A DNA stretch of 63,599 nt, filler included, from Folioceros fuciformis (lineage: Eukaryota), in NCBI GenBank assembly GCA_049999805.1. It is 7 parts of 7 records of this genome, joined end to end, with 100 filler letters (N's around TTAATTAATTAA, not from the genome) between each part and the next. Parts side by side here need not be neighbours in the genome. Positions count along the whole stretch, not along the records: positions 40,155 to 48,227 come from JBNGIO010006111.1; 6 more parts are not named here. One strand, written 5' to 3'. The notes under the pieces are model-generated. The model was not told the origin of the DNA. It ran no database searches and worked only from the letters and a program-made list of their open reading frames with translations. Positions 1-63,599 of this stretch are shown piece after piece (position 1 is the stretch's first letter; each line of letters begins with the position of its first letter). Made by a program: the position numbers and the translations under genes.

Positions 1-1038
1 ACCTTCAACGGGGGCAGGGATAGGGGAAACAGGAGCAGGACCTTCAACAGCGGGAGAAGGGGCCAGGGGTCCGGGAGCGGGTGCGGGGGCGAAGAGGGCA
101 GGAGGAATGAGCACGGAGTCAATGGCGTAGATGGCTGCGGGATTCTTATCCGTGACAGTGGTCTGCACTGTAGCGTTGTTGATGCCGCCCTGAAGCACAA
201 CCTGGCCTGCAATGGTGCTGACGAAGAGACTGTAGGTGGAAATGGTAGTCTCCTCTCCGTTATCCTGCTGCAGCTGGGCTTGAGACAGATACTTGGACAG
301 GACGTGGAACTTGAGCACAAGCGTCGCCTGGTCGGCAGTGAGAGTAGCAAGCGTGCTCTGCACCTCGTTGAAGGCTAAATCAGTGGGGGCAAAGAGCGTC
401 AACCCTGTAGCAGCAAGCTCCTGCACCGCAGACTCGAGGCTATACTGCTTGAGCAGCGAGAGGAGCGTGTTGTACTTGCCTCCTTGGACCAAAGCCTCGG
501 TGATGTTCGTAAGGGCCGCCTGCTGCAGCCCGACGGGGAAGATGAAATTGCTGACCTGGAAGACCGAGATGTTGTAGCCCTGCTGGGTGATGTTGGTGAC
601 GATGGTGGCGTTGGGAGTATTTCCCCCAGGAACTCCCAGACCCACAGAGCCATCAGCCTGGTCCGTGATGTTGATATACCCGAAGAGGCCCTGAGCCCGC
701 CCTGTACTCTGGTAGAGAGTCGCCACCTCGGTCGTCTTGTTGGGGAGGTTCCGGATTTCGTCGTAAGAGAAGGCTTGCAACGCGGAGTGGTAGCGCAGAA
801 CGTCCGCCACCTCAGAGCTGGTCAAGCCTGAGCCAGAGAGCCCGCCAACCCCACCGTTGCTCACCACGAAGAGCGCCACCGAGTTTTGCTGGTCGATCTC
901 GGACGCAACCTCCGTACTGTTCAGCAGCTGAACGAAGGATGAAAAGTCGGGAAACGGCTGCAGCACCTGCAACACGTCCAGGGCGGACACCGCCCCGAGC
1001 AGCAGCGCAGCGACTAGGAGCTGCACCTGGAACCTCAT
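1..1038 (-). CDS. Fasciclin-like arabinogalactan protein (FLA); 3' end runs off the window
   Basis: Manual translation from ATG at 1038: signal peptide MRFQVQLLVAALLLGAVSA, then FAS1 motifs (DVLRYH, ATLYQSTGRA, TLFAPTDLAF, LVLKFHVL, IYAIDSVLIP) and an AP-rich tail. Not in the ORF track because there is no stop in the window. Likely 5'UTR intron upstream. Confidence 0.9.
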   Translation of the reverse strand, partial: MRFQVQLLVAALLLGAVSALDVLQVLQPFPDFSSFVQLLNSTEVASEIDQQNSVALFVVSNGGVGGLSGSGLTSSEVADVLRYHSALQAFSYDEIRNLPNKTTEVATLYQSTGRAQGLFGYINITDQADGSVGLGVPGGNTPNATIVTNITQQGYNISVFQVSNFIFPVGLQQAALTNITEALVQGGKYNTLLSLLKQYSLESAVQELAATGLTLFAPTDLAFNEVQSTLATLTADQATLVLKFHVLSKYLSQAQLQQDNGEETTISTYSLFVSTIAGQVVLQGGINNATVQTTVTDKNPAAIYAIDSVLIPPALFAPAPAPGPLAPSPAVEGPAPVSPIPAPVEG

Positions 1039-4000
1039 TTTGCTGCGAGCAGAGACACAAGCAAACGAGAGGCGATCCGTCAGTCCCCCTCCCCGGAGAG
1101 ACCTCCAGGCAAACTCAGTGAGTAAAAACAATCAATTCGGGACAATGCAGGCACCCTGCAGCTCCTGGAGACATGCAGGACAGAAGTGAGCAGAGCAGGC
1201 AGAGAGGGGCAGAGTGAGCCGGGGGCAGGGCAACGGATCTCACACTAGAGTAGGGTTGGATCTGGCGATGCAGCTAGCTCCCGCGGAGCCCCGATCGCCG
1301 CCTGCGAGAGGAAGCGAGGCAGCGTGCTTTCTTGCGCGGCGCGTCGAAGGAGCTGGAGAAAAAAGAGAAGAAGCAGGTAGACTGATGTTGCGAGCGCGGA
1401 GGGGCTTAAGAAGCGCGGGGAGCTTGAGTGGTACCATTGGCGGAGGCTAACCGGCGGTCGCGGACCGCCCGTCGCTACGTCTTGCGGTCCGTTGGCCTGA
1501 CACCTGGTGCCTGCTGTTTATTAGCTGTGCTGTGTTTTGGCTTGGCAGGCCCGTGTCCCGCAAAATTACACCCTTCAACGTCTATCCGCCGCACATTTAC
1601 GATACCTACCGCGCCGCGTCCATGGCATTATCGGGCGGGATGCAAGTGTTGTGTTTCGACACATCTGATTTTACTCCTGATTTATGCCGATTCTCGAGGA
1701 TGCAAACTGGCCACGCCTGGCAAAGCCATCCCCATGCATGCACCCGGTGGCTCCGGGACTCCATTCTACTACACACCAGAACGTCGTCTTCAAGCCTTGC
1801 CATGCCTTGCAGGGCTCGCTAGCTCTGCTTTGATTTGGCAAGTAGAGATAGAGAGAGAGAAAGGGAGTGTTAGTGTAAGTAATGAGAGAGTGTGGAAACG
1901 TTCGTGGAGGGGGTGAAGTGAAGGCCAGGACACTCCCCTGCCTGCCAGATGAGACAAGGCAGACTAGACTACAGATACATAGACCTAGGACAGCACAGTC
2001 CATCCATGTTCCAGGAGGGCGGGCGAGGAGGAGGAGGAGGAGGAGGACGAGGACGAGGACGAGGACGAGGATTTGAGTTTGAGGAGTGTCAGAAGGCAGA
2101 ACGGTAATGTGGGTAGCGGCCATGTGCGCAGTGCGGTGCAGTGCAGTGCAGTGCGAGGCAGAGAAGGGAAGGGCACGGCAAGGGGAGGCAGGTCTGAGGC
2201 AGGTCTGCAACGGGCTCCGTGGCCATGGAGCCAGCCTGGGTTGGGTTGGGTTGGGCTGTGCCTGCTTTGTTGACGGGCCACGGTCACAATAGTGTCCCAC
2301 CACCACGCAGGGTGCCGGGCCGGGTCCGGGGCCGGGGCCTGCGCCTGTGTCCAGGCCGGTTTCGGTGCCGGTATCTCTGGGGACTGTGTTCGGTATTCGA
2401 TCATTGCCGGGGGCCTGCATTCACTCGCAGGCCGGAGCCCGGGTCTGTGATCGCGCCGGAACGCCTCCCCTATTAACTCCACTCGACCGTTGCTAGCCTG
2501 GCCTGGCCGGCCGAAAGATGAGAGTTCCATGCACGATGCACATGGCTGGCTGGAGCGCTGTAAAGCACCCTACGTACATACACCTTGGTGGAGTGTGCAC
2601 ATTACCATTACCGCTCAGTACGACTACTACTGCAAGCTTCTTTCTTCTTATTTCACACTCCAGCCTACTGCGCAGGCTGCGCCCAACATGCTACGGCTAT
2701 TGCTCTCTCGTGAGCAGTCGAGTGGAGTGGAGTGGAGTTGCAGGGAGTCGAGTCGAGTCGTGTCGGATCGTCCCTTCATGCAGCAGGCATCTCGGCTTCT
2801 CGAGACTGCGCGTATGAAGGAGGATCCTGCCAATGCCGTGGCCGTTGCCGTTTCCGTTGCATCGCTGTCTTCCGTGGCTGTTCTCCCACGGGGCGTGTTC
2901 CAAAGTTGGTTTCACCCACGAACAGGTGTGGTGAGTGAGGTCAGCCGGCAGTGGGTGTTGCAGAATCCTGAAGTGGACGAGACGAGACGAGACGAGACGT
3001 CCGTCTCCTGATAAGTTAGGGAGAGAAACAGAGAGCAGACTGGGCCAGGCCAGACCCAGCGAAAGGTAAAAGAAGAGAAAGGGAAACTGCTTCTTTTAAG
3101 TATGCATGCATGTACACACATTACATGGGATGCATTCAGGTATGAAGCGACGAGGCCTCGGGAAACGAGGGGTCCTGGACAAGGCAGACGTCTGCTGAAT
3201 CAGCGCCTAGACACACATTCCTCGATTGGACAAGAAGCCGCCCCTCAAGGCCGCACCTCATGTGCGTGCAGAAGTCGAGATCATGGATGCCAGTGATCAG
3301 ATCAGGTTGCGGCAGCGCCTCCCATGTATCCCTTTGCATACGTATCACAAGACAGCCACACCCAGCCCAGGCTCTCAGCACACGGATGAAACAGCTGGAT
3401 TCAAGGAAAGGAAAGTCCCTGGAGCCATGCCCCCCACCCTTCGTGGTGACTCTCTGGTTGCAGAGCAGCCAAGCCTCCTCTGACTTGCCGGGAAACGCCG
3501 TACTCAATAGTGTCACACAGCTTGTGGACTGGAACCATAATGGATGTACATGTGTGCACCTCTTCTGCACCTCCGGTGATCGCCCAATTTACGGATGTCC
3601 AGATCATCACACATCCACATTTACAATCTGTGAACAGCTGTGAGGTCACAGGCATGTCAGGCGTGACAACTTGTATCAACCTTCCATCACTTTCTTCCCA
3701 TATGCCTCTCTACATCTAATGTGCAATCGATACCAACCATGCCATCCCCCTGTCATCCAGAGTGAACTCACCAGCCAACTGTGTCTTCAGGTGGGAAGGA
3801 AACGCCACCGCTTAGAGATCAATCTACTCATTCCATAAAACAGACAACAAACTAAGCACGCCCCGCTCCAACAAAACGAAACCCTACGAGCGTGCTCTGC
3901 CCCTGTCCGTACACGAGGAAAATGTACACAAGTACTCGACCGTAGGCAGCTCTATATCTCACGAATCCCGAGTCAATAATCAGAAACGCATAGGCCAGTG

Positions 4001-4153
4001 AGTAACTCAACCGCACCTAGGGCGTTATCCAGCTGTACAAAAAGATTAGCACCCCCCTAACCAAAAGAATGGTGTGAAGCTGTCAGTGTCCCGTAAAACC
4101 CCGTAACCCTTTGTCACTCCCCACTCCTCCCTCTCCCCCGGTCCAGTCGCACG

Positions 4154-5500
4154 TCACATGACATTGCAGTTTCCTGGAATCCCAGGTAGCCCTCCCTCTC
4201 CCGCCAGCTCAGAAATCCTGAAAAACAGAACAAACATCGCAACTTCAGTTCCCGCACTTATGCAGCGGGACATGTGTGATCTTAGCCTACGGACATGACC
4301 GGGGAGAGAGAACATACAATGGCAGCCCGTCCTCCCCAAGTTCCAAGCCGGGAGCCAGTTCCCTGATGATGTCGCTAGGAGGTTGTCCACAGTCTTGCAT
4401 GTGTTGCATCAGATCAACGATTTTGTGAAAGTCTTCTGGTGTGCTCTCATAGATGGCGCAAAGCTGCTTGATAAGCTCATATTGCCTGGCATAGCGAGCA
4501 TAATCTTCGCGGCTCAAACGTGATTCATTGTCCCGCAACCACTGTGGGTACCTTTCACCGATCTCCTTCATCGGTTCGTGAAGAACCTCCTTGGACAGCA
4601 GTTGACGCATCATCGTGTCCATGATCCCGCTCATGTCCTACACAACAATCACACTCCATCAGCCTTCCCACTACTCTATACGCTTTTTACTCTACACAAA
4701 AAGCCGTCAAGCATGTGCAGCTACACTACTACATTGTGCCACGAGCCATGACAAATTGCCTGCTCGGAATTTACCTCAGCGCTTCCAAGGTCTTCAAACT
4801 GCTTCACAAGACTGTCAACCAACTCATCTCCCAGAGCCCCCTCATCTTTTGTAGAATGGATGTTCTCCACGGTCTGCTTTGTCTCATCCCTTAGTTTCTC
4901 CAACGTCGCTCTCTGATCAGATGCAGAGGAAGCTTTTGCCTTCCTGGAAGAACGATTTCCCCCTGTTTTGGAGGCTCCTCCCTTTCGGATGGAGGATTTT
5001 TTCTTCAGCTCAGGTAAGCCCAGCCCCAAACCTTGCCCTAAAGTACCTGCCTCTTTGCCGACAGAACCCCCTGCTTCCTTGATACTGGCTTCTTTCCCGC
5101 TTGTTGAGCTGTCCGCACAAAACAGACGACAAGCGTCGTACATCAATCACACCCATGCCACGATCCACGCATGTGAGGGATCCGCAGCGGCGACAGGCAA
5201 CCCAGGTTCTACAACCTTGAGAATAACGGGGAGCTCGAGGAAATCCTTACGTGGAAGCTTTCGTATTGGACTCGACCTTCTGAAACTCGTCCAAAACACC
5301 TGTAACGTAAGAAGGACAGAATCGTGAATTCTTCAGCTCGTTATGCAGAGGCTCGCCAGATCCGCCACCAAGGGACGGTATGCGATCCAACACGACCCGG
5401 AATGCAACATATGGGAAGGCGAAGGAACATGAGAAGCAAACTCACTGTCAAGAAAGTCATCGAAATCCTCCACCGCTTCAGCTCCGTGTTCTCCTGCCAT
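4154..5500 (-). CDS. PEX19: Peroxisome biogenesis protein 19 (multi-exon)
   Basis: N-terminal EDFDDFLD; MMRQLLSKEVLHEPMKEIGERYPQWL; MQDCGQPPSDII; C-terminal CAAX box CNVM*. Confidence 0.95.
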
Positions 5501-5892
5501 GGCCAAACCTTGTACCGCAGCAAATCCACGAAACACGCGGTGAACAGGGAGTGCTCACAGGTCCGGAATGGCAGCTGAGAGCAACGCGGCAGTCCCCATA
5601 CTGCAACCTATATGGGATGTGTTCGAGCCACGGCCATCTCGGCGCAAACCTTGCCCTCTCGTCCACGCGAAGACTGTATTTGGGGACAAATCGGCTTGCC
5701 GTTTCTAGTCCATAAACCTATCCAGTTCGTTGGTTCACATTCGTGGCATTACGAAGGAGGCTTTTGTTTCTTTGAACGAGGAACAAGTTCTTTCAGTATA
5801 ACGCTGAGAGAATCTTGGCTTAGTTTGATGTTGCGAATCGCATGAGGGTGCTGGATACGAGAGGAGTTGAAGGGAGGCAGGCAACCAGGGCC

Positions 5893-6743
5893 ATGAGCAC
5901 GTTACAACAGCTTGCTCACTGGGGGGGATTGTCTCTGCGTCCCCGCCCTTGCCACACATCTCGACGCTGCTCTGACGCTGGTAACACTTGCTCAAATTTT
6001 GATTTCACACCGAGCGTGCCGCTTTCGTATTGCCTAACACTCACTTTCGTATTACCTATCGGGCAGGGATATTTCCGGTGCAATGTGCCAGCAGATCCAA
6101 GCAAATCAACTGCAGAGCGCGTGCTCCGGGGGGTGGCCATCCGTCACCTGTTGACACCTCAGGGCGACTATGTCGCAGGTCTTTTAGCTGCTCGTTAATT
6201 CTCTCCTTCGCATCTCTGCTACCTGCGCCGTGGCAGACAAGCTACGCGGCCGAAGAGGCTGCAGCATCCAAGGAGAGTCTGGGGACAACCGTTCTGGACA
6301 GTGTATTATCGTTTTTCGATTCCGAGGAAGCTACAAAGAGTGGGAGGAAGTTGCCTAAGAGTTACCTACAAAATGCAAGGGAGGTGGTTAAGACACTGCG
6401 GAGTTCCGTGGATGCGGAGTACACAGATGCTGCGACATTCAGGAGGAACGCTGACTCTGCAAAGGAGGCTATACGGAACTATGTACAAAATTGGAGAGGA
6501 GACAAGGCTATGGCCAAGGAGGTAGGATCATTTAAGCGGCTTTCTGGATTCATGCATCGTCGCGCCGTCCACTCAATCTAGGTACCCCTGACATTGCTTT
6601 TGCAGGAGTCCTACTTGGCCATAGAACGCGTCTTGCGCGTTCTTGGAACATTTTACCAGAAGAAGGGACCGAATGCTCAATTGTCACAAGACGTCAAATC
6701 TCGTATTCTTGACGACCTTAGTATCGCAGATGCTGCTCTCTAG
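5893..6743 (+). CDS. LPA19: Psb27-H2 / LPA19 photosystem II D1 processing protein, chloroplast-targeted, 3 exons
   Basis: TKSGRKLPKSYLQNAREVVKTLR...FRRNADSAKEAIRNYVQNWRG|ESYLAIERVLR...ILDDL, preceded by a transit-peptide-like N-terminus; GT-AG introns. Confidence 0.9.
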
Positions 6744-7210
6744 ATGTTTTCCTGGTTCATTTCTCTCGTGCTCACGCGTAGTAGAGGAAGGTTCAAGAGT
6801 TGCTAAACGGATTCTCGGTCATGGACCATAATTCCCATCTTCCACGCTGTCTACAAGCGCACAGGACAGTGCTCAACCAAATGTGGCTGAATCGTACCAC
6901 AAGCCATGCCATTCATGTAAAAAGGGAACATTCCCATCAAACTGCAGACACTTGCGATCAATCTAAGCCACAGAAATAATCTGTTCCTAACTGATGCCGG
7001 AAACGAGGGCCCTACAAATCGGCCGGCCATCCCCTTACCCTACCCCACCTACAAAAAAACGCTATATGGTCCAATGTCTTCTTTCGCTTGTGACCTGCTA
7101 GCAATCCGCTCTTCTAATTAATAGCTCCGGTAGCAGCTCATCGACGTCCCCACAACAAGACTATATCCGACCACACCACATCTCTACGTCGCAGTTCCCT
7201 GAATCATAAC

Positions 7211-10200
7211 CTAATAACCACCCATAGGTGGCATGCCATAAGCTGGTATACCAGCAGGCATATATGCAGGCATACCCCCGTCGTACCCTCCACCCATGCC
7301 CGGCACGGGTGGAGCAGGCAATGCCAAGGGTAGAAGTTGTGCGTACATGTTCTGTATCAATGATCCGCCAGAGTTAGAGAGGGGAGATGTGCAAACAGGT
7401 TCTACTAGAAAACCCAAAACATGTCAGGGGCAAACACTTTACCTGCTGAGCCACCAAATCTTTCTCATCAGCTTCTTTGGATTTGACCTCTGCTTGGGAT
7501 TCTAACTTATCTTTCACAAGGTCGTCAACCTTACCTGTGTACTCTCTCAAGAACTGCAAAGACCAGAGCAAAGGTTCAGTCAGTAGGATCAATATACCGG
7601 ATTGGGCAGTCAGCCCTCAAGCAATAATCCAAGTTCACGACACTAACCTGCAAAATAAATGGGAAAGCAAAGTCGAGCATGTTGTTCAGCCAGGCAAGCT
7701 CCAAAGCAACATCTGCCCGTATCAAATCGTAGCATGTATACAAGCAAGATGCAAAGCACTCCTTCTTTCCCTGCACGGCAAAAATCAAGTTTTCCAGCAA
7801 TAAGAATCCCTCCGAGGACCAATCCCGCGACCTCCAGTTAACCAGGAATAGCACGGTCCAACACACCTGCTCGACAAAGAACGTTAGCAACTCTTCAGCA
7901 AGATCTCTGTCACCCGATTGCGAAACTGTTTCCATTGCATCTTTGTACAAGTTGTCCTTCTTTGACAGAGCAACCGATTGCCTCCATCTTCCTGCTTTCT
8001 TATAAATGAATGCGGCGATTCTCCGGAACTCCAGGAGCTCATGCTTTTCCACCTGGTAGCACGCACCAGTTGTCAACATCGCAACTTCAAACAAAGCAAA
8101 TACAAAGGTCAATGTGATCCGCCGGAACAGCTCAGAAGCGAAGAAATACCCTTTGAGCTAAAGATATCTGATCGAAGTTATCATAAAGGTCAATAGATTC
8201 CCTAAGGCGGTCGAAGTCCTCCTCTTCAATGTAAAGGCCATTCAGGGCCTCATTCACTGCACTGACATTGTTGCTTTGGATTGCTACCATGTAGGGCTTG
8301 ATGAGGGGAAGATGCTTCTCCTGGAACAAAATGGTCGTTTCTGCGTTAGGGCAATCACACAAGAACGAAAAGAAGACGAAGCTATGTTCATCCTGAAAGG
8401 AAAGGTGTTAAGTGGGCAAACCAAAACCAAGCCAACAACAACATCGAGTGCAGCACACAGTGTCAGTTATTCAAGGTGCAGGCATTTCCCTTGATTTCTC
8501 GTCTCACCTTGCGCAGAATGTCCACAACTCGAGTGTGGTCAACTCGAGAAGCTAACACATTCAGGAGATCATTGATAAGGTCTGGATGCTCATTCAAGTA
8601 GAATTGAACAGACCTGTAATACAGCTCCACGTTTGCAACCTTCACAGAGACATCCTTGAACTGCATATGCTCCCATGCCTCAGGCGAGTGGTTCATGATG
8701 GTGGCTGCTGCATTGTCAAACTCATCATATTGGATATAAAGATATGTTAGCTCTTTCCAGTGTTGCTGTTCCTCACATACACGAATCAATTTCGGAATGT
8801 TGATTCTTGTGGAGAAGAGTTTCAGGTGCTCCATGAGCTTCTCATGACGATATCTTGCATACAATGTCCCCAACTCGGTAAAGATGCCCATGTGAGCACG
8901 CTCAAGACCAAGTCCACTTTCCATAAGAGTAATGAGTTCTGAAAAGTGTCCCCTGTTTTGATAGTAGCTACTGACTTCCTCCAAATCATCAACCTATTCA
9001 CATCCAGGGTTGTTGTAATTCTTGTTAGGCGACATAAAGATCAAAGGAAGTGATACACCAAGAAAGCTGTAGAACATATAAAACAAGTGAGACAGAGCCG
9101 ATGGTCCTACCTGAACAATAATGTTGAGACCACATTGTTGGGCCAGTCTGAACTCCTCAGCATCCACACAAGCAAAGCATACTTCTTTCCAGGTCCGGGA
9201 GCTGTTTGCCTTGCGGGCAGCCTCCACAGCTCCTTGGAACTGAAGGAGTTTCACAAGTGTACTAGCAAGTCGAGCCCAGTTTGATATGTGAGTGAAGATA
9301 ATCTTAGCAGCTTCATACAGGGCTTCATCAAATAACCGGTCACCCACAGTCTGGAGGTTGGCAACATTGGGCTGCACGATAAATTCTTCAATCTCTCCAA
9401 GCTTATCTATCTTGGCATAGGCATAGATCAATTCTGAGTCCACTCTAGGCTCCTTCACCTTCTTGCGGACCATCAGCAAGTACTTCACAAGATCCTCATA
9501 GGCATTGACTTGCTCAGCAGCTCTGATAACTTCCACAAACTGAGTAGCATCATTAGCCCGGATGAATGACTCGATTGCGTCACTAACCAAGCCTTCTCTC
9601 AATTGTGCTTTGCCCACTTGACTCCATACGTCATCCTCCTCTACACGAGAGGCAAACTCAACAGCTCGATCGATGCTCTTAATGTTGTCAAGGAGAACAT
9701 TAACTGCTTGTACATTAAGGTTGAACTTTTTGAAAATGGCAAACGCTTCCTCAAACAGATCAGATCCCACGGCAATCTCCCCGACTGCAGGTCCATCAAA
9801 GTTGTCAAGGCGGTTAACATAGTCCATGACCCTTGATTTGTCCGCCTTAATGGCAGTGAGTATAAGAAGATTCTGAAGGTTGGGATTGCCACTGAAAGCT
9901 GAATTTTGCAAGACAATTTTCTCCAGCAACTCGATCAGTTCATGAGGCAAATCAGCAGTCATGAAAGCCTTAACAGTAGCAGACACCTGCTCTGGATTCC
10001 GGCTTTCTGGAAGTGCAGTGGAAACAACTTGATCGATAAGTTGTCTCCTGAAGGGGTTCTCTGGATCGAGCACTTTGGCCCATAGATCAGATTCCATACG
10101 TTCCACAACATACCTGTAGGAGAAAGCCATCCATCAAGCGATCAGAAGACATAGACCCAAGACATAGGACAAGGAACACTGAGAAACTACACACACTTTG

Positions 10201-13200
10201 AAACCAATTTTTCACTTTGAAATACCTGGCCTGCAGCTTGAACAAGGAGTTTTTGTTCGTGACATTGACAAGTTCTTCATCACATAGCCCACGTCTATAC
10301 GCAACAACTGCCAGTGTTGGATCCCTCTTCTCACAGTACTTACCAACGACACGGGAATCATAAAACGGATTGGTAGTAAGGAAGTGCTCAGGATTGGTAT
10401 TTGTATCAATAATAATCTTTCCAAGAGCATTGTGCACATGCACATCTTGGCTGCCCTCACTAACAAGATGCTCCAGAAACTGCGTAAGAAGCCTCAGCCG
10501 ATTTCTGAAAAAACAATCCAAGGATGTTTGAACAATGTTTACCATTTCTCGTTACCTGAAACATGGAATCAACAGTGCAGTTGGAGCATCCTATAATCAC
10601 TTACCGTTTCTCACACTCCTCAACAAGAGGTTCAACTGGGAGAAGGGACCTCACAGAGAGGATCAAACCCTTGATGAAATCCTCAGAGCAGTCATCATCC
10701 AGAAGCTGCCCAACAACCAGAGGCGCATTGCTTGGGTTCACCTGTGGGAATCATTTTCCAGAAGGCCAACTTCAGATTCCCAAGGTCAAGGACCCCAAGA
10801 ACACATGGACAACTGACCCGAAACCTTTAAAGCAGAAAAGCACCAGCATTGCCAGTAAATAGCTCACCTTCTGGACGTAACCCTCAATATAACGCAACAT
10901 GTTGTTCGTGTACAAATAATGGGTAAGATCAGGAACAAACCCAAAGCGGTCACAAACATTGATCAAAGGGCGGGCATCAGGAAGTTTTGCCTCCATCAAG
11001 AAATTTTTGGTCCGTTCAGCATCATAGAAGTTAGATTCTCGGGTTACACGCTCCACCTCCTTGATCTGCCCAGTCTTGGCTGCTGCTTCAATGTACTTGA
11101 AGTGGATCTCAGGGTCCTCGCTGAAAGGGTCACAGCCAGTCAGGACAGATTGCCAGAACTGCTAAGTACCCACCACAGCTGAACTCTTTTCTGGAAAACT
11201 ATCCCCTACCTTGAGCTCAAGAACGCCCCGAGGAAAAAGTAAAGGCCTTCATAAGACTTAAACTGCTCAAATAACTTCACACAGTTGTCTACTCCAAGCT
11301 GTTCTGAGTATTCCTTTGATACCTGCACTAAAAAGTCCCCTCAGCGACGCATTGGCAGAAACCATCTCAAGGAACTTCTTAGAAGGAGGCCCCTCTTACC
11401 TGGACAATGATTTGGAGATTCCCTCTCATGTTCACCAGGAGAAGCTCCTTCATGCAATCCAGAGCCCACTCCCTTGACATAGTTCCAAAGAACTCAACCA
11501 GTTGCTGTATTCAGAGAGTCACCACATTAGTTATTGACACAAATCTGAGAAAAAAAAAAAGAGAGACCGGTGGTGATTTACCTGAGGCTCGATGGCATGT
11601 GTATTTACAACAACACGCTTGATGTCGATCAGGTCAGTATAGTGCTGCAAGAAACGAGTGTCACAGGTTGCTCAAGTGTAAACCGAATACCAGCATCAGA
11701 GATAAAAAGGCAGACAGGTTTGACTTCCACTGACCTGCAGGGCACGCATGTACAGACCAGCTTTCTCACAAAGTTGAGCAATACGTGGTCGATCATAATG
11801 GCTGAACATGCCATTTGCCAAAATAGCATCTGCGACATTCGGGAAGGTGACGAGATTGATCTCCAACACCTAATTTAAGACATTTCAGACTGTGTCAGAC
11901 AACGTAGCACGACAGCAACTCCCATCAATAGAGGCAACTGATACAAGCGTACCTTAGTCTGAAGCACAGCATGCTCTGGAAGATTCGGCTTCAAGACATC
12001 TAGCAAGAAAGAAGTTGCCTCACGAATCATGTTTCTCTGTAAAATAAGAGTCGTTTGAAACCAATTATCATGCGCATGTTAAAGCCCATCCAAGTACAGG
12101 CCATCACTTTCGATCAGCAGAGACATCACCTTGCACAATCCTCAAAGCCAGAAGTTTGTTGTTTTCCTAGTCATGCAAAGAGGAAAACCAATGGACTCAC
12201 CTGCAGAAACAAGTCTGTGATTGTGTTGTAATCTAGAGGAGGTCCGCCTTCCATTTGAGACATCATCAACGCAAAATTGACAGCACCCTGCATCCAGGAA
12301 CAATGACAGACCTCTAACCAACTTTCCAATGTTGGCACTTGCAGAAAGGATCCTCAAATCCACAAAACAGACTGCAAACCTGAGGGTCTGTTCGCAAGAT
12401 TGATTGAAGTAAAAAAAGATAATCCGGTGTGTACCCAACCTGCATACCAAAGGTAGTCTTGTATTAGAACAAAATGAAGTGTCAGCAGGCTCGTTTTAGT
12501 GCACTGCTAGAAAACGTGAGTCGGACCTGCTTCGAGTATATGAGAATTTTGTCAAACTCCCGGCGTTCAGCAAAAGCTGCTACCACTTTCGGTGTTGCTC
12601 TTGCCTTAATGTAGATCTTAAGTGCCATGTCATTGTCGACTGTCTGCATTATTTGCACATAGAAAGAAAAACCAAAAATCAAGATTTTCCAAATGTCAAA
12701 GTTGTGACAACAGTAGAACTCTACTTGATGAGCATCACTTACTNNNNNNNNNNNNNNNNNNNNNNNNNNNNNNNNNNNNNNNNNNNNNNNNNNNNNNNNN
12801 NNNNNNNNNNNNNNNNNNNNNNNNNNNNNNNNNNNNNNNNNNNAACAGTAGAACTCTACTTGATGAGCATCACTTACTTTGACAAGATCTCCCAGCTCCT
12901 CACTGCACTCCAGCTTATCTTCCGCTAGCCAGTTCTCCAGCAAATTCTTCTTATTTTGATTGACCACTAACCGTGACAGTTCCAGTGACTCGAAGGCATT
13001 TAACTTGCCCTTCAGCAAAAGAGTTGCAAAGTACTGCAGCAGAGGAGATGTCTGCCCGGGTTGAACTGGAACACTCTGAAACGAGCCATCTACACAAGGT
13101 GAGCATACGGCTAACACAAACTGATCCAGGACACAGAGGTTCAATGCTGCATCCAGACCTGAAACTTGGCAACAGTCTCAGGCTTCCGCAAAATCCCCTG

Positions 13201-15836
13201 AGGTGACTCAGCCGCAAGCTCTGCAGCCTCCTTGTACTTCATTTGTGAGAACAACTCTTGAAACCGTTGCACAACCTGGGGAGAAGGAACATCAGTTTCA
13301 CATCGGCGCATGTATAACTAAACCCACCTATCTAGGATCACAGGAAAGAAAAGTGCGTGCAATAGAGCAAAAAAAAGGAAAACCGGCTGCCAAATACCAG
13401 ATTTTCAGCTCCGGGTAAATTCCCTCGCTTGGCTAAGTTAACAGCAAGCTCCAAGTTGTTCAGCTGTACCACAGAAGATGGCAAGGCATCAAAATCAAAC
13501 AAAAAGTACAACAGACCCAACGTTACAATGAGCAGTCTAACATTAACTGATTCCATATTACCTGTCCACTGACGAAAGGCACAATGGTCGACTCATTCAA
13601 AGTGGCCTGCAATACTTGCCCTCGCCGATTGACAGCATAAAAACCACCCAATGATGGGGCATCAGCTGTGAGGAAAATAGGATCAGGGCTGATGCGATTT
13701 CGGTACACTGCAGTTGCAGTTTCCAGATCATACACGAACAGAAGGCCAAGCTTCGTGATCACGTAGATCAAGCTGTACTTCTGGGAAATCTGCTCAATTC
13801 AGTCACACATATTTGTCAGACACATGTTGCATACACTGATAATCCACGCTCACGCATCAGAAATCTAGACCTTGGAACCATTCTGAGCCACTTACACCCA
13901 CACAATGGCATCCAAGGTTGACACACAATGCAACAACTACAACCAAAAACTAGTAAGGGACGATTGGCCAAAGGACTAGTGCCAAACCTGCATTGCAACC
14001 GGGAAATCATCTGCAAAGTCAGGGGGAAAGAAGAGATCTGCCTGCTTCTTAGAGAACGAAGGTTTCCCTGCACACATCCATCACAAGATGCAGGTTTGCT
14101 TCAAAGAGCCAGCCAAATGAGAATGGACACCAACAATCATCAACATCGCACCGCAACCTCAACAAACTTTCAGAATCCCACCTGGTGCAGCACCCAGCTC
14201 AATGATGTGCAACTTCGATGTCAACTGTCCACCATTGATAGTCTTTGTTGCAAAGGAGATCAGAATCGATGGCGTATCATTCCCAGGAACCTGAAACAAA
14301 GGATGACAGCGAGTGATGAGCTGCTCAGCTGGAAAACAGCAGACCCCTATGCAAGCCGGCAAATCTCTCAACACAATCAAGCAACTTGTAATTGCTTCTA
14401 GACCTGCACCTTTCATTCAAGCCTTTTGATTGCTTCTGAGACCTGCAACTTTTCATTCAAGCTACCCAGATCCTACCTTGAAAGTAGATAAAGCTGCAGC
14501 ATGTGAACAGCTGGTAAACTCCAGACACCAAAAGAAGCTGGGAAATCTCTAGACATGCTTAAGCATCATACGATTGGTTCTAAAACCCGAACGGTTCATT
14601 CATCCCACGTAGATCTTACCTTGAAAGTGGAGAATGATGCAGCATGAGCCTCCAGTGCTTGGCTCCTTTGCTGGTCAACAGAATAGAGCTGCATATTCCC
14701 CTTTACTAACTGGGGTCGCTGTGGAAAACAAAAAAAAGGACGTTGGAAATTCGGGATTACGACAATGTGTCTCTCAACGAAACCAGACAATAAGCACCGC
14801 AAACCTCGGGGGCTCCTGGAGCAATGCCGATAAGCACTAGCCACTTCTCAGTAGGGTCACAGCGATAGTTGATTATTTGATTGTTAGTCAAGTTGGCAGT
14901 CCGCTCAAACACTCGGACCGGCTCGGACTCCCCTGTTCAACACACCAAAAAAACACACATATCAGTCATCTGATATCTAAAACCAACAATCTTTGAAACG
15001 CTTAGACAAAGGACAGTTGCAGAGAAGTGGTTAGAAATTAGAAGACCTTCAATGCTCCAGTGATATACAGAACCCTGCGTGACAAGTCCCAGCAGCTTGG
15101 GTGTGATCCACTTCCAGAACACCACCTGCACGGACGGAGAGATCCAACCTTCAAACACCCCTCTTCTGCTCGGCGACCACTACCGACTCAACAAAGACTG
15201 CTCGGCACAGCTGGCTGCTGCATCCAACAGGCGGCGAAACAAACCTGCTCAGGCATCTGAAACGACTTTATCTTGGTCTTCAACTCAATGTTAAAAATTT
15301 GCAGGTGGTCCTGAGTGGTCCCAGCGATTTGGGCTGAAAAGGGAGACAAGAAACAACAAACCCATGACTGCCACCGAAACGAAATGCCCCGGTCCCAAAC
15401 GAGCACGAAAAAATATCTCACATTCCCCCATTCACAGTACCTTTCAAAGCCAGCACTCGGCTGGTGGGGTTCATCAACGCGGAATCTGCGGTGATCGGTC
15501 GACGCAGCGGCTGGGAAGGCATGGACATGTCGATGATAACCACGCTGTTCTGAGCGCCAGTCTCTCGAACGCAGATATACTTGTCAGACTCCATGGTGAC
15601 ATGCGTGAATGTTATGAACTGAGGGTTTATCCCCAGGCTCGTGAGCTGGCAAAAGAGCACAAATCGATCAAGAGGCGGGACAAGAAATCTGTGGGCAGCC
15701 CGGGAGCCAAGATCTCGGCCCCCAGATCTCCCCAAAATTACACCAGTCCACGAACCCTGAAAACCACAAGGCTCTGAATCCGCGTGCTCACAGTCAGGGC
15801 CTCCTTCATGGCGATGGGCGCGTTGGCGGCCGCCAT
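7211..15836 (-). CDS. CHC: Clathrin heavy chain (many exons; one assembly gap in an intron)
   Basis: Start [77 protein letters not shown]; Pro/Gly/Met-rich C-terminus ending PPMGGY*. Confidence 0.98.
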
Positions 15837-17249
15837 GATGACCAGCCGCGATCACGAGCCGCACTGAATGCCCGCCCTCCCCGGACTTTCGTCCGTCCCA
15901 GCTACCGCAAGGGACGAGGCTCTACAGGCCCGCCCCGCGCATCCTCTCCGTCCCAGCAAATGCCACTGCGCCGATCCAGGTCTCGCCCTGCAGCGCAGCA
16001 GCAGCAGCCAGGCACGGCCCACCTCGGTCAGATCTGCGGGCCTGGAAGCAACCACAATGGCAGGAAGGAGCAGCAGCAGCAGTAGCCCTTCCCCCGCAGC
16101 CCGCTAGCTTCCACGCGGGAGCTGCGGAAGAGCCCGGATCGACTCCCCGCAGCTCGTCGTGCGGGCAAAGAGGAAATCGAGGCTGTCTGTAGGAGATCAG
16201 GTGCAGCAGGGGAAGCGGGCACTAACCGATTCGGCAGCGTGGCGTAACAGCAGCGTAAGCCTTGGCAGCGTTGCAAGGTAAGCCCTTACAGTGCACGACG
16301 AGGCAAAGCGAGGCGAGGCGAGCAAGCCCGCACATACACTTCCGGCTCGCGTGCCAGGCGTCCAGAGATAAAAACGAACGGAAGGAGAAGTGGCATTCCA
16401 GCGTCGCGCCCTCACCGGGAACTCTCCCCACCCTCGGCCCAAGCCAGCTTCGGTACTCCAGCTCCGGCATCTCACAACAACAATGTTACAACACATCATT
16501 ATACTCTCTCTACGAGCCTTTTCTCCCACACCTCATCCAGCGCACACTAACTCCTCTCTTCACCAACAGCAAAACAAAGTCCACCTAATTAAACTAGGTT
16601 CCTCCGCACTTTTAACTGGTAGTGTTTACTAAACAAAGAGATAGGATATCAAATCTATTTCAAGTCGAAGAAGAATAATCAAAAGAACACTTAATAGTCA
16701 ATAGCGGGTTAGCTTCCTCCAATATCCTTGGGAAGGAGTAAGGCTTGGAAAGGGTCAAGGATCGCTAGAAAACAAGCCCCTCAAAAATCTTTGATGAAAA
16801 ATGAAATATAATAACACAAACTTGCTTAAGAAAAAAAACCATGCCTTATAGTCTTTAGGGACACATGCAAAGGGAATATACCCTCTTCAATACCAGGGAC
16901 AAAAGATTTCAGCATATGATAATACCTCATAACAAAGTAGGAAACAAATATTATTTTAGAAAAACAAAAGGGCCAAGTTTCTTAAAAATGTTGATGAAGA
17001 TTGGAGAGTATGTAAAACGTATTGTATAAAACCATAATGTAAGGACGACTGGACAACTAAAACTCATTCTAGTTCATGAGAAGGCTAGTTCCTCAATGGG
17101 AACAACATGTGAAGTATTTCATAAAGGCAGAAAAACAAGATGGGAAAACCCACAATGATAGGGACACTAGGGGCTAACTCTTTGAAGCCTAATGACTACT
17201 AACAACACCTAAAACATCATGGTCTGGGAGGAGAAAGGATCTACGTACC

Positions 17250-17720
17250 ATTGAAGTTGCCACCTACCTCTCTTGCCAACATTGTTGTCCTGGCATTAAC
17301 CAACACTCATTGTGGAGCAATGGAAATACTCTCCAAAAAAACACTACGAGAGGAAGATCAAGCCCATTTTTCCAATCCCAACCAAAAAAACGCATGAAAT
17401 GACAAGACCAAGTCCATTTTTCCAGTTGTAAACCGTCTTAGCGCAAGACTTCAAAAACTTGGAAAATGCCTTGCACATGGCCTTGTGGGTCTCAATGGCA
17501 AGGGGGATAAAGGTGTGTCTAGCTTGTAGAGGGGTGTAATTGTGAACCTTGGTCGATGCACTCCCTTCTACCACCCAAGAGAGTTGGAGGACAACATTCT
17601 TATAGACCATAATCCATGTGGGGTCAATTATGACCATGTCAACAATAAAAACTTGTTGATCTCCTTGGATGAGGAAAAGGTCAACCCGAAGACAAACTGT
17701 CATGAAAGACAAGCAGCACA
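17250..17720 (-). mobile_element. CRE-like (RLE-encoding) non-LTR retrotransposon relic: restriction-like endonuclease and C-terminus
   Basis: LRVDL...IVDMVIIDP...STKVHNY...FIPLAIETH..FSKFL matches the R-x-D...D...K..Y...F-P-x-x-E RLE pattern. A degenerate ESISIAPQ terminal motif follows. Confidence 0.7.
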
Positions 17721-19071
17721 AGGTGGAACATACTCGGGACAGTCCCAGCGATCAATATACTCAAGACAGTCCCCAATTCTGCCATACTCGAGAGTGTCCC
17801 ACCTACAATTGAGTGGTGGACGACTCGAGCTAAGGAAGAGTGTTTACTGAATAAAAGGAGCATATGGACACAATATTCTAGTATGGATATTTGCAAAATA
17901 TGCTAGTATAGAAATTCTCTATTTTGAGGACATAAGTGATTAGCTCATTATCAGCCAAGTAGACATGCTAAATAAGCATGTTAGTTGCAAACCGTAAGTT
18001 AGAGGACGAGTTGACCAAACCCCGCTGCAGGCTAGTTAGGTACAGCTGCAAAAGCGTGGGAGAAGGGCGCCAGGGATAGATGCGTTGCAAAATGATGGAA
18101 ATGGCAGGGCGCAAATGTGGCTGAGAGGTGTGCAAATGTGGCTGGAAGGCGCGCATGAAGATGGCTTCGCACTGAAGCAAAGATAAGTGGACGATTACGG
18201 CTTTTACAAGCAGTTGTTAAAGTAGCGCCTAAGAGCATTGCACATAGGGGACTAATCCCAAGATCCTTCTTGTTGAAAATGCAATCTGGAATGCAATCTT
18301 GAATGGAAGCTTAGATTCAAAGCATGTTTTTGAGCGACGGGATGTTGTGTGCAGGTGTTGGTGTGATTTTCCAACTCGTAATCACGCAAACTGCGTGATC
18401 CTCTTCAATGCTGGAGAGCATGCTGCAAGCAATGCTGTTCACTTGTTCACTTCATCAACTACTGTCAATCTGGAGCATGGCATGCAAGAGCTAGGGGCGA
18501 TTTAGATTGGTGGAGGCTGGCTGGCTAGGCAACTACAGCAAGGCGGCATCACCAACACACCCTATCGTGCTAGCAGCAGCAACAGTATTCCACTTGTAGC
18601 AAGCTATCCCATCCTTCTAGAGCTCATAGCATCCGCCACAGAGGTTGGTTGCCTTTGATTCACATACCAAATTATTTGCCTCATTGAGACAAATCTATTG
18701 GTATAACTTTTGTTCAATTTTGAGTGAGATCCAGGAACTGAATGCCTTTGAGGATTCGGTCATCTAGGGTTTTAGTGGGGGAATGTTGGCTATTTGCAGC
18801 CAACGCCCCTCTTGTTGCAGCATAGGGGCTAGGACTCTTATGGACACTGGCACTTCAGGTCTTTCACTACATGTAGCCTAGCTCTTAGCTTAGCTTTTAG
18901 ACTTGCTCCCTACAGGTCCTTTTTGTAGCTGTAACTTTGACATTTCACAGTTTTGAACTTGTCTGGTTTTTTGGCTTTAGCAGCAAGCCTGACTGTAGTG
19001 CTAGCTTGCCTTCTTTTCCCCCCTGAACAAAGGACTCATATTTTGCTACAATTGTGGTGGGACAGATGGAG

Positions 19072-19285
19072 TATACTGGGGACAGTCCCAATCTTGGTCT
19101 TAGCCATACTCGCGACAGTCCCAGTCTTGGTCTTGGCCATACTTGGGACACTCCCAGTCTTAGTCTTGGCCATACTCGGGATAGTCCCGGTCTTGGTCTT
19201 GGCCATACTCGGGATAGTCCCGGTCTTGGTCTTGGCCATACTCGGGATAGTCCCGGTCTTGGTCTTGGCCATACTCGGAACAGTC
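19072..19285. repeat. 33-bp minisatellite, about 6.5 copies (CATACTCGGGATAGTCCCGGTCTTGGTCTTGGC)
   Basis: Direct tandem repeat; the three copies at 19171-19269 are identical. Confidence 0.95.
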
Positions 19286-19329
19286 TCACCCCCGGCATAG
19301 TAGTCTATTTGGAGCACCACCATGCCCAA

Positions 19330-20020
19330 CAGAGCTTTGTTGCACGTCGCACGACAAAACACCATTAAGTAGTATGAGTGCTGCTTGAGGGCAAAAAGGC
19401 AAGCTCCTTGGCCAAGAAAGACATGACATCTTGTACTACATCATACGTAGCAATCTTGAGACCTCCAATCGGGCAACGGGCAAGATGAGTACCAAAGTTG
19501 TGTAGAGGCGCCCCGCAACTGCAAGAGGAGAGAGAGTAGGCCAAAGGTTGGACCAAACCAAGGTGAAACCTCATTGTACTAGAGAATGTGGTTAATGCAA
19601 TTTGGAAAGCTTGGATGCTAGGTCGAACTAGGACCCTACGCCCTTTTCGAGCACGAACAAAGTGGCGCTCGAATGGGCCTGGGGTTAGAAGAATCTTAAA
19701 GAAGATTAAGGTGCATTTACGTGTATTCTTTCTCGAGATGAAAATTAAGGCATAGCCATCCTAGCTATAGATGAAAGAGAATCTCTTGTTGATCTTAGGG
19801 ACATTGGCAATCCTAGCTATAGATGAAAGAGAATCTCTTGTTGATCTTAGGGACATTGGCAAAGGGAGGGCACCCTCCTTAACACTACGGACAAAAAATT
19901 CCAAAATAGAGGCATTACAAATAAAAAAATGAGATGCTAATATAAAAAAAGAGCTGAAAGGCCCAACACCTTGATGCCAATATTTCCTTTGCTGCAAACC
20001 AATACCTTCAGGCACATTAT
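19330..20020 (-). mobile_element. CRE-like non-LTR retrotransposon relic: thumb and CCHC zinc-knuckle segment
   Basis: MRFHLGL...CSCG...GTHLARCPIGG...TYDVVQDVMSFLAKE (CxC-H-C knuckle typical of R2/CRE-group elements); EGIGL motif upstream. Confidence 0.6.
19758..19862. repeat. Perfect tandem duplication of about 52 bp
   Basis: ATCCTAGCTATAGATGAAAGAGAATCTCTTGTTGATCTTAGGGACATTGGCA occurs twice head-to-tail. Confidence 0.9.
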
Positions 20021-21456
20021 CATGTTCAATTCAATTCATATATATTTAAATCTTTTTATTAGTTTATAATTAGGTAGTTTGGATCAGTAAATTAAATTAT
20101 TATATTAATTATAAGATTTTGTAGAATGGTAGATATGTTATTTACATTAATCATCATTATAAATGTATGAAACTTCAATATGGTTAAGTTAGTATTCGAC
20201 CACCCAACAGTGGCCGTGAAGGAGCTTAAATGTCAAGAGCTCTTAATGGCTTAGGCTAAATGGACACAAGTGCATCCTACGTTCTAGGATTGAGCATCCT
20301 TGCTTGCATCAGTTCCTAGATGTGCTCAAATCTATACTTAGATGAAGTGCTTAGATGCCCTCAAACAATACTTAGATGGCTTGCTCGGATGGCTACTTGG
20401 ATAGGGTGCGTATTGGGAAGGATGACAAGATGCCTTGAGGAGCAAGTAGCTAGGAGGAGCTTGAACCTCTTGAAGGGTTCTCTTAGTTGTGAACACACCT
20501 CNNNNNNNNNNAACCTCTTGAAGGGTTCTCTTAGTTGTGAACACACCTCAGCCAAGGATGTTGAAGCGATGGATTCATGGATACTCGCTTGGAACTGAAT
20601 CCAGAGGTAAGTTCATTAAAAAATCGTAACGGTCGGCGGAGGCAGCAAAATGAATCGTCTCCACAATTCGCAATCGAAATGAAACATGTTAACGAACGAA
20701 AGGCTAATCGGTTGCGGAAGTCATGGAGGACGTGCGGACATCAAATATATGTACTGTATGTGGAGGGCTAAGAGAGTAGGCAGCTAATATGGAGTGACGG
20801 CAGGTTAAGGATAAGATGTGGGATCGTGAGAGACACAGGAGGTTTCTGCCGTGCTGTTTGTTAGAGGGTGAAACTCGCCGCGTCTCATGATTAGCAGGCC
20901 GACAGCAGCGGGGAGAAGTGTGAGGACTGTGTTTTCAGCCTGGGTGATGCTAGCTACAGCAATTCCCTCCCCCTCAGCTAAATTCCAGAATTCTGGATCC
21001 TCACTGTCTGCTTTTCCGAGCAGCAGTAGCAGGGACTGACACGATTCTGCTGGTAGAGATGTAATCGATTGTGGAGGGCGCGATCTGAGGCAGAAAGGTC
21101 TCCAGTGTTTCTCACGGAGGTCTAGCCCGGCCCGGTCCGGTCCGGTCCATTCCAGTCCAGTCCGGTATACTGCACTCCTGTTGTTGGTGGAGCTGTGCAG
21201 TGCTGTGCCCTCGCTGCGTGCGTGCATGCAGTGGTGGAGGCTGTGAATTCTGCTTGAGGAGGGACACAGGCGGCGTGGTTTGTTTTCTTCCGTTCGTTGG
21301 TCGGATCTGAGCTGGTAGCTTGTCAGCTGGTTGGTGCAATGCCAATCCCGGATTTCGGAGCAGTTGATATTAGGGCTCCTCGGGGCGTCTGATTTTGTCG
21401 GTCCGGGAGGATTGCAGGAAAATTCTGGTGTGGTTGCTTACGCAATTCTGCTCGAC

Positions 21457-24247
21457 ATGGGGTACGTGAACATACCGGACGAAATCAAGCCAGGGCGGAA
21501 CCAGGTGGTGATGGAATTCGACCGCGCTGAGCTTGCGCATGTAATATCTGTATTGCAGACGGTGCTCAAGGAGCTTTCTGTGCCGAACATGAAGCCGCAG
21601 CAGCAGAATCTTCAAATCACTGCTTCTTCTTCGCATTCTGGCGATGCTTGGCTGGCCTCTCCCTCTCCCCGGTCTCGATCTCAGGAGTCGATTTTTGGTG
21701 CAAGTCCTCACTTGCTTCCTCTGGAATCTTCTCTATTTTCTGGTCCATTCCCTTCGTCGGGGAGACCAGTTAGGGAGGGGCCTTCTACTGCACTAGGTAT
21801 GGGGTCACCTTTAGGGGCTGGATTGCAGCAGCGACTCGGAATGGAGATGGAACTCGATCTAGGGCTCATTGGTTCTGGTGATAGGGGGAGTCGTTCTGCT
21901 TTGGCCAACACACTACCTGCCTCAATTGCTTCTGTCAGCCTTACACCTTTAGCTCCACCTAGGCCTGGTGAATCAAGGCCTGTGAAACCTCTGCCACCTA
22001 TAGCTCCTCCAGTTCCTGCTGCAGCACTCACCTACTCCGGTGCACAGCAGCCACCGCCGTGGTCCCCAACAAGCTCTCAGGCATTCAGCATAGCTGGTCC
22101 TGCTCAGATCCAGAATGTGGGATCTTCTCCTGGTCCTTCGCAGGCTCAAGTGCAAGCAGGAGGTCCAACTGGACTGTCCCAAGCCAAGGTGCCCCGGATT
22201 CAGATCTCGGCAGGCCAGGCCATTGCGACAGTCAAACGTGGAAAAGCCACTTCGCCAGGTTCTTCCCAGGTGTTTCCGGTTACTCACGGGCAATCAGAGC
22301 TTAGCCTGAGGCCACCTGAAGCGGGTCAGTCAAGAAGTTATGCTGGAACACAAGCAGGATTTTTGCCCTTGAGACAGGGCCCACTCCAAGTACCTACGGT
22401 CTCATCCCCTGGCTGGCCTAGCAATGAGGTCAATGGAAATGGTGGAGTGGAGCAACTGAGAAGGGGTCAATGGGGTAACGCCTCTGATGATGCCAATGTA
22501 CTGAGCAGTCTCGCAGGAAATATTGATAAGATGAACATTGGCCAAGGTGGGGGCTCTCAATTTAGACCACCAGTTGCGCTTGGTCCAATGAGTGCAAACG
22601 GCAACACAGCAAGGGGGCTTTCTGGGCCCCATCCCAGTATGCAATCTCCAAATTTGCAAGCGCAAGGCTCGTCAGGGGCTCCAGGGAATCTCAACCATAT
22701 GCAGTCCCCTGGCTTGGGTGGTCCTTTTCCACCTGTATTTGCTCCTCCTGAATCGAAATTCAGTAAGGGTGGCTTAGTAAGAGTGCCCATTGAATCCACT
22801 TTGTGGAAGGGTCGGTGGACAACAGCAGCTCTTGAGCATAATCGTGAAAGTGTGATAAACCTTATGTACTCTGCTTCCTTTGAGGGTTTATTAGAGCGAG
22901 ACTCACATACTGGCTGGTTGGTGAGCTCTTCAAAGAATTTGATCAACCTGTGGGAGTGCATGGCACAGAAGAAGGGCACGGAGTCCCCACTACAGGTATT
23001 TTCTCCAATGGTTAGGGATGTAGTTGACCCTAAGGTTGTGACGTTGTTTCTTTCTTCCGTCTGCCCCTGCCCTGCATCGGTATGGTTGAGTCTGTAGATG
23101 TACTGTATGCGTCCACTGTGCAGCGGATGTCTATAACTGCAAATCGCTGACGGCTGCAGTGATGTGTTGGCTTGACATTCCTACCTGTTGTCTACTTATC
23201 TATGATATTCGAAGAGGAGATTGTCCACACAGGCCAGCTAATAAGGCTACCTTGGTGTGCAGTTAAGCCACTCACAGGCAACTGAGTTCGTCATGGAGAG
23301 CATGGATATTGATCGTCTTTCTAATGTGATGATATCCATTGGTCCTAACCCTCGAGAAGCTGGATTTTGCATTCCCATTCACAGCTTACGTGGGGAGACA
23401 TTCTTTTCTTACAGTGTGCGTTAAACGTGCTCTCTTTGTTTTCCTTCAGTGATCCATGAGGAAACGGGTCTTTGGTGGTTTGTGGTTCATAGTTATGCAC
23501 CTGATTTTGTGGTCCTTTTGTTACCAGGGCACGATCCGGGTACCTGATAACGCCGGCATCAGCGCTCTCAGAAAACAGGCTTCCAACCCTGGGTACTTGC
23601 ATGTCATATCGCTCAGCGCTGCAGGTGGTCCTCTGCGGACTTCCTTAGCCGCAGCTGTTGGAGTAGATGTGCTGGTTTATGATCTCTCGGCGGTGACAGC
23701 CAGCAACTCCCCATTATCACCTCCTCCTCCTCCGAAGGCATACTGGAGAGCTCATGATGCTCCAATATCAGCCATACACCGCAGCTCTTTTGCCTGTGCT
23801 CTAGTGACAGGTGCTGCAGATGGAAGTATCCGATTGTGGGACATGAAATCGAAACCTACTGCTCCTGCACGTCACTTCCAGCAACAGAAGCAAATTACAG
23901 GCTTATCGGTACTTGATCAGGTGACTGTGACTTCGTGCAGCGGAGATGGACTTGTTCAACTGTGGGATTTAAGGCAAACAAGCGGTGCCTTGCTCACCAT
24001 CAATCCTGATGGACGACCTGTGGTAAACATGAGTGCCAATCCGGGCACGGAAACAGTTGCCCTGACTACTCGAAAGGGTTTATATTGCTGGGAACTGTCT
24101 AAAGTGCCGGGAGGTAGCTCTTTGTTATCCCCTTTCACTCCGCTCCCCCCTGCGGGCCCGTGCACAGCTATGAAATGGAACGAAGATTTGATGGAGGTTT
24201 ATGTTGCAAGTGTGGATGGCACAATCAGCGTCTTCGCCAAAGTGTAA
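21457..24247 (+). CDS. WD40-repeat protein with a long Pro/Ser/Gly-rich disordered region (3 exons)
   Basis: Exons about 21457-22995, 23263-23415 and 23528-24247 join in frame. WD motifs AHDAPISAI...LVTGAADGSIRLWD, SCSGDGLVQLWD, VASVDGTISVF. Confidence 0.8.
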
Positions 24248-25499
24248 GGACCAAGGCATATTTGTGGGTCGAGTACCCATGTTTCATCATGTATTGGACT
24301 GATTGGGTCAGCTGATTAGATCCCTTACAACCTTATCTTTCATCTTTCCCTGACTAATCTGGGGAACGTTTCGGAGAGAGTTTGTACTAAGGCTTTTTGA
24401 AACCTTCCATCCTCCACCCCGTCCTTGATCAGTGGACATGCAACATTAGAAATTGGATGGATGCGAGTTAATCCACTACTCCATATATTAGTAGGCCTGT
24501 GTAATCCTGGCATTGTGTACGTGAAACTTTCTTCATCATGTACTACACTCCCGCCTACAAGAAGCACCCCAAGAAAAACAAAATGATAGTGGTGTATTAA
24601 GGCAGAGGTTTACAAGGTAGCATGGAAAAAGATGATGGCTGAGTGCATTATCTACACTTTCATAAAATCCTCTTCATTTATGATTCAATCATAACATTCA
24701 AGGTGGATGTGTGATTGTATTGTAGCATGATAATCTTGATCAAAATAAAATATATATTATATGGTTTCAAAATAGGTTAGATTAAGATAAAAAAAACTAA
24801 TATTAAATATTTTTATAAAATTATAATATTAATGTGTTCTTGCACCATACCTTGCTACCTATCCTAGCTCTCAAATCAAAAGATTTTGTATTTTTTTCCC
24901 AACAACAAACTCATGCTTGCACTTTCCCTTGACAACAGCTTTTTTCATGATAGTAAAAGCTTTCTTTGTCTTTGCTGCCACAATTTCTTCTAAGCATACT
25001 TTAACACCACATGCCCACTAGACCTTACTTATGATGTTCTTGTCATATACATTAGGCTTTCCTTCACATGTACATATGCTCCCTCAAATTATGGCCTCAC
25101 ATTGAAAAGACTCATTTCTTCTTTTATTGCTAAACTAGAGATTTATTCATAGATCATGCACTTCATGCTCACTTCTCACTACTTGTGTCACCTGCCATGT
25201 GTTTTCTTATGGTTTCATGTTAATTTGTGTAAGTATTTTTAGGGCCATATTAGTTTACAGAAAGTCCACTATCATGAACACTTCTAACTTTTAGAAGTTC
25301 CAATTTCTTAAGGGTGTGGCCAGCATTAAAGACTAAAATTAAAGTTATTAAAAATATATATTAGAAATGATTATTACTATATTTATTATCAAAAGTGCTG
25401 AAACAATATACAGTACAACCAAAAATAAAAGTATGTGTGCTAATAGATAGTTTTAGATTTCCACTAACAAACAATAGAAAGGCTTTTGTATAAATACTC

Positions 25500-25604
25500 T
25501 TTACAAAAGTGTTATGTAGATAGGACTTACAAAGTAGATGCCACCAAAGCTTTACAAAAGTATTATGTAGATAGGACTTGCAAAATAGATGCCACCAAAG
25601 CTTT
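25500..25604. repeat. 51-bp tandem duplication
   Basis: TTACAAAAGTRTTATGTAGATAGGACTTRCAAARTAGATGCCACCAAAGCT occurs twice. Confidence 0.9.
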
Positions 25605-25980
25605 ACCTTCTTCTGCCTTGTGGGGAGATAAAGCCCACACAACACATTCGAGCCCTCAGTCAGATTAGGCTTCAAACTACAAATTCCAATGACAACAAAA
25701 AAAACAGCAAAGTGATGACGATTTATTTTGTATCCTATACAGTTTAGGTTATTTAGAGTACAGAAGCACCGTCTGCACGGATAACCGGTTTCCATGTCTG
25801 AACCCGATTCCAGTTTCGGGCGGCGTTCTGTTGCCATCTTTCCTTGTGGCATCGTTTCGTACCCAATCCCACGAGAATTTCAAGCCTTTGCAATTATTCC
25901 TGAGGCTTGTTTTGTTGGCACTTTGCACCTCTAAGCATGCAGACGTATTCGGTATGCAGTACGAGCGTTGCCACTAGCCT

Positions 25981-27953
25981 TCACAGGACCTGCTGTAATT
26001 GCGAGCTGAGGTCACGATTCCTCTCTTGCTCTTGCTTGAGGGCAGTCATCAGATTTTGCATCCTCTGTATGCTGTCCCTGAGTACACTGATAACCTGCTG
26101 CCGAAGATTAGGCTCATCTACAGCCGACCATGACAAACCTGAACCAGGCTGCTTGGTGGCGCGCTCTTCAGCCAACTCGCACTGCAACGCAACCAGCTGG
26201 ATGGACATCCACCCACATACATGTTTGGTGTCAGGTGCCAAACAGGGTTCACTGAATTTCATCAATGCGTACATGGCCAGCGGCATTGCCAACCTCTTGT
26301 TGGTAGTAGGAAACGTCATACTGAGCCTGTTGTTGCATGAGGATGAGCTGCTTCCTCAGAGAGGCAATTTCCTTTTCGTGTGCCTTCATCAGTCCAGCCT
26401 CTTTAGGCTCGTTTCGCCCTGGTTTTCGACTTTTCTGATTTCATACCTCAAGGGATATCACATTAGGTCTATGTGGTTGAAGTCTTGGAGAAGAGATAAG
26501 GCCGAAGCGTTCACCTGGTCAGGGCCTGGAATTTTATCAGATTCATCCCCTTCCTCGTCGTCGAGGACCTGCAGGAATGGAATGTGCAATGAGGATCTAC
26601 ACATCGTGAACCAAGCTGTGTTCCACTTGCATGAAGTTCACACCTCCAACTCGTGGTGTAGCACTTTCGGCTTCACGGACACAACATGCGTTCCCTTCAT
26701 CTTCGCTTCCACCTGTTCCTGTTCCTGTCCCTGCCCCTCAAGATTGTCTCCTCGCACCCCTGTTCCCTGGATTGCTGTGCGCGGGATGCTTGCCTGCCAA
26801 CATTCCATTCCTCATGTTTTGCTCACATATTTTGCTCACATACACAAGGCCATCCTCGTGCTGAAAGGTGTTGAGCTTACTGGAGGTACATAAGCAGGTC
26901 CTAGGGCAGCCGGCCGTGGTGATTCTGTTCCTCGTCCAGGACTGCCAGTCTGGGGAAACCCTGTCTGAGCTGTGCCTGACTGAGGCCACCGGACCACATC
27001 ATCATGTGAAGTTATACGAGAAATCATGCAAAATCAAGCAAGACCGTGGACAGACTCGTCACCAAGCCCTACTCTGCTTGCCGCTGGCGGTAGTAAGCCC
27101 GGCTCCCGAGCCCAACCCAGCCGCCGGATCCGGCACAGCTCGCCCATGACCCTCCTTGGGAAACGGGTCCAGCCGCTTGGGCGCAACCGGCAGAGTCGGC
27201 GTTGCAACCAGCGGGACGCTAGCAAGCACGAAGGGCCCACGCGGCCTCGCACCTCCACCTGCACCTGTAGGAAAGGGTGGAAGAGGCGGGGCCGGAGGAG
27301 GCGCAAAGGCCGTGGCAGTGCGCGGCAGAGCAGCAGCTCCTGGGACAGGAAACGGGAGGACAGGAGCAGCCGGAGGCCGCAGCTGCATCACGCATCACCC
27401 AGTTCCGGCCATGAGCAAAGAGCGCAAACCCTGGAACCACGAAACCACACATCTCCGCTTCCGTAGCAAACCTGCTGAGCTCCACCGGACGAAGGCACCA
27501 AACCAGGAAACGGCGTGAGAGCCACGTTCGGCTTCGCTGCAGCCGGCCCCGGCTTCTGCACACCAGGAAGGATGCCGACGCCGGGAATATGAGCAGGCAT
27601 GCCGAAGCCTGGAAACCTGGCAGCATGTCATGGAGCGCAACAGGCTACCTTTCTAGAAACATCGTCAAGCCTGCGCTGCGCGGCAATCCTCTCCGCAATC
27701 TGAGCGTCGAAGCTTGCCCTCAACATCCTCACGGTGCTTCTTCCCTCGCCGGCCCCAGCTGGTGCAGCAATCGCCTGTAGGCAGCAGCAGAGGTCGAGGT
27801 AGTCGCCGTTCAAATGCATGGCCAGCGTGGGAAAAAGGAAGCAGCCTCGCAAACCTGATTTGCTGCCGCTGCCGCTGCCGGCTTCGCAGTCCCCTGGCCC
27901 CGAGAATTCAACTGTCCTCGATTGCTGGGCTCTGCGCTTCTAACAGGATCCAT
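25981..27953 (-). CDS. Uncharacterised multi-exon protein with Pro/Ala-rich middle and coiled-coil C-terminus
   Basis: Manually chained exons MDPVRSAEP...|AIAAPAG...AERIAAQRRLDDVSRK|KPGPAAA...|LRPPAAP...|...|...AHEKEIASLRKQL...|LVALQCELAEER...QLQQVL*, mostly with canonical splice sites. No family recognised. Confidence 0.6.
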
Positions 27954-28263
27954 CCCGTCTTCAGGCCGCCTCCCGCGACATCACATCTATGCACGCCTGT
28001 TACGGAAATCGTCCATGTCCGGGGGCTATGAAGTAGCCCAACCACCATGGTCCTGGCCTTGTAAATGTAAATAGCCTTGTATTTAATTAAAACTATTTTT
28101 TATGAATGATAATACTTTATTATTATTNNNNNNNNNNNNNNNNNNNNNNNNNNNNNNNNNNNNNNNNNNNNNNNNNNNNNNNNNNNNNNNNNNNNNNNNN
28201 NNNNNNNNNNNNNNNNNNNNNNNNNNNTCATGAGTTTGATTGAATCAGTGATGATGTTTCTAA

Positions 28264-29314
28264 ATGGCTAAATCCATTTGTTCTTGTATACCTCCACTTT
28301 TTTCAGAATTTGTAAATGCTTTTGTGGACTTTAATGTTGGAGGCCAAGTTTTAGGTTGCAACATAAAATTTCCGCCAAACAACCTAAAAGAAAATAAAGA
28401 TCTCACAAAAGCACCCAACAATTCAACAAGTTTTGAACCCACAACCTTCTTCCCTAAAGTGGAGCGTCTTGTTGCAATTGGTGATCTCCATGGTGACTTT
28501 GAGAAAACCACGGAAGCACTTCGTGTAGCTAGACTGATAGACAGAAGTGCCAATTGGGTTGGACAAAATACATTCTTGGTGCAAATTGGTGACATTTTCG
28601 ACAGAGGAGGGGGTGAGCTTAAGATATTGTACTTGTTAGAAAAGCTTAAGAGACAAGCCTTAAGGAAGGGTGGGAATGTTATTGTTTTGATCGGGAATCA
28701 CGAGGTTCGAAATACTTTAGCGAGGTGGCAAGACACTACTCGGGATGGCATTGAAGAATTTGTGAATTGGAGGAGATGGTATAAAATTGGAGAGTCATTG
28801 AAGAGAAGGTGTTTGGGGACTGTGTATGCTAAACCACAAGATGTGGACTCTATTCCAGAAATACCTCCAGTACTGGTGGGTAGGATGGAGGCTTTGAGAC
28901 CAGGAGGTCCAATTACTTCTCGTTTCTTAGCTAGATATCCTATCGGAATCATGGTAGGAAGTACTGTGTTTGCGCATGCCGGAGTCTTAGAGAAAAACAT
29001 CACCGCTGATGGTGGATTGCATGAAATCAATAAAATGTCCTTACCATGGCTGCAAGGAAAGACAAGTTTCAAAGCACCGAAACCTGTTGGAGAATCGAAT
29101 TCGTTAATTCAAACACGAAAGTATAATGAACTTAGGGAAGGACCTGAGTGTAGAGTTATGAAAGAACTTTGTAAACTGATTCCTGGAATGAAGAGGATGG
29201 TAGTTGGTCATTCTATCCAAAAGGATGGCACAATAACCCACCATTGTAAACACACCTTGTACTTAATAGATATAGGAATGTGCAGAAACATAAGGAATGC
29301 TGAGCCTGAAATAT
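28264..29314 (+). CDS. Shewanella-like protein phosphatase (SLP2-like metallophosphoesterase), intronless, 3' truncated by a gap
   Basis: GDLHGD, QIGDIFDRG, GNHE, FAHAG, RMVVGHSIQ and IDIGM motifs; N-terminus resembles plant SLP2 (F.D.FVD..V.G). Confidence 0.85.
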
Positions 29315-29611
29315 NNNNNNNNNNNNNNNNNNNNNNNNNNNNNNNNNNNNNNNNNNNNTTAATTAATTAANNNNNNNNNNNNNNNNNNNNNNNNNNNNNN
29401 NNNNNNNNNNNNNNTATTATTATCGTGTATATGCCTGACCTTAAATATTATCTTGCATACACATGTTATACAGTTTAAAGGCTGCAGTCATGGACAGTTT
29501 GTGAACCTTATAAGGAGACTAGCCCTTGCGATCAAGCTTGTTGAAATTACAAATCCCTTGACAAACTTTGTGATTAACAATGAGAAAGGCCTACCCACCC
29601 GCAAAGCTGAA

Positions 29612-30173
29612 GAAGAAGTTCTTCTCAGGAGTTTCAAAATGATCAAGGGGAGGGGTTTTGCGCAAAGCCAATGTGGCGATTCTGGAGCACAGCGGGAAGA
29701 GGCAGATCCAGCTGAAGCTGACCCTGCTGGAGGACGTGCTTTTGGAGCAAGGATGCTCTGAGGAGGAGATCTTGGAGAGGGTGGAGGCTGCCCGCAAGGC
29801 TTTGGATGCTGCAGTAAGAGATTTGAATGGTGCCGATGAGCCCGTCAGGTTTGTCGCTGTTTTTCTTGCATCTTGTCTGGTAGGTTACGGTTTGATAAGC
29901 CTGCTTACGTGTAGGATTTTGCTTACAAGCTTTGTTTTCTGCGGGATGGGTAACAGGGTTTCTGAGACAGAAACGCATCAAATTGCTGGCAAGGTGGAGC
30001 GTCATCTGAAAACTATTAAGTCAGGTCGGGGCATTGATGGCGCGAAAGACGGAGAGGCTTTTGACCGACAGCTTCAAGAGAGTCGGAAGCAGGGGCAAGA
30101 ATTGGAGTCGGTCTGGCCTAAGGAGGAGAAAGAGTTGGAGAAACTGAAAGAAAGCAAGAGAAAGAGGGGCACA
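29612..30173 (+). pseudogene. Truncated, diverged duplicate of the CWC21 gene at 32599-35183
   Basis: [25 protein letters not shown]...SETETHQIA is near-identical to the downstream gene. It lacks the MYNG start, has a shortened intron and has internal deletions. Confidence 0.85.
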
Positions 30174-32598
30174 AACGGGGCTCACAAGCGCAAGTTTCTC
30201 CCCTCGAGGATGCGGGAGTAGGTCATCGGAAGGCCAGATTGTCTGCACCGCAAGCATTGAAGATGCTCCGAGTACTCACTGCTGCCCTGTGGATTCTTTC
30301 TGCATGCTATCCTGACCAGGAGAAGTAGTGGCCTGTCTGGCTCAACTCCTGGACGCCAGTCTAGAGGGCGGGTTAACTCGTCGTCCTTTCAGGTAATCCA
30401 ATGCCCCAGGCTTCACTCTCGGAAGCACAACCTACCCCTTTCCACCAACCCACGTTATAGGTAGTTTAATTTCAGCCGCTGTAGCTGCAAAGCCCCGGCC
30501 CCCGCTCCCGTGCAACTGGCCTGGCTGCACAATCTGGTCATCAGATCGAGCGTTGAACGTGGCTGTCCTTCACTGCCCTCATTTCCTCTCCAATCACGTC
30601 AGCATACGCAACAATAGTTTCAAGGACCTGTCCTCTACTAGCTTGTTTAACTTAGGGTTTATGACTTTAGTGCTGCGTGTTTGCAAGATGGATAGCTTTT
30701 TGCAGGTCTCCTCTCGAGCCATCAATGAAGATAAGTTCGAATTTCCTCACATTCATTCACCTTGCTTAGTTTCTGGCCTCGGAGCAAGTTCAGGAAGAGA
30801 TTTTGACATGCTCACGCTGAGATTACGAGAGATGTTTGGATTTCCAACTGTGTTACCGAAACCGCATTGCAGCAGATACAAGTAACGTGAGTTAAGCTTG
30901 CAATGCATCCGGTAGGAAGGCTATTGAAGTTAGCACGGGAGGGTTCTCCACAACTCTTCCACTGAGCTCTCATAAGCTATTGCTCTTTGAGAATTGACAG
31001 TTTGTTTCACCAGCCTTTCCTCCAGGTTCATTTCAGTGGTGATCAGTACTTTCGGCTGCCACCATTCAGCACCTCTGGATACATTTAGGCGTACCTGTGG
31101 GTAATTGTCTTCAAATTCTCTACTCTTATGGGAATGCACCCTCCTTCTACTCCACATGAAAATCCACCCTCCCTAAATTCTTCCCTTATGAAAGCCCACC
31201 CTTTAGTCCGCTCGACCACAATACATCAAACTGGAAGCTTGCCTGGCAAGCAGCGGGTTTTCTCACCACCGTCGACTGTTCCCGGGAGCGGCATTAGTAG
31301 GTTCTCACGCCCTGCTCCGCCAAGCTTGGCAAACCTAAACTGACTTCTATTAGGCAACTTTCTGTCGGCGCTTTTAATCTCTAGTCTGCTTGAGACGCCC
31401 GCTTCTCGAAAAATTCATAAGCCCTGGCCTATTTTGTTGGTTTATTGTCTTGTTGCGCTCTGGCCTGTTTGCTTGGAGCCCTTTATGCGCTTCTTTGCTT
31501 GGGACCCTTCTGCTCTCTCTAGTTTCCAGCACGTCTTATTTCTTCCCATTACAAAGTGGGAAATGGTACATGAAGAAGATAACGGAAGCTGGTCCTGGAA
31601 GCCCGTGGCACATGGCGCGTCAAGGAAAACTGGCCTCAGGGTTTCAAATTTAGGGTCTAGGGTTCTGTTCTGCGTCTCCTGAGCATGGGCAAACCACAAC
31701 CATTGTGCCACTTGGGCACCCATCACAGGAACTCCTGCACCTTGGTGGACATTCCCATCGCTGGAATGCCCCTTCCCCAGCCATTCATTTTCTCGGGAGT
31801 AGAACTGTCGGCTCCTTTTCTGCTGCACCTTGAGAAGTTGTTTGTCTTAGGTTCACTGCCTCAAGGTGAGGCCATGGGGTGTTTCTCATAGAATCCCTGG
31901 CAACAATGATTACATCGATGGCAATGGATGCCATTTCGGTGGCTGGATCGAACGCTGTGCGTCTGCCAGCCCCAAGCTCCCCCGTCAGCACAAGCAGCCA
32001 GTCCTGGCATGTAGATGCCTTCACTCAACTGGCAATTGGTAAAGTCAGGGCTATCAAGCACACACTGCCATGGCTTGCACACTGCTCGTCGAAGTCCATA
32101 AACCGTGACGAGTGGCGTGCTAAGCACTACAAAGCTAGGTCATTCGGTAAGCTAGAAATCAGCAGCTCCTTTTAACCATTGTGCTCTTGTCAGTGTAATA
32201 TCAAAAACCCCTGAAGGCAGTAAGTCGATCACACCTGTCCTAGCTGGTCTAGGAGGGCCGTAGGTCACGTGGATTTAGAAGACAGTAGCACTGGCTTTCC
32301 AGATTCACTGCCGATGCATTTTGCATGATCTTACCTGATTTTCTGCAATCCGGCACCGACTGGAGCCTGGGTGCCAGTTATCGAGCCTTCAATCTCGCTG
32401 ACATCACCGGAGGCTAACGAGATGCAACCCCAAGGCGACCTTTCGAACCAGTGATAAACTCGATCCGGTTCCCCTAACCAGTTGTCGGGCCAGTTGAAGT
32501 GTGTTACTACTTCGCTGTGGACTCCCCAGTGTCTTTATTTTTTTCACGATAAACCTCTACGACCCAGGAGCGGGGCGTCGGAGGAAGCCGCCGGGAGG

Positions 32599-35183
32599 AT
32601 GTACAACGGGGTGGGATTGCAGACCCCGCGGGGCTCAGGGACCAATGGATATATCCAGACCAACAAGTTCTTCGTGCGGGTGCGGCCTCTCAACTCAGAG
32701 CCTCAGGAGTTTCAAAATGGTCAAGGCACCGGAGGGGTTTCTCGCAAAGCCAATGTGGAGATTCTGGAGCACGACAGGAAGAGGCAGATCCAGCTGAAGC
32801 TCACGCTGCTGGAGGACACGCTCTTGGAGCAAGGATACTCTGAGGTGGAGATTTTGGAGAGAGTGGAGGCTGCCCGTAAGTCTTTGGAGGCTGCAGCAAC
32901 AGCTTTGAATGGCGCCGATGAGCCCGTCAGGTTTGTCTACGTTTCTTCCTGCATCTTTGTTTGATAGGTTACGGTTCGGTGAGGTTGCTTTCACGTGTGT
33001 CAATGTGTGCTGGTCCTGTATGTGTCTGGTGGGGGATGGAATCTAGTCACTGAACAACCTTGTCCCTCTAAGTACTCATGAGAATCTTGACCTGGTTTGA
33101 TAGTGTAAGACAGCAATTTAATTTATCGGAGGCACACTGCAGTGTTAGTTTTAGGTCATAGTTCTTCTGCAGGCTGTTGCTGAGAGGACGTGGAGCAGAG
33201 ATGAATTTCTCTTTCCGGAGGCATTGCTCGCGTCGAGCTGGACGGCCCCGTTCTGCCTGGAACTCTCAGCCTTCATACACACAGCGGCAAATCATGATGT
33301 GGACTAATAATCTGCCTTAGTCCACCTGTGTATTGAACGATTATTGGTAGCGCAGTGGAATTTGTATTTTTTCTGGTGAGACACAGCAGAGAGCAGTCCA
33401 ATCTATTGTACATACAGCTCAGTAAGTCCTTGAGGTCATAGTCCCTGGGTAGACTGATGGTTGCAAGATGTGTTTTGAGGATGTTCCTTTGTACTGATGC
33501 AGTGCTCTCTTTTAGGTTGATGGTCTCGTTTGTATGGGGTTTTCAGCCTGCCTACGTGTAGAATTTGCTTACATCCTTTTGGTCTGCGGGATGTACAGGT
33601 TTTCTGAGACAGAGACGCATCAAATTGCTGCCAAGAAGGAGCGTCAACTGCAAACTATGAAGTCAGCTCTGGGCATTGATGATGCGAAAGAAGGAGAGGC
33701 ATTTGACCGAGAACTGCAGGAGCGTCGGAAGCAAGAGAGAATAATGGAAAGAGAGGAAAAGGAGGCAAAACGCAGGGAAGCGCAGCTTGAATTTGACAGG
33801 CAGCTGAAGGAAAAGGAGAAAGAGTTGGAGAAACTGAAAAGAAAGCAAGAGAAAGAGGAGCGCAAGCAGAAGCAACTGGAGGAGGAAAAGCTTCGGGAAG
33901 CCAAGAAGAAGCAAAAGGAGGAGGAGAAACAAGAAAGGCGGAATGCAAGGCGCAAGAGGGAGGAAGAAGTCCTTGAAGAGAAACGAAACAGGAGACGGGA
34001 GAAGCGCAAGGAAGAAGAGTATGCGTCAGAGGATGGGAAAGATCCTCGTACCAGGAAGAAAGAGGCTCGTAGAAGAGAAGATTCTGATGATGACCGCCAG
34101 AAGCCTAGCAGAAGACGAGTGCGGCAGAAGGGAGGAGATTCGGAGGAAGAGCGAGAAAAGTCTAGCAGGAGACGAGAGAAGTACAAGGAAGACGTGGAGG
34201 AAGGTAGAGACAAGCCTGGCAGAAGACGAGAGAGGCACAAGCACAAGGAAGATTTGGAGGATGAGCAAGAGAAAACCAGCAGGAGACGAGAGAAGCGCAA
34301 GGAAGAATTGGAGGAAGAGAGAGAGAAGCCTAGCAGGAGGCAAGAGTGGCACAAGGAAGATTCAGAGGATGAGCGGCAGAAGCTTGACAGGGGAGGAGAC
34401 AGGCTGAAGGCTGAAGATTCAGAGGAAGAGAGAGAGAAGCCTAGTAGGAGGCAAGACAGGCACGATGGAGATTCAGAGGATGAACGGCAGAAGTCTAGCA
34501 GGGAAAGGGACAGGCAGAAGCTAGAAGATCTAGCGGATGAGAGACAAATGCATACCAGGAGAAGGGACAGGCATAAGGAAGATCCGGGTGATGATGGGAA
34601 AAGACCTGGCAGGGGGAGGGACGTGCGTAAAGGAGATGGTTCAGAGGACGAGAGAGAACAGCCTATTAGGAGAAGGAATGTCCACAAGGCAGATAATTCT
34701 ACGGAGGTCGAGAGAGAAAAGGCCAGTAGAAGGGACAGGCAAAAAGTAGACGATTCGGAGGGAGAGGAAGGAAAGCCTAGCAGACGGAAAGACAAGCTCA
34801 AGGGAGACGACAGATCCGATGAGGAGAAAGAACATCCCAGTAGGAAAAGAGACAGGCACAGGGGAGAAGACTCAGAGGATGAGAGAGAGAGGTCTGGCAA
34901 GAGACGTGCAAGGAACAAAGGAAGAGATTCATCGGATGAAGAGAAAGAACACCCCAGCAGGAAAAGAGAGAGGCATAGGCGAGAAGACTCAGAGGATGAC
35001 AGAGAGAGGTTTGTCAAGAGAAGCGTGAGGTACAAGGAAAGAGACTCATCCGACGAGGAGAAATGGACTTCCGGAAGGAGAAGAGACATGCATAAGGATG
35101 GAGGCTCATCAGATGAGGAGAGACAGAAACCAAGTAAGAGAGTTGAGCAGCGCAGAAGACAGAGGGATGCGGAACATCGGTGA
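32599..35183 (+). CDS. CWC21: Pre-mRNA splicing factor CWC21/cwf21 (SRRM2-like) with long charged RE/RD repeat tail; exons 32599-32930 and 33599-35183
   Basis: Diagnostic N-terminus [22 protein letters not shown]; cwf21 domain [23 protein letters not shown]. Confidence 0.93.
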
Positions 35184-36878
35184 GCCATGTGGCGTGCATT
35201 CTTCGTGGGCTGTGCATCAGCTGTTAGACTATGGGCCAGGGAGATCCTTATAGCTGTGAGCGTTGACGTGTGTTCATGAAATCAACGTTGGCCCCTAGAC
35301 GCCTTGAGTATTTATCACCTACCCTTCCCTTTAAGAGTCGAGGGACAAGTGCAGAGAGATCCTGGAGCTTTGGCAGGTTTTCAAGCCATGGTTTACAAAA
35401 TCTGTAATTGTACATTTCTGATTGCTTGCGCGTAACCTTTTGTTTTGTCCAAGTTGTTTATTGTCGCTGGAAGACGTGGGCCAAAACTACAGTGCGCAAC
35501 GGCTGGCGGGCGAGGCACAAATCTTTGTCAATTGTAGAGGATGAGACACGGGGACGCATGTTGAACTGCCTTTGACTGTGTATTCAGCGGTCCTGCCTGC
35601 ACACGGAAGGCACTTTTCCCAAGGAAGCAACAAGACACCTTCTTGAAGATCCGATGATCCAACAGATGAATGATCTGTCAAGATTATGCTCGGTGCAGTC
35701 GGCAGAGTGTAGAACTGTGGAAACGTGTGACTAGAACACGCATGACGTGGCTGTAGCCTGGATGAAGGGGGGGAGTGTGGACACACGAAATGGAATCTTC
35801 TGACTGGGTGAAGCCTGTCATCAAGCCATGAAACATGTTGCAGCGGAGGTTCTATTCCAATTTCGAAGCTGACAGCTGCTGGTGACAGCAGCAGGACAAG
35901 CTGTGAAGCGCGTGGATTGATGGATTGCCCGTTTTCTAATCCTCGCAAGGGGTCATGGTGAGAGGAAGCCTGGTCGAAATCTCTGCAGGTCTTGTGATGA
36001 AACACGCGTCACTAAGCGTGTGGGGGTGTAGCAGAAGTCGATGCTCCTCGCGTATGGAACGCGGATCTCATGCTCAACCCGTAGAGGCCGTTGGGGTTGA
36101 AGGCTCCGGTCACGTTTCTCGTTCTTGTGGCGCAACCTCACAGGCGGCACCGTTTCACGGCTCTCCTCTGTCGTATACGAGGGATTGCGAGTTCTCGCTC
36201 TCCGCACCGCCGGAGGATTACAACGCTATGCGACTCAATTAATTCACGCAAGTCTCGCTTTCATCGGGTTCACTTTCTTTTCGACATCTGTATGTCCCCC
36301 GAAACCCTGCTCATAAGATTAAGATTCGGAGCAAGACGCATTACGTTGTGTTATATGGCCTACACGAATCTGACGCTACCGTTCCGTTGCTCACCTGTTT
36401 CACACTGCGGGAAATTATTTTCACGCGGTAATCACGGTAGAATTGGATGTGAAGCGAGATTATTTCCACGGTGGACGAATAGGCGTTGGACCTGACAAGA
36501 TCAAAACATGCAGACACAGCACAGATATCAGCGACTTGATTTTATTTCGAGCATAATGTCAACATCCTCATGTGACATGACATTAGTCCTGATTTCTCAG
36601 AAAGGGGAAATCTTTCCTTCATTACCGACAAAAATTAATTGTTGCGAATGCAACATTCTCAACTAAAGATGTAATCCCACAAAACACCATGTACAAAATG
36701 TACTTGTACGAAGGCCGGGAAGCAAATAAAGACAAAATGCAACTATTGCGGAAGATGAATGTGTTAGACGCTGAGCAACTATCAACCAAAATTGACATCC
36801 TCAAGATGGCAAAGCCACAACCACGGTTCTGCACAGAGAAGACCTCCCCCAAATGAAGGCAACTTTCACGTGCAACTG

Positions 36879-39119
36879 TCAACAATAGGAAAGCTTAGAG
36901 TGTCCGATCAGTGTGGAGGACAGCTTGGACTTGTTGACAGCGCAGCTCCTGAGATGATCGTCGGAAAGGTACGTGTATGAACTGAAGCTACGCTCTAAGC
37001 TACTCAGAATCTCACGCTCACTGCTCACATAGCCCTCCCGCCATCTCTCTTCCACTCGGCCCTTAAAGATTTCAAACATGGAATGGGGCTCATGCTGCAT
37101 CAGGCGCAGAACATCAGCAATAGTCTGCCCTTGGACACAATCCTGAATATCATAGTTGGCAGTACCCTTCTCTTGAACCACATGCACCACATTGGTACTG
37201 CCAAACAGATTGTGCATACCTCCAAGTATCTCTTGATACGCTCCTCCTAGGAACAAGCCCAAATAGTAGGGCTTTCCAGGCTGCAAAGGGTGCAGTTCTA
37301 AATAGTGCTTCTGCTCTCCATACACATCCTTCCCAATAAAGTTTGAGATCTTCCCATCACTGTCACAGGTCAAGTCACAGAGAACGGCGCGTGCTGTGGG
37401 TTCCTCCTCGAGACGGTGAAGGGGCATAATTGGGAAGAGCTGGCCAATCGCCCAAGTATCTGGCATGGACTTGAAAACCGAGAGATTAACATGATAGGTG
37501 GCGTTGTAGGATGACGAGAATTTGTTAGCTGCTGGCATCACTTTCTTGGGTTCGCTCACGTTCTTCATACCGTCCACGACCCCCATATACTTGTGGTGCT
37601 CTGACTCACGGGCGGCAGCGGCAACCACCTCATAAATGCTGTCAACAGTAGCACGAACCTCCAAACTGAGTAGCCCAATCTTGAAGAGGCGGGCACATTC
37701 GGCCTTCATTTTAGAAGCACACTCAAGGGCTGCATTGTAGTCAGCAGACTTCATCAAATAAGCTTTCATCTCCTCATGCATGGCGACAACTTCCTTGGGA
37801 AGGCCGTCATACCTGAGGTCCAGGGAAATCCCATGATCCTTGGCAGCAAAACCTCCCTTCTGGTGAGCCGTAAGCACATCAAAGACCAAGACTGACTGGT
37901 GAGAAACAATGGCACGTCCACTCTCACAGCAAAGCGTAGGCTGCTTCACATTCTTGAGGATGCACGCATCCTTAATGGCCCCAATAACCTCCTCGGCGTA
38001 CTCCTCGACAGTGTACCCGATTGACATATCCGAAAGGGCGGAATGAGATCCATCGTAGTCAACTCCCAGGCCCCCACCGATATCGATGACATTCATGTGG
38101 GCTCCCATCAACGCAAGCTCGCAGAAAATGTGTGCGGCTTCACTCACTCCTTCTTGTACGATGCTCAGCGATGGAATCTGAGAGCCTATGTGGAAATGCA
38201 ACAGCTGCAAGCAGTCCAGCATTCCATGGCGACTGAGCTTAGCCACAATTCTCACCATTTCGGATGTGGATAGACCAAATTTACCGTCATCTCCCGAAGT
38301 GTCCCCCCAGTGGCCTCCGTGCTTGGTGCTGAGTTTCGCTCGGAGGCCGATGACCGGTTTCACATCCAAGTACTGGCTGGTTTTAATGACAACGTCAAGC
38401 TCCTCCTCCTGCTCTAGGACGATGATGGAGTTCAGCCTCATCTGCCTAGCTATGAGAGCCAAGCCGATATACTCAGAATCCTTGTAGCCGTTGCAGATGA
38501 GCAGCGCACTGGGGCTGCCCTTGCACATGCAGGACATAACGGTGAGTAGCTCCGGCTTCGAGCCGGCCTCCAGGCCGTAGTGAAACTCCTTCCCGCACGC
38601 CACAATGTCCTCCAAAATGCGCCGGTCCGGATTGCACTTGACGGGGAACACTCCACGGAACACGCCCTGATAATTCCGAGCTGCGATGCCCCGCACAAAC
38701 GCCTTCTGCAACGTCTCCAGCCGATGCTTCAAAATGTCGGGGAATCGGATGATGAGAGGCAGACTCATTCCCCCCCGGCCCTGGCCTGCCGCTGGGTTCT
38801 TATCCAGAATCCTATCCACAAGCTCCATGAGATCAATCTCTTCCCCCGGCAGTGTGTCCAGGCCGTGAGGGTGCACAGACATGTTCCCACTGTCATTGAC
38901 GTGGAAGTATGGCGCACCCCATCCCTCCAACTTGTAGGTGGTGCGGGACTTGGCAATAGTCCAGCCTGCAGGAGCCGGCCCCGGTCCCGGTCCCGGCCCA
39001 GGCGCTGCTGCTCCAGCATTGTAGTCGTAACCTTTGCTCGATTGAAGATCGATCCTGCAAGAAATATCCCGAGTCCCGTAGAAGGACTCGGTGCCAGACC
39101 TCAATGCTAGGGGGGGCAT
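36879..39119 (-). CDS. ADC: Arginine decarboxylase, intronless CDS, 746 aa
   Basis: WGAPYF, PLIIRFPDIL, PLP-lysine motif FPVKCN, GLEAGSKPELL, HFHIGSQI, DIGGGLG, DLTCDSDG, GAYQEILGGMHNLFG. Confidence 0.98.
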   Translation of the reverse strand: MPPLALRSGTESFYGTRDISCRIDLQSSKGYDYNAGAAAPGPGPGPGPAPAGWTIAKSRTTYKLEGWGAPYFHVNDSGNMSVHPHGLDTLPGEEIDLMELVDRILDKNPAAGQGRGGMSLPLIIRFPDILKHRLETLQKAFVRGIAARNYQGVFRGVFPVKCNPDRRILEDIVACGKEFHYGLEAGSKPELLTVMSCMCKGSPSALLICNGYKDSEYIGLALIARQMRLNSIIVLEQEEELDVVIKTSQYLDVKPVIGLRAKLSTKHGGHWGDTSGDDGKFGLSTSEMVRIVAKLSRHGMLDCLQLLHFHIGSQIPSLSIVQEGVSEAAHIFCELALMGAHMNVIDIGGGLGVDYDGSHSALSDMSIGYTVEEYAEEVIGAIKDACILKNVKQPTLCCESGRAIVSHQSVLVFDVLTAHQKGGFAAKDHGISLDLRYDGLPKEVVAMHEEMKAYLMKSADYNAALECASKMKAECARLFKIGLLSLEVRATVDSIYEVVAAAARESEHHKYMGVVDGMKNVSEPKKVMPAANKFSSSYNATYHVNLSVFKSMPDTWAIGQLFPIMPLHRLEEEPTARAVLCDLTCDSDGKISNFIGKDVYGEQKHYLELHPLQPGKPYYLGLFLGGAYQEILGGMHNLFGSTNVVHVVQEKGTANYDIQDCVQGQTIADVLRLMQHEPHSMFEIFKGRVEERWREGYVSSEREILSSLERSFSSYTYLSDDHLRSCAVNKSKLSSTLIGHSKLSYC

Positions 39120-39173
39120 GCTTTCAGGTTACCGCTCAAGTACAGAATCCTGCGCAGGACGCTCCTGGCCAGA

Positions 39174-39195
39174 AGCCGAGGCCGGAGCCTCGGCT
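39174..39195 (-). promoter_or_regulatory. GC-rich hairpin in the ADC 5'UTR (ADC-box-like translational element)
   Basis: AGCCGAGGC-TCCG-GCCTCGGCT: perfect 9-bp stem with 4-nt loop, about 55 nt upstream of the ATG. Confidence 0.75.
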
Positions 39196-39217
39196 CAATC
39201 TCTGTTGAATCAATTTT

Positions 39218-39950
39218 CTACAGGTGAAAGAATCACGAACAGGTACGAACAAGGAAGAGGAAGCAGCGACGATCTAAGGCCTTGTCAGAAGCGCAAATTG
39301 TGAGGCACTCCGTCGCCTTTAAACTCCGCCCCTCCTCCGTCTTCCTCCAGTTTCTCGGGATCAGGCTCCCTCAGCACACCAACCATCCACCGCACTAGCC
39401 AGAATACCGCAAAACCACCGCTAAACCCCGCCGCGTCCAAGAAGACGGCAAGAAGGAGAGCAGTCCACCAACAACAAAAATCTTTCTTCTCCTCTCCTCT
39501 CCTCCCCCGGCTGCACCGAGAATCACTCCGCTACTTCCGTTGTTGGTCCAAACAATTCCGACCTCCTCCACCACACAGCCACACGCACGCACGCACACCC
39601 GGCCGACCCGGCCCGACCCGCGCGCAACCGAAAACCACAAAGAAGCGTCGCAGTGTCGCGGGCGGTTATCCCTCGCGCTCCGCCCCACTCCTCCTCATCA
39701 ATTGCACACGCTCCGAAGAATTTGTGTCCCGCACAATTCCTGATCCCAGATCCAGGACGAGTTCTGCCTTCCCTCCGGCACAGCAAGAACGGAAACTAAT
39801 TCCTCCTCTTTCTCACGCTCGACGGTGGACACAAACAAGACAAGGGGCTGTGGGAGAGGAGGGGCCACCGGCACCCTCACCTGTAACTAGTGCAGAGCAG
39901 AGCGGAAATAGAAAGGTGAATGGCCTCCACTGAAGAGCGCAGAATTTATA
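39218..39950 (-). promoter_or_regulatory. ADC promoter TATA box (39944-39950) and predicted 5'UTR intron (39218-39880)
   Basis: TATAAAT on the minus strand; donor CAG|GTGAGG at 39880; pyrimidine-rich acceptor CCTGTAG| at 39218. Confidence 0.6.
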
Positions 39951-40154
39951 GAAACCAGGAACGAGTCTAGCAAGAAAGAGGGGGGGCGAAAGAGCACAGC
40001 GGAGACGAGCCCAGGAGGCAGCAGGCCCGCGCAGTCAGAGGACAGAGCCGGTATNNNNNNNNNNNNNNNNNNNNNNNNNNNNNNNNNNNNNNNNNNNNTT
40101 AATTAATTAANNNNNNNNNNNNNNNNNNNNNNNNNNNNNNNNNNNNNNNNNNNN

Positions 40155-41080
40155 GCCGAGTTGCAAATTGAGATCGCAGGGTGTGTGATTAAAAAGGTAC
40201 CTCTGGACACAGGGTCTAGAGTGAACATCATGATTGAAGACATGGCCCGGAAGCTGGGGTTGGAGATTGAGCACACCGCCAAAGTTTTGCGATTGGCAGA
40301 CATGTCGAAAATGGCACCCGTTGGGAAGATCCTTGGAGTTTTGACTCACATCGGCACCATTCCATATCTTATGGATTATGTGGTGATTAAGCAGAAGGCC
40401 CTTGGATATAAAGTATTGATTGGAAGAACCTGGATGTATGGTGCCAGATGTACCTTTGGGTGGGGGCGAAAGGAGGTAGGTTTTAAGCCGCTGGATTGGG
40501 ACCCAAAGACCAAGGAAGGAAGGATCTGTTTGTCGTGGAGCAAGGACATGTACACTAGAGAGACCTCGTCTGAAATAGATGGATACACCTCAGCCAAAGA
40601 AACGGACGGACAAGCAGATGAGGACAAGAGGTTTCCTTTTGCACACATCTCTTGGTCGGAGGAGGAGAAGGATTATCAGCGCCACCTACCCCTGGTCAGC
40701 TGCTACAGAATCATGGCAGATGGTGAGAATGTGGAGTCAGAGTCGGAGGAAAGGAAGCCGACTACCGCGGTAGTTGAAGGGGAACGGGAGGTAGCCGTCT
40801 CAACTACTTCAGTAGCCCAAGGGGAACAGAAGGTAGCCCACTCGACTACCGAGGTAGTCGAGTCAGTAAAATCAGAAGAGGAGGAACCAAAGGAGAAGCC
40901 GCCTAAGTTGGATGAGACACGAGAGGCCGTCATGAAAATTACCTCCGAAGAGCTCTTCCGTGAGTGGGGGATGAGGGAAGCAGAACCCCAAAGACCTGAG
41001 GAGGGATTTGGCGTCACCTCTGCGCTAGTGGAACGAGAGTGGGTGCAGGCAGACGAGATCAAGGATGTGGAGGTCCTGCC
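40155..41080 (+). mobile_element. Ty3/Gypsy-type retrotransposon fragment (aspartic protease and linker), interrupted by a Copia insertion
   Basis: VPLDTGSRVNIM...LRLADM...YKVLIGRTWM retropepsin motifs; includes a 42-nt (14-aa) repeat TTxVxxGExxVAxS. Confidence 0.8.
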
Positions 41081-44000
41081 TGATGAGAATCAATAGCTCT
41101 TAGGCAGAAGAGATACAATGCAATTGAATTAAGAAAGTAAAGAGTACAAGCCTATACATAGGCTAGGTGGTTAGGTGGTTAGGTGGTTACAACCATAAGT
41201 TGTTGTAACCACTAGGTAGTTGCAACTAATATAACAACTAACTACCTAGAGCAACTAATTAAGTAACTACTTTATGCCCTAGATAATGTTTAAGTAAGGT
41301 GCCCTAATGAATAGTGCCCTAACCTAGATATATTTCATCACTCCCACTCACTATGAATGTAGGGGTGAGAGCTAGCTTCAAAAAGAGACCTAAAACATGC
41401 TTAAGCTCCCACTTAATGAGAAGTTATAAGCTTAAAAGAATTAAACCTGATAGCTGAAAGTAAATCTATACCAAAATTGTTTTGTATTTGTTAACCGTGC
41501 ACGCATAGGGGGCAAGTATGCAGAGTTTCATCAAAACTCCGCATTTAAGCACCCCAAGCTCAGATCAGTACTGAGTTGGGGGACTTGTGAGTGTGCCTTT
41601 TGAAAAATAAAGGCCTAAAAAGTAATAGGCCATGAATAAGTTGAAACCAGTATACTCTGGCATTAACCGCCTCCGTCCCCGTCCACCAATTGGCTGTCTT
41701 AAATGCCCCTATCCCTGTCCACCGATTGGTGGACAACCAGGGATAGGTGCGGCCGTTAGACCGGCTGGGCCCCCCTACATGGGGCACGCCCATCTTTATC
41801 GGGCACCATAAGCAGGCAGAGATAGCGCATCCCCGAGGTTCCTCCTCAAAGCGCACCCTTCGGGCATGGAGGCTCTGCCCTAAGCGCCTTGGCCGTGCGG
41901 GAGCGCCCCCTTCCTTACGGGGGAATCCACTACTCAAATGCTGCAAATACAAATGCTGCAAATACAAATGGCCGCGACTCAAATGCAGATGTTTCTCCAG
42001 AATATTCTCCAAATGCAAATGTTTCTTCTCTAGATTATTCTCCTCCAACCAGCCCTTTTTATAAAATTAGTGAGAATGCCGAGGATGCCGATGCAGCGCT
42101 TCTGAATGATGAGGATTGGGACAACATCGGTATCGAAATTCGGACCAATAGAGCTGGATTTGCTGGTGCATATAGAGTTGAAAATCATGACTCACATATA
42201 GGCCCTCCTATCCTTAAAAGTGAGTTGTAAAAGCCCTTTTATTTGGTCTTGATGAGTTTATAATGCTTTGAATATTCTAATGTTGTTTTTGCCCTTTGTA
42301 GTTGAAGATGGTGCCATGGATGTAACCCCTTGTCAAAAACCTTCACCTCCTTCATCAAAGAGCCATAGTGAAGATCATAATGTACCAGAGATGCCCAATT
42401 CTTGTAGGCTCCGTGCTTCACTGCCTAGTTCACCGAATCCACCAAATGATGACAACCTTGAGGTGGAGTTTGATGAAGAGGTGCTCACCGCCAATTCGAT
42501 AAAGACCTCTCGCCAAGCAGTATGCGAGGGGAGCCCAAGTTGACCATGAGATGGGGGCTCCTCCAAGTAGTAAGATGTAGCTAGATACAGATTTTCGGCT
42601 GTCTGGGTCTCCACCATAATCAGCGTCAGCATATGCTCTTAACTTTAATTTGGATATGCCGTGTGAATGCTTATACATCAGTCCTGTGTGCATAGTGCCT
42701 TTGAGATACCTGAATATGCGTTTGACGCATTGCCAATGTTCTTCTAGGATTCTCCAAAAAATGTGAGACTGCACTAACTTCAAAAGATATCTCTGGTCTA
42801 GTGAAGTTGCTTAAGTATATTAATGTACCAACATCATGTCTGTATGGTACTGGTGACATTTCTTCTTTTTCAGCATTTGTCTTAGGGCTCATATCAGAAA
42901 TGAGCCGTGTGCCACTAGGGAATGGTGTGGCAGCAGGTTTAGCATCTTCAAGTCCAAACTTGGCTAAACTTTCTTTTATATATTTTGCTTGAACTAGGCT
43001 GATGGATTTATTACTTCTATCCCTTATAACATTGACGCCAAGGGCATAGGTTAGCTCTCCCAAGTCCGTCATTTCATAGTGACTTCTTAACCAAGCTTTA
43101 ACTTCCGCTAGGTGGGAGAGTGAAGATGATGCTAAGAATAGGTCATCCACATAAAGTAAGAGGTAAAGTGTATGTTGTTTTGACTTTAAGATATACATAC
43201 TTGCATCAGCTTTGCTTTGAATAAAGCCATACTTCATTAGCTTGTCATGTATATCTTTGTTCCATTCCTTTCCAGATTGCTTTAGGCCATAGAGACCTTT
43301 GATTAGTCTAAATACCATATCTTCTTTGCCTTTGACCTCATAACCCTTAGATTGTTTCATGTATATTTCTTTTTGAATGCGTCCATGTAAATAAGCAGTT
43401 TTGACATCCATCATGTGAAGGTGTAAATCATGTTGAGCGGTCAAGGCAATTATCATTCTTAAGAAAGAAAATTTTGCTACTAGAGCATAAGTAGCCCAAG
43501 GTATGTGATCTAAACCCGGTATTTGGGTAAAACCTCTGGCTACTAGTCTTGCCTTATATCTCTCAATGGAACCATCACCCTTGCGTTTAATTTTGAATAT
43601 TCATTTACTCCCAACTATTTTTCTCCCTTTGGGTGGTTTGACTAATTCCCATGTAGAGTTCTTAACTAGGGAGTCATACTCAGAGTCCACTACGGCTTTC
43701 CATAAGTCTTTCTCAGGAGAGGAAAAAGCTTGATTCAAGGTTAGTGGCTCTTCAGGGTCAATAGTGGCTTTATAAACAGCTTGATAAAAATGGGAGAAAG
43801 GTGAGGAGGGATCATCAAAAGTAGTAAGGTATCCCAGAGGTGGTTCCTTCCATCCTACAGGTCCATAGATAGTAGGTCTAGATCTTAGGTTGTACCTTGG
43901 TGCAAGTTGTACATCTTTGTTGACAACTTGTTCTGAAGTGTTATCGTCTTCTTCAAAAGCTGGTTCATGTATAGGAGGAACCGGCTCATCTTCATCCAGA

Positions 44001-44660
44001 TACTCAGGCTTAGAAAGTTCATTGTCCGGGATATCAGGAAGATCTTCAAGGTGTTGAGGAATTTCCATATCTGGATCTGGAGTAGTTGGTCGTCTTGGAG
44101 AAGATGGCTCCTCCTCCTCCTGCAATATAGGTGCAACCGGAGGAGAGGAAGGGGTGGAATGTAGGGTAATAAATTCGTCATTATCAAAAGACGAAGGCAT
44201 ATGATGATCGTCAAGAACGAAAACAGGGGAATCCACTGAAGGAGATAATATAGGAGACTCATGAAAAGTAACGCTGAGGGCATATATGAGTCGCCTGGTA
44301 ACTAGATCAAATAATTTGTATCCTTTGATACCTTCGGTATAACCAATAAAGGTATACTTGGCAGCCTTGTCATCTAACTTTTTGCGCTATGATTTAGAAT
44401 ATAAACATATGTCGTACAGCCAAATACCCGAAGGTGATCGATGGAAGGTTTTCTGCTAGTGAATGCTTCATAAGGTGTCATACCTTTAACCATTGAGGTT
44501 GGAAGTCGATTAATGATGTAGGTTGCTGTTATCATTGCTTCTACCCAATATGGTTTAGATAACCTTGAAGGCATAGATTCTTATTTTTGGCTACACCATT
44601 TTGCTGGGGTGTATAGACCACCGTGAGTTGTTGAGCTATACCTTATGCTCGACAAAAATC
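41081..44660 (-). mobile_element. Ty1/Copia element 1 (degenerate INT-RT-partial RNaseH) with 3' LTR 41081-41340 and PPT 41341-41348
   Basis: MDVKTAYLHG, LYGLKQSG, LLYVDDL, YADADY, VYTPQQNGVA. LTR bounded by TGATGA...TCATCA; purine tract adjacent on the minus strand. Confidence 0.9.
41826..42543 (+). other. Putative spliced antisense accessory ORF inside Copia 1 (intron 42220-42301)
   Basis: 82-nt GTGAGT...TTCTAAT...TTTGTAG intron joins ORF 41889-42219 in frame to ORF 42302-42543 (ILK|IEDGAMD). Confidence 0.5.
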
Positions 44661-47600
44661 TGAAACAGTAAATAACTTAAATAGGTCCAGTCATTAGGTT
44701 AGTTAACTTAATTAAGACGAAACCCTAACACGACAGGTAATGTCGTTGTAACCGTTCACGGAGTCCTGAACACACACAAGGTGCGTTCGCGCACTCGCAA
44801 AAAATAAAATCGTCTCATGGTATCAGAGCCATGGATCGAGTAGCCTGCCCCGTTTGCAATCGCACCACCTGCAAGAATCCTATTTCCATCTCGGAATTCG
44901 GGTCTCTTGTTTTTTTTTGATTAATTTACGTTGGCCAACGGGTGCGCCTGCAGGGGTTTGGGAGATGCTGCACAAATGCTGCTCTCCCAAGGAGGACAGA
45001 TCGTAGCAAAGTTTTGATCTTCTCTTGGACAGAGCACGCCAGCAGAAGCTCTTCTCTTCTTTATGTAGAACCTGCAAGTGGAGCACAAGAATTAGCACAC
45101 AGATGAACTCTAGGAGCCCTTCTTGGAGGAATGTAGTGCAGGTTCCTTGTGCACCATGCCTGGATCACGGAGAAGAGAGCGCTTGCTCAGGCGTGCAATA
45201 AGAGAGGCAGCAAGAGCTGCCTACTATTGGAGGTCTGAGAGAGAGTATCAAGAACCGCTGTCGCATGGAAACAGATGGCAGCAAGTTTGGATTAGACTTT
45301 GCATAATCCTAGAGCTGATGGCGACAAACCTAGAACAAGGAGTTCCTGCAGGGGAGGACTACGACTGGACCCAAGTTGACATTTCAGATATCTACCTGTG
45401 AAGTGAAGATGTCTCCCCCTTCTGTCTCCAAGTTTGTCATCAACCTTCCTTCAACACCTGATCACGTTTTTCAGGTCATCCTATTTAAGCTAGACACCCT
45501 TTTTAAACAGCAACCATTGTCACCAACTCTCAACTACGTCTACACCTATGCATGTTATATAATTCATAAAATCCATTGAGTACTGTTTTGCTGAAATGAT
45601 CAATCTTGAAGTCACCCTAGAAGTAGAGGGCCCATTAGACAAAGATTCCTCCTGCAAGGTCTGGTTTCACCCAATTTAGTGTGTCCATCCAGTCCATCCC
45701 AGTGTCATGGCAGGTCAAGGTCAACAATCAAATGTGCCGACTGCCCTAGCCAAAGAGGACAGATTTGATGGCACTAACTTCAACCTATGGAAGTTTAGAA
45801 TGGAAGAGTTGTTGAAGTCAAGGAACCTGTGGGAGTTCGTCGGTGCAGCAATTCCAACACCTGAACCACCAACAACTGCTGCAGCCGCCGGCATTGCAGC
45901 ATGGAAGGCTTCGAATCAGCAAGCACGAAGCACTCTCACCATGAGCGTAAAGAGCTCACACATTGCCACTTTGATGGAGTCCATCACATCTGCAGCTGCA
46001 TTGTGGCAACAATTGTTAGAGGTGTACGATGCATCAGACCTCATGCTAAAGACCCACACACTAAAGTCCTTTGTGGGGTTAAGAATGGCTGAAACCGACA
46101 ATGTAGCAGAATTTGTGCTCACATGGAGGAGCTGGCAGACCAAATTCCTAGCACTAGGTTTCAAGCTTGAAGAAGAAGTGATGGCAGTCATTCTACTGTC
46201 TCACCTGCCTGAAAGTTGGACAAATGTTGTGCAGTCCCTGCAAAACGTAGCAGCAATCACGGTTAACCGCGTGATTTCCACAATGCTCACTGAGGAGAAC
46301 CGCCGCAAGATGGCGACATCCTCCATATCGGCAGGAGACAAAGCCCTGTTCACCAATAAGTTTGGAGGTGGCAGAGGTAGAGGCAGAGGCAGACCTGCCT
46401 TTAGAGGCAGGGGACGAGGTCGAGGCTTCCCATCCCGACCTTCCTCATTCAATGGCAGCAGACCCAAAGCACCATGTGGATTTTGTGGCATACCAAATCA
46501 CACATGGGAGGTCTGCAGGAAGAGGTTGGCAAATGAGTCAGGACGCAGCCATTCAGGTGGCAATCTGGCTGTCACTATGAAAAAATATTCTAAAGCGTTC
46601 ACAACATGTGTAAATGATGGGCCAGATCGAAGTACACATGCAGGAAGTGATTCAGCATTGGTGGTTACCTGTTTTGCAACCAAGGCACAACATGCGTGGT
46701 ACATAGATTCGGGGGCCTCGCAGCATATGACACCGCATCACTCTTACTTCACTAGCCTGCAGCCCATGGAAGGTGAGAGATTTGTCTGCTTAGGAGATGA
46801 CTCTACACATAAGATAGAAGGTCATGGAACAATTCAGCTTGATTTGGAACCAGATCAACATCTGGAGATACCAGATGTTTTATACGTACCAGGGCTTGCC
46901 AAAAACCTGGTATCGGTGAGGAAGATTGACGAATCTGGATGTTACATCTGCTTTGGTGGTAGGAGATGTGTAGTAGAAACACTAGATGGTAAACTGATGG
47001 CCACTGGAGGTCTGCGATCTGATGACCTCTACCATCTGGATGTGAAGAAGGATCATGTTACCGCTGCAACAAGCACAGCTCACATGGTCAGGCCATCGCT
47101 CACATACTTGTGGCACCTTAGGCTAGGACATTTGAACTTCCAAAAGCTAGTCAGAATGCATCAAAATAAGCTTGTAGATGGTCTGAAGTTGGATACATTG
47201 TCCGATTTCGGAGTATGCGATGCATGTGTCATTGGGAAGCATCACCGCAGTGCATTCCCAACTGAACCAGCTGAGAGAGCCACCAGAGTGCTCGGGCTGG
47301 TACACAGCGATGTGTGTGGGCCACTTCCCACTTCTCTTGGAGACAAAATTTATTTTATTACCTTCATTGATGATTTCTCAAGGTTCATTGTTGTCTACCA
47401 CATGCGGCTGAAGTCTTCCACCCTGGAATGCTTCAAGGAGTATAAGGCGTGGGCAGAAACACAAACTGAACAATCATTGCAAGCTCTCCGATCAGACAAT
47501 GGGGGAGAATATATATCCGGTGAGTTCCAAGCCTACTGCACACAGCATGGTATAGCTAGACAGCTAACCAATGCTAGAACTCCTCAGCAAAACGGAGTTG

Positions 47601-48227
47601 CAGAAAATAAAAACAAGGCCTTGGAAACTTCAGCATCTAGCATGCTGTCATATGCGAAACTTCCCAAACGTTATTGGGCTGAGGCAGTCGCGTATGCTAC
47701 TTACATTCAAAACCGGATAGAGCATTTAGCTGTACAAGGCAAAACACCATTTGAAGTGTGGACTAGAGTAAAACCTGACATTTCCCACATGAGAGTGTTT
47801 GGAGCTCCAGTGTATGTGCATGTACACAAGGACCTGAGAAAGAAGTTTGAGCCTAAGTCAACCTCATGCATATTCATTGGATTCACAAATGGCATAAAAG
47901 GGTACAAGGTAATAGACAGACGTACCAAAAGAGTAATGCACTCAAGAGAAGGGTTGAGTCACATGACTCAGTGGGAGTTGCTGTCCCTGACTCACCTCAA
48001 GGGTCAGACGAAGAGCAAGAAGAAGACTCTTATGTGCTAGCAGACCCAGTGCCTGCAGCACCAGCACCAATCCCACCAGTAGTAGTACCAGCTGTACAAC
48101 AAATACCTTCCACGCCAAGCATTCAAACACCAATCAGGCCATCGCAGAGTGAGGATGAGCCCATAATATTTGGCGATTTCGATATGGAAGGAGTGGTCTC
48201 ACCTGGGGACTTGTTTGCTACACCTTC
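44661..48227 (+). mobile_element. Ty1/Copia element 2 nested in Copia 1: 5' LTR 44661-44817, PBS 44818-44829, gag-PR-INT 45707-48040; rest in gap
   Basis: TGAAAC...GTCTCA LTR; TGGTATCAGAGC tRNA-iMet PBS; FDGTNFNLWK, CX2CX4HX4C, WYIDSGAS, WHLRLGH, LRSDNGGEY. Frameshift near 47945. Confidence 0.92.
45156..45401 (+). CDS. Small unknown ORF (81 aa) in the Copia 2 leader
   Basis: ACCATG start; MPGSRRRERLLRRAIREAARAAYYW...DWTQVDISDIYL*; lies between PBS and gag. Confidence 0.45.
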   Translation: MPGSRRRERLLRRAIREAARAAYYWRSEREYQEPLSHGNRWQQVWIRLCIILELMATNLEQGVPAGEDYDWTQVDISDIYL

Positions 48228-48327
48228 NNNNNNNNNNNNNNNNNNNNNNNNNNNNNNNNNNNNNNNNNNNNTTAATTAATTAANNNNNNNNNNNNNNNNN
48301 NNNNNNNNNNNNNNNNNNNNNNNNNNN

Positions 48328-51300
48328 TATACTTCATCACTCCCACTTGTTGAGAGCGTGTTAAGTACAGTCTTATGGTATTCCTTGTGCTTGGTTCCTC
48401 GTGGGCGTAAAGCCTCTCGAGCTTCAGTCCTTCCCAGCTGCCAACTCTGTTTGCTAGTGGCTGGTGCAATGGAGTGTGAGAATGAGATGCCCCTTGCAAC
48501 CAGGTACGCCTGGTACATAATGACAGCTTACGCTATCATTGTGCTTCATTTCAAGATTCTAGCTGTGGAGAAGAGCACTCGCAGCTATGTCTTCTGCTAC
48601 GACCCCCTCTGATGACGCCCCTCGGAGGCCTCGGGCTTACCATCGTGATGCCCTTGGACGTTTCTCAGCTAGAACACCTGCTACAGGAGGACGCCAGGAA
48701 CTTGCTGATACTGCTGCCAGGGGTTCCTGCTCATCTCGGCGTCCAAGAGGAAGGCCGCCAGGGCGGCGTGGCAGAGGAAGGGGCAGGGGCTCGAACGCCG
48801 CTGCTGCACCGGACATGGGCGCACCCTCGCGAGGTGCTCCACATGCTAACAGTCCCCGAATTGCAGCTACAGAGCGCCGGTTTGGTAACGGCGAGTACGC
48901 CTACTCTAATTGTGGGGCTTTGCCTCCTATGTCGTTCCACTTTCCACCAATCAGAGACTACAACGAGGAGACGAAGGTGGTCTGTCCAGGGAATATGAAG
49001 CATCCTGGATCGCCACTATGGTATCGCTGCAGTGTGACAGGCTATATCCTGAGACGCGTTAAAGTCACCATGTGCAGGGAGCATCCCGCACACGCGGTCA
49101 GCTTTTACAGTGAGTGTCTTCAGACACCATGTTTTCCATAGCCCTGATTACGTTTCTTGTGCTCCCACTCGCTTGAGAATTCCTGACAATCACATGTTGT
49201 TGCCTCTTGTAGGGACTGACACCCGGCTCAGGGAGGAGGAGCGTCTCGAATCTGAAGAGCGTATCTCTTATCAGGAGAGGAGGAGACGTAACAGTCCTCT
49301 TGAGGGCGAGAGCTTCACCACGTCTGAAGAGCTGGACTCTGAAGATTCTGAAGAAAGAGAGAACAACACTGATGACTCTGAAGATGAAGCGAGCTTCAAC
49401 TGGGATCCTTAGGGCTAGGATTTCCTTTTTGCTGTTCAGACTTTGCTGCTAAGGAAGTCTTGCGACCTCCCAAGTCCCATACTTTGCATATGTCTGTTGT
49501 GGAGTTCACGGCCTAGGGCCTTTGTTAAAATATCTGCTGGGTTGTCTGTGGTTGGCACGTAGTCCAGAGATATTTTTCCTGCTGTGACTTGTTCTCTAAT
49601 GTAGTGGTACTCAACTTCCACGTGTTTTGTTCGTGAGTGGAAGACTGGATTCTTTGCTAGAGCCATGGAACCCTGATTGTCTGTGTAGACTGTGGTACAG
49701 GTAGGTAGATCAATTCCCATTTCCTGGAAGAGTAACTTGCACCATACTATCTCCTTTGCTGCTGCTGTCAAGACCCTGTACTCTGCTTCTGTGCTTGATA
49801 GGGCCACAGTAGGTTGTTTCTTAGATGACCAGCATATGGGGCTGCCAGTATAAGAGATCACATATCCTGATACTGACTTCCTGGTGTCAATGTCTCCTGC
49901 ATAGTCAGAATCTGTGAAGGTCTCTAGGTCTAGAGTCTTTCCTTCATGGTGCTCATATTTTAAACCTACGTCAAAGGTTCCTTTCAGATAACGAAACACT
50001 CGTTTCAGGCTCTGCCAATGTTCCTGTCCAGGTTGTTCCAGGAACTGTGATAAAACGCTTGTAGCATAGGCTACATCGGGCCTTGTCGTGTTTGAGGCAT
50101 AGATTAGTTTTCCTACGCCTTTCCTGTATGGCACCTTGGCCATTGCATCCTTTTCTGATTCTGTTTGTGGACACATTGACTTACTCAATTTAATTCCACT
50201 AGGTAAAGGTGTCGATGCTGGTTTTGCATCCTTGAGGCCCATTTGCTCTGCGCAATTCATGAGGTATCTCGGCTGTGTCAAAGTAATCATTCTCCTTTTT
50301 CTGTCTCTTTGAATGTGTATTCCAAGACAACTTCTTAGAGGTCCGAGATTTGTCATCTCAAATTTTTGAGCTAACAGCTGGTTGAGCTTAGTAATGTAAG
50401 CTTCATTGTTGCAGGTGACAATCAAGTCGTCCACATAGACAGCAAGATAGCAGACTACGTCATCTGATCTGTAAACGTACAAACTGCCATCTGCTTGACA
50501 TTTTACAAAACCTAGAACACGCAGCTCCTCATCTAGGACTGCGTTCCATTCCTTAGCTGATTGCTTGAGCCCATACAGAGTTTTGATTAGCTTGAGGACA
50601 TGGTCCTCCTTGCCTTTCACTTCATAACCTGGAGGCTGCTGCATATATATCTCTGTGTCTAATTTCCCATGTAGGAATGCTGTTTTAACATCAAACATAT
50701 CTAACTCATAGTCTTTGTGGGCTGCAACAGCACAGAGGATACGAAAAGTTGCCATCTTCACAACTGGAGCGAAGGTTTCCAGGTAATCTAGTCCTGGTAC
50801 TTGTGAAAATCCTCGGGCTACGAGTCTAGCTTTATACCTGTCAAAGGTACCATCAGCTTTCACTTTGAGTTTGAAAACCCATTTACATGAGACCATTTTA
50901 CGGCCTGGATGTAACTTGGCTAGCTCCCAAGTTCCATTTTTAATCAAAGAGTCATATTCTGACTGTATGGCCTTTTTCCATTCAGCAGCATCAGGTCGAC
51001 TAAGTGCCTCCTCATATGACTGTGGCTCTATAGGATCCAGCAATACAGAGGTGACATGTGCTGTCCGAAAATCATGTGACTGATAAAAATCTGGAGGATG
51101 TCTTTCACGCTGTGGGTAGCGTCGTTCAGGTTGAGCAGCAGGGAGTGCTGGCTGCAGAGGTGCCGAGTTGTCATGAGCTACCTGGTCAGCATCACCAGCT
51201 TCAACTTCAGCTACTGCGTTCTCCACATCTGAGTCCACATCAAGAGGTAAAGGATCGAGAGGATGTGGCTGCTGTACTGGATCAACAGCATCCCCAAAAA

Positions 51301-52654
51301 CTGGTACAACGCGTGCCATGTCAGGTTCAAAATCAGGTGCTGGTGGATCCTCTTGTTCCCCACCTGCAGGAGCAACATCCTCAGGAAGATCCTCAAAGTA
51401 TGATACATCCTGTTCAAGATGTTCCCAACTATCATCCTCGAGAGCATAATTGTCTGAAGCTCCCACTGGCCAGAAACGATTTTCATCAAAGGTAACGCTC
51501 CTGGAGTAGATGACATGATTGGCTGGCACATCATATAGCTTATATGCCTTGATGCCTTCAGTGTAACCTAACATCAGCAATTTCTGGGCTTTGTTAAACA
51601 GCTTCTTGCGCTTCTCCCTGGGGACGAAGGCATACGCAACACAACCAAAAGTCCTCAAATGCAGGATCTTGGGCTTGTGTCCATAGAAGGCTTCATAGGG
51701 AGTCATCCCTTCAACAGCACTAGTAGGCAACCTGTTCCTTAGGTAGACAGAGGTTGTAAGGGCTTCTGCCCAGTAGGACAGGGGGAGGTGAGCATGATTC
51801 AGCAAGGAAGATGTCATCTCCTGCAGAGTAAGATTCATGTGCTCAGCCACCCCGTTCTGTTGAGGTGTGTAAACAACTGTAAGCTGCCTGGCAATTCCTT
51901 CATCTGTACAGAAGGTCTGAAAGTCATGTGAGGTAAATTCCCCACCGTTATCTGAACGCAGGGTTTTCAGCTGCTTCCCTGTCCAGCGTTCTGCAAACTT
52001 CAAGTAAGCTTTGAAATGTGAAAAGCATTCACTCTTGGCCTTGAGGATATAGGCACTAACAAAACGGGTTTTGTCGTCTGTAAAGGTAAGGAAGTATCTC
52101 CCACCACCGAGAGAAGGCTTTGACAAGGGGCCACATAAGTCTGTGTGCACCAACTCCAAGACTTCAGATGCCCTATGAGGAGCTTTATTTCTGAAAGCTG
52201 CTTGATGGCGCTTAGCAAGAACACAAGGTTCACAAAGAGGTAAAGGCACTAATTTGCCTATAGGGCCATCTGCATAGAGATCACTTACGGCTATCTTCTG
52301 TAACTTGCTGTTGTGTGGGTGACCTAATCTAGCATGCCACAACTTAGATTTGGCTATCTGTTGTGTAGAGGCTTGGGAGTCCTCATGTGTCAGATGGGAC
52401 TGAACTGCACCTCTGGAGCTGTGAAGACGAAACAGGTCATGTTCTGAAGACCCATAAGCTAAAACCTTGCTAGGATTAAAAGCATCTATCACCTTACACT
52501 CTGTATGTGTGAAAAGTATGTGACTGTTATTGTCTATGTTCAGTCGCCTAACGGAGATGAGATTTCGTGTCATCTCAGGTACATAATACACGTCTAAGAG
52601 TGACAAGATAACTCCAGATGGCACAGGCAGCTGTACTGTTCCTATGCCTGGAGA
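48328..52654 (-). mobile_element. Ty1/Copia element 3: uninterrupted pol (49436-52654), about 1.1-kb 3' internal region, PPT 48340-48347 and start of 3' LTR
   Basis: 1062-aa stop-free ORF with GAG-pre-integrase, rve, RT (YVDD) and RNaseH (TDSDYAGD, STEAEY, ADILTK). The LTR/PPT junction TTCATCA|CTCCCACT is the same as in Copia 1. Confidence 0.95.
48587..49412 (+). other. Antisense accessory ORF(s) in the Copia 3 3' region (184 aa plus an overlapping 100 aa)
   Basis: ATG-initiated ORF with RRPRGRPP, RG repeats and a Cys/His cluster. The overlapping frame continues into an acidic tail ending 24 nt from the pol stop. Confidence 0.55.
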
Positions 52655-52754
52655 NNNNNNNNNNNNNNNNNNNNNNNNNNNNNNNNNNNNNNNNNNNNTT
52701 AATTAATTAANNNNNNNNNNNNNNNNNNNNNNNNNNNNNNNNNNNNNNNNNNNN

Positions 52755-55122
52755 TGAAGCAGGAGCCGTTCGAGTCTTGTCCGATCGCCATGCAGGACTT
52801 GACTCCCTGCACCGACCCCAGGGTATGTTGGGGTTTGGTTTGGGATCTGGATCCTGGTTGTTTGTGAGTTTGTGCCGCGGCCGGGCGGGCGCGCCTTCGT
52901 GCCATTTTGTGCCGTGTGTGCCTCATGGATGTGTGTGGCGGGCTTGCTGCAGAGGTGGAAGAAGTTCCCGAAGGCTCGGATGGCATTCAGGGAGAGGCAT
53001 TGCCCCCCGATCTCTGAACGACAGCTCTGCTTGATCCCGCCGCCACAGGGGTACAAGACGACCATCCCGTGGCCCAGGAGCAGGGACGAGTGCTGGTACA
53101 GGTAGGTGCCGCTCGCTAGCACCAGTGGCTGCACAGCTGAAGTTGGCGGATCTGTGACGCCTTCCGTGGGCGGATTCTCGTGTTCCGTGCTGCAGAAATG
53201 TGCCGTACGAGTGGATCAACACCGCCAAGGCCAACCAGAACTGGTTGAGGAAACAGGGGGAGAAGTTTATCTTCCCTGGTGGAGGCACCATGTTTCCCAA
53301 CGGGGTGGGGGAGTACATCAATCTCATGCAGGAGCTCATCCCGGAGATGAAGGACGGCAGCGTCAGGACTGCGCTGGATACTGGTTGTGGGGTAGGTTCT
53401 TCTGGATTTCAGCGTGCCTCAGTCCTTCTGTGGCCAGATCTGCTATCTCCTGGTGGAGCATCGCTCGTGTTGCATAGTTGTTGATAAGGGGCATATGTTG
53501 ATCCGCCGCAGGTGGCCAGTTGGGGTGGAGAACTGCTGGATCGGGGTATTTTGACCATGTCGTTGGCGCCTAGGGACAACCACGAGGCCCAGGTCCAGTT
53601 TGCTCTAGAGCGAGGCATTCCTGCCATTCTTGGTGTCCTGGCTACTGAGAGGATGCCTTTCCCGGCCAATGCTTTCGACATGGCTCATTGCTCCCGCTGT
53701 CTGATTCCCTGGACGGAGTTTGGTAAGTCGGATCTTGTGTTAGACCCTGCGGCAGTACTGTAGTCTGTGTTCTTTCTGTTTCTACCAGGAGGTTCTTGTT
53801 TAACCTTTCAGAACGCTGCAGGCGGTGTGCTGCTCCTGGAGGTCGACCGCGTGTTGCGTCCTGGAGGGTTTTGGGTGCTCTCTGGACCTCCTGTGAACTA
53901 TGAAGTTCACTGGAAGGGATGGGACTCCACTGAACAAAAGCAAAGAAATGATATGGATAACCTTCAAGACTTGTTGCAGCGAATGTGCTACAAGGAATAC
54001 AACAGGAAGGACGACATCGCTGTGTGGCAGAAGCCTTTTGATAACTCCTGTTATGAAGCAAGGAACCCCTTGGACGACGTTGTTCCTGAGCCTCCTATTT
54101 GTGATGACCATATTGAGGCAGATGCTGCCTGGTAAGCCTCACGCACATGGCGCACTGGAGTTTCCTGCAAGACGGCTTCCTTTCTCACTATTTCCTTAGG
54201 TCCTTTACCGTCCTTTGAGCTTGGATGTCCGGAACTGAGCTTACCGTCTGGTGATCGTTGCATTGCAGGTACACTCCGATGAGGCCGTGCATTGTCCCAC
54301 AAGAGAAATCTGCCAAGAAATTAGCCGTTGGTGCCCAGCCTCCTTGGCCAGCCCGGCTCACCACTCCTCCCGATCGCTTGAGCTTTGTGAGTAGTAACAA
54401 CGGGCTCTTCAAGACAGATACTGCATTATGGGTGGAGCGTGTAGCGCACTACAAAACCTTGGTGCCGGACTTGGGTACCAACAAGATTAGAAATGTCATG
54501 GACATGAACACCGAATATGGAGGGTTCGCTGCCGCTCTTATCGAAGATCCTGTGTGGGTGATGAACGTCGTCTCCTCCTATGCTACCAATACACTCGGCG
54601 TTGTCTACGACCGCGGGTTGATTGGGACTCTCAACGACTGGTAAGGGCCTTATTTCCGGCCAGTGGCCTGGTTTTTTCATGCTGTTTGGGGTGGATTCTG
54701 AACTAGAGTTTGATTCAGGTGCGAGGCGTTCTCCACATATCCAAGAACTTATGACCTGCTCCATGTTGCTAGTCTCTTCTCAGCCGAAAGCCACAGGTAA
54801 TCCAGCACCAGATATGTAGTATGTAAGAAGTATGACAGTTTCTCTCGATGCCCGTCTTAACAGCATTTTGTGGTGCAGGTGTGAAATGAAGTATGTGCTC
54901 CTGGAAATGGACCGTATCCTGAGGCCTAAGGGCTTCGCGATCATCCGTGATACTCCCAAGTTTCTGGAGAGTGCCAAGATGTACGGGAAGGCCATGAGGT
55001 GGAAGTGCAAGCAGTACGTATCTTACAAGTCGGATGATCCTCAGGGAGTCTTAGTCTGCAAGAAGACGTTGTGGACAGCGGACGAAGATCAGTCATCTCT
55101 AGGAAGCGGCAGCGGGAGATAG
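52755..55122 (+). CDS. Putative pectin-related SAM-dependent methyltransferase (PMT family, PMT20/21/ERD3-like), 5' truncated by a gap
   Basis: [76 protein letters not shown] introns. Confidence 0.95.
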
Positions 55123-55877
55123 TTCACTTTTCTTTCGTATAAGGTGGAGGTGCTTACTGAATTCTTGGCCAGGGTACTTGGGGGTCTGTGGCTGCTAATG
55201 TAGTTGTAGGTCGCGGATTATTGTTTTTCTCACGCGAGTTGCATTCCAACGAATAGGGCACAACTTGACTCTGAGAATTCTACTCGTAAGTTTACTTATC
55301 GTAGTTAAGCTACATTGTTAGGCTGCTGAGTATTAGTACATTTATTGTCTTTTCCTAAAGGTCCCGAGAGGATCCTTGCCCGTAGGTTTGATAACTACGG
55401 TGGATTTAACCACAACTGTTGGGTCTCATGCCCTGGGACTCCAGGCAGAGCAGTTCTTTCTTGGTCTGAGCAGAAATTTTGGACCCATTGAGTATAAAGT
55501 GGATCTGCAGTATTGGCTGGTATCATGTGTCTCATCTCCAGGTCTGCTCAATTGGAAATGGATCAAACTAGATTGGTTAGTTGTCGTCGATTCTTCACCT
55601 TTCTTTGCTATCGAGAGAGCTTTTGTGCCCCATGAAAAGCGGAATAGGACACTCTCTCGGGGCATGCACTTTGGAGTATCCACTTGAGAACTCATAACAT
55701 GCGTATAACACAATCTGAGAGGTGCTGCTCCTTATCAGCTTTCTCCTACGTGATGTGATGTGGGACCTCTCGAAGATCTTACTGACTGGCCAACACACTA
55801 CATTAGCGGTGTATCCAAATGACAAAATTGAATGACAAAATTGCTGCATACTCTTACTGACTGGCCAATGAGCCAGG

Positions 55878-56873
55878 TTAGCTGCTTATCCAAATCACAA
55901 AACTGATGCATGCGGAGCGGAGCGTTCTATTTTTTCTCAAATTACAACTCATTTGTAAGGTTTCCATATGCTTATATTGCCTCACCTCTAAACCTGAGGA
56001 AGAATCCCTTAGTCGATTAAGGATACGTGCTTGAAGACGTTGAATCTCCATGTGAAGACTATCAACAGCTCCTGGATCATCTTCTAATGTCATGCGAAAT
56101 GCAGCTTCACTAGATGTTCGAGCGGAATCAGTACCCCTTCCTTGACTTGTATCAGTCATGACCAATGGATCTGCGACTGAGGGTCGACTTGTAGAGACAA
56201 GAGCAAACGATGTTTCCCAATCAGATTGAGTTGGATCATGTCCGGAGTAGAAAATAGAGTGTGGACCTACATCATACATAACTGGTCGATCCATAGGATC
56301 TTCATCATCCGAAGTTCCATGACCTCCGTCCATGTCCTCTACAGTACTGCTTGAATTAATAGTTGGGTGATTCCCAGAAATAGGTGACGTATGCCCATTA
56401 TTTGGATGACATTGTTCTTCATGCCCTCTGGTACTATTGTGAGTTATTACTTGTGAATTGGTCCTTTGGGTTGGCTCTTTTGCATATGGATTTGTATCAT
56501 GCTGTAACACTGCTTTTGATTGCCCATAAGTATTTCTCACAATTTCTTTCACGTGAGGAGATTGCAATCCATTCCGCTGTGCAACATTAGCATCTACTTG
56601 TTCAACAGCGGTTCCCCATGTAGTTAATCCATTACTAGATGATTTGGTCTTGAAAGAAACAGAATCTAGAGACAAGTAATTATCATGTGAACAAATGTTC
56701 TCAATCTTCTCCACACAAACAAAAAATTGAGTAAACAAGTTTGCACAACAATCAAGTTTTCATTCCATTCTCACCTTGTAGAAGTTTCATTTCATATTCA
56801 AGTTTCCTTATGCGTGTTTCTTTTGCATCCAATGCTAGCTCTAAATCAGATGACTGTTGTAATACTTCTTGCA
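55878..56873 (-). other. Unknown gene or pseudogene fragment (coiled-coil exon plus a 286-codon open frame)
   Basis: Exon-like MQEVLQQSSDLELALDAKETRIRKLEYEMKLLQ followed by a GTGAGA donor, then a long Ser/Thr/Asp-rich ORF. Splice phase not resolved. Confidence 0.35.
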
Positions 56874-57065
56874 TCTACAGGTCCAATAGATGAAAATTTA
56901 GCTAGCGTTCAAATTTCATCTTGAAAATTCTAAAGACTTTTGAAAACGCTATGATGTCTATAGTCNNNNNNNNNNNNNNNNNNNNNNNNNNNNNNNNNNN
57001 NNNNNNNNNTTAATTAATTAANNNNNNNNNNNNNNNNNNNNNNNNNNNNNNNNNNNNNNNNNNNN

Positions 57066-60000
57066 GTATGAGGAGCCTTGGGTAAGCATATATATATTGG
57101 AATCAGCAATACTTTGTACAAAATTAATTTTCAATAAGTAAACATGCATGGTAAAGTACCATACTCTACCAGATTGCTTGAGGCCATAAATACATTTGAG
57201 AAGTAATAAAACTTTGTTGGGGTATTTAGAATCAACAGACCCCTCAGGTTGTTGCATATAAAGTTCCTCCTCAAGCTTGCCATACAAATACGCTGTGCAA
57301 ACATCCATTTGATGCAGATACAAATCATGTTCCGTTGCCATAACAAGTAACATCCTAATGGATTGAGATCTAACCACAGGACTGAATGTCTCTTGATAAT
57401 CTAGGCCTTCAACCTGCGTGAATCCCCTAGCCACGAGTCTGGATTTGTAACGTGCAATCTCTCCCGTGGAGTTGAGTTTGTGCTTGAAAACCCACTTGCA
57501 CGAGATAGGTTTCCTGCCAGGTGGCAAATCCACTAACTTCCATGTATTATTCTTAATCAAGGACTGATACTCATCCTCAAATGATATATGCCACTTGTCA
57601 CCATCAGGGCCAGACAAGGCTTGCTTCAAGTTGATTGGCTCATCAGGGATGACAGCAGCGAGTGACGTGGAAGTGTTGCGGAAATCTCTAGACTCATAGG
57701 GGGGCTCGATCCACTCGGCTCTAGGTAGTCTATGACGAGTGGATCTACGCAACTCAGGCTCTGGTGGAACTTCTACAACTTGTGGCGGCATGACATCTGG
57801 CTCTAAAACAGGTTCATGGTCATCCTAAAGAGGGTCAGGAACTGCATCTTCCATGAAAGGTTCAGGGTGATGTGCAGGGTTGTTGTCCACAGCTGGCGCA
57901 TTTAGGTGTTCATGTGCCAGCTCATCTACGGGTGCAGGGGCAGGCTGGACATCTTGTGCATCTAAAACAGGCGGAGGGTTAGCTGGCAGCTCATCATCTC
58001 GTGGATACATGGCAGGTACCTGATTAGTGTCCTGCTCATCATCATAATCAGCTAATGGAGCTGCTCCCTCTGCTGACGTGGCCGGTTCACCATGAGCATA
58101 GCTAGGTTCAATGAAAGTGACACTACGAGCTAAGGTTAGAGAGTGAGTAACCGGATCATAGAGCTTGTATGCCTTGGCAGTCTCGCTGTATCTGACGAAA
58201 ACAAGGCCCTTGGCTCTCATGTCAAGCTTCCTCCTCTTTTCGGAAGGGATATAAGCGAATGCCTTCGCTCCAAAAACTCGAAGATGAAGTAGGCTAGGCT
58301 TACGCTTCCAAAATACCTCATATGGTGTCCTTCCATGTACAGCACTGGTGAGCACCCGAATGAGGATGTACTGTCGCAGCAACTACGGCCTCTGCCCAAT
58401 ACCCTTGAGGAAGACCTGCCCAAAGCAGCATACTCCTCGTCATACCTAGCAGAGTTTGGTTCTTGCGCTCAGCAACTCTGTTGTGTTGTTGAGTATAGGG
58501 TACACTGGTCAAGCAAAAAAGTAATGAGATCCGCCAAGTGAAGCCTCCTGTATCTTCCCAGATATATCCACATGGACAAGCTCCAATACTTGTGATGCCC
58601 TGTGTGCAGGTGCATTAGGGAAAGGAGCCTCCTTCTTCTTGGCAAGAATGCATGCTTCGCAGATTGTAAGGTCTTTGAAGCACTTGGGCAGGGGTTCTCG
58701 AAAACATTCCTTGTTGGACATGTCCACCAGCTTTGCTCAGTTGACGTGTCCTAGGCGAGCATGCCACAAAGCAACCAGCTTCTTCTGGTCCATGTGGGTA
58801 CTCCCTGTAGAACATACCGTATGAACACGCTTGCAGTTGATGTTCAGCTTGTACAAGTCGTTGACTACCACCCCTTCGAAAGCACAGATACTAGGTGAAT
58901 CTGCCTTGCTAAAGGAACAAGACACCTGATCAGCTTGCATAAGAAGAGCGTGCGACTTCAATAGTTTGCTAAGTGACATCAAATTCTTTGCCATCCCCGG
59001 AACATGCAGTACCCTGTTAAGGGTAAGCTCTGTGTTGTCCGGTAGGATAAAGGTACACATCCCGTGCCCTCTGATCTGCAATCCAGTCTCAGCCCTCTCA
59101 TCTCCCAACAGCACTTTCTCAGATACTTTAAGTAGATGCAGATGTGAAAACTGGTCCTTGTCCATACAAATATGTGTAGTTGCTCCAAAGTCCAGATACC
59201 AACTGGTACTATCCCTTGTGGAGCTAGACAGGCAAACAGTATAAATCTTCACAGTACATTTATCATGGTCACCTCCAGACTTGCCTTTCACTGCCATGCT
59301 GGAAGTAGGTTTGGGCTGACACTACGGCTCGCTTGCCTTCTTCTTGCGGCAGTCACGGGCCCAGTGCCCAGCTATCCCACACCAATTACAATTCCCTGTC
59401 CTTTTAGTGGAAGAAGATCTAGAGTCATTAGCACGCTGACCTGATCCTTGAGTCTTCCCTTTATTTGTGTGCGGCTTGAATTTCGTAGCCATCACCTTTT
59501 CACTCTTGTGTTTATGTCCACCTGACATAAGCTGCCGACTTTGCTCCTCCTGGTACAATGCGCCAATGACATCCTCCAATGTCCGAGTGTTGGATGTGCT
59601 TGCAGCGCCTGTAGGGCGAATTGGACCATTTTGTATACTCACAAAATTTTGATAGAATGGTGGAAGGCTGATCAGCAGTTGCGCAATGGCATCCTCTTCA
59701 TCCATAGTAGAACCAAAAGATACCAGGTCTGCGCGTAAATGTATGAACTTGCTTGTAAAAACTGCAACCTTGTCGGACTCCTTCATCTTAAGGGTGAACA
59801 GCTCCTGCCTTGCAACGCAAAGAGCCATCCTATTGCACACTCGGTATGTCCTCTCAAGTTGCTCCCAGATCTCATGAGCCTTGAGCGAATATTCTACATC
59901 TGGAATTAAAACAACATCCAAACCACTTATGAGGAGTGCTACAGCAAGGTCGTTGTCTGAAGTCCATTCGTCCAGGAGGGTTTGTTGAGCAGTTGAAAGT

Positions 60001-61088
60001 GAAGTTCTTGTGGCGGCTGCAGCTGGCTCCTTACGGGTCCCGTCCACCACAGTCCACACTTTCCTGGCGACAAGGACAGCCCTCATCCTGACATGCCAAA
60101 TGTGATGTTGGTTGCCATTAAATTTGTCCTTTTCTTTTAATTCAGATATTGAAGAGGAGGCAGACATGTTTACATAAGTGTTTGTGCTACGTGATGGTGT
60201 TGTGTTCCTGAATCCTCTTCGTGCTCAGAATCAGAATCCCTATCTCAAAAAAAAGTGACACATGATGGCTCTCCCACGAGGCTATGCCTAGGTGACGAAG
60301 CAGCAAAATATGTGCCTTTTGGTTGAAAAAACTGGATAAATTCTATAAATAATTTTCCATAAATAAATAAATATTTAAGAAAAAAAGATACATATATAAA
60401 AGAAAATGTGCTAACTAAGCTAACTTGCTGTGCAGGAGGCTATGATGTGGCCATCAATTCGTGGGAGGGTAGAATGTTATCTGCCCGACCTCGGACGGAT
60501 AGCTACCTAAGTGCTTCCTCGCACACACAGGGTTAGAAAAAAAAAGCAGCCGAAGACATGACAAGAAAAAAAAAACGAAACAACAAGCAAGCAATGCATC
60601 ACGTGAAGGAAAGGAGGCAAGCTAGTGTCACAAAACACATCACACAGTGCTCGTTCGTGCAGCAAAATGCCTCCTCATAAAAAAAAACTTGCCCGGCATC
60701 AGATCCTGTCTAGGCAGCGTGATCAGCAGAGCATCACCATAAAGTGACCAGCACCTACAGCCGTGGTCAGCAGCGTGCTCTCCAGCAGAGTGCCCTCCCG
60801 CTGTGTGCCCTCCTGCTACGGGATCAGAGGGTGTGATCAACGGCGTGCCCTCCTGCAGTGTGCCCTCCNNNNNNNNNNTGGCACGCGATGCTAGCATCGC
60901 ATGACCATGGCATCACTCACCACCAAGGGATCCTTCCCCGTCCTTCCCCGTCCTTCTCGCAATCGCTGGCACGCGATGCCATGATACCATGTGAAAATTG
61001 TGCAAAAAAATGATTGTTGCCAAAACTGAATGAATAAAATAATCAATACAAAATGTTTACAAAACATGTGTTTAAATATTCATGACCT
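57066..61088 (-). mobile_element. Ty1/Copia element 4, degenerate (gag-PR-INT-RT); PBS 60982-60989; 5' LTR from 60990 into the gap
   Basis: KFNGNQHHIW, CNWCGIAGHWARDC, WYLDFGATTH, WHARLGH, YKSRLVARGF, YGLKQSG. In-frame stops and deletions. CA|TGGTATCA junction. Confidence 0.9.
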
Positions 61089-61190
61089 NNNNNNNNNNNN
61101 NNNNNNNNNNNNNNNNNNNNNNNNNNNNNNNNTTAATTAATTAANNNNNNNNNNNNNNNNNNNNNNNNNNNNNNNNNNNNNNNNNNNNCA

Positions 61191-62621
61191 ACTCGCGACA
61201 TTCCAAATGACTTGTGCAAGAACCGTGTTAGAGAACTTATTGTCAAGTTCTATGAGGAGAACTCCTTGAGGGCATTGGAGAGCAAGTACGTGCGGTACCG
61301 CGAGCTAGGCCAAGAGAAGTTCAAGATCGAAATGCATAATCTCATCATGGATGCTCTTCATTGTCCGGAGTGGTACGAAGAGATTCACAAGAGGGGCTTC
61401 CTGCAATTCTTGCAGAGTAGGGTGCACGATGCGTTATGGAATTCGAAAAATTTGCTCGCAAAGTATGCCAGGGAACATCGACCAGAGGATGAAGAATTCC
61501 AGCAGGTTGTGCTGAAGGCGGATTTGTTTGTGGCCCAAATGAGGCCATTTGCCAAGAATAGGAACCGGCGTGGATCCGTGGGTTGGTGGAATTCGGAGGA
61601 GGCACGAAGTGAGGACCACATGCGGATGGCTCATTTGATCGCACTTCCAGAAACTGCAATTGTCATTGCAATGGACAATGTATCCAGGAGAGGTGGATAC
61701 GCCACCATACGCAGAGTTCGTATTGAAGGTGCTCCTGGCATTTTCGCAGGATGGGAATTCGCCGCCAAATTGTCCAATCAATGGCAAACAAGACCAGACC
61801 TCGCCAAGATCGAGCACCACAATGAATCAATGGCGGTCAGAATTCCACATCCTGGAGTCATACGTTTTGCCGCCATACACGCCTCCAAGTACGAAGGATA
61901 TGCGTATTGGTGGAATGGAGGAACGATACGAGAGATGTTACGCCGTGATTACGAGTACGGCGATGACGTTTACATCCACTTCGCCCATGGCAATTTCGGA
62001 GATGATGAACTTCTTCGTGCGAATCAACTCGTCCGGTTTCGCAAGAAACGAACCGAGCTTGCATGGGCATTGCTGCATATTATGAACGAGGTGCACAAGA
62101 GCCAAAACCTGCACAACGATCTATCGCCGGACAATATCCTTCTGCATTTTCCACAAGATGAATCGCGAGTGTACATTGGAGTATGCGACTGGGGCATGAC
62201 GACAAAGTTAAGCGAGCCCATGCAGTCTCTCTACACTTTCACCAATGCCCAGTCAATGGCTGATGCTTTGAGAAGTCGCTGGTGGGTGGATCCAAGAATT
62301 GCATATCTGCACAAGCCCGATGCAGATGTACAGATGATTCCACCGTTGTCAAAGACTTCTGAGGAGTATGCCACTGCTCAAATAGCGCAACGAATCAACG
62401 GCATGACCATGTCTACCGTCTACGAGAAGTTGCAGCGCGACTCTTCAAGTTCTGTAGTATTCTCAAATCAAGAATTTGCGAATACTTTCCATATCTACAT
62501 GGGAAGGTTGACTAACTCAGGACGAGAAGGCGCTGGAGGACTATCACATATCATCAACAGGTTCAGCACCACGTACAATTGGCCTACGCCTCATGAGCAT
62601 TTTCGGAGCACGTATGCGTAG
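61191..62621 (+). CDS. Atypical intronless protein-kinase-fold protein with helical N-terminal region, 5' truncated by a gap
   Basis: RRGGYATIRR (G-loop), FAAKLS (beta3 Lys), HPGVIRF, HNDLSPDNILL (catalytic loop), CDWGM (DFG equivalent). The frame is open back to the gap. Confidence 0.75.
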   Translation, partial: TRDIPNDLCKNRVRELIVKFYEENSLRALESKYVRYRELGQEKFKIEMHNLIMDALHCPEWYEEIHKRGFLQFLQSRVHDALWNSKNLLAKYAREHRPEDEEFQQVVLKADLFVAQMRPFAKNRNRRGSVGWWNSEEARSEDHMRMAHLIALPETAIVIAMDNVSRRGGYATIRRVRIEGAPGIFAGWEFAAKLSNQWQTRPDLAKIEHHNESMAVRIPHPGVIRFAAIHASKYEGYAYWWNGGTIREMLRRDYEYGDDVYIHFAHGNFGDDELLRANQLVRFRKKRTELAWALLHIMNEVHKSQNLHNDLSPDNILLHFPQDESRVYIGVCDWGMTTKLSEPMQSLYTFTNAQSMADALRSRWWVDPRIAYLHKPDADVQMIPPLSKTSEEYATAQIAQRINGMTMSTVYEKLQRDSSSSVVFSNQEFANTFHIYMGRLTNSGREGAGGLSHIINRFSTTYNWPTPHEHFRSTYA

Positions 62622-63599
62622 TAGCTTCTAATAGTTGCATTTTGTTAGGATGAGTTGATCGTTACGAATAGTATCGAATTTGGCCGTCATGATCGTAGTT
62701 CTAGAATTAGTTCAAAATGTATTGCACGCCCTTTGAATCCGAAAGATGATAGTAATATATATAATTTTCTATATTTTTATATATAATTGTGTATTGTATA
62801 TTGTATTCAACCATACTTCCATCGTGTGGATTTTGCCGTGTGTCATGAATGTACATCTCATAATTCTTTTTCATACATGGAGTTCATCATATTTCAGCAC
62901 TACTACATACAGACTACTAGACTACAGTTTGTGTACTTCTTGGGTAATAAAACATAATTACACTAACTTTTTGGAATCCTATACTCCACAAAGTAAGAGG
63001 TAGATACATTACTAGGCTGGCTAATTTACACTCATTATAGCCCATTCTTTCATCTCATCCATTCTTACAACAAATCAATATGAACATGGTCTTCGGGAAA
63101 ACTAGCCTTCCCCTTCAGAAAGCTTCCTTGGCCCTTCCGTCATAAAAAAAATTTAAATGAGGCCTTGAAATTGACTTTGGCAATATTTTGGGTTCTTGTC
63201 ATGCACCACCGTTAAATAGAGAAAACTNNNNNNNNNNNNNNNNNNNNNNNNNNNNNNNNNNNNNNNNNNNNNNNNNNNNNNNNNNNNNNNNNNNNNNNNN
63301 NNNNNNNNNNNNNNNNNNNNNNNNNNNGACTTCTTTTTAAAACCCCTCAACGGCAAAGACTATGTTTCCTCACAAACGCTGCAATTCTGCCACTTCTAGC
63401 CCAATGGGCAAGAATAAATAGTTATGGTGAATCTAAAATTGACAAAAAGATATTTAAAAGATACGTAGTGAAATAAGTCTCATAGCATTAAAGAGTGTTA
63501 AAATGATATGGATTACTTCATAAAATTCCATTCCGTAATGCATGGTACAATTTTACTACACACAATTTTTCTAAATAGAATTGGAACAAACAAAAACAC

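Follow-up and report, generated by a model that had tools for sequence, protein, structure and literature searches.

A small reading frame ahead of gag in a Ty1/copia retrotransposon of Folioceros fuciformis: a probable accessory ORF family

How many genes, if any, lie between the PBS (primer-binding site) and gag of a Copia element in the genome assembly of Folioceros fuciformis (GCA_049999805.1)? An 876-nt leader (44831-45706) separates the two, and the original prediction placed three tandem small genes in it (ORFs A, B and C), packed as in badnaviruses and encoding accessory products such as a Cys/Zn-binding protein or an anti-silencing factor. The coordinates given there for the PBS, the three ORFs and the gag ATG (45707) are all correct in the sequence; what the frames represent is a separate matter. 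The window, i.e., the whole stretch of DNA that was analysed (63,599 nt), consists of separate contigs chained via N44-TTAATTAATTAA-N44 linkers, and all positions refer to it.

The element and its surroundings

The features outside the leader are as follows.
42674-44657, minus strand: older Copia element (RT and integrase C-terminus), host of the insertion, recognized from Pfam matches and diverging contigs
44661-44817, plus strand: 5' LTR of the Copia element, 157 bp, TG...CA, with edge evidence from run contigs
44818-44831, plus strand: PBS (tRNA-iMet 3'-end type) that overlaps the first ATG with its final bases
45707-48040, plus strand: gag-pol (gag, protease, integrase), from Pfam domains, the frame ending before any RT
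48228-48327, no strand: assembly linker N44-TTAATTAATTAA-N44 at the end of the element contig, not biology

The element contig (40156-48227, about 8 kb) terminates past the integrase, so the 3' LTR is not visible; neither a second copy of the 157-bp LTR nor direct repeats were found in the window. The left edge of the LTR is marked by one contig of sequencing run X1 that begins exactly at 44661, and it is supported by contigs of the upstream Copia element, which diverge beyond 44657/44662 as loose ends. That older element carries RVT_2 (42674-43600) and SH3_retrovirus (43604-44574), both on the minus strand. In relatives from other organisms (runs X3 and X4) matching starts only at 44815.

The PBS 12-mer TGGTATCAGAGC (44818-44829) occurs once in the window and is presumably complementary to the 3' end of tRNA-iMet. 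With that complementarity assumed, the site is of the tRNA-Met type and lies directly 3' of the LTR, as in Ty1/copia. The tRNA-Met 3' end has been described as the primer for most plant Copia groups (Neumann 2019, PMC6317226). No tRNA genes were found in the window. The Pfam matches in gag-pol are Retrotran_gag_2, Pol_BBD, gag_pre-integrs, rve and SH3_retrovirus. Gag is of the Copia type (Retrotran_gag_2, E 3.5e-27; DUF4219 stays below its cutoff), and a protease barrel, gag_pre-integrs, rve and SH3_retrovirus come directly after it. No RT is reached before the contig stops at 48227, and a second frame is open from 47866 to that point. Taken as a whole, the element would be the 5' part of a Ty1/copia retrotransposon, comprising the 157-bp LTR, the tRNA-iMet PBS, the 876-nt leader and gag. 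The window copy is probably dead, given its broken pol frame and an ORF B that departs furthest from the family majority.

The leader itself is a feature of the family. That it might be a one-off captured host fragment is refuted by contigs of four organisms, in which a leader running from the PBS into gag is found. The comparison contigs named in what follows are from sequencing runs X1, X3, X4 and X6, and diverged lineages were aligned at 80% or more DNA identity. Within the window, the leader and its small ORFs had no further match by blastn/tblastn, and tblastn with the ORF B family returned only ORF B itself. A search for related loci based on gag gave 0 relatives in viral contigs and 0 in metagenome contigs.

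Reading frames of the leader

Within the leader the following frames and parts are distinguished.
44831-44920, plus strand: first part of ORF A, 29 codons to a TGA, opening with the leader's first AUG; at most an upstream short ORF
44921-45106, plus strand: second part of ORF A, in the frame originally predicted; coding not supported, no Pfam match
45156-45401, plus strand: ORF B, 81 codons and stop, a conserved small ORF and candidate accessory protein
45266-45328, plus strand: DNA-conserved island, where ORF B (residues about 37-58) is best conserved
45409-45579, plus strand: ORF C, 56 codons, unsupported and treated as non-coding leader

The lengths of these ORFs are within chance. For example, 284 of 2000 dinucleotide-preserving shuffles of the leader (889 nt) give an ATG-initiated ORF of at least 81 codons, 81 of 2000 give such an ORF plus a second of at least 56 codons, and 224 of 2000 match the observed sum of the top three; the minus strand of the leader has an open frame of 94 codons. 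A codon-usage test puts frame 0 on top everywhere (ORF B 0.06, ORF C 0.15 and gag 0.27-0.29 bits/codon), a preference largely forced by stops in the other frames.

The ATG at 44831 opens a frame that has an in-frame TGA at 44918 and reaches 45106. It had been proposed that ORF A is one 92-codon frame with a CGA>TGA change; the relatives do not support this. In them the T-run just 5' of the TGA is shorter by 2 nt (listed at 44910 for X3/X4 and at 44916 for X6), a frame-changing difference, and 1-nt deletions occur at 45056 and 45063 in X3 and X4. In X6, three nucleotides inserted behind 44992 fall between two codons of the ORF A frame and read as a stop. The frame is lost even among 92%-identical relatives. 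Four of six listed substitutions in it are synonymous, and no relatives or domains were found (Pfam; blastn/tblastn within the window). ORF A is at most an upstream short ORF and not a conserved gene. ORF C, whose ATG lies 8 nt past the ORF B stop, did not hold up as a gene either: no relative was found, it does not align in diverged lineages, it has no Pfam match, and its leads in the ESM Atlas score only 0.75-0.76, below any useful score. Its listed variants are one synonymous and two non-synonymous, and a 1-nt deletion at 45408, just 5' of its ATG, is present in X3, X4 and X6. Both ORF A and ORF C look like chance.

ORF B is a different case. An exhaustive HMMER search with ORF B as the only query, covering 1.84 billion representatives, gave three proteins at E<=0.001. 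Two of them match as full-length relatives, namely P0001, with 79 aa and E 2e-15 (residues 1-79 of the query against 1-78 of the target), and P0002, with 85 aa and E 5e-11. The third, P0003 (4677 aa, E 1.6e-4), was rejected as a bacterial SprB-repeat/CHU_C protein in which a 23-residue chance match is repeated 24 times. Profile searching with ORF B retained 4 of 140 candidates as relatives (P0001, P0002, P0004 and P0005), all of 79-85 aa, each on a different single contig and known here as proteins alone. Their identity to the window copy is 45-51%, and pairwise identities among the five sequences are 45-75%. The alignment of the five (A2) has the same first three residues throughout, one 1-residue indel and 26 invariant columns, and in four of the five sequences the ends differ by no more than a few codons. 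The four relatives detected are without exception full length, and truncated pieces were not among them; such preserved ORFs are found by selection, because the protein collection contains open frames only. The 26 invariant among 79 ungapped columns compare with 15.5 ± 2.5 when the differences are evenly spread (1 of 5000 randomisations), and most of the invariant residues are in the island columns (residues about 37-58). A word-index protein search with ORF B alone returned six candidates, none at E<=10, and the ORF B alignment found no relatives among viral contigs or prokaryote genome contigs.

The comparison contigs place this frame in the element. In diverged lineages alignment is limited, within the leader, to the PBS, the beginning of ORF B (45121-45182) and its core (45266-45328). 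Joints are seen in X4 at 44833->45266 and 45328->45787 (depth 203) and in X6 at 44829->45232 and 45328->45787 (depth 124.1), with the depth maximum in the bin 45247-45323. X4 record 20 and X6 record 26 show the PBS, the ORF B pieces and then gag, judged to be on the same contig by equal depth. At least three lineages, from three organisms, have the ORF B core between PBS and gag. Beyond the island the DNA is unalignable at 80%, whereas the ORF B protein alignment remains collinear. An ORF B of about 80 codons appears to be common to a group of related Copia lineages, between PBS and gag, and it is probably a real extra gene, because its length is kept in distant relatives.

Among the indels listed for the comparison contigs (12 of 42), eight are within the leader and none is within ORF B; 588 substitutions and 30 indels are outside those listed. 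Because most of the 17 gap letters of X3 record 11 are outside the list (3 are among those listed), indels inside ORF B of close relatives may still occur. Of nine listed substitutions in ORF B, spread 3/3/3 over the codon positions, four are synonymous against an expected share of 0.246 (5 of 14 in gag), and one, shared by X3 and one X4 contig, alters the invariant second residue.

The product of ORF B is predicted to fold into two helices, the N-terminal one basic and the second hydrophobic, followed by a tail that is aromatic and mostly acidic. AF2 gives helices at residues 4-37 and 40-60 (mean pLDDT 70); the first is arginine-rich, with a net charge of +6 to +7 over the first 20 residues. 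No known protein family or fold matched it significantly. Pfam gave 0 families for member 1 of the ORF B family and a single match of 0.12 in one of the five members, PDB sequences gave 0 at E<=10, PHROGs nothing below 0.064, and the ESM Atlas no usable match. Among structure comparisons, the best Foldseek E values were 3.1 (viral) and 4.9 (PDB), and the best hit in the wide VIA comparison (Z 6.1) was to generic helical hairpins. ORF B does not resemble its own gag-pol (hhalign probability 0.13), and a predicted complex with Gag residues 1-230 scored 0.02, a value obtained without control runs that speaks neither for nor against an interaction. The idea of a Cys/Zn-binding protein finds no backing here, since its sole match, zf-C2HC_2, is sub-threshold (E 0.077; 13 bits vs a cutoff of 27).

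How ORF B would be translated is a problem. In badnaviruses and tungroviruses, leaky scanning is described as relying on upstream ORFs that lack AUG over about 900 nt and on weak start contexts (PMC5902531, as far as the cited account goes). Neither property is found here. Six ATGs lie between the ORF A ATG and that of ORF B, and seven more (45265, 45275, 45318, 45409, 45548, 45552 and 45596) between the ORF B ATG and that of gag; the ORF A ATG has a strong context (G at -3, G at +4) and the ORF B ATG has A at -3. With six AUGs before ORF B and seven after it, plain leaky scanning is unable to serve both ORF B and gag, and the many upstream AUGs argue against efficient translation. Expression of ORF B and gag might instead rely on the structured leader, through reinitiation, shunting or internal entry, or on a separate transcript or a spliced one. 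Possible splice signals can be seen by eye: a donor-like CAG|GTAATG at 44734-44742 and, 4 nt ahead of the gag ATG, a CAG that follows a pyrimidine tract and ends at 45702.

One gene, several or none

The reading that fits best, and that is held with fair though far from complete confidence, is that the 5' part of a Copia element carries one real leader gene, ORF B, with ORFs A and C as chance or decayed frames in a largely non-coding, structured leader. Of the predicted Copia lineage with accessory genes, the part concerning ORF B is supported, with four full-length relatives and a conserved start and end, and the parts concerning ORFs A and C are not. Given a leader shared across the family and these relatives of ORF B, it is likely that a Copia lineage bears an accessory ORF in front of gag, and ORF B probably represents a new family of small 5' accessory ORFs in a Ty1/copia lineage.

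The competing view that deserves most attention, though it is unlikely, is that the entire leader including ORF B is non-coding. It would then be a structured 5' UTR with cis signals (packaging/dimerisation, an enhancer, translational control by short upstream ORFs), and the ORF B 'family' would be a conserved RNA or DNA element that is open by chance in the collected copies. Against 20 shuffles the leader does fold better (z -3.8). Locally the signal peaks over the first half of ORF B (z -4.4 at 45186-45335), with z -2.4 at 45100-45340, so a constraint at the DNA or RNA level could contribute. A long-range closing stem is also predicted in the leader. In the shunt layout of pararetroviruses a short uORF stops immediately ahead of a large, stable leader stem-loop; ORF A overlaps the 5' arm of the predicted stem and does not end ahead of it. 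Neither the leader (E<=1) nor the whole window (gathering score) had any Rfam match. The chance-like ORF lengths, the conservation of the core island at 80% or more at the DNA level, the collection restricted to open frames, the six upstream AUGs and the want of any Pfam, PDB or fold match for ORF B can all be read in the same way. An apparently positive substitution test for ORF B mostly vanishes with a proper control: the mismatches have a mean BLOSUM score of -0.54 to -0.20, no more conservative than random one-base neighbours (-0.55 to -0.48 expected), although a single-base change can account for no more than 15-18 of the 39-44 mismatches. However, similar local z-scores occur inside pol, so they are not specific to the leader, and an RNA element does not readily account for five sequences at 45-75% amino acid identity that share a start, nearly share a stop and differ by one single-residue indel, for a protein alignment that stays collinear where the DNA cannot be aligned at 80%, or for relatives that are full length in four cases of four.

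Two other explanations are much less probable. That all three frames are tandem accessory genes, expressed by leaky scanning or reinitiation in the manner of badnaviruses, is very improbable: the frames are present, ORF C begins immediately behind ORF B, a patch at 45404-45458 is alignable in one diverged X1 contig, X6 depth remains high until about 45477, and synonymous changes predominate among those listed for the ORF A frame, but that frame is broken in close relatives by the changes described above, A and C are without relatives or domains (Pfam, window blast; ESM Atlas), and the AUGs within the upstream ORFs, together with the strong start of ORF A, do not agree with the badnavirus mechanism as set out in PMC5902531. 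About as improbable is an origin of ORF B from part of a host gene transduced by one Copia lineage, with relatives that would be host genes or fragments. The extra ORFs found in LTR retrotransposons form a heterogeneous set and are believed to come from many sources, at least in the cited part of PMC6317226, and the four relatives are known from protein sequence alone. Against such an origin, the core lies between PBS and gag across several lineages and organisms and not in one or a few copies, the window holds no other copy of ORF B, the relatives all stand alone at 79-85 aa, and no longer protein containing ORF B in fused form turned up among 8000 scored candidates, the last being weak evidence.

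If ORF B is a gene, as the preferred reading has it, its product may, as a best guess, be a nucleic-acid-binding or nuclear-targeting helper. Its target might be the element's own RNA or particle, like the accessory small proteins of other retroelements. The full proposal is more speculative and, taken in all its parts, rather unlikely: ORF B would found a new accessory family of about 80 residues ahead of gag in a plant-type Ty1/copia clade, an arginine-rich two-helix factor that acts by binding of the element RNA, by nuclear steering of the RNA or particle, or against host silencing, and that is translated by a route other than scanning (shunt, reinitiation, internal entry) or from a spliced RNA.

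Comparison with known systems

An ordinary Ty1/copia element has the same PBS and adjacent 20-mer and the same Copia-type gag and pol domains as the window element. The 20-mer also precedes Copia polyproteins in two other loci (L003 and L008). In the unrelated Copia L008, gag-pol (165..2984) starts at an ATG inside the shared 20-mer, whereas 876 nt intervene in the window element. The PBS-adjacent DNA pattern was found in 0 viral contigs; eight metagenome loci that have it were set aside, since they share the 20-mer only and are unrelated Copia or other elements.

The layout of a tRNA-Met primer site, small ORFs, a polyprotein and a long structured leader is shared with Caulimoviridae. In badnaviruses and tungroviruses a tRNA-Met site near the RNA start is followed by small ORFs (I-II) ahead of a capsid-polymerase polyprotein, and the leader is described as long and structured with short upstream ORFs (PMC5902531, in the cited part). 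No likeness to them in sequence or fold was found, and the window element, in contrast to these viruses, is an integrating LTR element with an integrase.

The extra genes so far known in LTR retrotransposons come mostly from Ty3/gypsy elements and, among Copia elements, from SIRE, where they lie on the 3' side. In plant Ty3/gypsy, the Tekay chromoviruses and Ogre/Tat have 5' extra ORFs upstream of gag that are lineage-specific and, in the cited account, without known domains; one Tekay 5' ORF, with a predicted nuclear localisation signal and helices, is conserved in 500 of 523 sunflower Tekay group-2 elements (PMC11728184). These ORFs are about 400 aa or more, whereas ORF B has about 80 codons and belongs to Ty1/copia. 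The survey of plant elements (PMC6317226) counted extra ORFs of at least 250 codons only, so that 80-codon 5' Copia ORFs would be invisible to it; for Ty1/copia its cited part singles out the SIRE 3' ORF alone. No description of an ORF like ORF B in Ty1/copia was found in the literature searched, although supplementary tables may list some.

A parallel in layout is found in the MDG1/412 group of Drosophila Ty3/gypsy elements. These have two small sense ORFs behind the 5' LTR/leader and ahead of gag, sORF1 of about 110 aa and sORF2 of about 70 aa; the ORFs are reported to persist throughout the lineage and to be part of the full-length transcript from LTR to LTR, and mass spectrometry detected their peptides (PMC11952523; bioRxiv 10.1101/2020.09.24.311225, both as far as the cited text extends). 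Their translation has recently been reported and tied to cell-to-cell transfer (PMC11952523, cited part). Small pre-gag genes can be real and translated despite their position. ORF B resembles the MDG1-group ORFs in being a small sense ORF between 5' LTR and gag that is kept in a lineage, a likeness of layout and not of homology; the comparison, made by description, sets one supported ORF in Ty1/copia beside two in an insect Ty3/gypsy group. The MG start for myristoylation described for sORF2 and FAST-like proteins (PMC11952523, cited part) occurs in 0 of 5 ORF B family members, and their membrane helix followed by a polybasic region is absent, the basic cluster of ORF B being in its first 20 residues. 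Since the Kyte-Doolittle maximum over 19 residues is just 1.0-1.58 in the family, with charged residues within (P0005, at 1.58, is borderline), ORF B has no clear membrane helix.

A Copia leader with a conserved ORF of 80 codons would carry the theme of small pre-gag genes over into the other superfamily and a plant-type lineage, and would add a new protein family without known relatives. It would also pose the problem of how ORF B and gag are both expressed behind many upstream AUGs. Were the full proposal for its function true, ORF B would be the Copia counterpart of the functional small accessory ORFs of the Drosophila MDG1 group.

The element and its contig

The stretch consists of contigs chained by N44-TTAATTAATTAA-N44 linkers, where TTAATTAATTAA is a six-frame stop linker placed between the runs of N. 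Contigs on either side of a linker are not genomic neighbours, so any finding that spans one is an artefact. Partial matches to the linker (62-87%) also occur at 12716-12866 and 28099-28250. The contig carrying the Ty1/copia element is 8,072 bp long (40156-48227) and cuts the element after the integrase; no 3' LTR was found for it within the window.

Features of the element and its surroundings
29315-29414, 40055-40154, 48228-48327, 52655-52754, 56966-57065, 61089-61188: linkers
42674-44657, minus strand: older Copia element with RVT_2 and SH3_retrovirus
44661-44817: 5' LTR, edges taken from contig starts and match limits in the sequencing runs
44818-44829: PBS 12-mer, single occurrence in the window
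44831-45106: ORF A, opened by an ATG, in-frame TGA at 44918, read-through to 45106
45156-45401: ORF B, 81 aa
45266-45328 or 45232-45328: ORF B core island, alignable in diverged lineages of organisms C and D
45409-45579: ORF C, 56 aa
from 45707: gag-pol ORF with Copia gag, protease barrel, pre-integrase domain, integrase core and SH3-like domain

The element is a nested insertion inside the older Copia, whose integrase region it interrupts at ~44657-44661. In X1, the run from coded organism A, summed contig depth is 260-550 for the older Copia family and 32-56 for the leader. Not far past the integrase SH3-like domain, a stop at 48038-48040 closes the gag-pol frame before RT is reached, and a second frame stays open between 47866 and the end of the contig (48227). 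Either the frame is broken in this copy or the assembly is wrong here; the studied copy is probably defective. All X1 contigs differ from the window at 44801, 44998, 45183 and 45334, owing to variation between strains or individuals or else to assembly errors; the difference at 45334 alters ORF B residue 60. Other contigs carry a tandem array with a 33-nt unit (19040-19303; six overlapping 99-nt copies listed) and, at 33976-35032, a strongly GC- and AT-skewed region of 111/117-nt and 41-nt AG-rich (purine) repeats.

The leader as a family feature

Contigs of four public runs (X1, X3, X4 and X6, from coded organisms A, B, C and D) were aligned to 44400-46700 at a likeness of at least 80%. Statements on variants refer to the listed ones (12 of 42 indels, 40 of 628 substitutions), so ORF B in close relatives may still contain indels that break the frame. 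In organism A the studied copy is near-unchanged (record 1, 44661-44918; record 2, 44940-46069, 6 differences). A ~92% identical version extends from the PBS into gag in organisms B, C and D, e.g., X3 record 9 (44815-44981) and X4 record 18 (45019-45850); X3 record 11 (44993-45850) has 64 differences and 17 gap letters. The leader is thus a family trait present in all four organisms, and the versions from B, C and D rule out a one-off captured host fragment. In B and C the match starts at 44815 and the LTRs differ, which, together with a contig of A starting exactly at 44661, places the LTR at 44661-44817.

Diverged, higher-depth lineages also exist in C and D, where few parts can be aligned at 80% or more: the PBS, in some contigs the start of ORF B (45121-45182), the core island, where conservation of the protein is highest, and gag from ~45787. 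The joints and the gag piece are equal in depth (203 in X4 record 20, 124.1 in X6 record 26). We infer from this that the pieces of each record share one contig; gag position 45787 would then fall at contig positions 983 and 1130, respectively. The PBS-side matches at the joints are short (21-26 letters) and carry a tool warning on such sides.

A 20-mer made up of the PBS and CATGGATC is found in eight unrelated metagenome contigs as well; L003 is one contig that carries it. In another, the unrelated Copia L008, the gag-pol ORF (165..2984) begins at the ATG inside the 20-mer (152-171), whereas in the studied element gag begins 876 nt after that ATG. The leader's first ATG therefore occupies the position at which gag starts in other Copia, and the 876-nt block with ORF B seems to have been added between it and gag.

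Three open frames and one candidate gene

The original prediction proposed three accessory genes in the leader. Its coordinates were all exact: the PBS, the ATG at 44831 with its in-frame TGA at 44918 and frame on to 45106 (ORF A), ORF B at 45156-45401 (81 aa), ORF C at 45409-45579, and the start of gag. The frames are real yet within chance, and ORF length by itself proves nothing. When the 889-nt leader was shuffled 2000 times with dinucleotides preserved, an ATG-ORF of at least 81 codons arose in 284 shuffles; 81 had in addition a second ORF of at least 56 codons, and in 224 the three longest ORFs together matched or exceeded the observed total. A 94-codon frame is also open on the minus strand of the leader. 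A codon-usage frame test on ORF B, ORF C and gag gave frame 0 as best, a result largely forced by stops in the alternative frames.

For ORF B, a word-index protein search with its sequence alone found nothing. HMMER, run exhaustively over 1.84 billion representatives, returned three proteins at E<=0.001, two of them full-length matches aligning from residue 1 (79 aa, E 2e-15; 85 aa, E 5e-11). The third, a bacterial SprB-repeat protein, was discarded as a 23-residue chance match recurring 24 times. A three-sequence profile search detected four relatives among 140 candidates, all of 79-85 aa and each a singleton on its own distinct assembled contig. With the window copy, these form a five-sequence alignment in which the first three residues are identical throughout, four of the five ends fall within one or two codons of each other, and there is one one-residue indel. 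Pairwise identity is 45-75%, the window copy being the most deviant. The 26 invariant columns exceed the 15.5 +/- 2.5 given by an even spread of differences; 26 was reached in 1 of 5000 randomisations.

At this level of divergence, an open frame, fixed ends and near-zero indels in every relative found form the pattern of a protein-coding gene, in a protein collection that holds open frames only and is thereby biased toward intact ORFs. Such conservation would be hard to obtain neutrally or at the RNA level alone. The leader does fold well as RNA (whole-leader z -3.8, 20 shuffles; local z -4.4 at 45186-45335 and -2.4 at 45100-45340); local z-scores of similar size also occur inside pol. The nine substitutions listed in ORF B are spread 3/3/3 over codon positions, and four are synonymous against an expected share of 0.246 (gag, 5 of 14). 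Apparent conservative replacements mostly vanish against a one-base-neighbour expectation, and one listed substitution changes invariant residue 2 (X3 and one X4 contig). The window copy is unlike all relatives at residues 37 and 60, where the run contigs carry residues of the relatives' kind.

The other two frames fare differently. In close relatives two bases are missing from the T-run before the ORF A TGA (at 44910 for X3 and X4, at 44916 for X6, as listed), in place of the CGA>TGA change proposed for 44918. X3 and X4 have single-base deletions at 45056 and 45063, and in X6 three nucleotides inserted behind 44992 add a stop codon to the predicted frame. With these changes the 92-codon frame is not kept, which argues against ORF A as a gene. 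Four of its six listed substitutions are synonymous, of little weight given the frame changes, and the sole hint in a domain search was a zinc-finger match below threshold (E 0.077). ORF C has no Pfam domain, no relative in the window or retrieved loci, no usable ESM Atlas match, and one synonymous change among three listed substitutions; it too is not upheld as a gene. In B, C and D (X3, X4, X6) one base is absent at 45408, directly before its ATG, which brings that ATG into the frame of ORF B, behind the ORF B stop. A patch at 45404-45458, including the first codons of ORF C, is alignable in one diverged contig of A (X1), and in D (X6) depth stays high as far as ~45477, unlike the rest of ORF C. 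The stretch behind the ORF B stop (45404-45477) may therefore be of some importance. Of the three proposed genes, ORF B alone finds support: it is probably a true, conserved accessory gene carried by a Copia lineage.

Predicted product, possible expression and known analogues

ORF B matched nothing in Pfam, PDB sequences or PHROG, does not resemble the gag-pol of its element, and was not found within longer fused proteins in a weak search. AlphaFold2, given the five-sequence alignment, predicts helices at 4-37 and 40-60 (mean pLDDT 70, pTM 0.34); fold searches returned generic helical hairpins only. Across the family, net charge is +6 to +7 over the first 20 residues and 0 to -5 over the last 20, and the central hydrophobic stretch reaches at most 1.58 (Kyte-Doolittle) and has charged residues within. 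This pattern favours a soluble, arginine-rich, helical helper, which might bind nucleic acids or target the nucleus.

Badnavirus-like leaky scanning does not suit this leader. In the badnavirus/tungrovirus scheme, as outlined in PMC5902531, upstream ORFs need to be AUG-free and their starts weak; here six ATGs lie between the PBS and the ORF B ATG, the first in strong context, and seven more between the ORF B and gag ATGs. ORF B could instead be expressed by reinitiation, shunting or internal entry on a structured leader, or from a separate or spliced RNA. By eye, a donor-like CAG|GTAATG is seen in the LTR (44734-44742), and a pyrimidine-rich tract at 45680-45702 that ends in CAG, 4 nt ahead of the gag ATG. 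Motifs of this kind are common by chance. If used, they would let splicing take the AUG-rich leader out of a gag mRNA, together with the PBS and ORF B.

In the literature searched, supplementary tables aside, no account was seen of a conserved small ORF on the 5' side of Ty1/copia. Additional ORFs may be upstream or downstream, mostly between pol and the 3' LTR, according to PMC7264820. A broad plant survey counted only ORFs of at least 250 codons and singled out the SIRE 3' ORF in Copia (PMC6317226). The 5' extra ORFs of plant Tekay and Ogre are described as ~400 aa (PMC11728184), compared with 81 aa for ORF B. In layout, the Drosophila MDG1/412 group of Ty3/gypsy comes closest. ORF B lacks the FAST-like hallmarks of the MDG1-group sORF2; in that group, as PMC11952523 and bioRxiv 10.1101/2020.09.24.311225 report, two small ORFs precede gag on the full-length transcript and their peptides have been detected.

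Follow-up and report, generated by a model that had tools for sequence, protein, structure and literature searches.

A candidate two-exon reading frame antisense to pol in a Copia element of Folioceros fuciformis that may be an accessory gene

Organisation of the locus

The DNA analysed here, a stretch of 63,599 nt from Folioceros fuciformis (hereafter the window), is not one continuous locus. Rather, it consists of several contigs in series, split by N44-TTAATTAATTAA-N44 linkers whose centres lie at 29359, 40099, 48272, 52699, 57010 and 61133 (n = 6), with N100 and N10 gaps in addition. The contig of interest covers 4,327 nt (48328-52654) and holds a 5′-truncated Copia pol, a spacer of 1,088 nt and 12 nt of a putative LTR (Table 1), while its neighbours in the window, namely another Copia on the plus strand (left of 48228) and a host methyltransferase gene (right of 52754), belong to other contigs. 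Since its contigs are unrelated to one another, the window does not allow the intactness of an element to be read across the linkers. The preliminary description of this DNA had spoken of an otherwise intact Copia with a 3′ LTR, but the contig contains neither gag nor a 5′ LTR, and merely 12 nt follow the putative polypurine tract (PPT) before it ends; gag together with two LTRs, by which a complete element is recognised, is thus not present in 48328-52654.

The pol frame remains open up to the end of the contig and is therefore cut on its 5′ side. Pfam finds gag_pre-integrs (residues 65-121), rve (139-237), SH3_retrovirus and RVT_2 (546-790; 4.4e-62) in this order, followed by the RNase H end, so that integrase precedes reverse transcriptase as in Ty1/copia elements. 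No minus-strand frame of the spacer beyond the pol stop scores as coding by codon use.

At the far side of the spacer, the plus-strand sequence CTCCCACT is present at 48340-48347 as previously described. The minus-strand 20-mer across this junction, AGTGGGAG+TGATGAAGTATA (48347..48328), recurs with 19 of 20 positions matching at 41348..41329 (-) on a different contig, where a second, degenerate Copia on the same strand precedes it. The pol of this second element ends near 42538 and is 41-60% identical to the one studied here from integrase to RNase H. A PPT end and LTR start common to two related elements provide good support for an element boundary near 48340, as had been proposed. In this second element, the only Copia in the window that is related to the one studied here, the spacer bears no similarity to 48348..49435 and the ORF described below is lacking.

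Two DNA runs of a single sample and study (X1 and X2) gave independent contigs that extend unbroken over 48328-50023 (X1) and 48328-49730 (X2). Both end 16-18 nt past 48328, about 30 nt into the putative LTR; the assembler presumably used k=31, and contig ends at this point would then fit a graph entering a repeat. Taken together, the shared junction 20-mer and these contig spans place the ORF inside the pol-to-PPT spacer.

Table 1. Features of the Copia contig and its borders (positions in the window).
Feature	Position	Strand	Remarks
Artificial contig linker N44-TTAATTAATTAA-N44	48228..48327	.	DNA to its left belongs to a different contig
First 12 nt of putative 3′ LTR	48328..48339	-	TGATGAAGTATA on minus strand; contig end
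Polypurine tract end	48340..48347	-	AGTGGGAG on minus strand; reads CTCCCACT on plus
pol stop-to-PPT spacer, 1,088 nt	48348..49435	-	Without sense-strand coding signal
Upstream region / possible 5′ UTR of antisense ORF	48348..48586	+	
Candidate exon 1	48587..49109	+	ATG, 174 codons, first base of split codon
Imperfect 18-nt direct repeat, 27-nt spacing	48737..48781	+	Encodes PRGRP / GRGRG tract
Candidate intron, 103 nt, GT-AG	49110..49212	+	GTGAGT donor, CTGAC branch-like site, pyrimidine-rich TAG acceptor
Candidate exon 2	49213..49412	+	Two last bases of split codon, 65 codons, stop 49410-49412
Copia pol, 5′-truncated at contig end	49436..52654	-	Stop 49436-49438; no internal stop
Artificial contig linker N44-TTAATTAATTAA-N44	52655..52754	.	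Right border of ORF-bearing contig

An antisense ORF with a candidate intron

Antisense to pol, between its stop codon and the PPT/LTR start, lies an ATG ORF of 184 aa (48587..49141, plus strand), which agrees with the preliminary description; the sequence features reported there, i.e. HRDALGRF, RRPRGRPPGRRGRGRGRG and scattered Cys and His residues, all occur in its translation. Its ATG is the first after an in-frame stop. The ORF is longer than expected by chance for this region: of 2000 dinucleotide-shuffled versions of 48340-49435, 9 contained an ATG ORF of at least 184 aa. It is overlapped by another stop-free frame, of 170 codons, as can be expected in GC-rich DNA.

A further frame with an acidic tail had also been noted, together with the question of whether it fuses with the ORF. 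This frame is open from 49053 to its stop at 49410-49412, 23 nt before the minus-strand pol stop, and the two frames can indeed be joined in phase via a candidate canonical GT-AG intron, whose donor is at 49110, branch-like site at 49183-49187 and pyrimidine-rich tract with TAG acceptor at 49200-49212. The split codon 175 (one base from exon 1, two from exon 2) reads Arg, and the spliced sequence of 723 nt has a single terminal stop and encodes 240 aa. Its two parts differ strongly in charge: the exon 1 product is basic and rich in R, A, P and G, with an AT-hook-like PRGRP, an RG tract and, in residues 101-174, Cys and His, whereas the exon 2 product is acidic and rich in E, D and S (pI 11.1 for the N-part and 4.1 for the C-part). 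Both the AT-hook-like motif and the RG tract are the product of a local 18-nt duplication at 27-nt spacing, and residues 1-100 are of low complexity with a GC2 of 0.80. Such a GC2, along with a codon score that is not the top of the six frames (see below), is typical of GC-rich non-coding DNA.

How unusual such an intron is can be gauged from the window itself. Among its 58 ATG ORFs of at least 100 aa, the ORF described here alone combines a GTRAGT donor in the last 45 nt with a pyrimidine-rich YAG acceptor 60-300 nt further on and a gain of at least 60 codons. GTRAGT occurs 54 times per 125,502 strand-positions of the window, and by our own arithmetic the chance probability of the combined splice signals is a few per thousand, although the true weight of this figure is lower because the test was defined after the site had been seen. 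The candidate intron also resembles three introns of the host methyltransferase gene, which are 89-137 nt long with GTAAGT/GTAGGT...CAG ends. That the two frames result from a frameshift or a sequencing error was considered and discarded: the sole indel between the window and X1/X2, an additional T after 49131 within the candidate intron, leads to a third frame and not to the acidic one.

Between the PPT and the start of the ORF there are five upstream ATGs (48375, 48469, 48482, 48487 and 48520), which would load any transcript begun in the 3′ LTR. No TATA-like motif was found in this upstream region (48348..48586), and downstream of the ORF there is one weak poly(A)-like motif. Rfam returned no match and Tandem Repeats Finder no array. 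A nested foreign transposon as the origin of the GC-rich segment was likewise discarded, as flanking inverted or direct repeats are lacking.

Homology searches and predicted structure

Among 5.8 billion clusters, a word-indexed search found no match to the spacer ORF protein. An exhaustive HMMER run over 1.84 billion representatives returned two (E 1.6e-4 and 7.3e-4), both of them bacterial Cys-repeat proteins with 6-7 short matched stretches, which we judged to be spurious. Neither exon matched any Pfam family at E up to 1, including Transposase_28 (PF04195) of the Retand/Grande type; eight further frame segments yielded one far-sub-threshold match (E 0.11), and a PDB search nothing better than E 0.31. 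Pattern matches were obtained in viral contigs (36) and metagenome contigs (598), of which tblastn confirmed none as relatives. Within the window, blastn and tblastn found no second copy of the ORF region, and in X1/X2 no contig at least 80% alike was present besides the locus itself among the matches listed. A lead to Neprosin for residues 95-184 in the ESM Atlas (score 0.92; best clusters partly Neprosin-labelled) was dropped: it has 157 shared features, below the 170 given as typical of true family matches, and no Pfam backing.

The preliminary description had read the Cys/His cluster as part of a nucleic-acid-binding protein and suggested structure prediction for this region. AlphaFold2, run on the single sequence with no alignment, returned a mean pLDDT of 39 with no residue above 70, and values of 26-38 over residues 81-184 amount to no confident fold for the Cys/His part. 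A Cys/His nucleic-acid-binding domain thus finds no backing in Pfam, the PDB or a confident fold. As for the pattern itself, the Cys and His residues are present, but its last two Cys fall in the candidate intron, and H166 is Tyr in X1/X2. The PRGRP core can be seen in the translation and has no Pfam match at E up to 1, but the AT-hook model (PF02178) is too short to score except rarely.

The orphan status of the protein is weaker evidence than it appears. The nearest database pol is 42-46% identical to that of the element, and for a host arginine decarboxylase the best named relatives, from mosses, a liverwort and a lycophyte, reach 54-57% identity, which together argue for poor sampling of the element family as well as of the host lineage, a non-seed plant.

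Composition and codon use

In base composition, the candidate exons are like host genes and unlike the Copia backbone, with a sharp break relative to pol (Table 2).

Table 2. Composition of the locus and of reference sequences in the window.
Sequence	CpG o/e	GC
ORF exons	0.62-0.84	0.52-0.63
Candidate intron 49110..49212	0.38	0.456
Upstream region 48340-48586	0.46	0.498
Copia pol 49436..52654	0.34	0.455
Other Copia fragments (n = 3)	0.35-0.44	
Host genes (n = 2)	0.65	0.52-0.53

A codon log-odds score trained on about 1,850 host codons within the window gave +0.28 for exon 2 and +0.10 for residues 101-174, each being the top of six frames, and -0.03 for residues 1-100, where another frame scores higher. 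For comparison, host genes in leave-one-out scoring reach +0.05 to +0.31 when read in frame, with negative values when read out of frame, and a value of 0.17 marks the 95th percentile among 369 stop-free segments. The richness of exon 2 in Glu, Asp and Ser by itself favours a high codon score.

Sequence variation

In X1/X2, the spliced frame is still open and carries three replacement changes (Q37H, H166Y and one Asp to Asn) and two silent ones. Relative to the window, the 3′ region holds 8 substitutions in 1,108 nt and pol 6 in ~3,190 nt (Fisher p 0.012, computed with a pol denominator of 3,219 nt). Within the 3′ region, coding (5/723) and non-coding (3/350) substitution rates are alike (p 0.72) and hence give no sign of constraint. 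The window and X1/X2 sequences are perhaps alleles of one insertion, in which case these changes would have arisen after insertion and would be uninformative on selection. Contig depth over the ORF region is close to that over pol, with 77.1 against 79 and 78.2 in X1 and 104.8 against 108.7-129.9 in X2.

A possible antisense module and its alternatives

The best reading of the spacer, to which we give an even chance, is that it holds a genuine antisense coding module, present or former, of two exons and 240 codons (Table 1). We take the module to be lineage-specific and, judging by its host-like composition, probably acquired. Its plus-strand transcript would start from a promoter within the 240 nt next to the PPT or within the 3′ LTR, and would then be spliced and translated. 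As the module is antisense, its intron would stay in the element's sense-strand genomic RNA, so that the module would travel with the intron intact. The predicted product would be largely disordered; its N-part would be strongly basic, at a pI of about 11, and its Ser/Glu/Asp tail acidic, at about 4, and the AT-hook-like PRGRP core and RG tract would suit it to nuclear and nucleic-acid binding. With the stop of the module 23 nt from that of pol, the 3′ UTR would extend, in antisense, over the end of the RNase H coding sequence, and any transcript would therefore pair sense-antisense with element RNA; such a pair could damp or tune the element with no need for a protein.

AT-hook or RG-rich chromatin proteins with acidic tails form what may be called an HMGA-like architecture. 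The Arg-flanked PRGRP core, the RG tract and the basic N-part followed by an acidic tail give the spacer ORF a likeness to such proteins. Unlike them, however, it has no Pfam match at E up to 1 and a single motif that stems from a short local duplication. The spacer ORF may be an accessory gene. The stronger proposal of a working intron-containing antisense accessory gene in the Copia-type (Pseudoviridae-like) element of an early-diverging land plant, with an AT-hook/RG basic protein with an acidic tail acting on the element's chromatin or RNA, we regard as rather unlikely; it would make the ORF the counterpart, in a plant Copia, of the antisense genes of retroviruses and of the Gypsy aORF-3R proteins.

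It is doubtful, yet a possibility to be taken seriously, that the spacer is no more than the 3′ part of the Copia RNA, GC-rich and non-coding, in which the ORF arose by chance and the frames and splice-like signals coincide without any product. Several of its traits are those of such a region: a protein without relatives or a fold, 100 N-terminal residues that are of low complexity, have a GC2 of 0.80 and partly derive from the 27-nt-spaced duplication, the overlapping 170-codon frame, five upstream ATGs, and a substitution rate in X1/X2 equal to that of the flanking non-coding DNA. Coincidence is harder to reconcile with a length matched in 9 of 2000 shuffles, a strong in-phase intron seen in one of 58 long ORFs, a host-like codon score that is the top of six frames over residues 101-240, and the abrupt change in composition relative to pol. 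Another alternative is a passenger, in which part of a host gene specific to the lineage, two exons with their intron, was captured in reverse at the DNA level and is of no use to the element. In GC, CpG o/e and codon score, the exons are host-like and differ from four Copia fragments, intron size and signals are as in the host, and gene capture by plant LTR retrotransposons is known from passages of PMC7264820. This origin is nonetheless an unlikely one, given that no parent gene or homologue was found in the window, in protein databases or in viral or metagenome contigs, that the frame has its own ATG behind in-frame stops as well as its own stop, which a random piece need not have, and that transduced sequences are mostly sense-oriented according to the same passages of PMC7264820.

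Finally, the ORF might not belong to the element at all but form the 3′ end of an adjoining host gene, with the Copia truncated right past its stop. The host-like composition fits this arrangement, as does the observation that a single X1/X2 contig covers 48328-49487 whereas pol draws many diverged ones among the matches listed. Yet beyond the ORF, on the side away from pol, comes the 20-mer of PPT and LTR start that the second Copia shares, truncation would have had to occur within the 23 nt between both stop codons, and contig depth over the ORF region equals that of the pol contigs in X1 and X2. A host gene beside a truncated Copia is hence a weak explanation, and we consider it very improbable.

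Relation to known antisense ORFs

For Grande, RIRE2, Retand and PvRetro13, passages of PMC7264820 and PMC11963269 report ORFs that lie antisense in the region from pol to the 3′ LTR; in these passages, their function is given as unknown, with nuclear or DNA-binding roles and antisense-RNA regulation having been proposed. Table 2 of PMC4093653 contains 15 bean families with a reverse ORF2, including PvRetro13, all of them Ty3-gypsy. That such 3′ ORFs are known mainly from Gypsy/Tat-type elements, as the preliminary description held, agrees with the relevant parts of PMC7264820, PMC4093653 and PMC11963269. For Ty1/copia, sections of the survey by Neumann et al. 2019 (PMC6317226) report extra ORFs of at least 250 codons in 582 elements, forming 45 similarity groups, and name the sense-oriented SIRE ORF as the sole lineage-characteristic one; with 184 codons unspliced and 240 spliced, the spacer ORF falls below the 250-codon threshold of this survey. 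An intron-bearing antisense ORF in a Copia was not found in the openly readable article texts covered here.

The closest counterparts are the ORFs termed aORF-3R or eORF-3′R (Grande gene23, RIRE2, Retand and bean ORF2), which occupy the same site between pol stop and PPT in the same reverse orientation, are devoid of env-like features and have a predicted nucleic-acid-binding or nuclear character, as does the spacer ORF. According to passages of PMC7264820, PMC11963269 and PMC6317226, the class is heterogeneous and often without database similarity. The named examples differ from the spacer ORF in that they reside in Ty3/gypsy elements and not in a Copia, within regions of 3-6.5 kb, and are conserved across copies and species, whereas the one described here is an orphan in a spacer of 1,088 nt. 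The Retand ORFs furthermore carry Transposase_28 (PF04195), which the spacer ORF does not, and the latter is short and has a candidate intron. From its position and orientation, it is plausible that the spacer ORF is a member of this known heterogeneous class of reverse-oriented extra ORFs, unusual in that it sits in a Copia and has a candidate intron.

Two other systems share some of these traits. In SIRE-clade Copia elements, the env-like eORF-3′F also lies downstream of Ty1/copia pol and is highly heterogeneous in sequence, as stated in sections of PMC6317226, but it is sense-oriented whereas the spacer ORF is antisense. The antisense genes of retroviruses such as HTLV, which reviews cite as analogues, are also located in the 3′ part of the element, with a start proposed at or near the 3′ LTR and a regulatory nuclear protein and/or antisense RNA proposed as their product in passages of PMC7264820; they are unrelated to the spacer ORF in sequence.

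Gypsy elements of the Tat/Retand type commonly carry extra antisense ORFs, for none of which a function has been proven. If the reading as a genuine module is true, such modules would arise independently in both superfamilies, Copia and Gypsy, and antisense orientation would let an intron-bearing gene ride a retroelement. The 240-aa product of the spacer ORF would then be small and tractable for tests of nuclear localisation and nucleic-acid binding. If it is a chance ORF only, the finding is ordinary.

Two observations from the sequencing runs may be added. A further run, X4, which is guessed to be RNA, contributed two pieces confined to the RT region and is uninformative on expression. In the DNA runs, the locus has an excess of depth that might reflect several near-identical copies, albeit only as a hint, since depth is no copy number and there is no single-copy control: among the matches listed, X1 has 77-79 at the locus against 13-30 for other pieces (n = 5), and X2 105-130 against 17-42 (n = 4).

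A related Copia and its PPT/LTR junction

The 20-mer at the PPT end and LTR start of the ORF-bearing Copia (48328-48347, -) recurs with 19 of 20 positions identical at 41329-41348 (-), behind a related, degenerate second Copia on another contig, and this site supplies the continuation of a related LTR. Once more upstream of each of the two junctions, the PPT-end octamer AGTGGGAG is present; these extra copies may reflect either chance or a duplicated PPT-like motif.

Base conversions in run X3

The further sequencing run X3, considered here at 49162-49411, differs by C>T / G>A on a mass scale, with 201 and 299 places changed in the run, a pattern as after bisulfite-type conversion. Up to position 49290, the conversions listed include 23 non-CpG G positions, while all six CpG G positions are absent from them. 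The conversions listed thus give only a hint that the minus strand carries CG-only methylation at 49162-49290.

Other features of the window

Concatenated contigs make up the window as a pseudo-molecule, and adjacency across its linker or gap points therefore carries no meaning. Besides the six linkers, which introduce stops in all six frames, it also contains N100 and N10 gaps.

Features of the window by position
Feature	Position	Strand	Remark
Linkers N44-TTAATTAATTAA-N44 (n = 6)	29315-29414, 40055-40154, 48228-48327, 52655-52754, 56966-57065, 61089-61188		
Host clathrin heavy-chain exon	8997-10133	-	
Stop-free frame	21319-23097	+	592 codons
Overlapping stop-free frames	33516-35281	+ and -	555 aa on +, 545 aa on -
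Host arginine decarboxylase	36882-39128	-	749 codons
Open frame	40155-41096	+	313 codons; begins at contig edge
Extra AGTGGGAG copy, second Copia	41406-41413	-	57 nt before its junction
Second Copia RT	42671-43600	-	
Second Copia integrase end	43601-44386	-	
Extra AGTGGGAG copy, ORF-bearing Copia	49162-49169	-	inside candidate intron
Host methyltransferase-like gene	53290-55122	+	multi-exon; named by eye

Pfam returned no match for the 592-codon frame or for either of the two overlapping frames on opposite strands, and none at E up to 0.01 for the 313-codon frame, which is placed past the LTR start of the second Copia and on the strand opposite to it. Judged by eye, the pattern DTGS...LIGR in this last frame is retropepsin-like, and the tail of the frame is acidic.

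Among the host genes, the arginine decarboxylase is apparently free of introns, and its best named relatives are from bryophytes and a lycophyte (54-57% identity). The introns of the methyltransferase-like gene measure about 90-140 nt.
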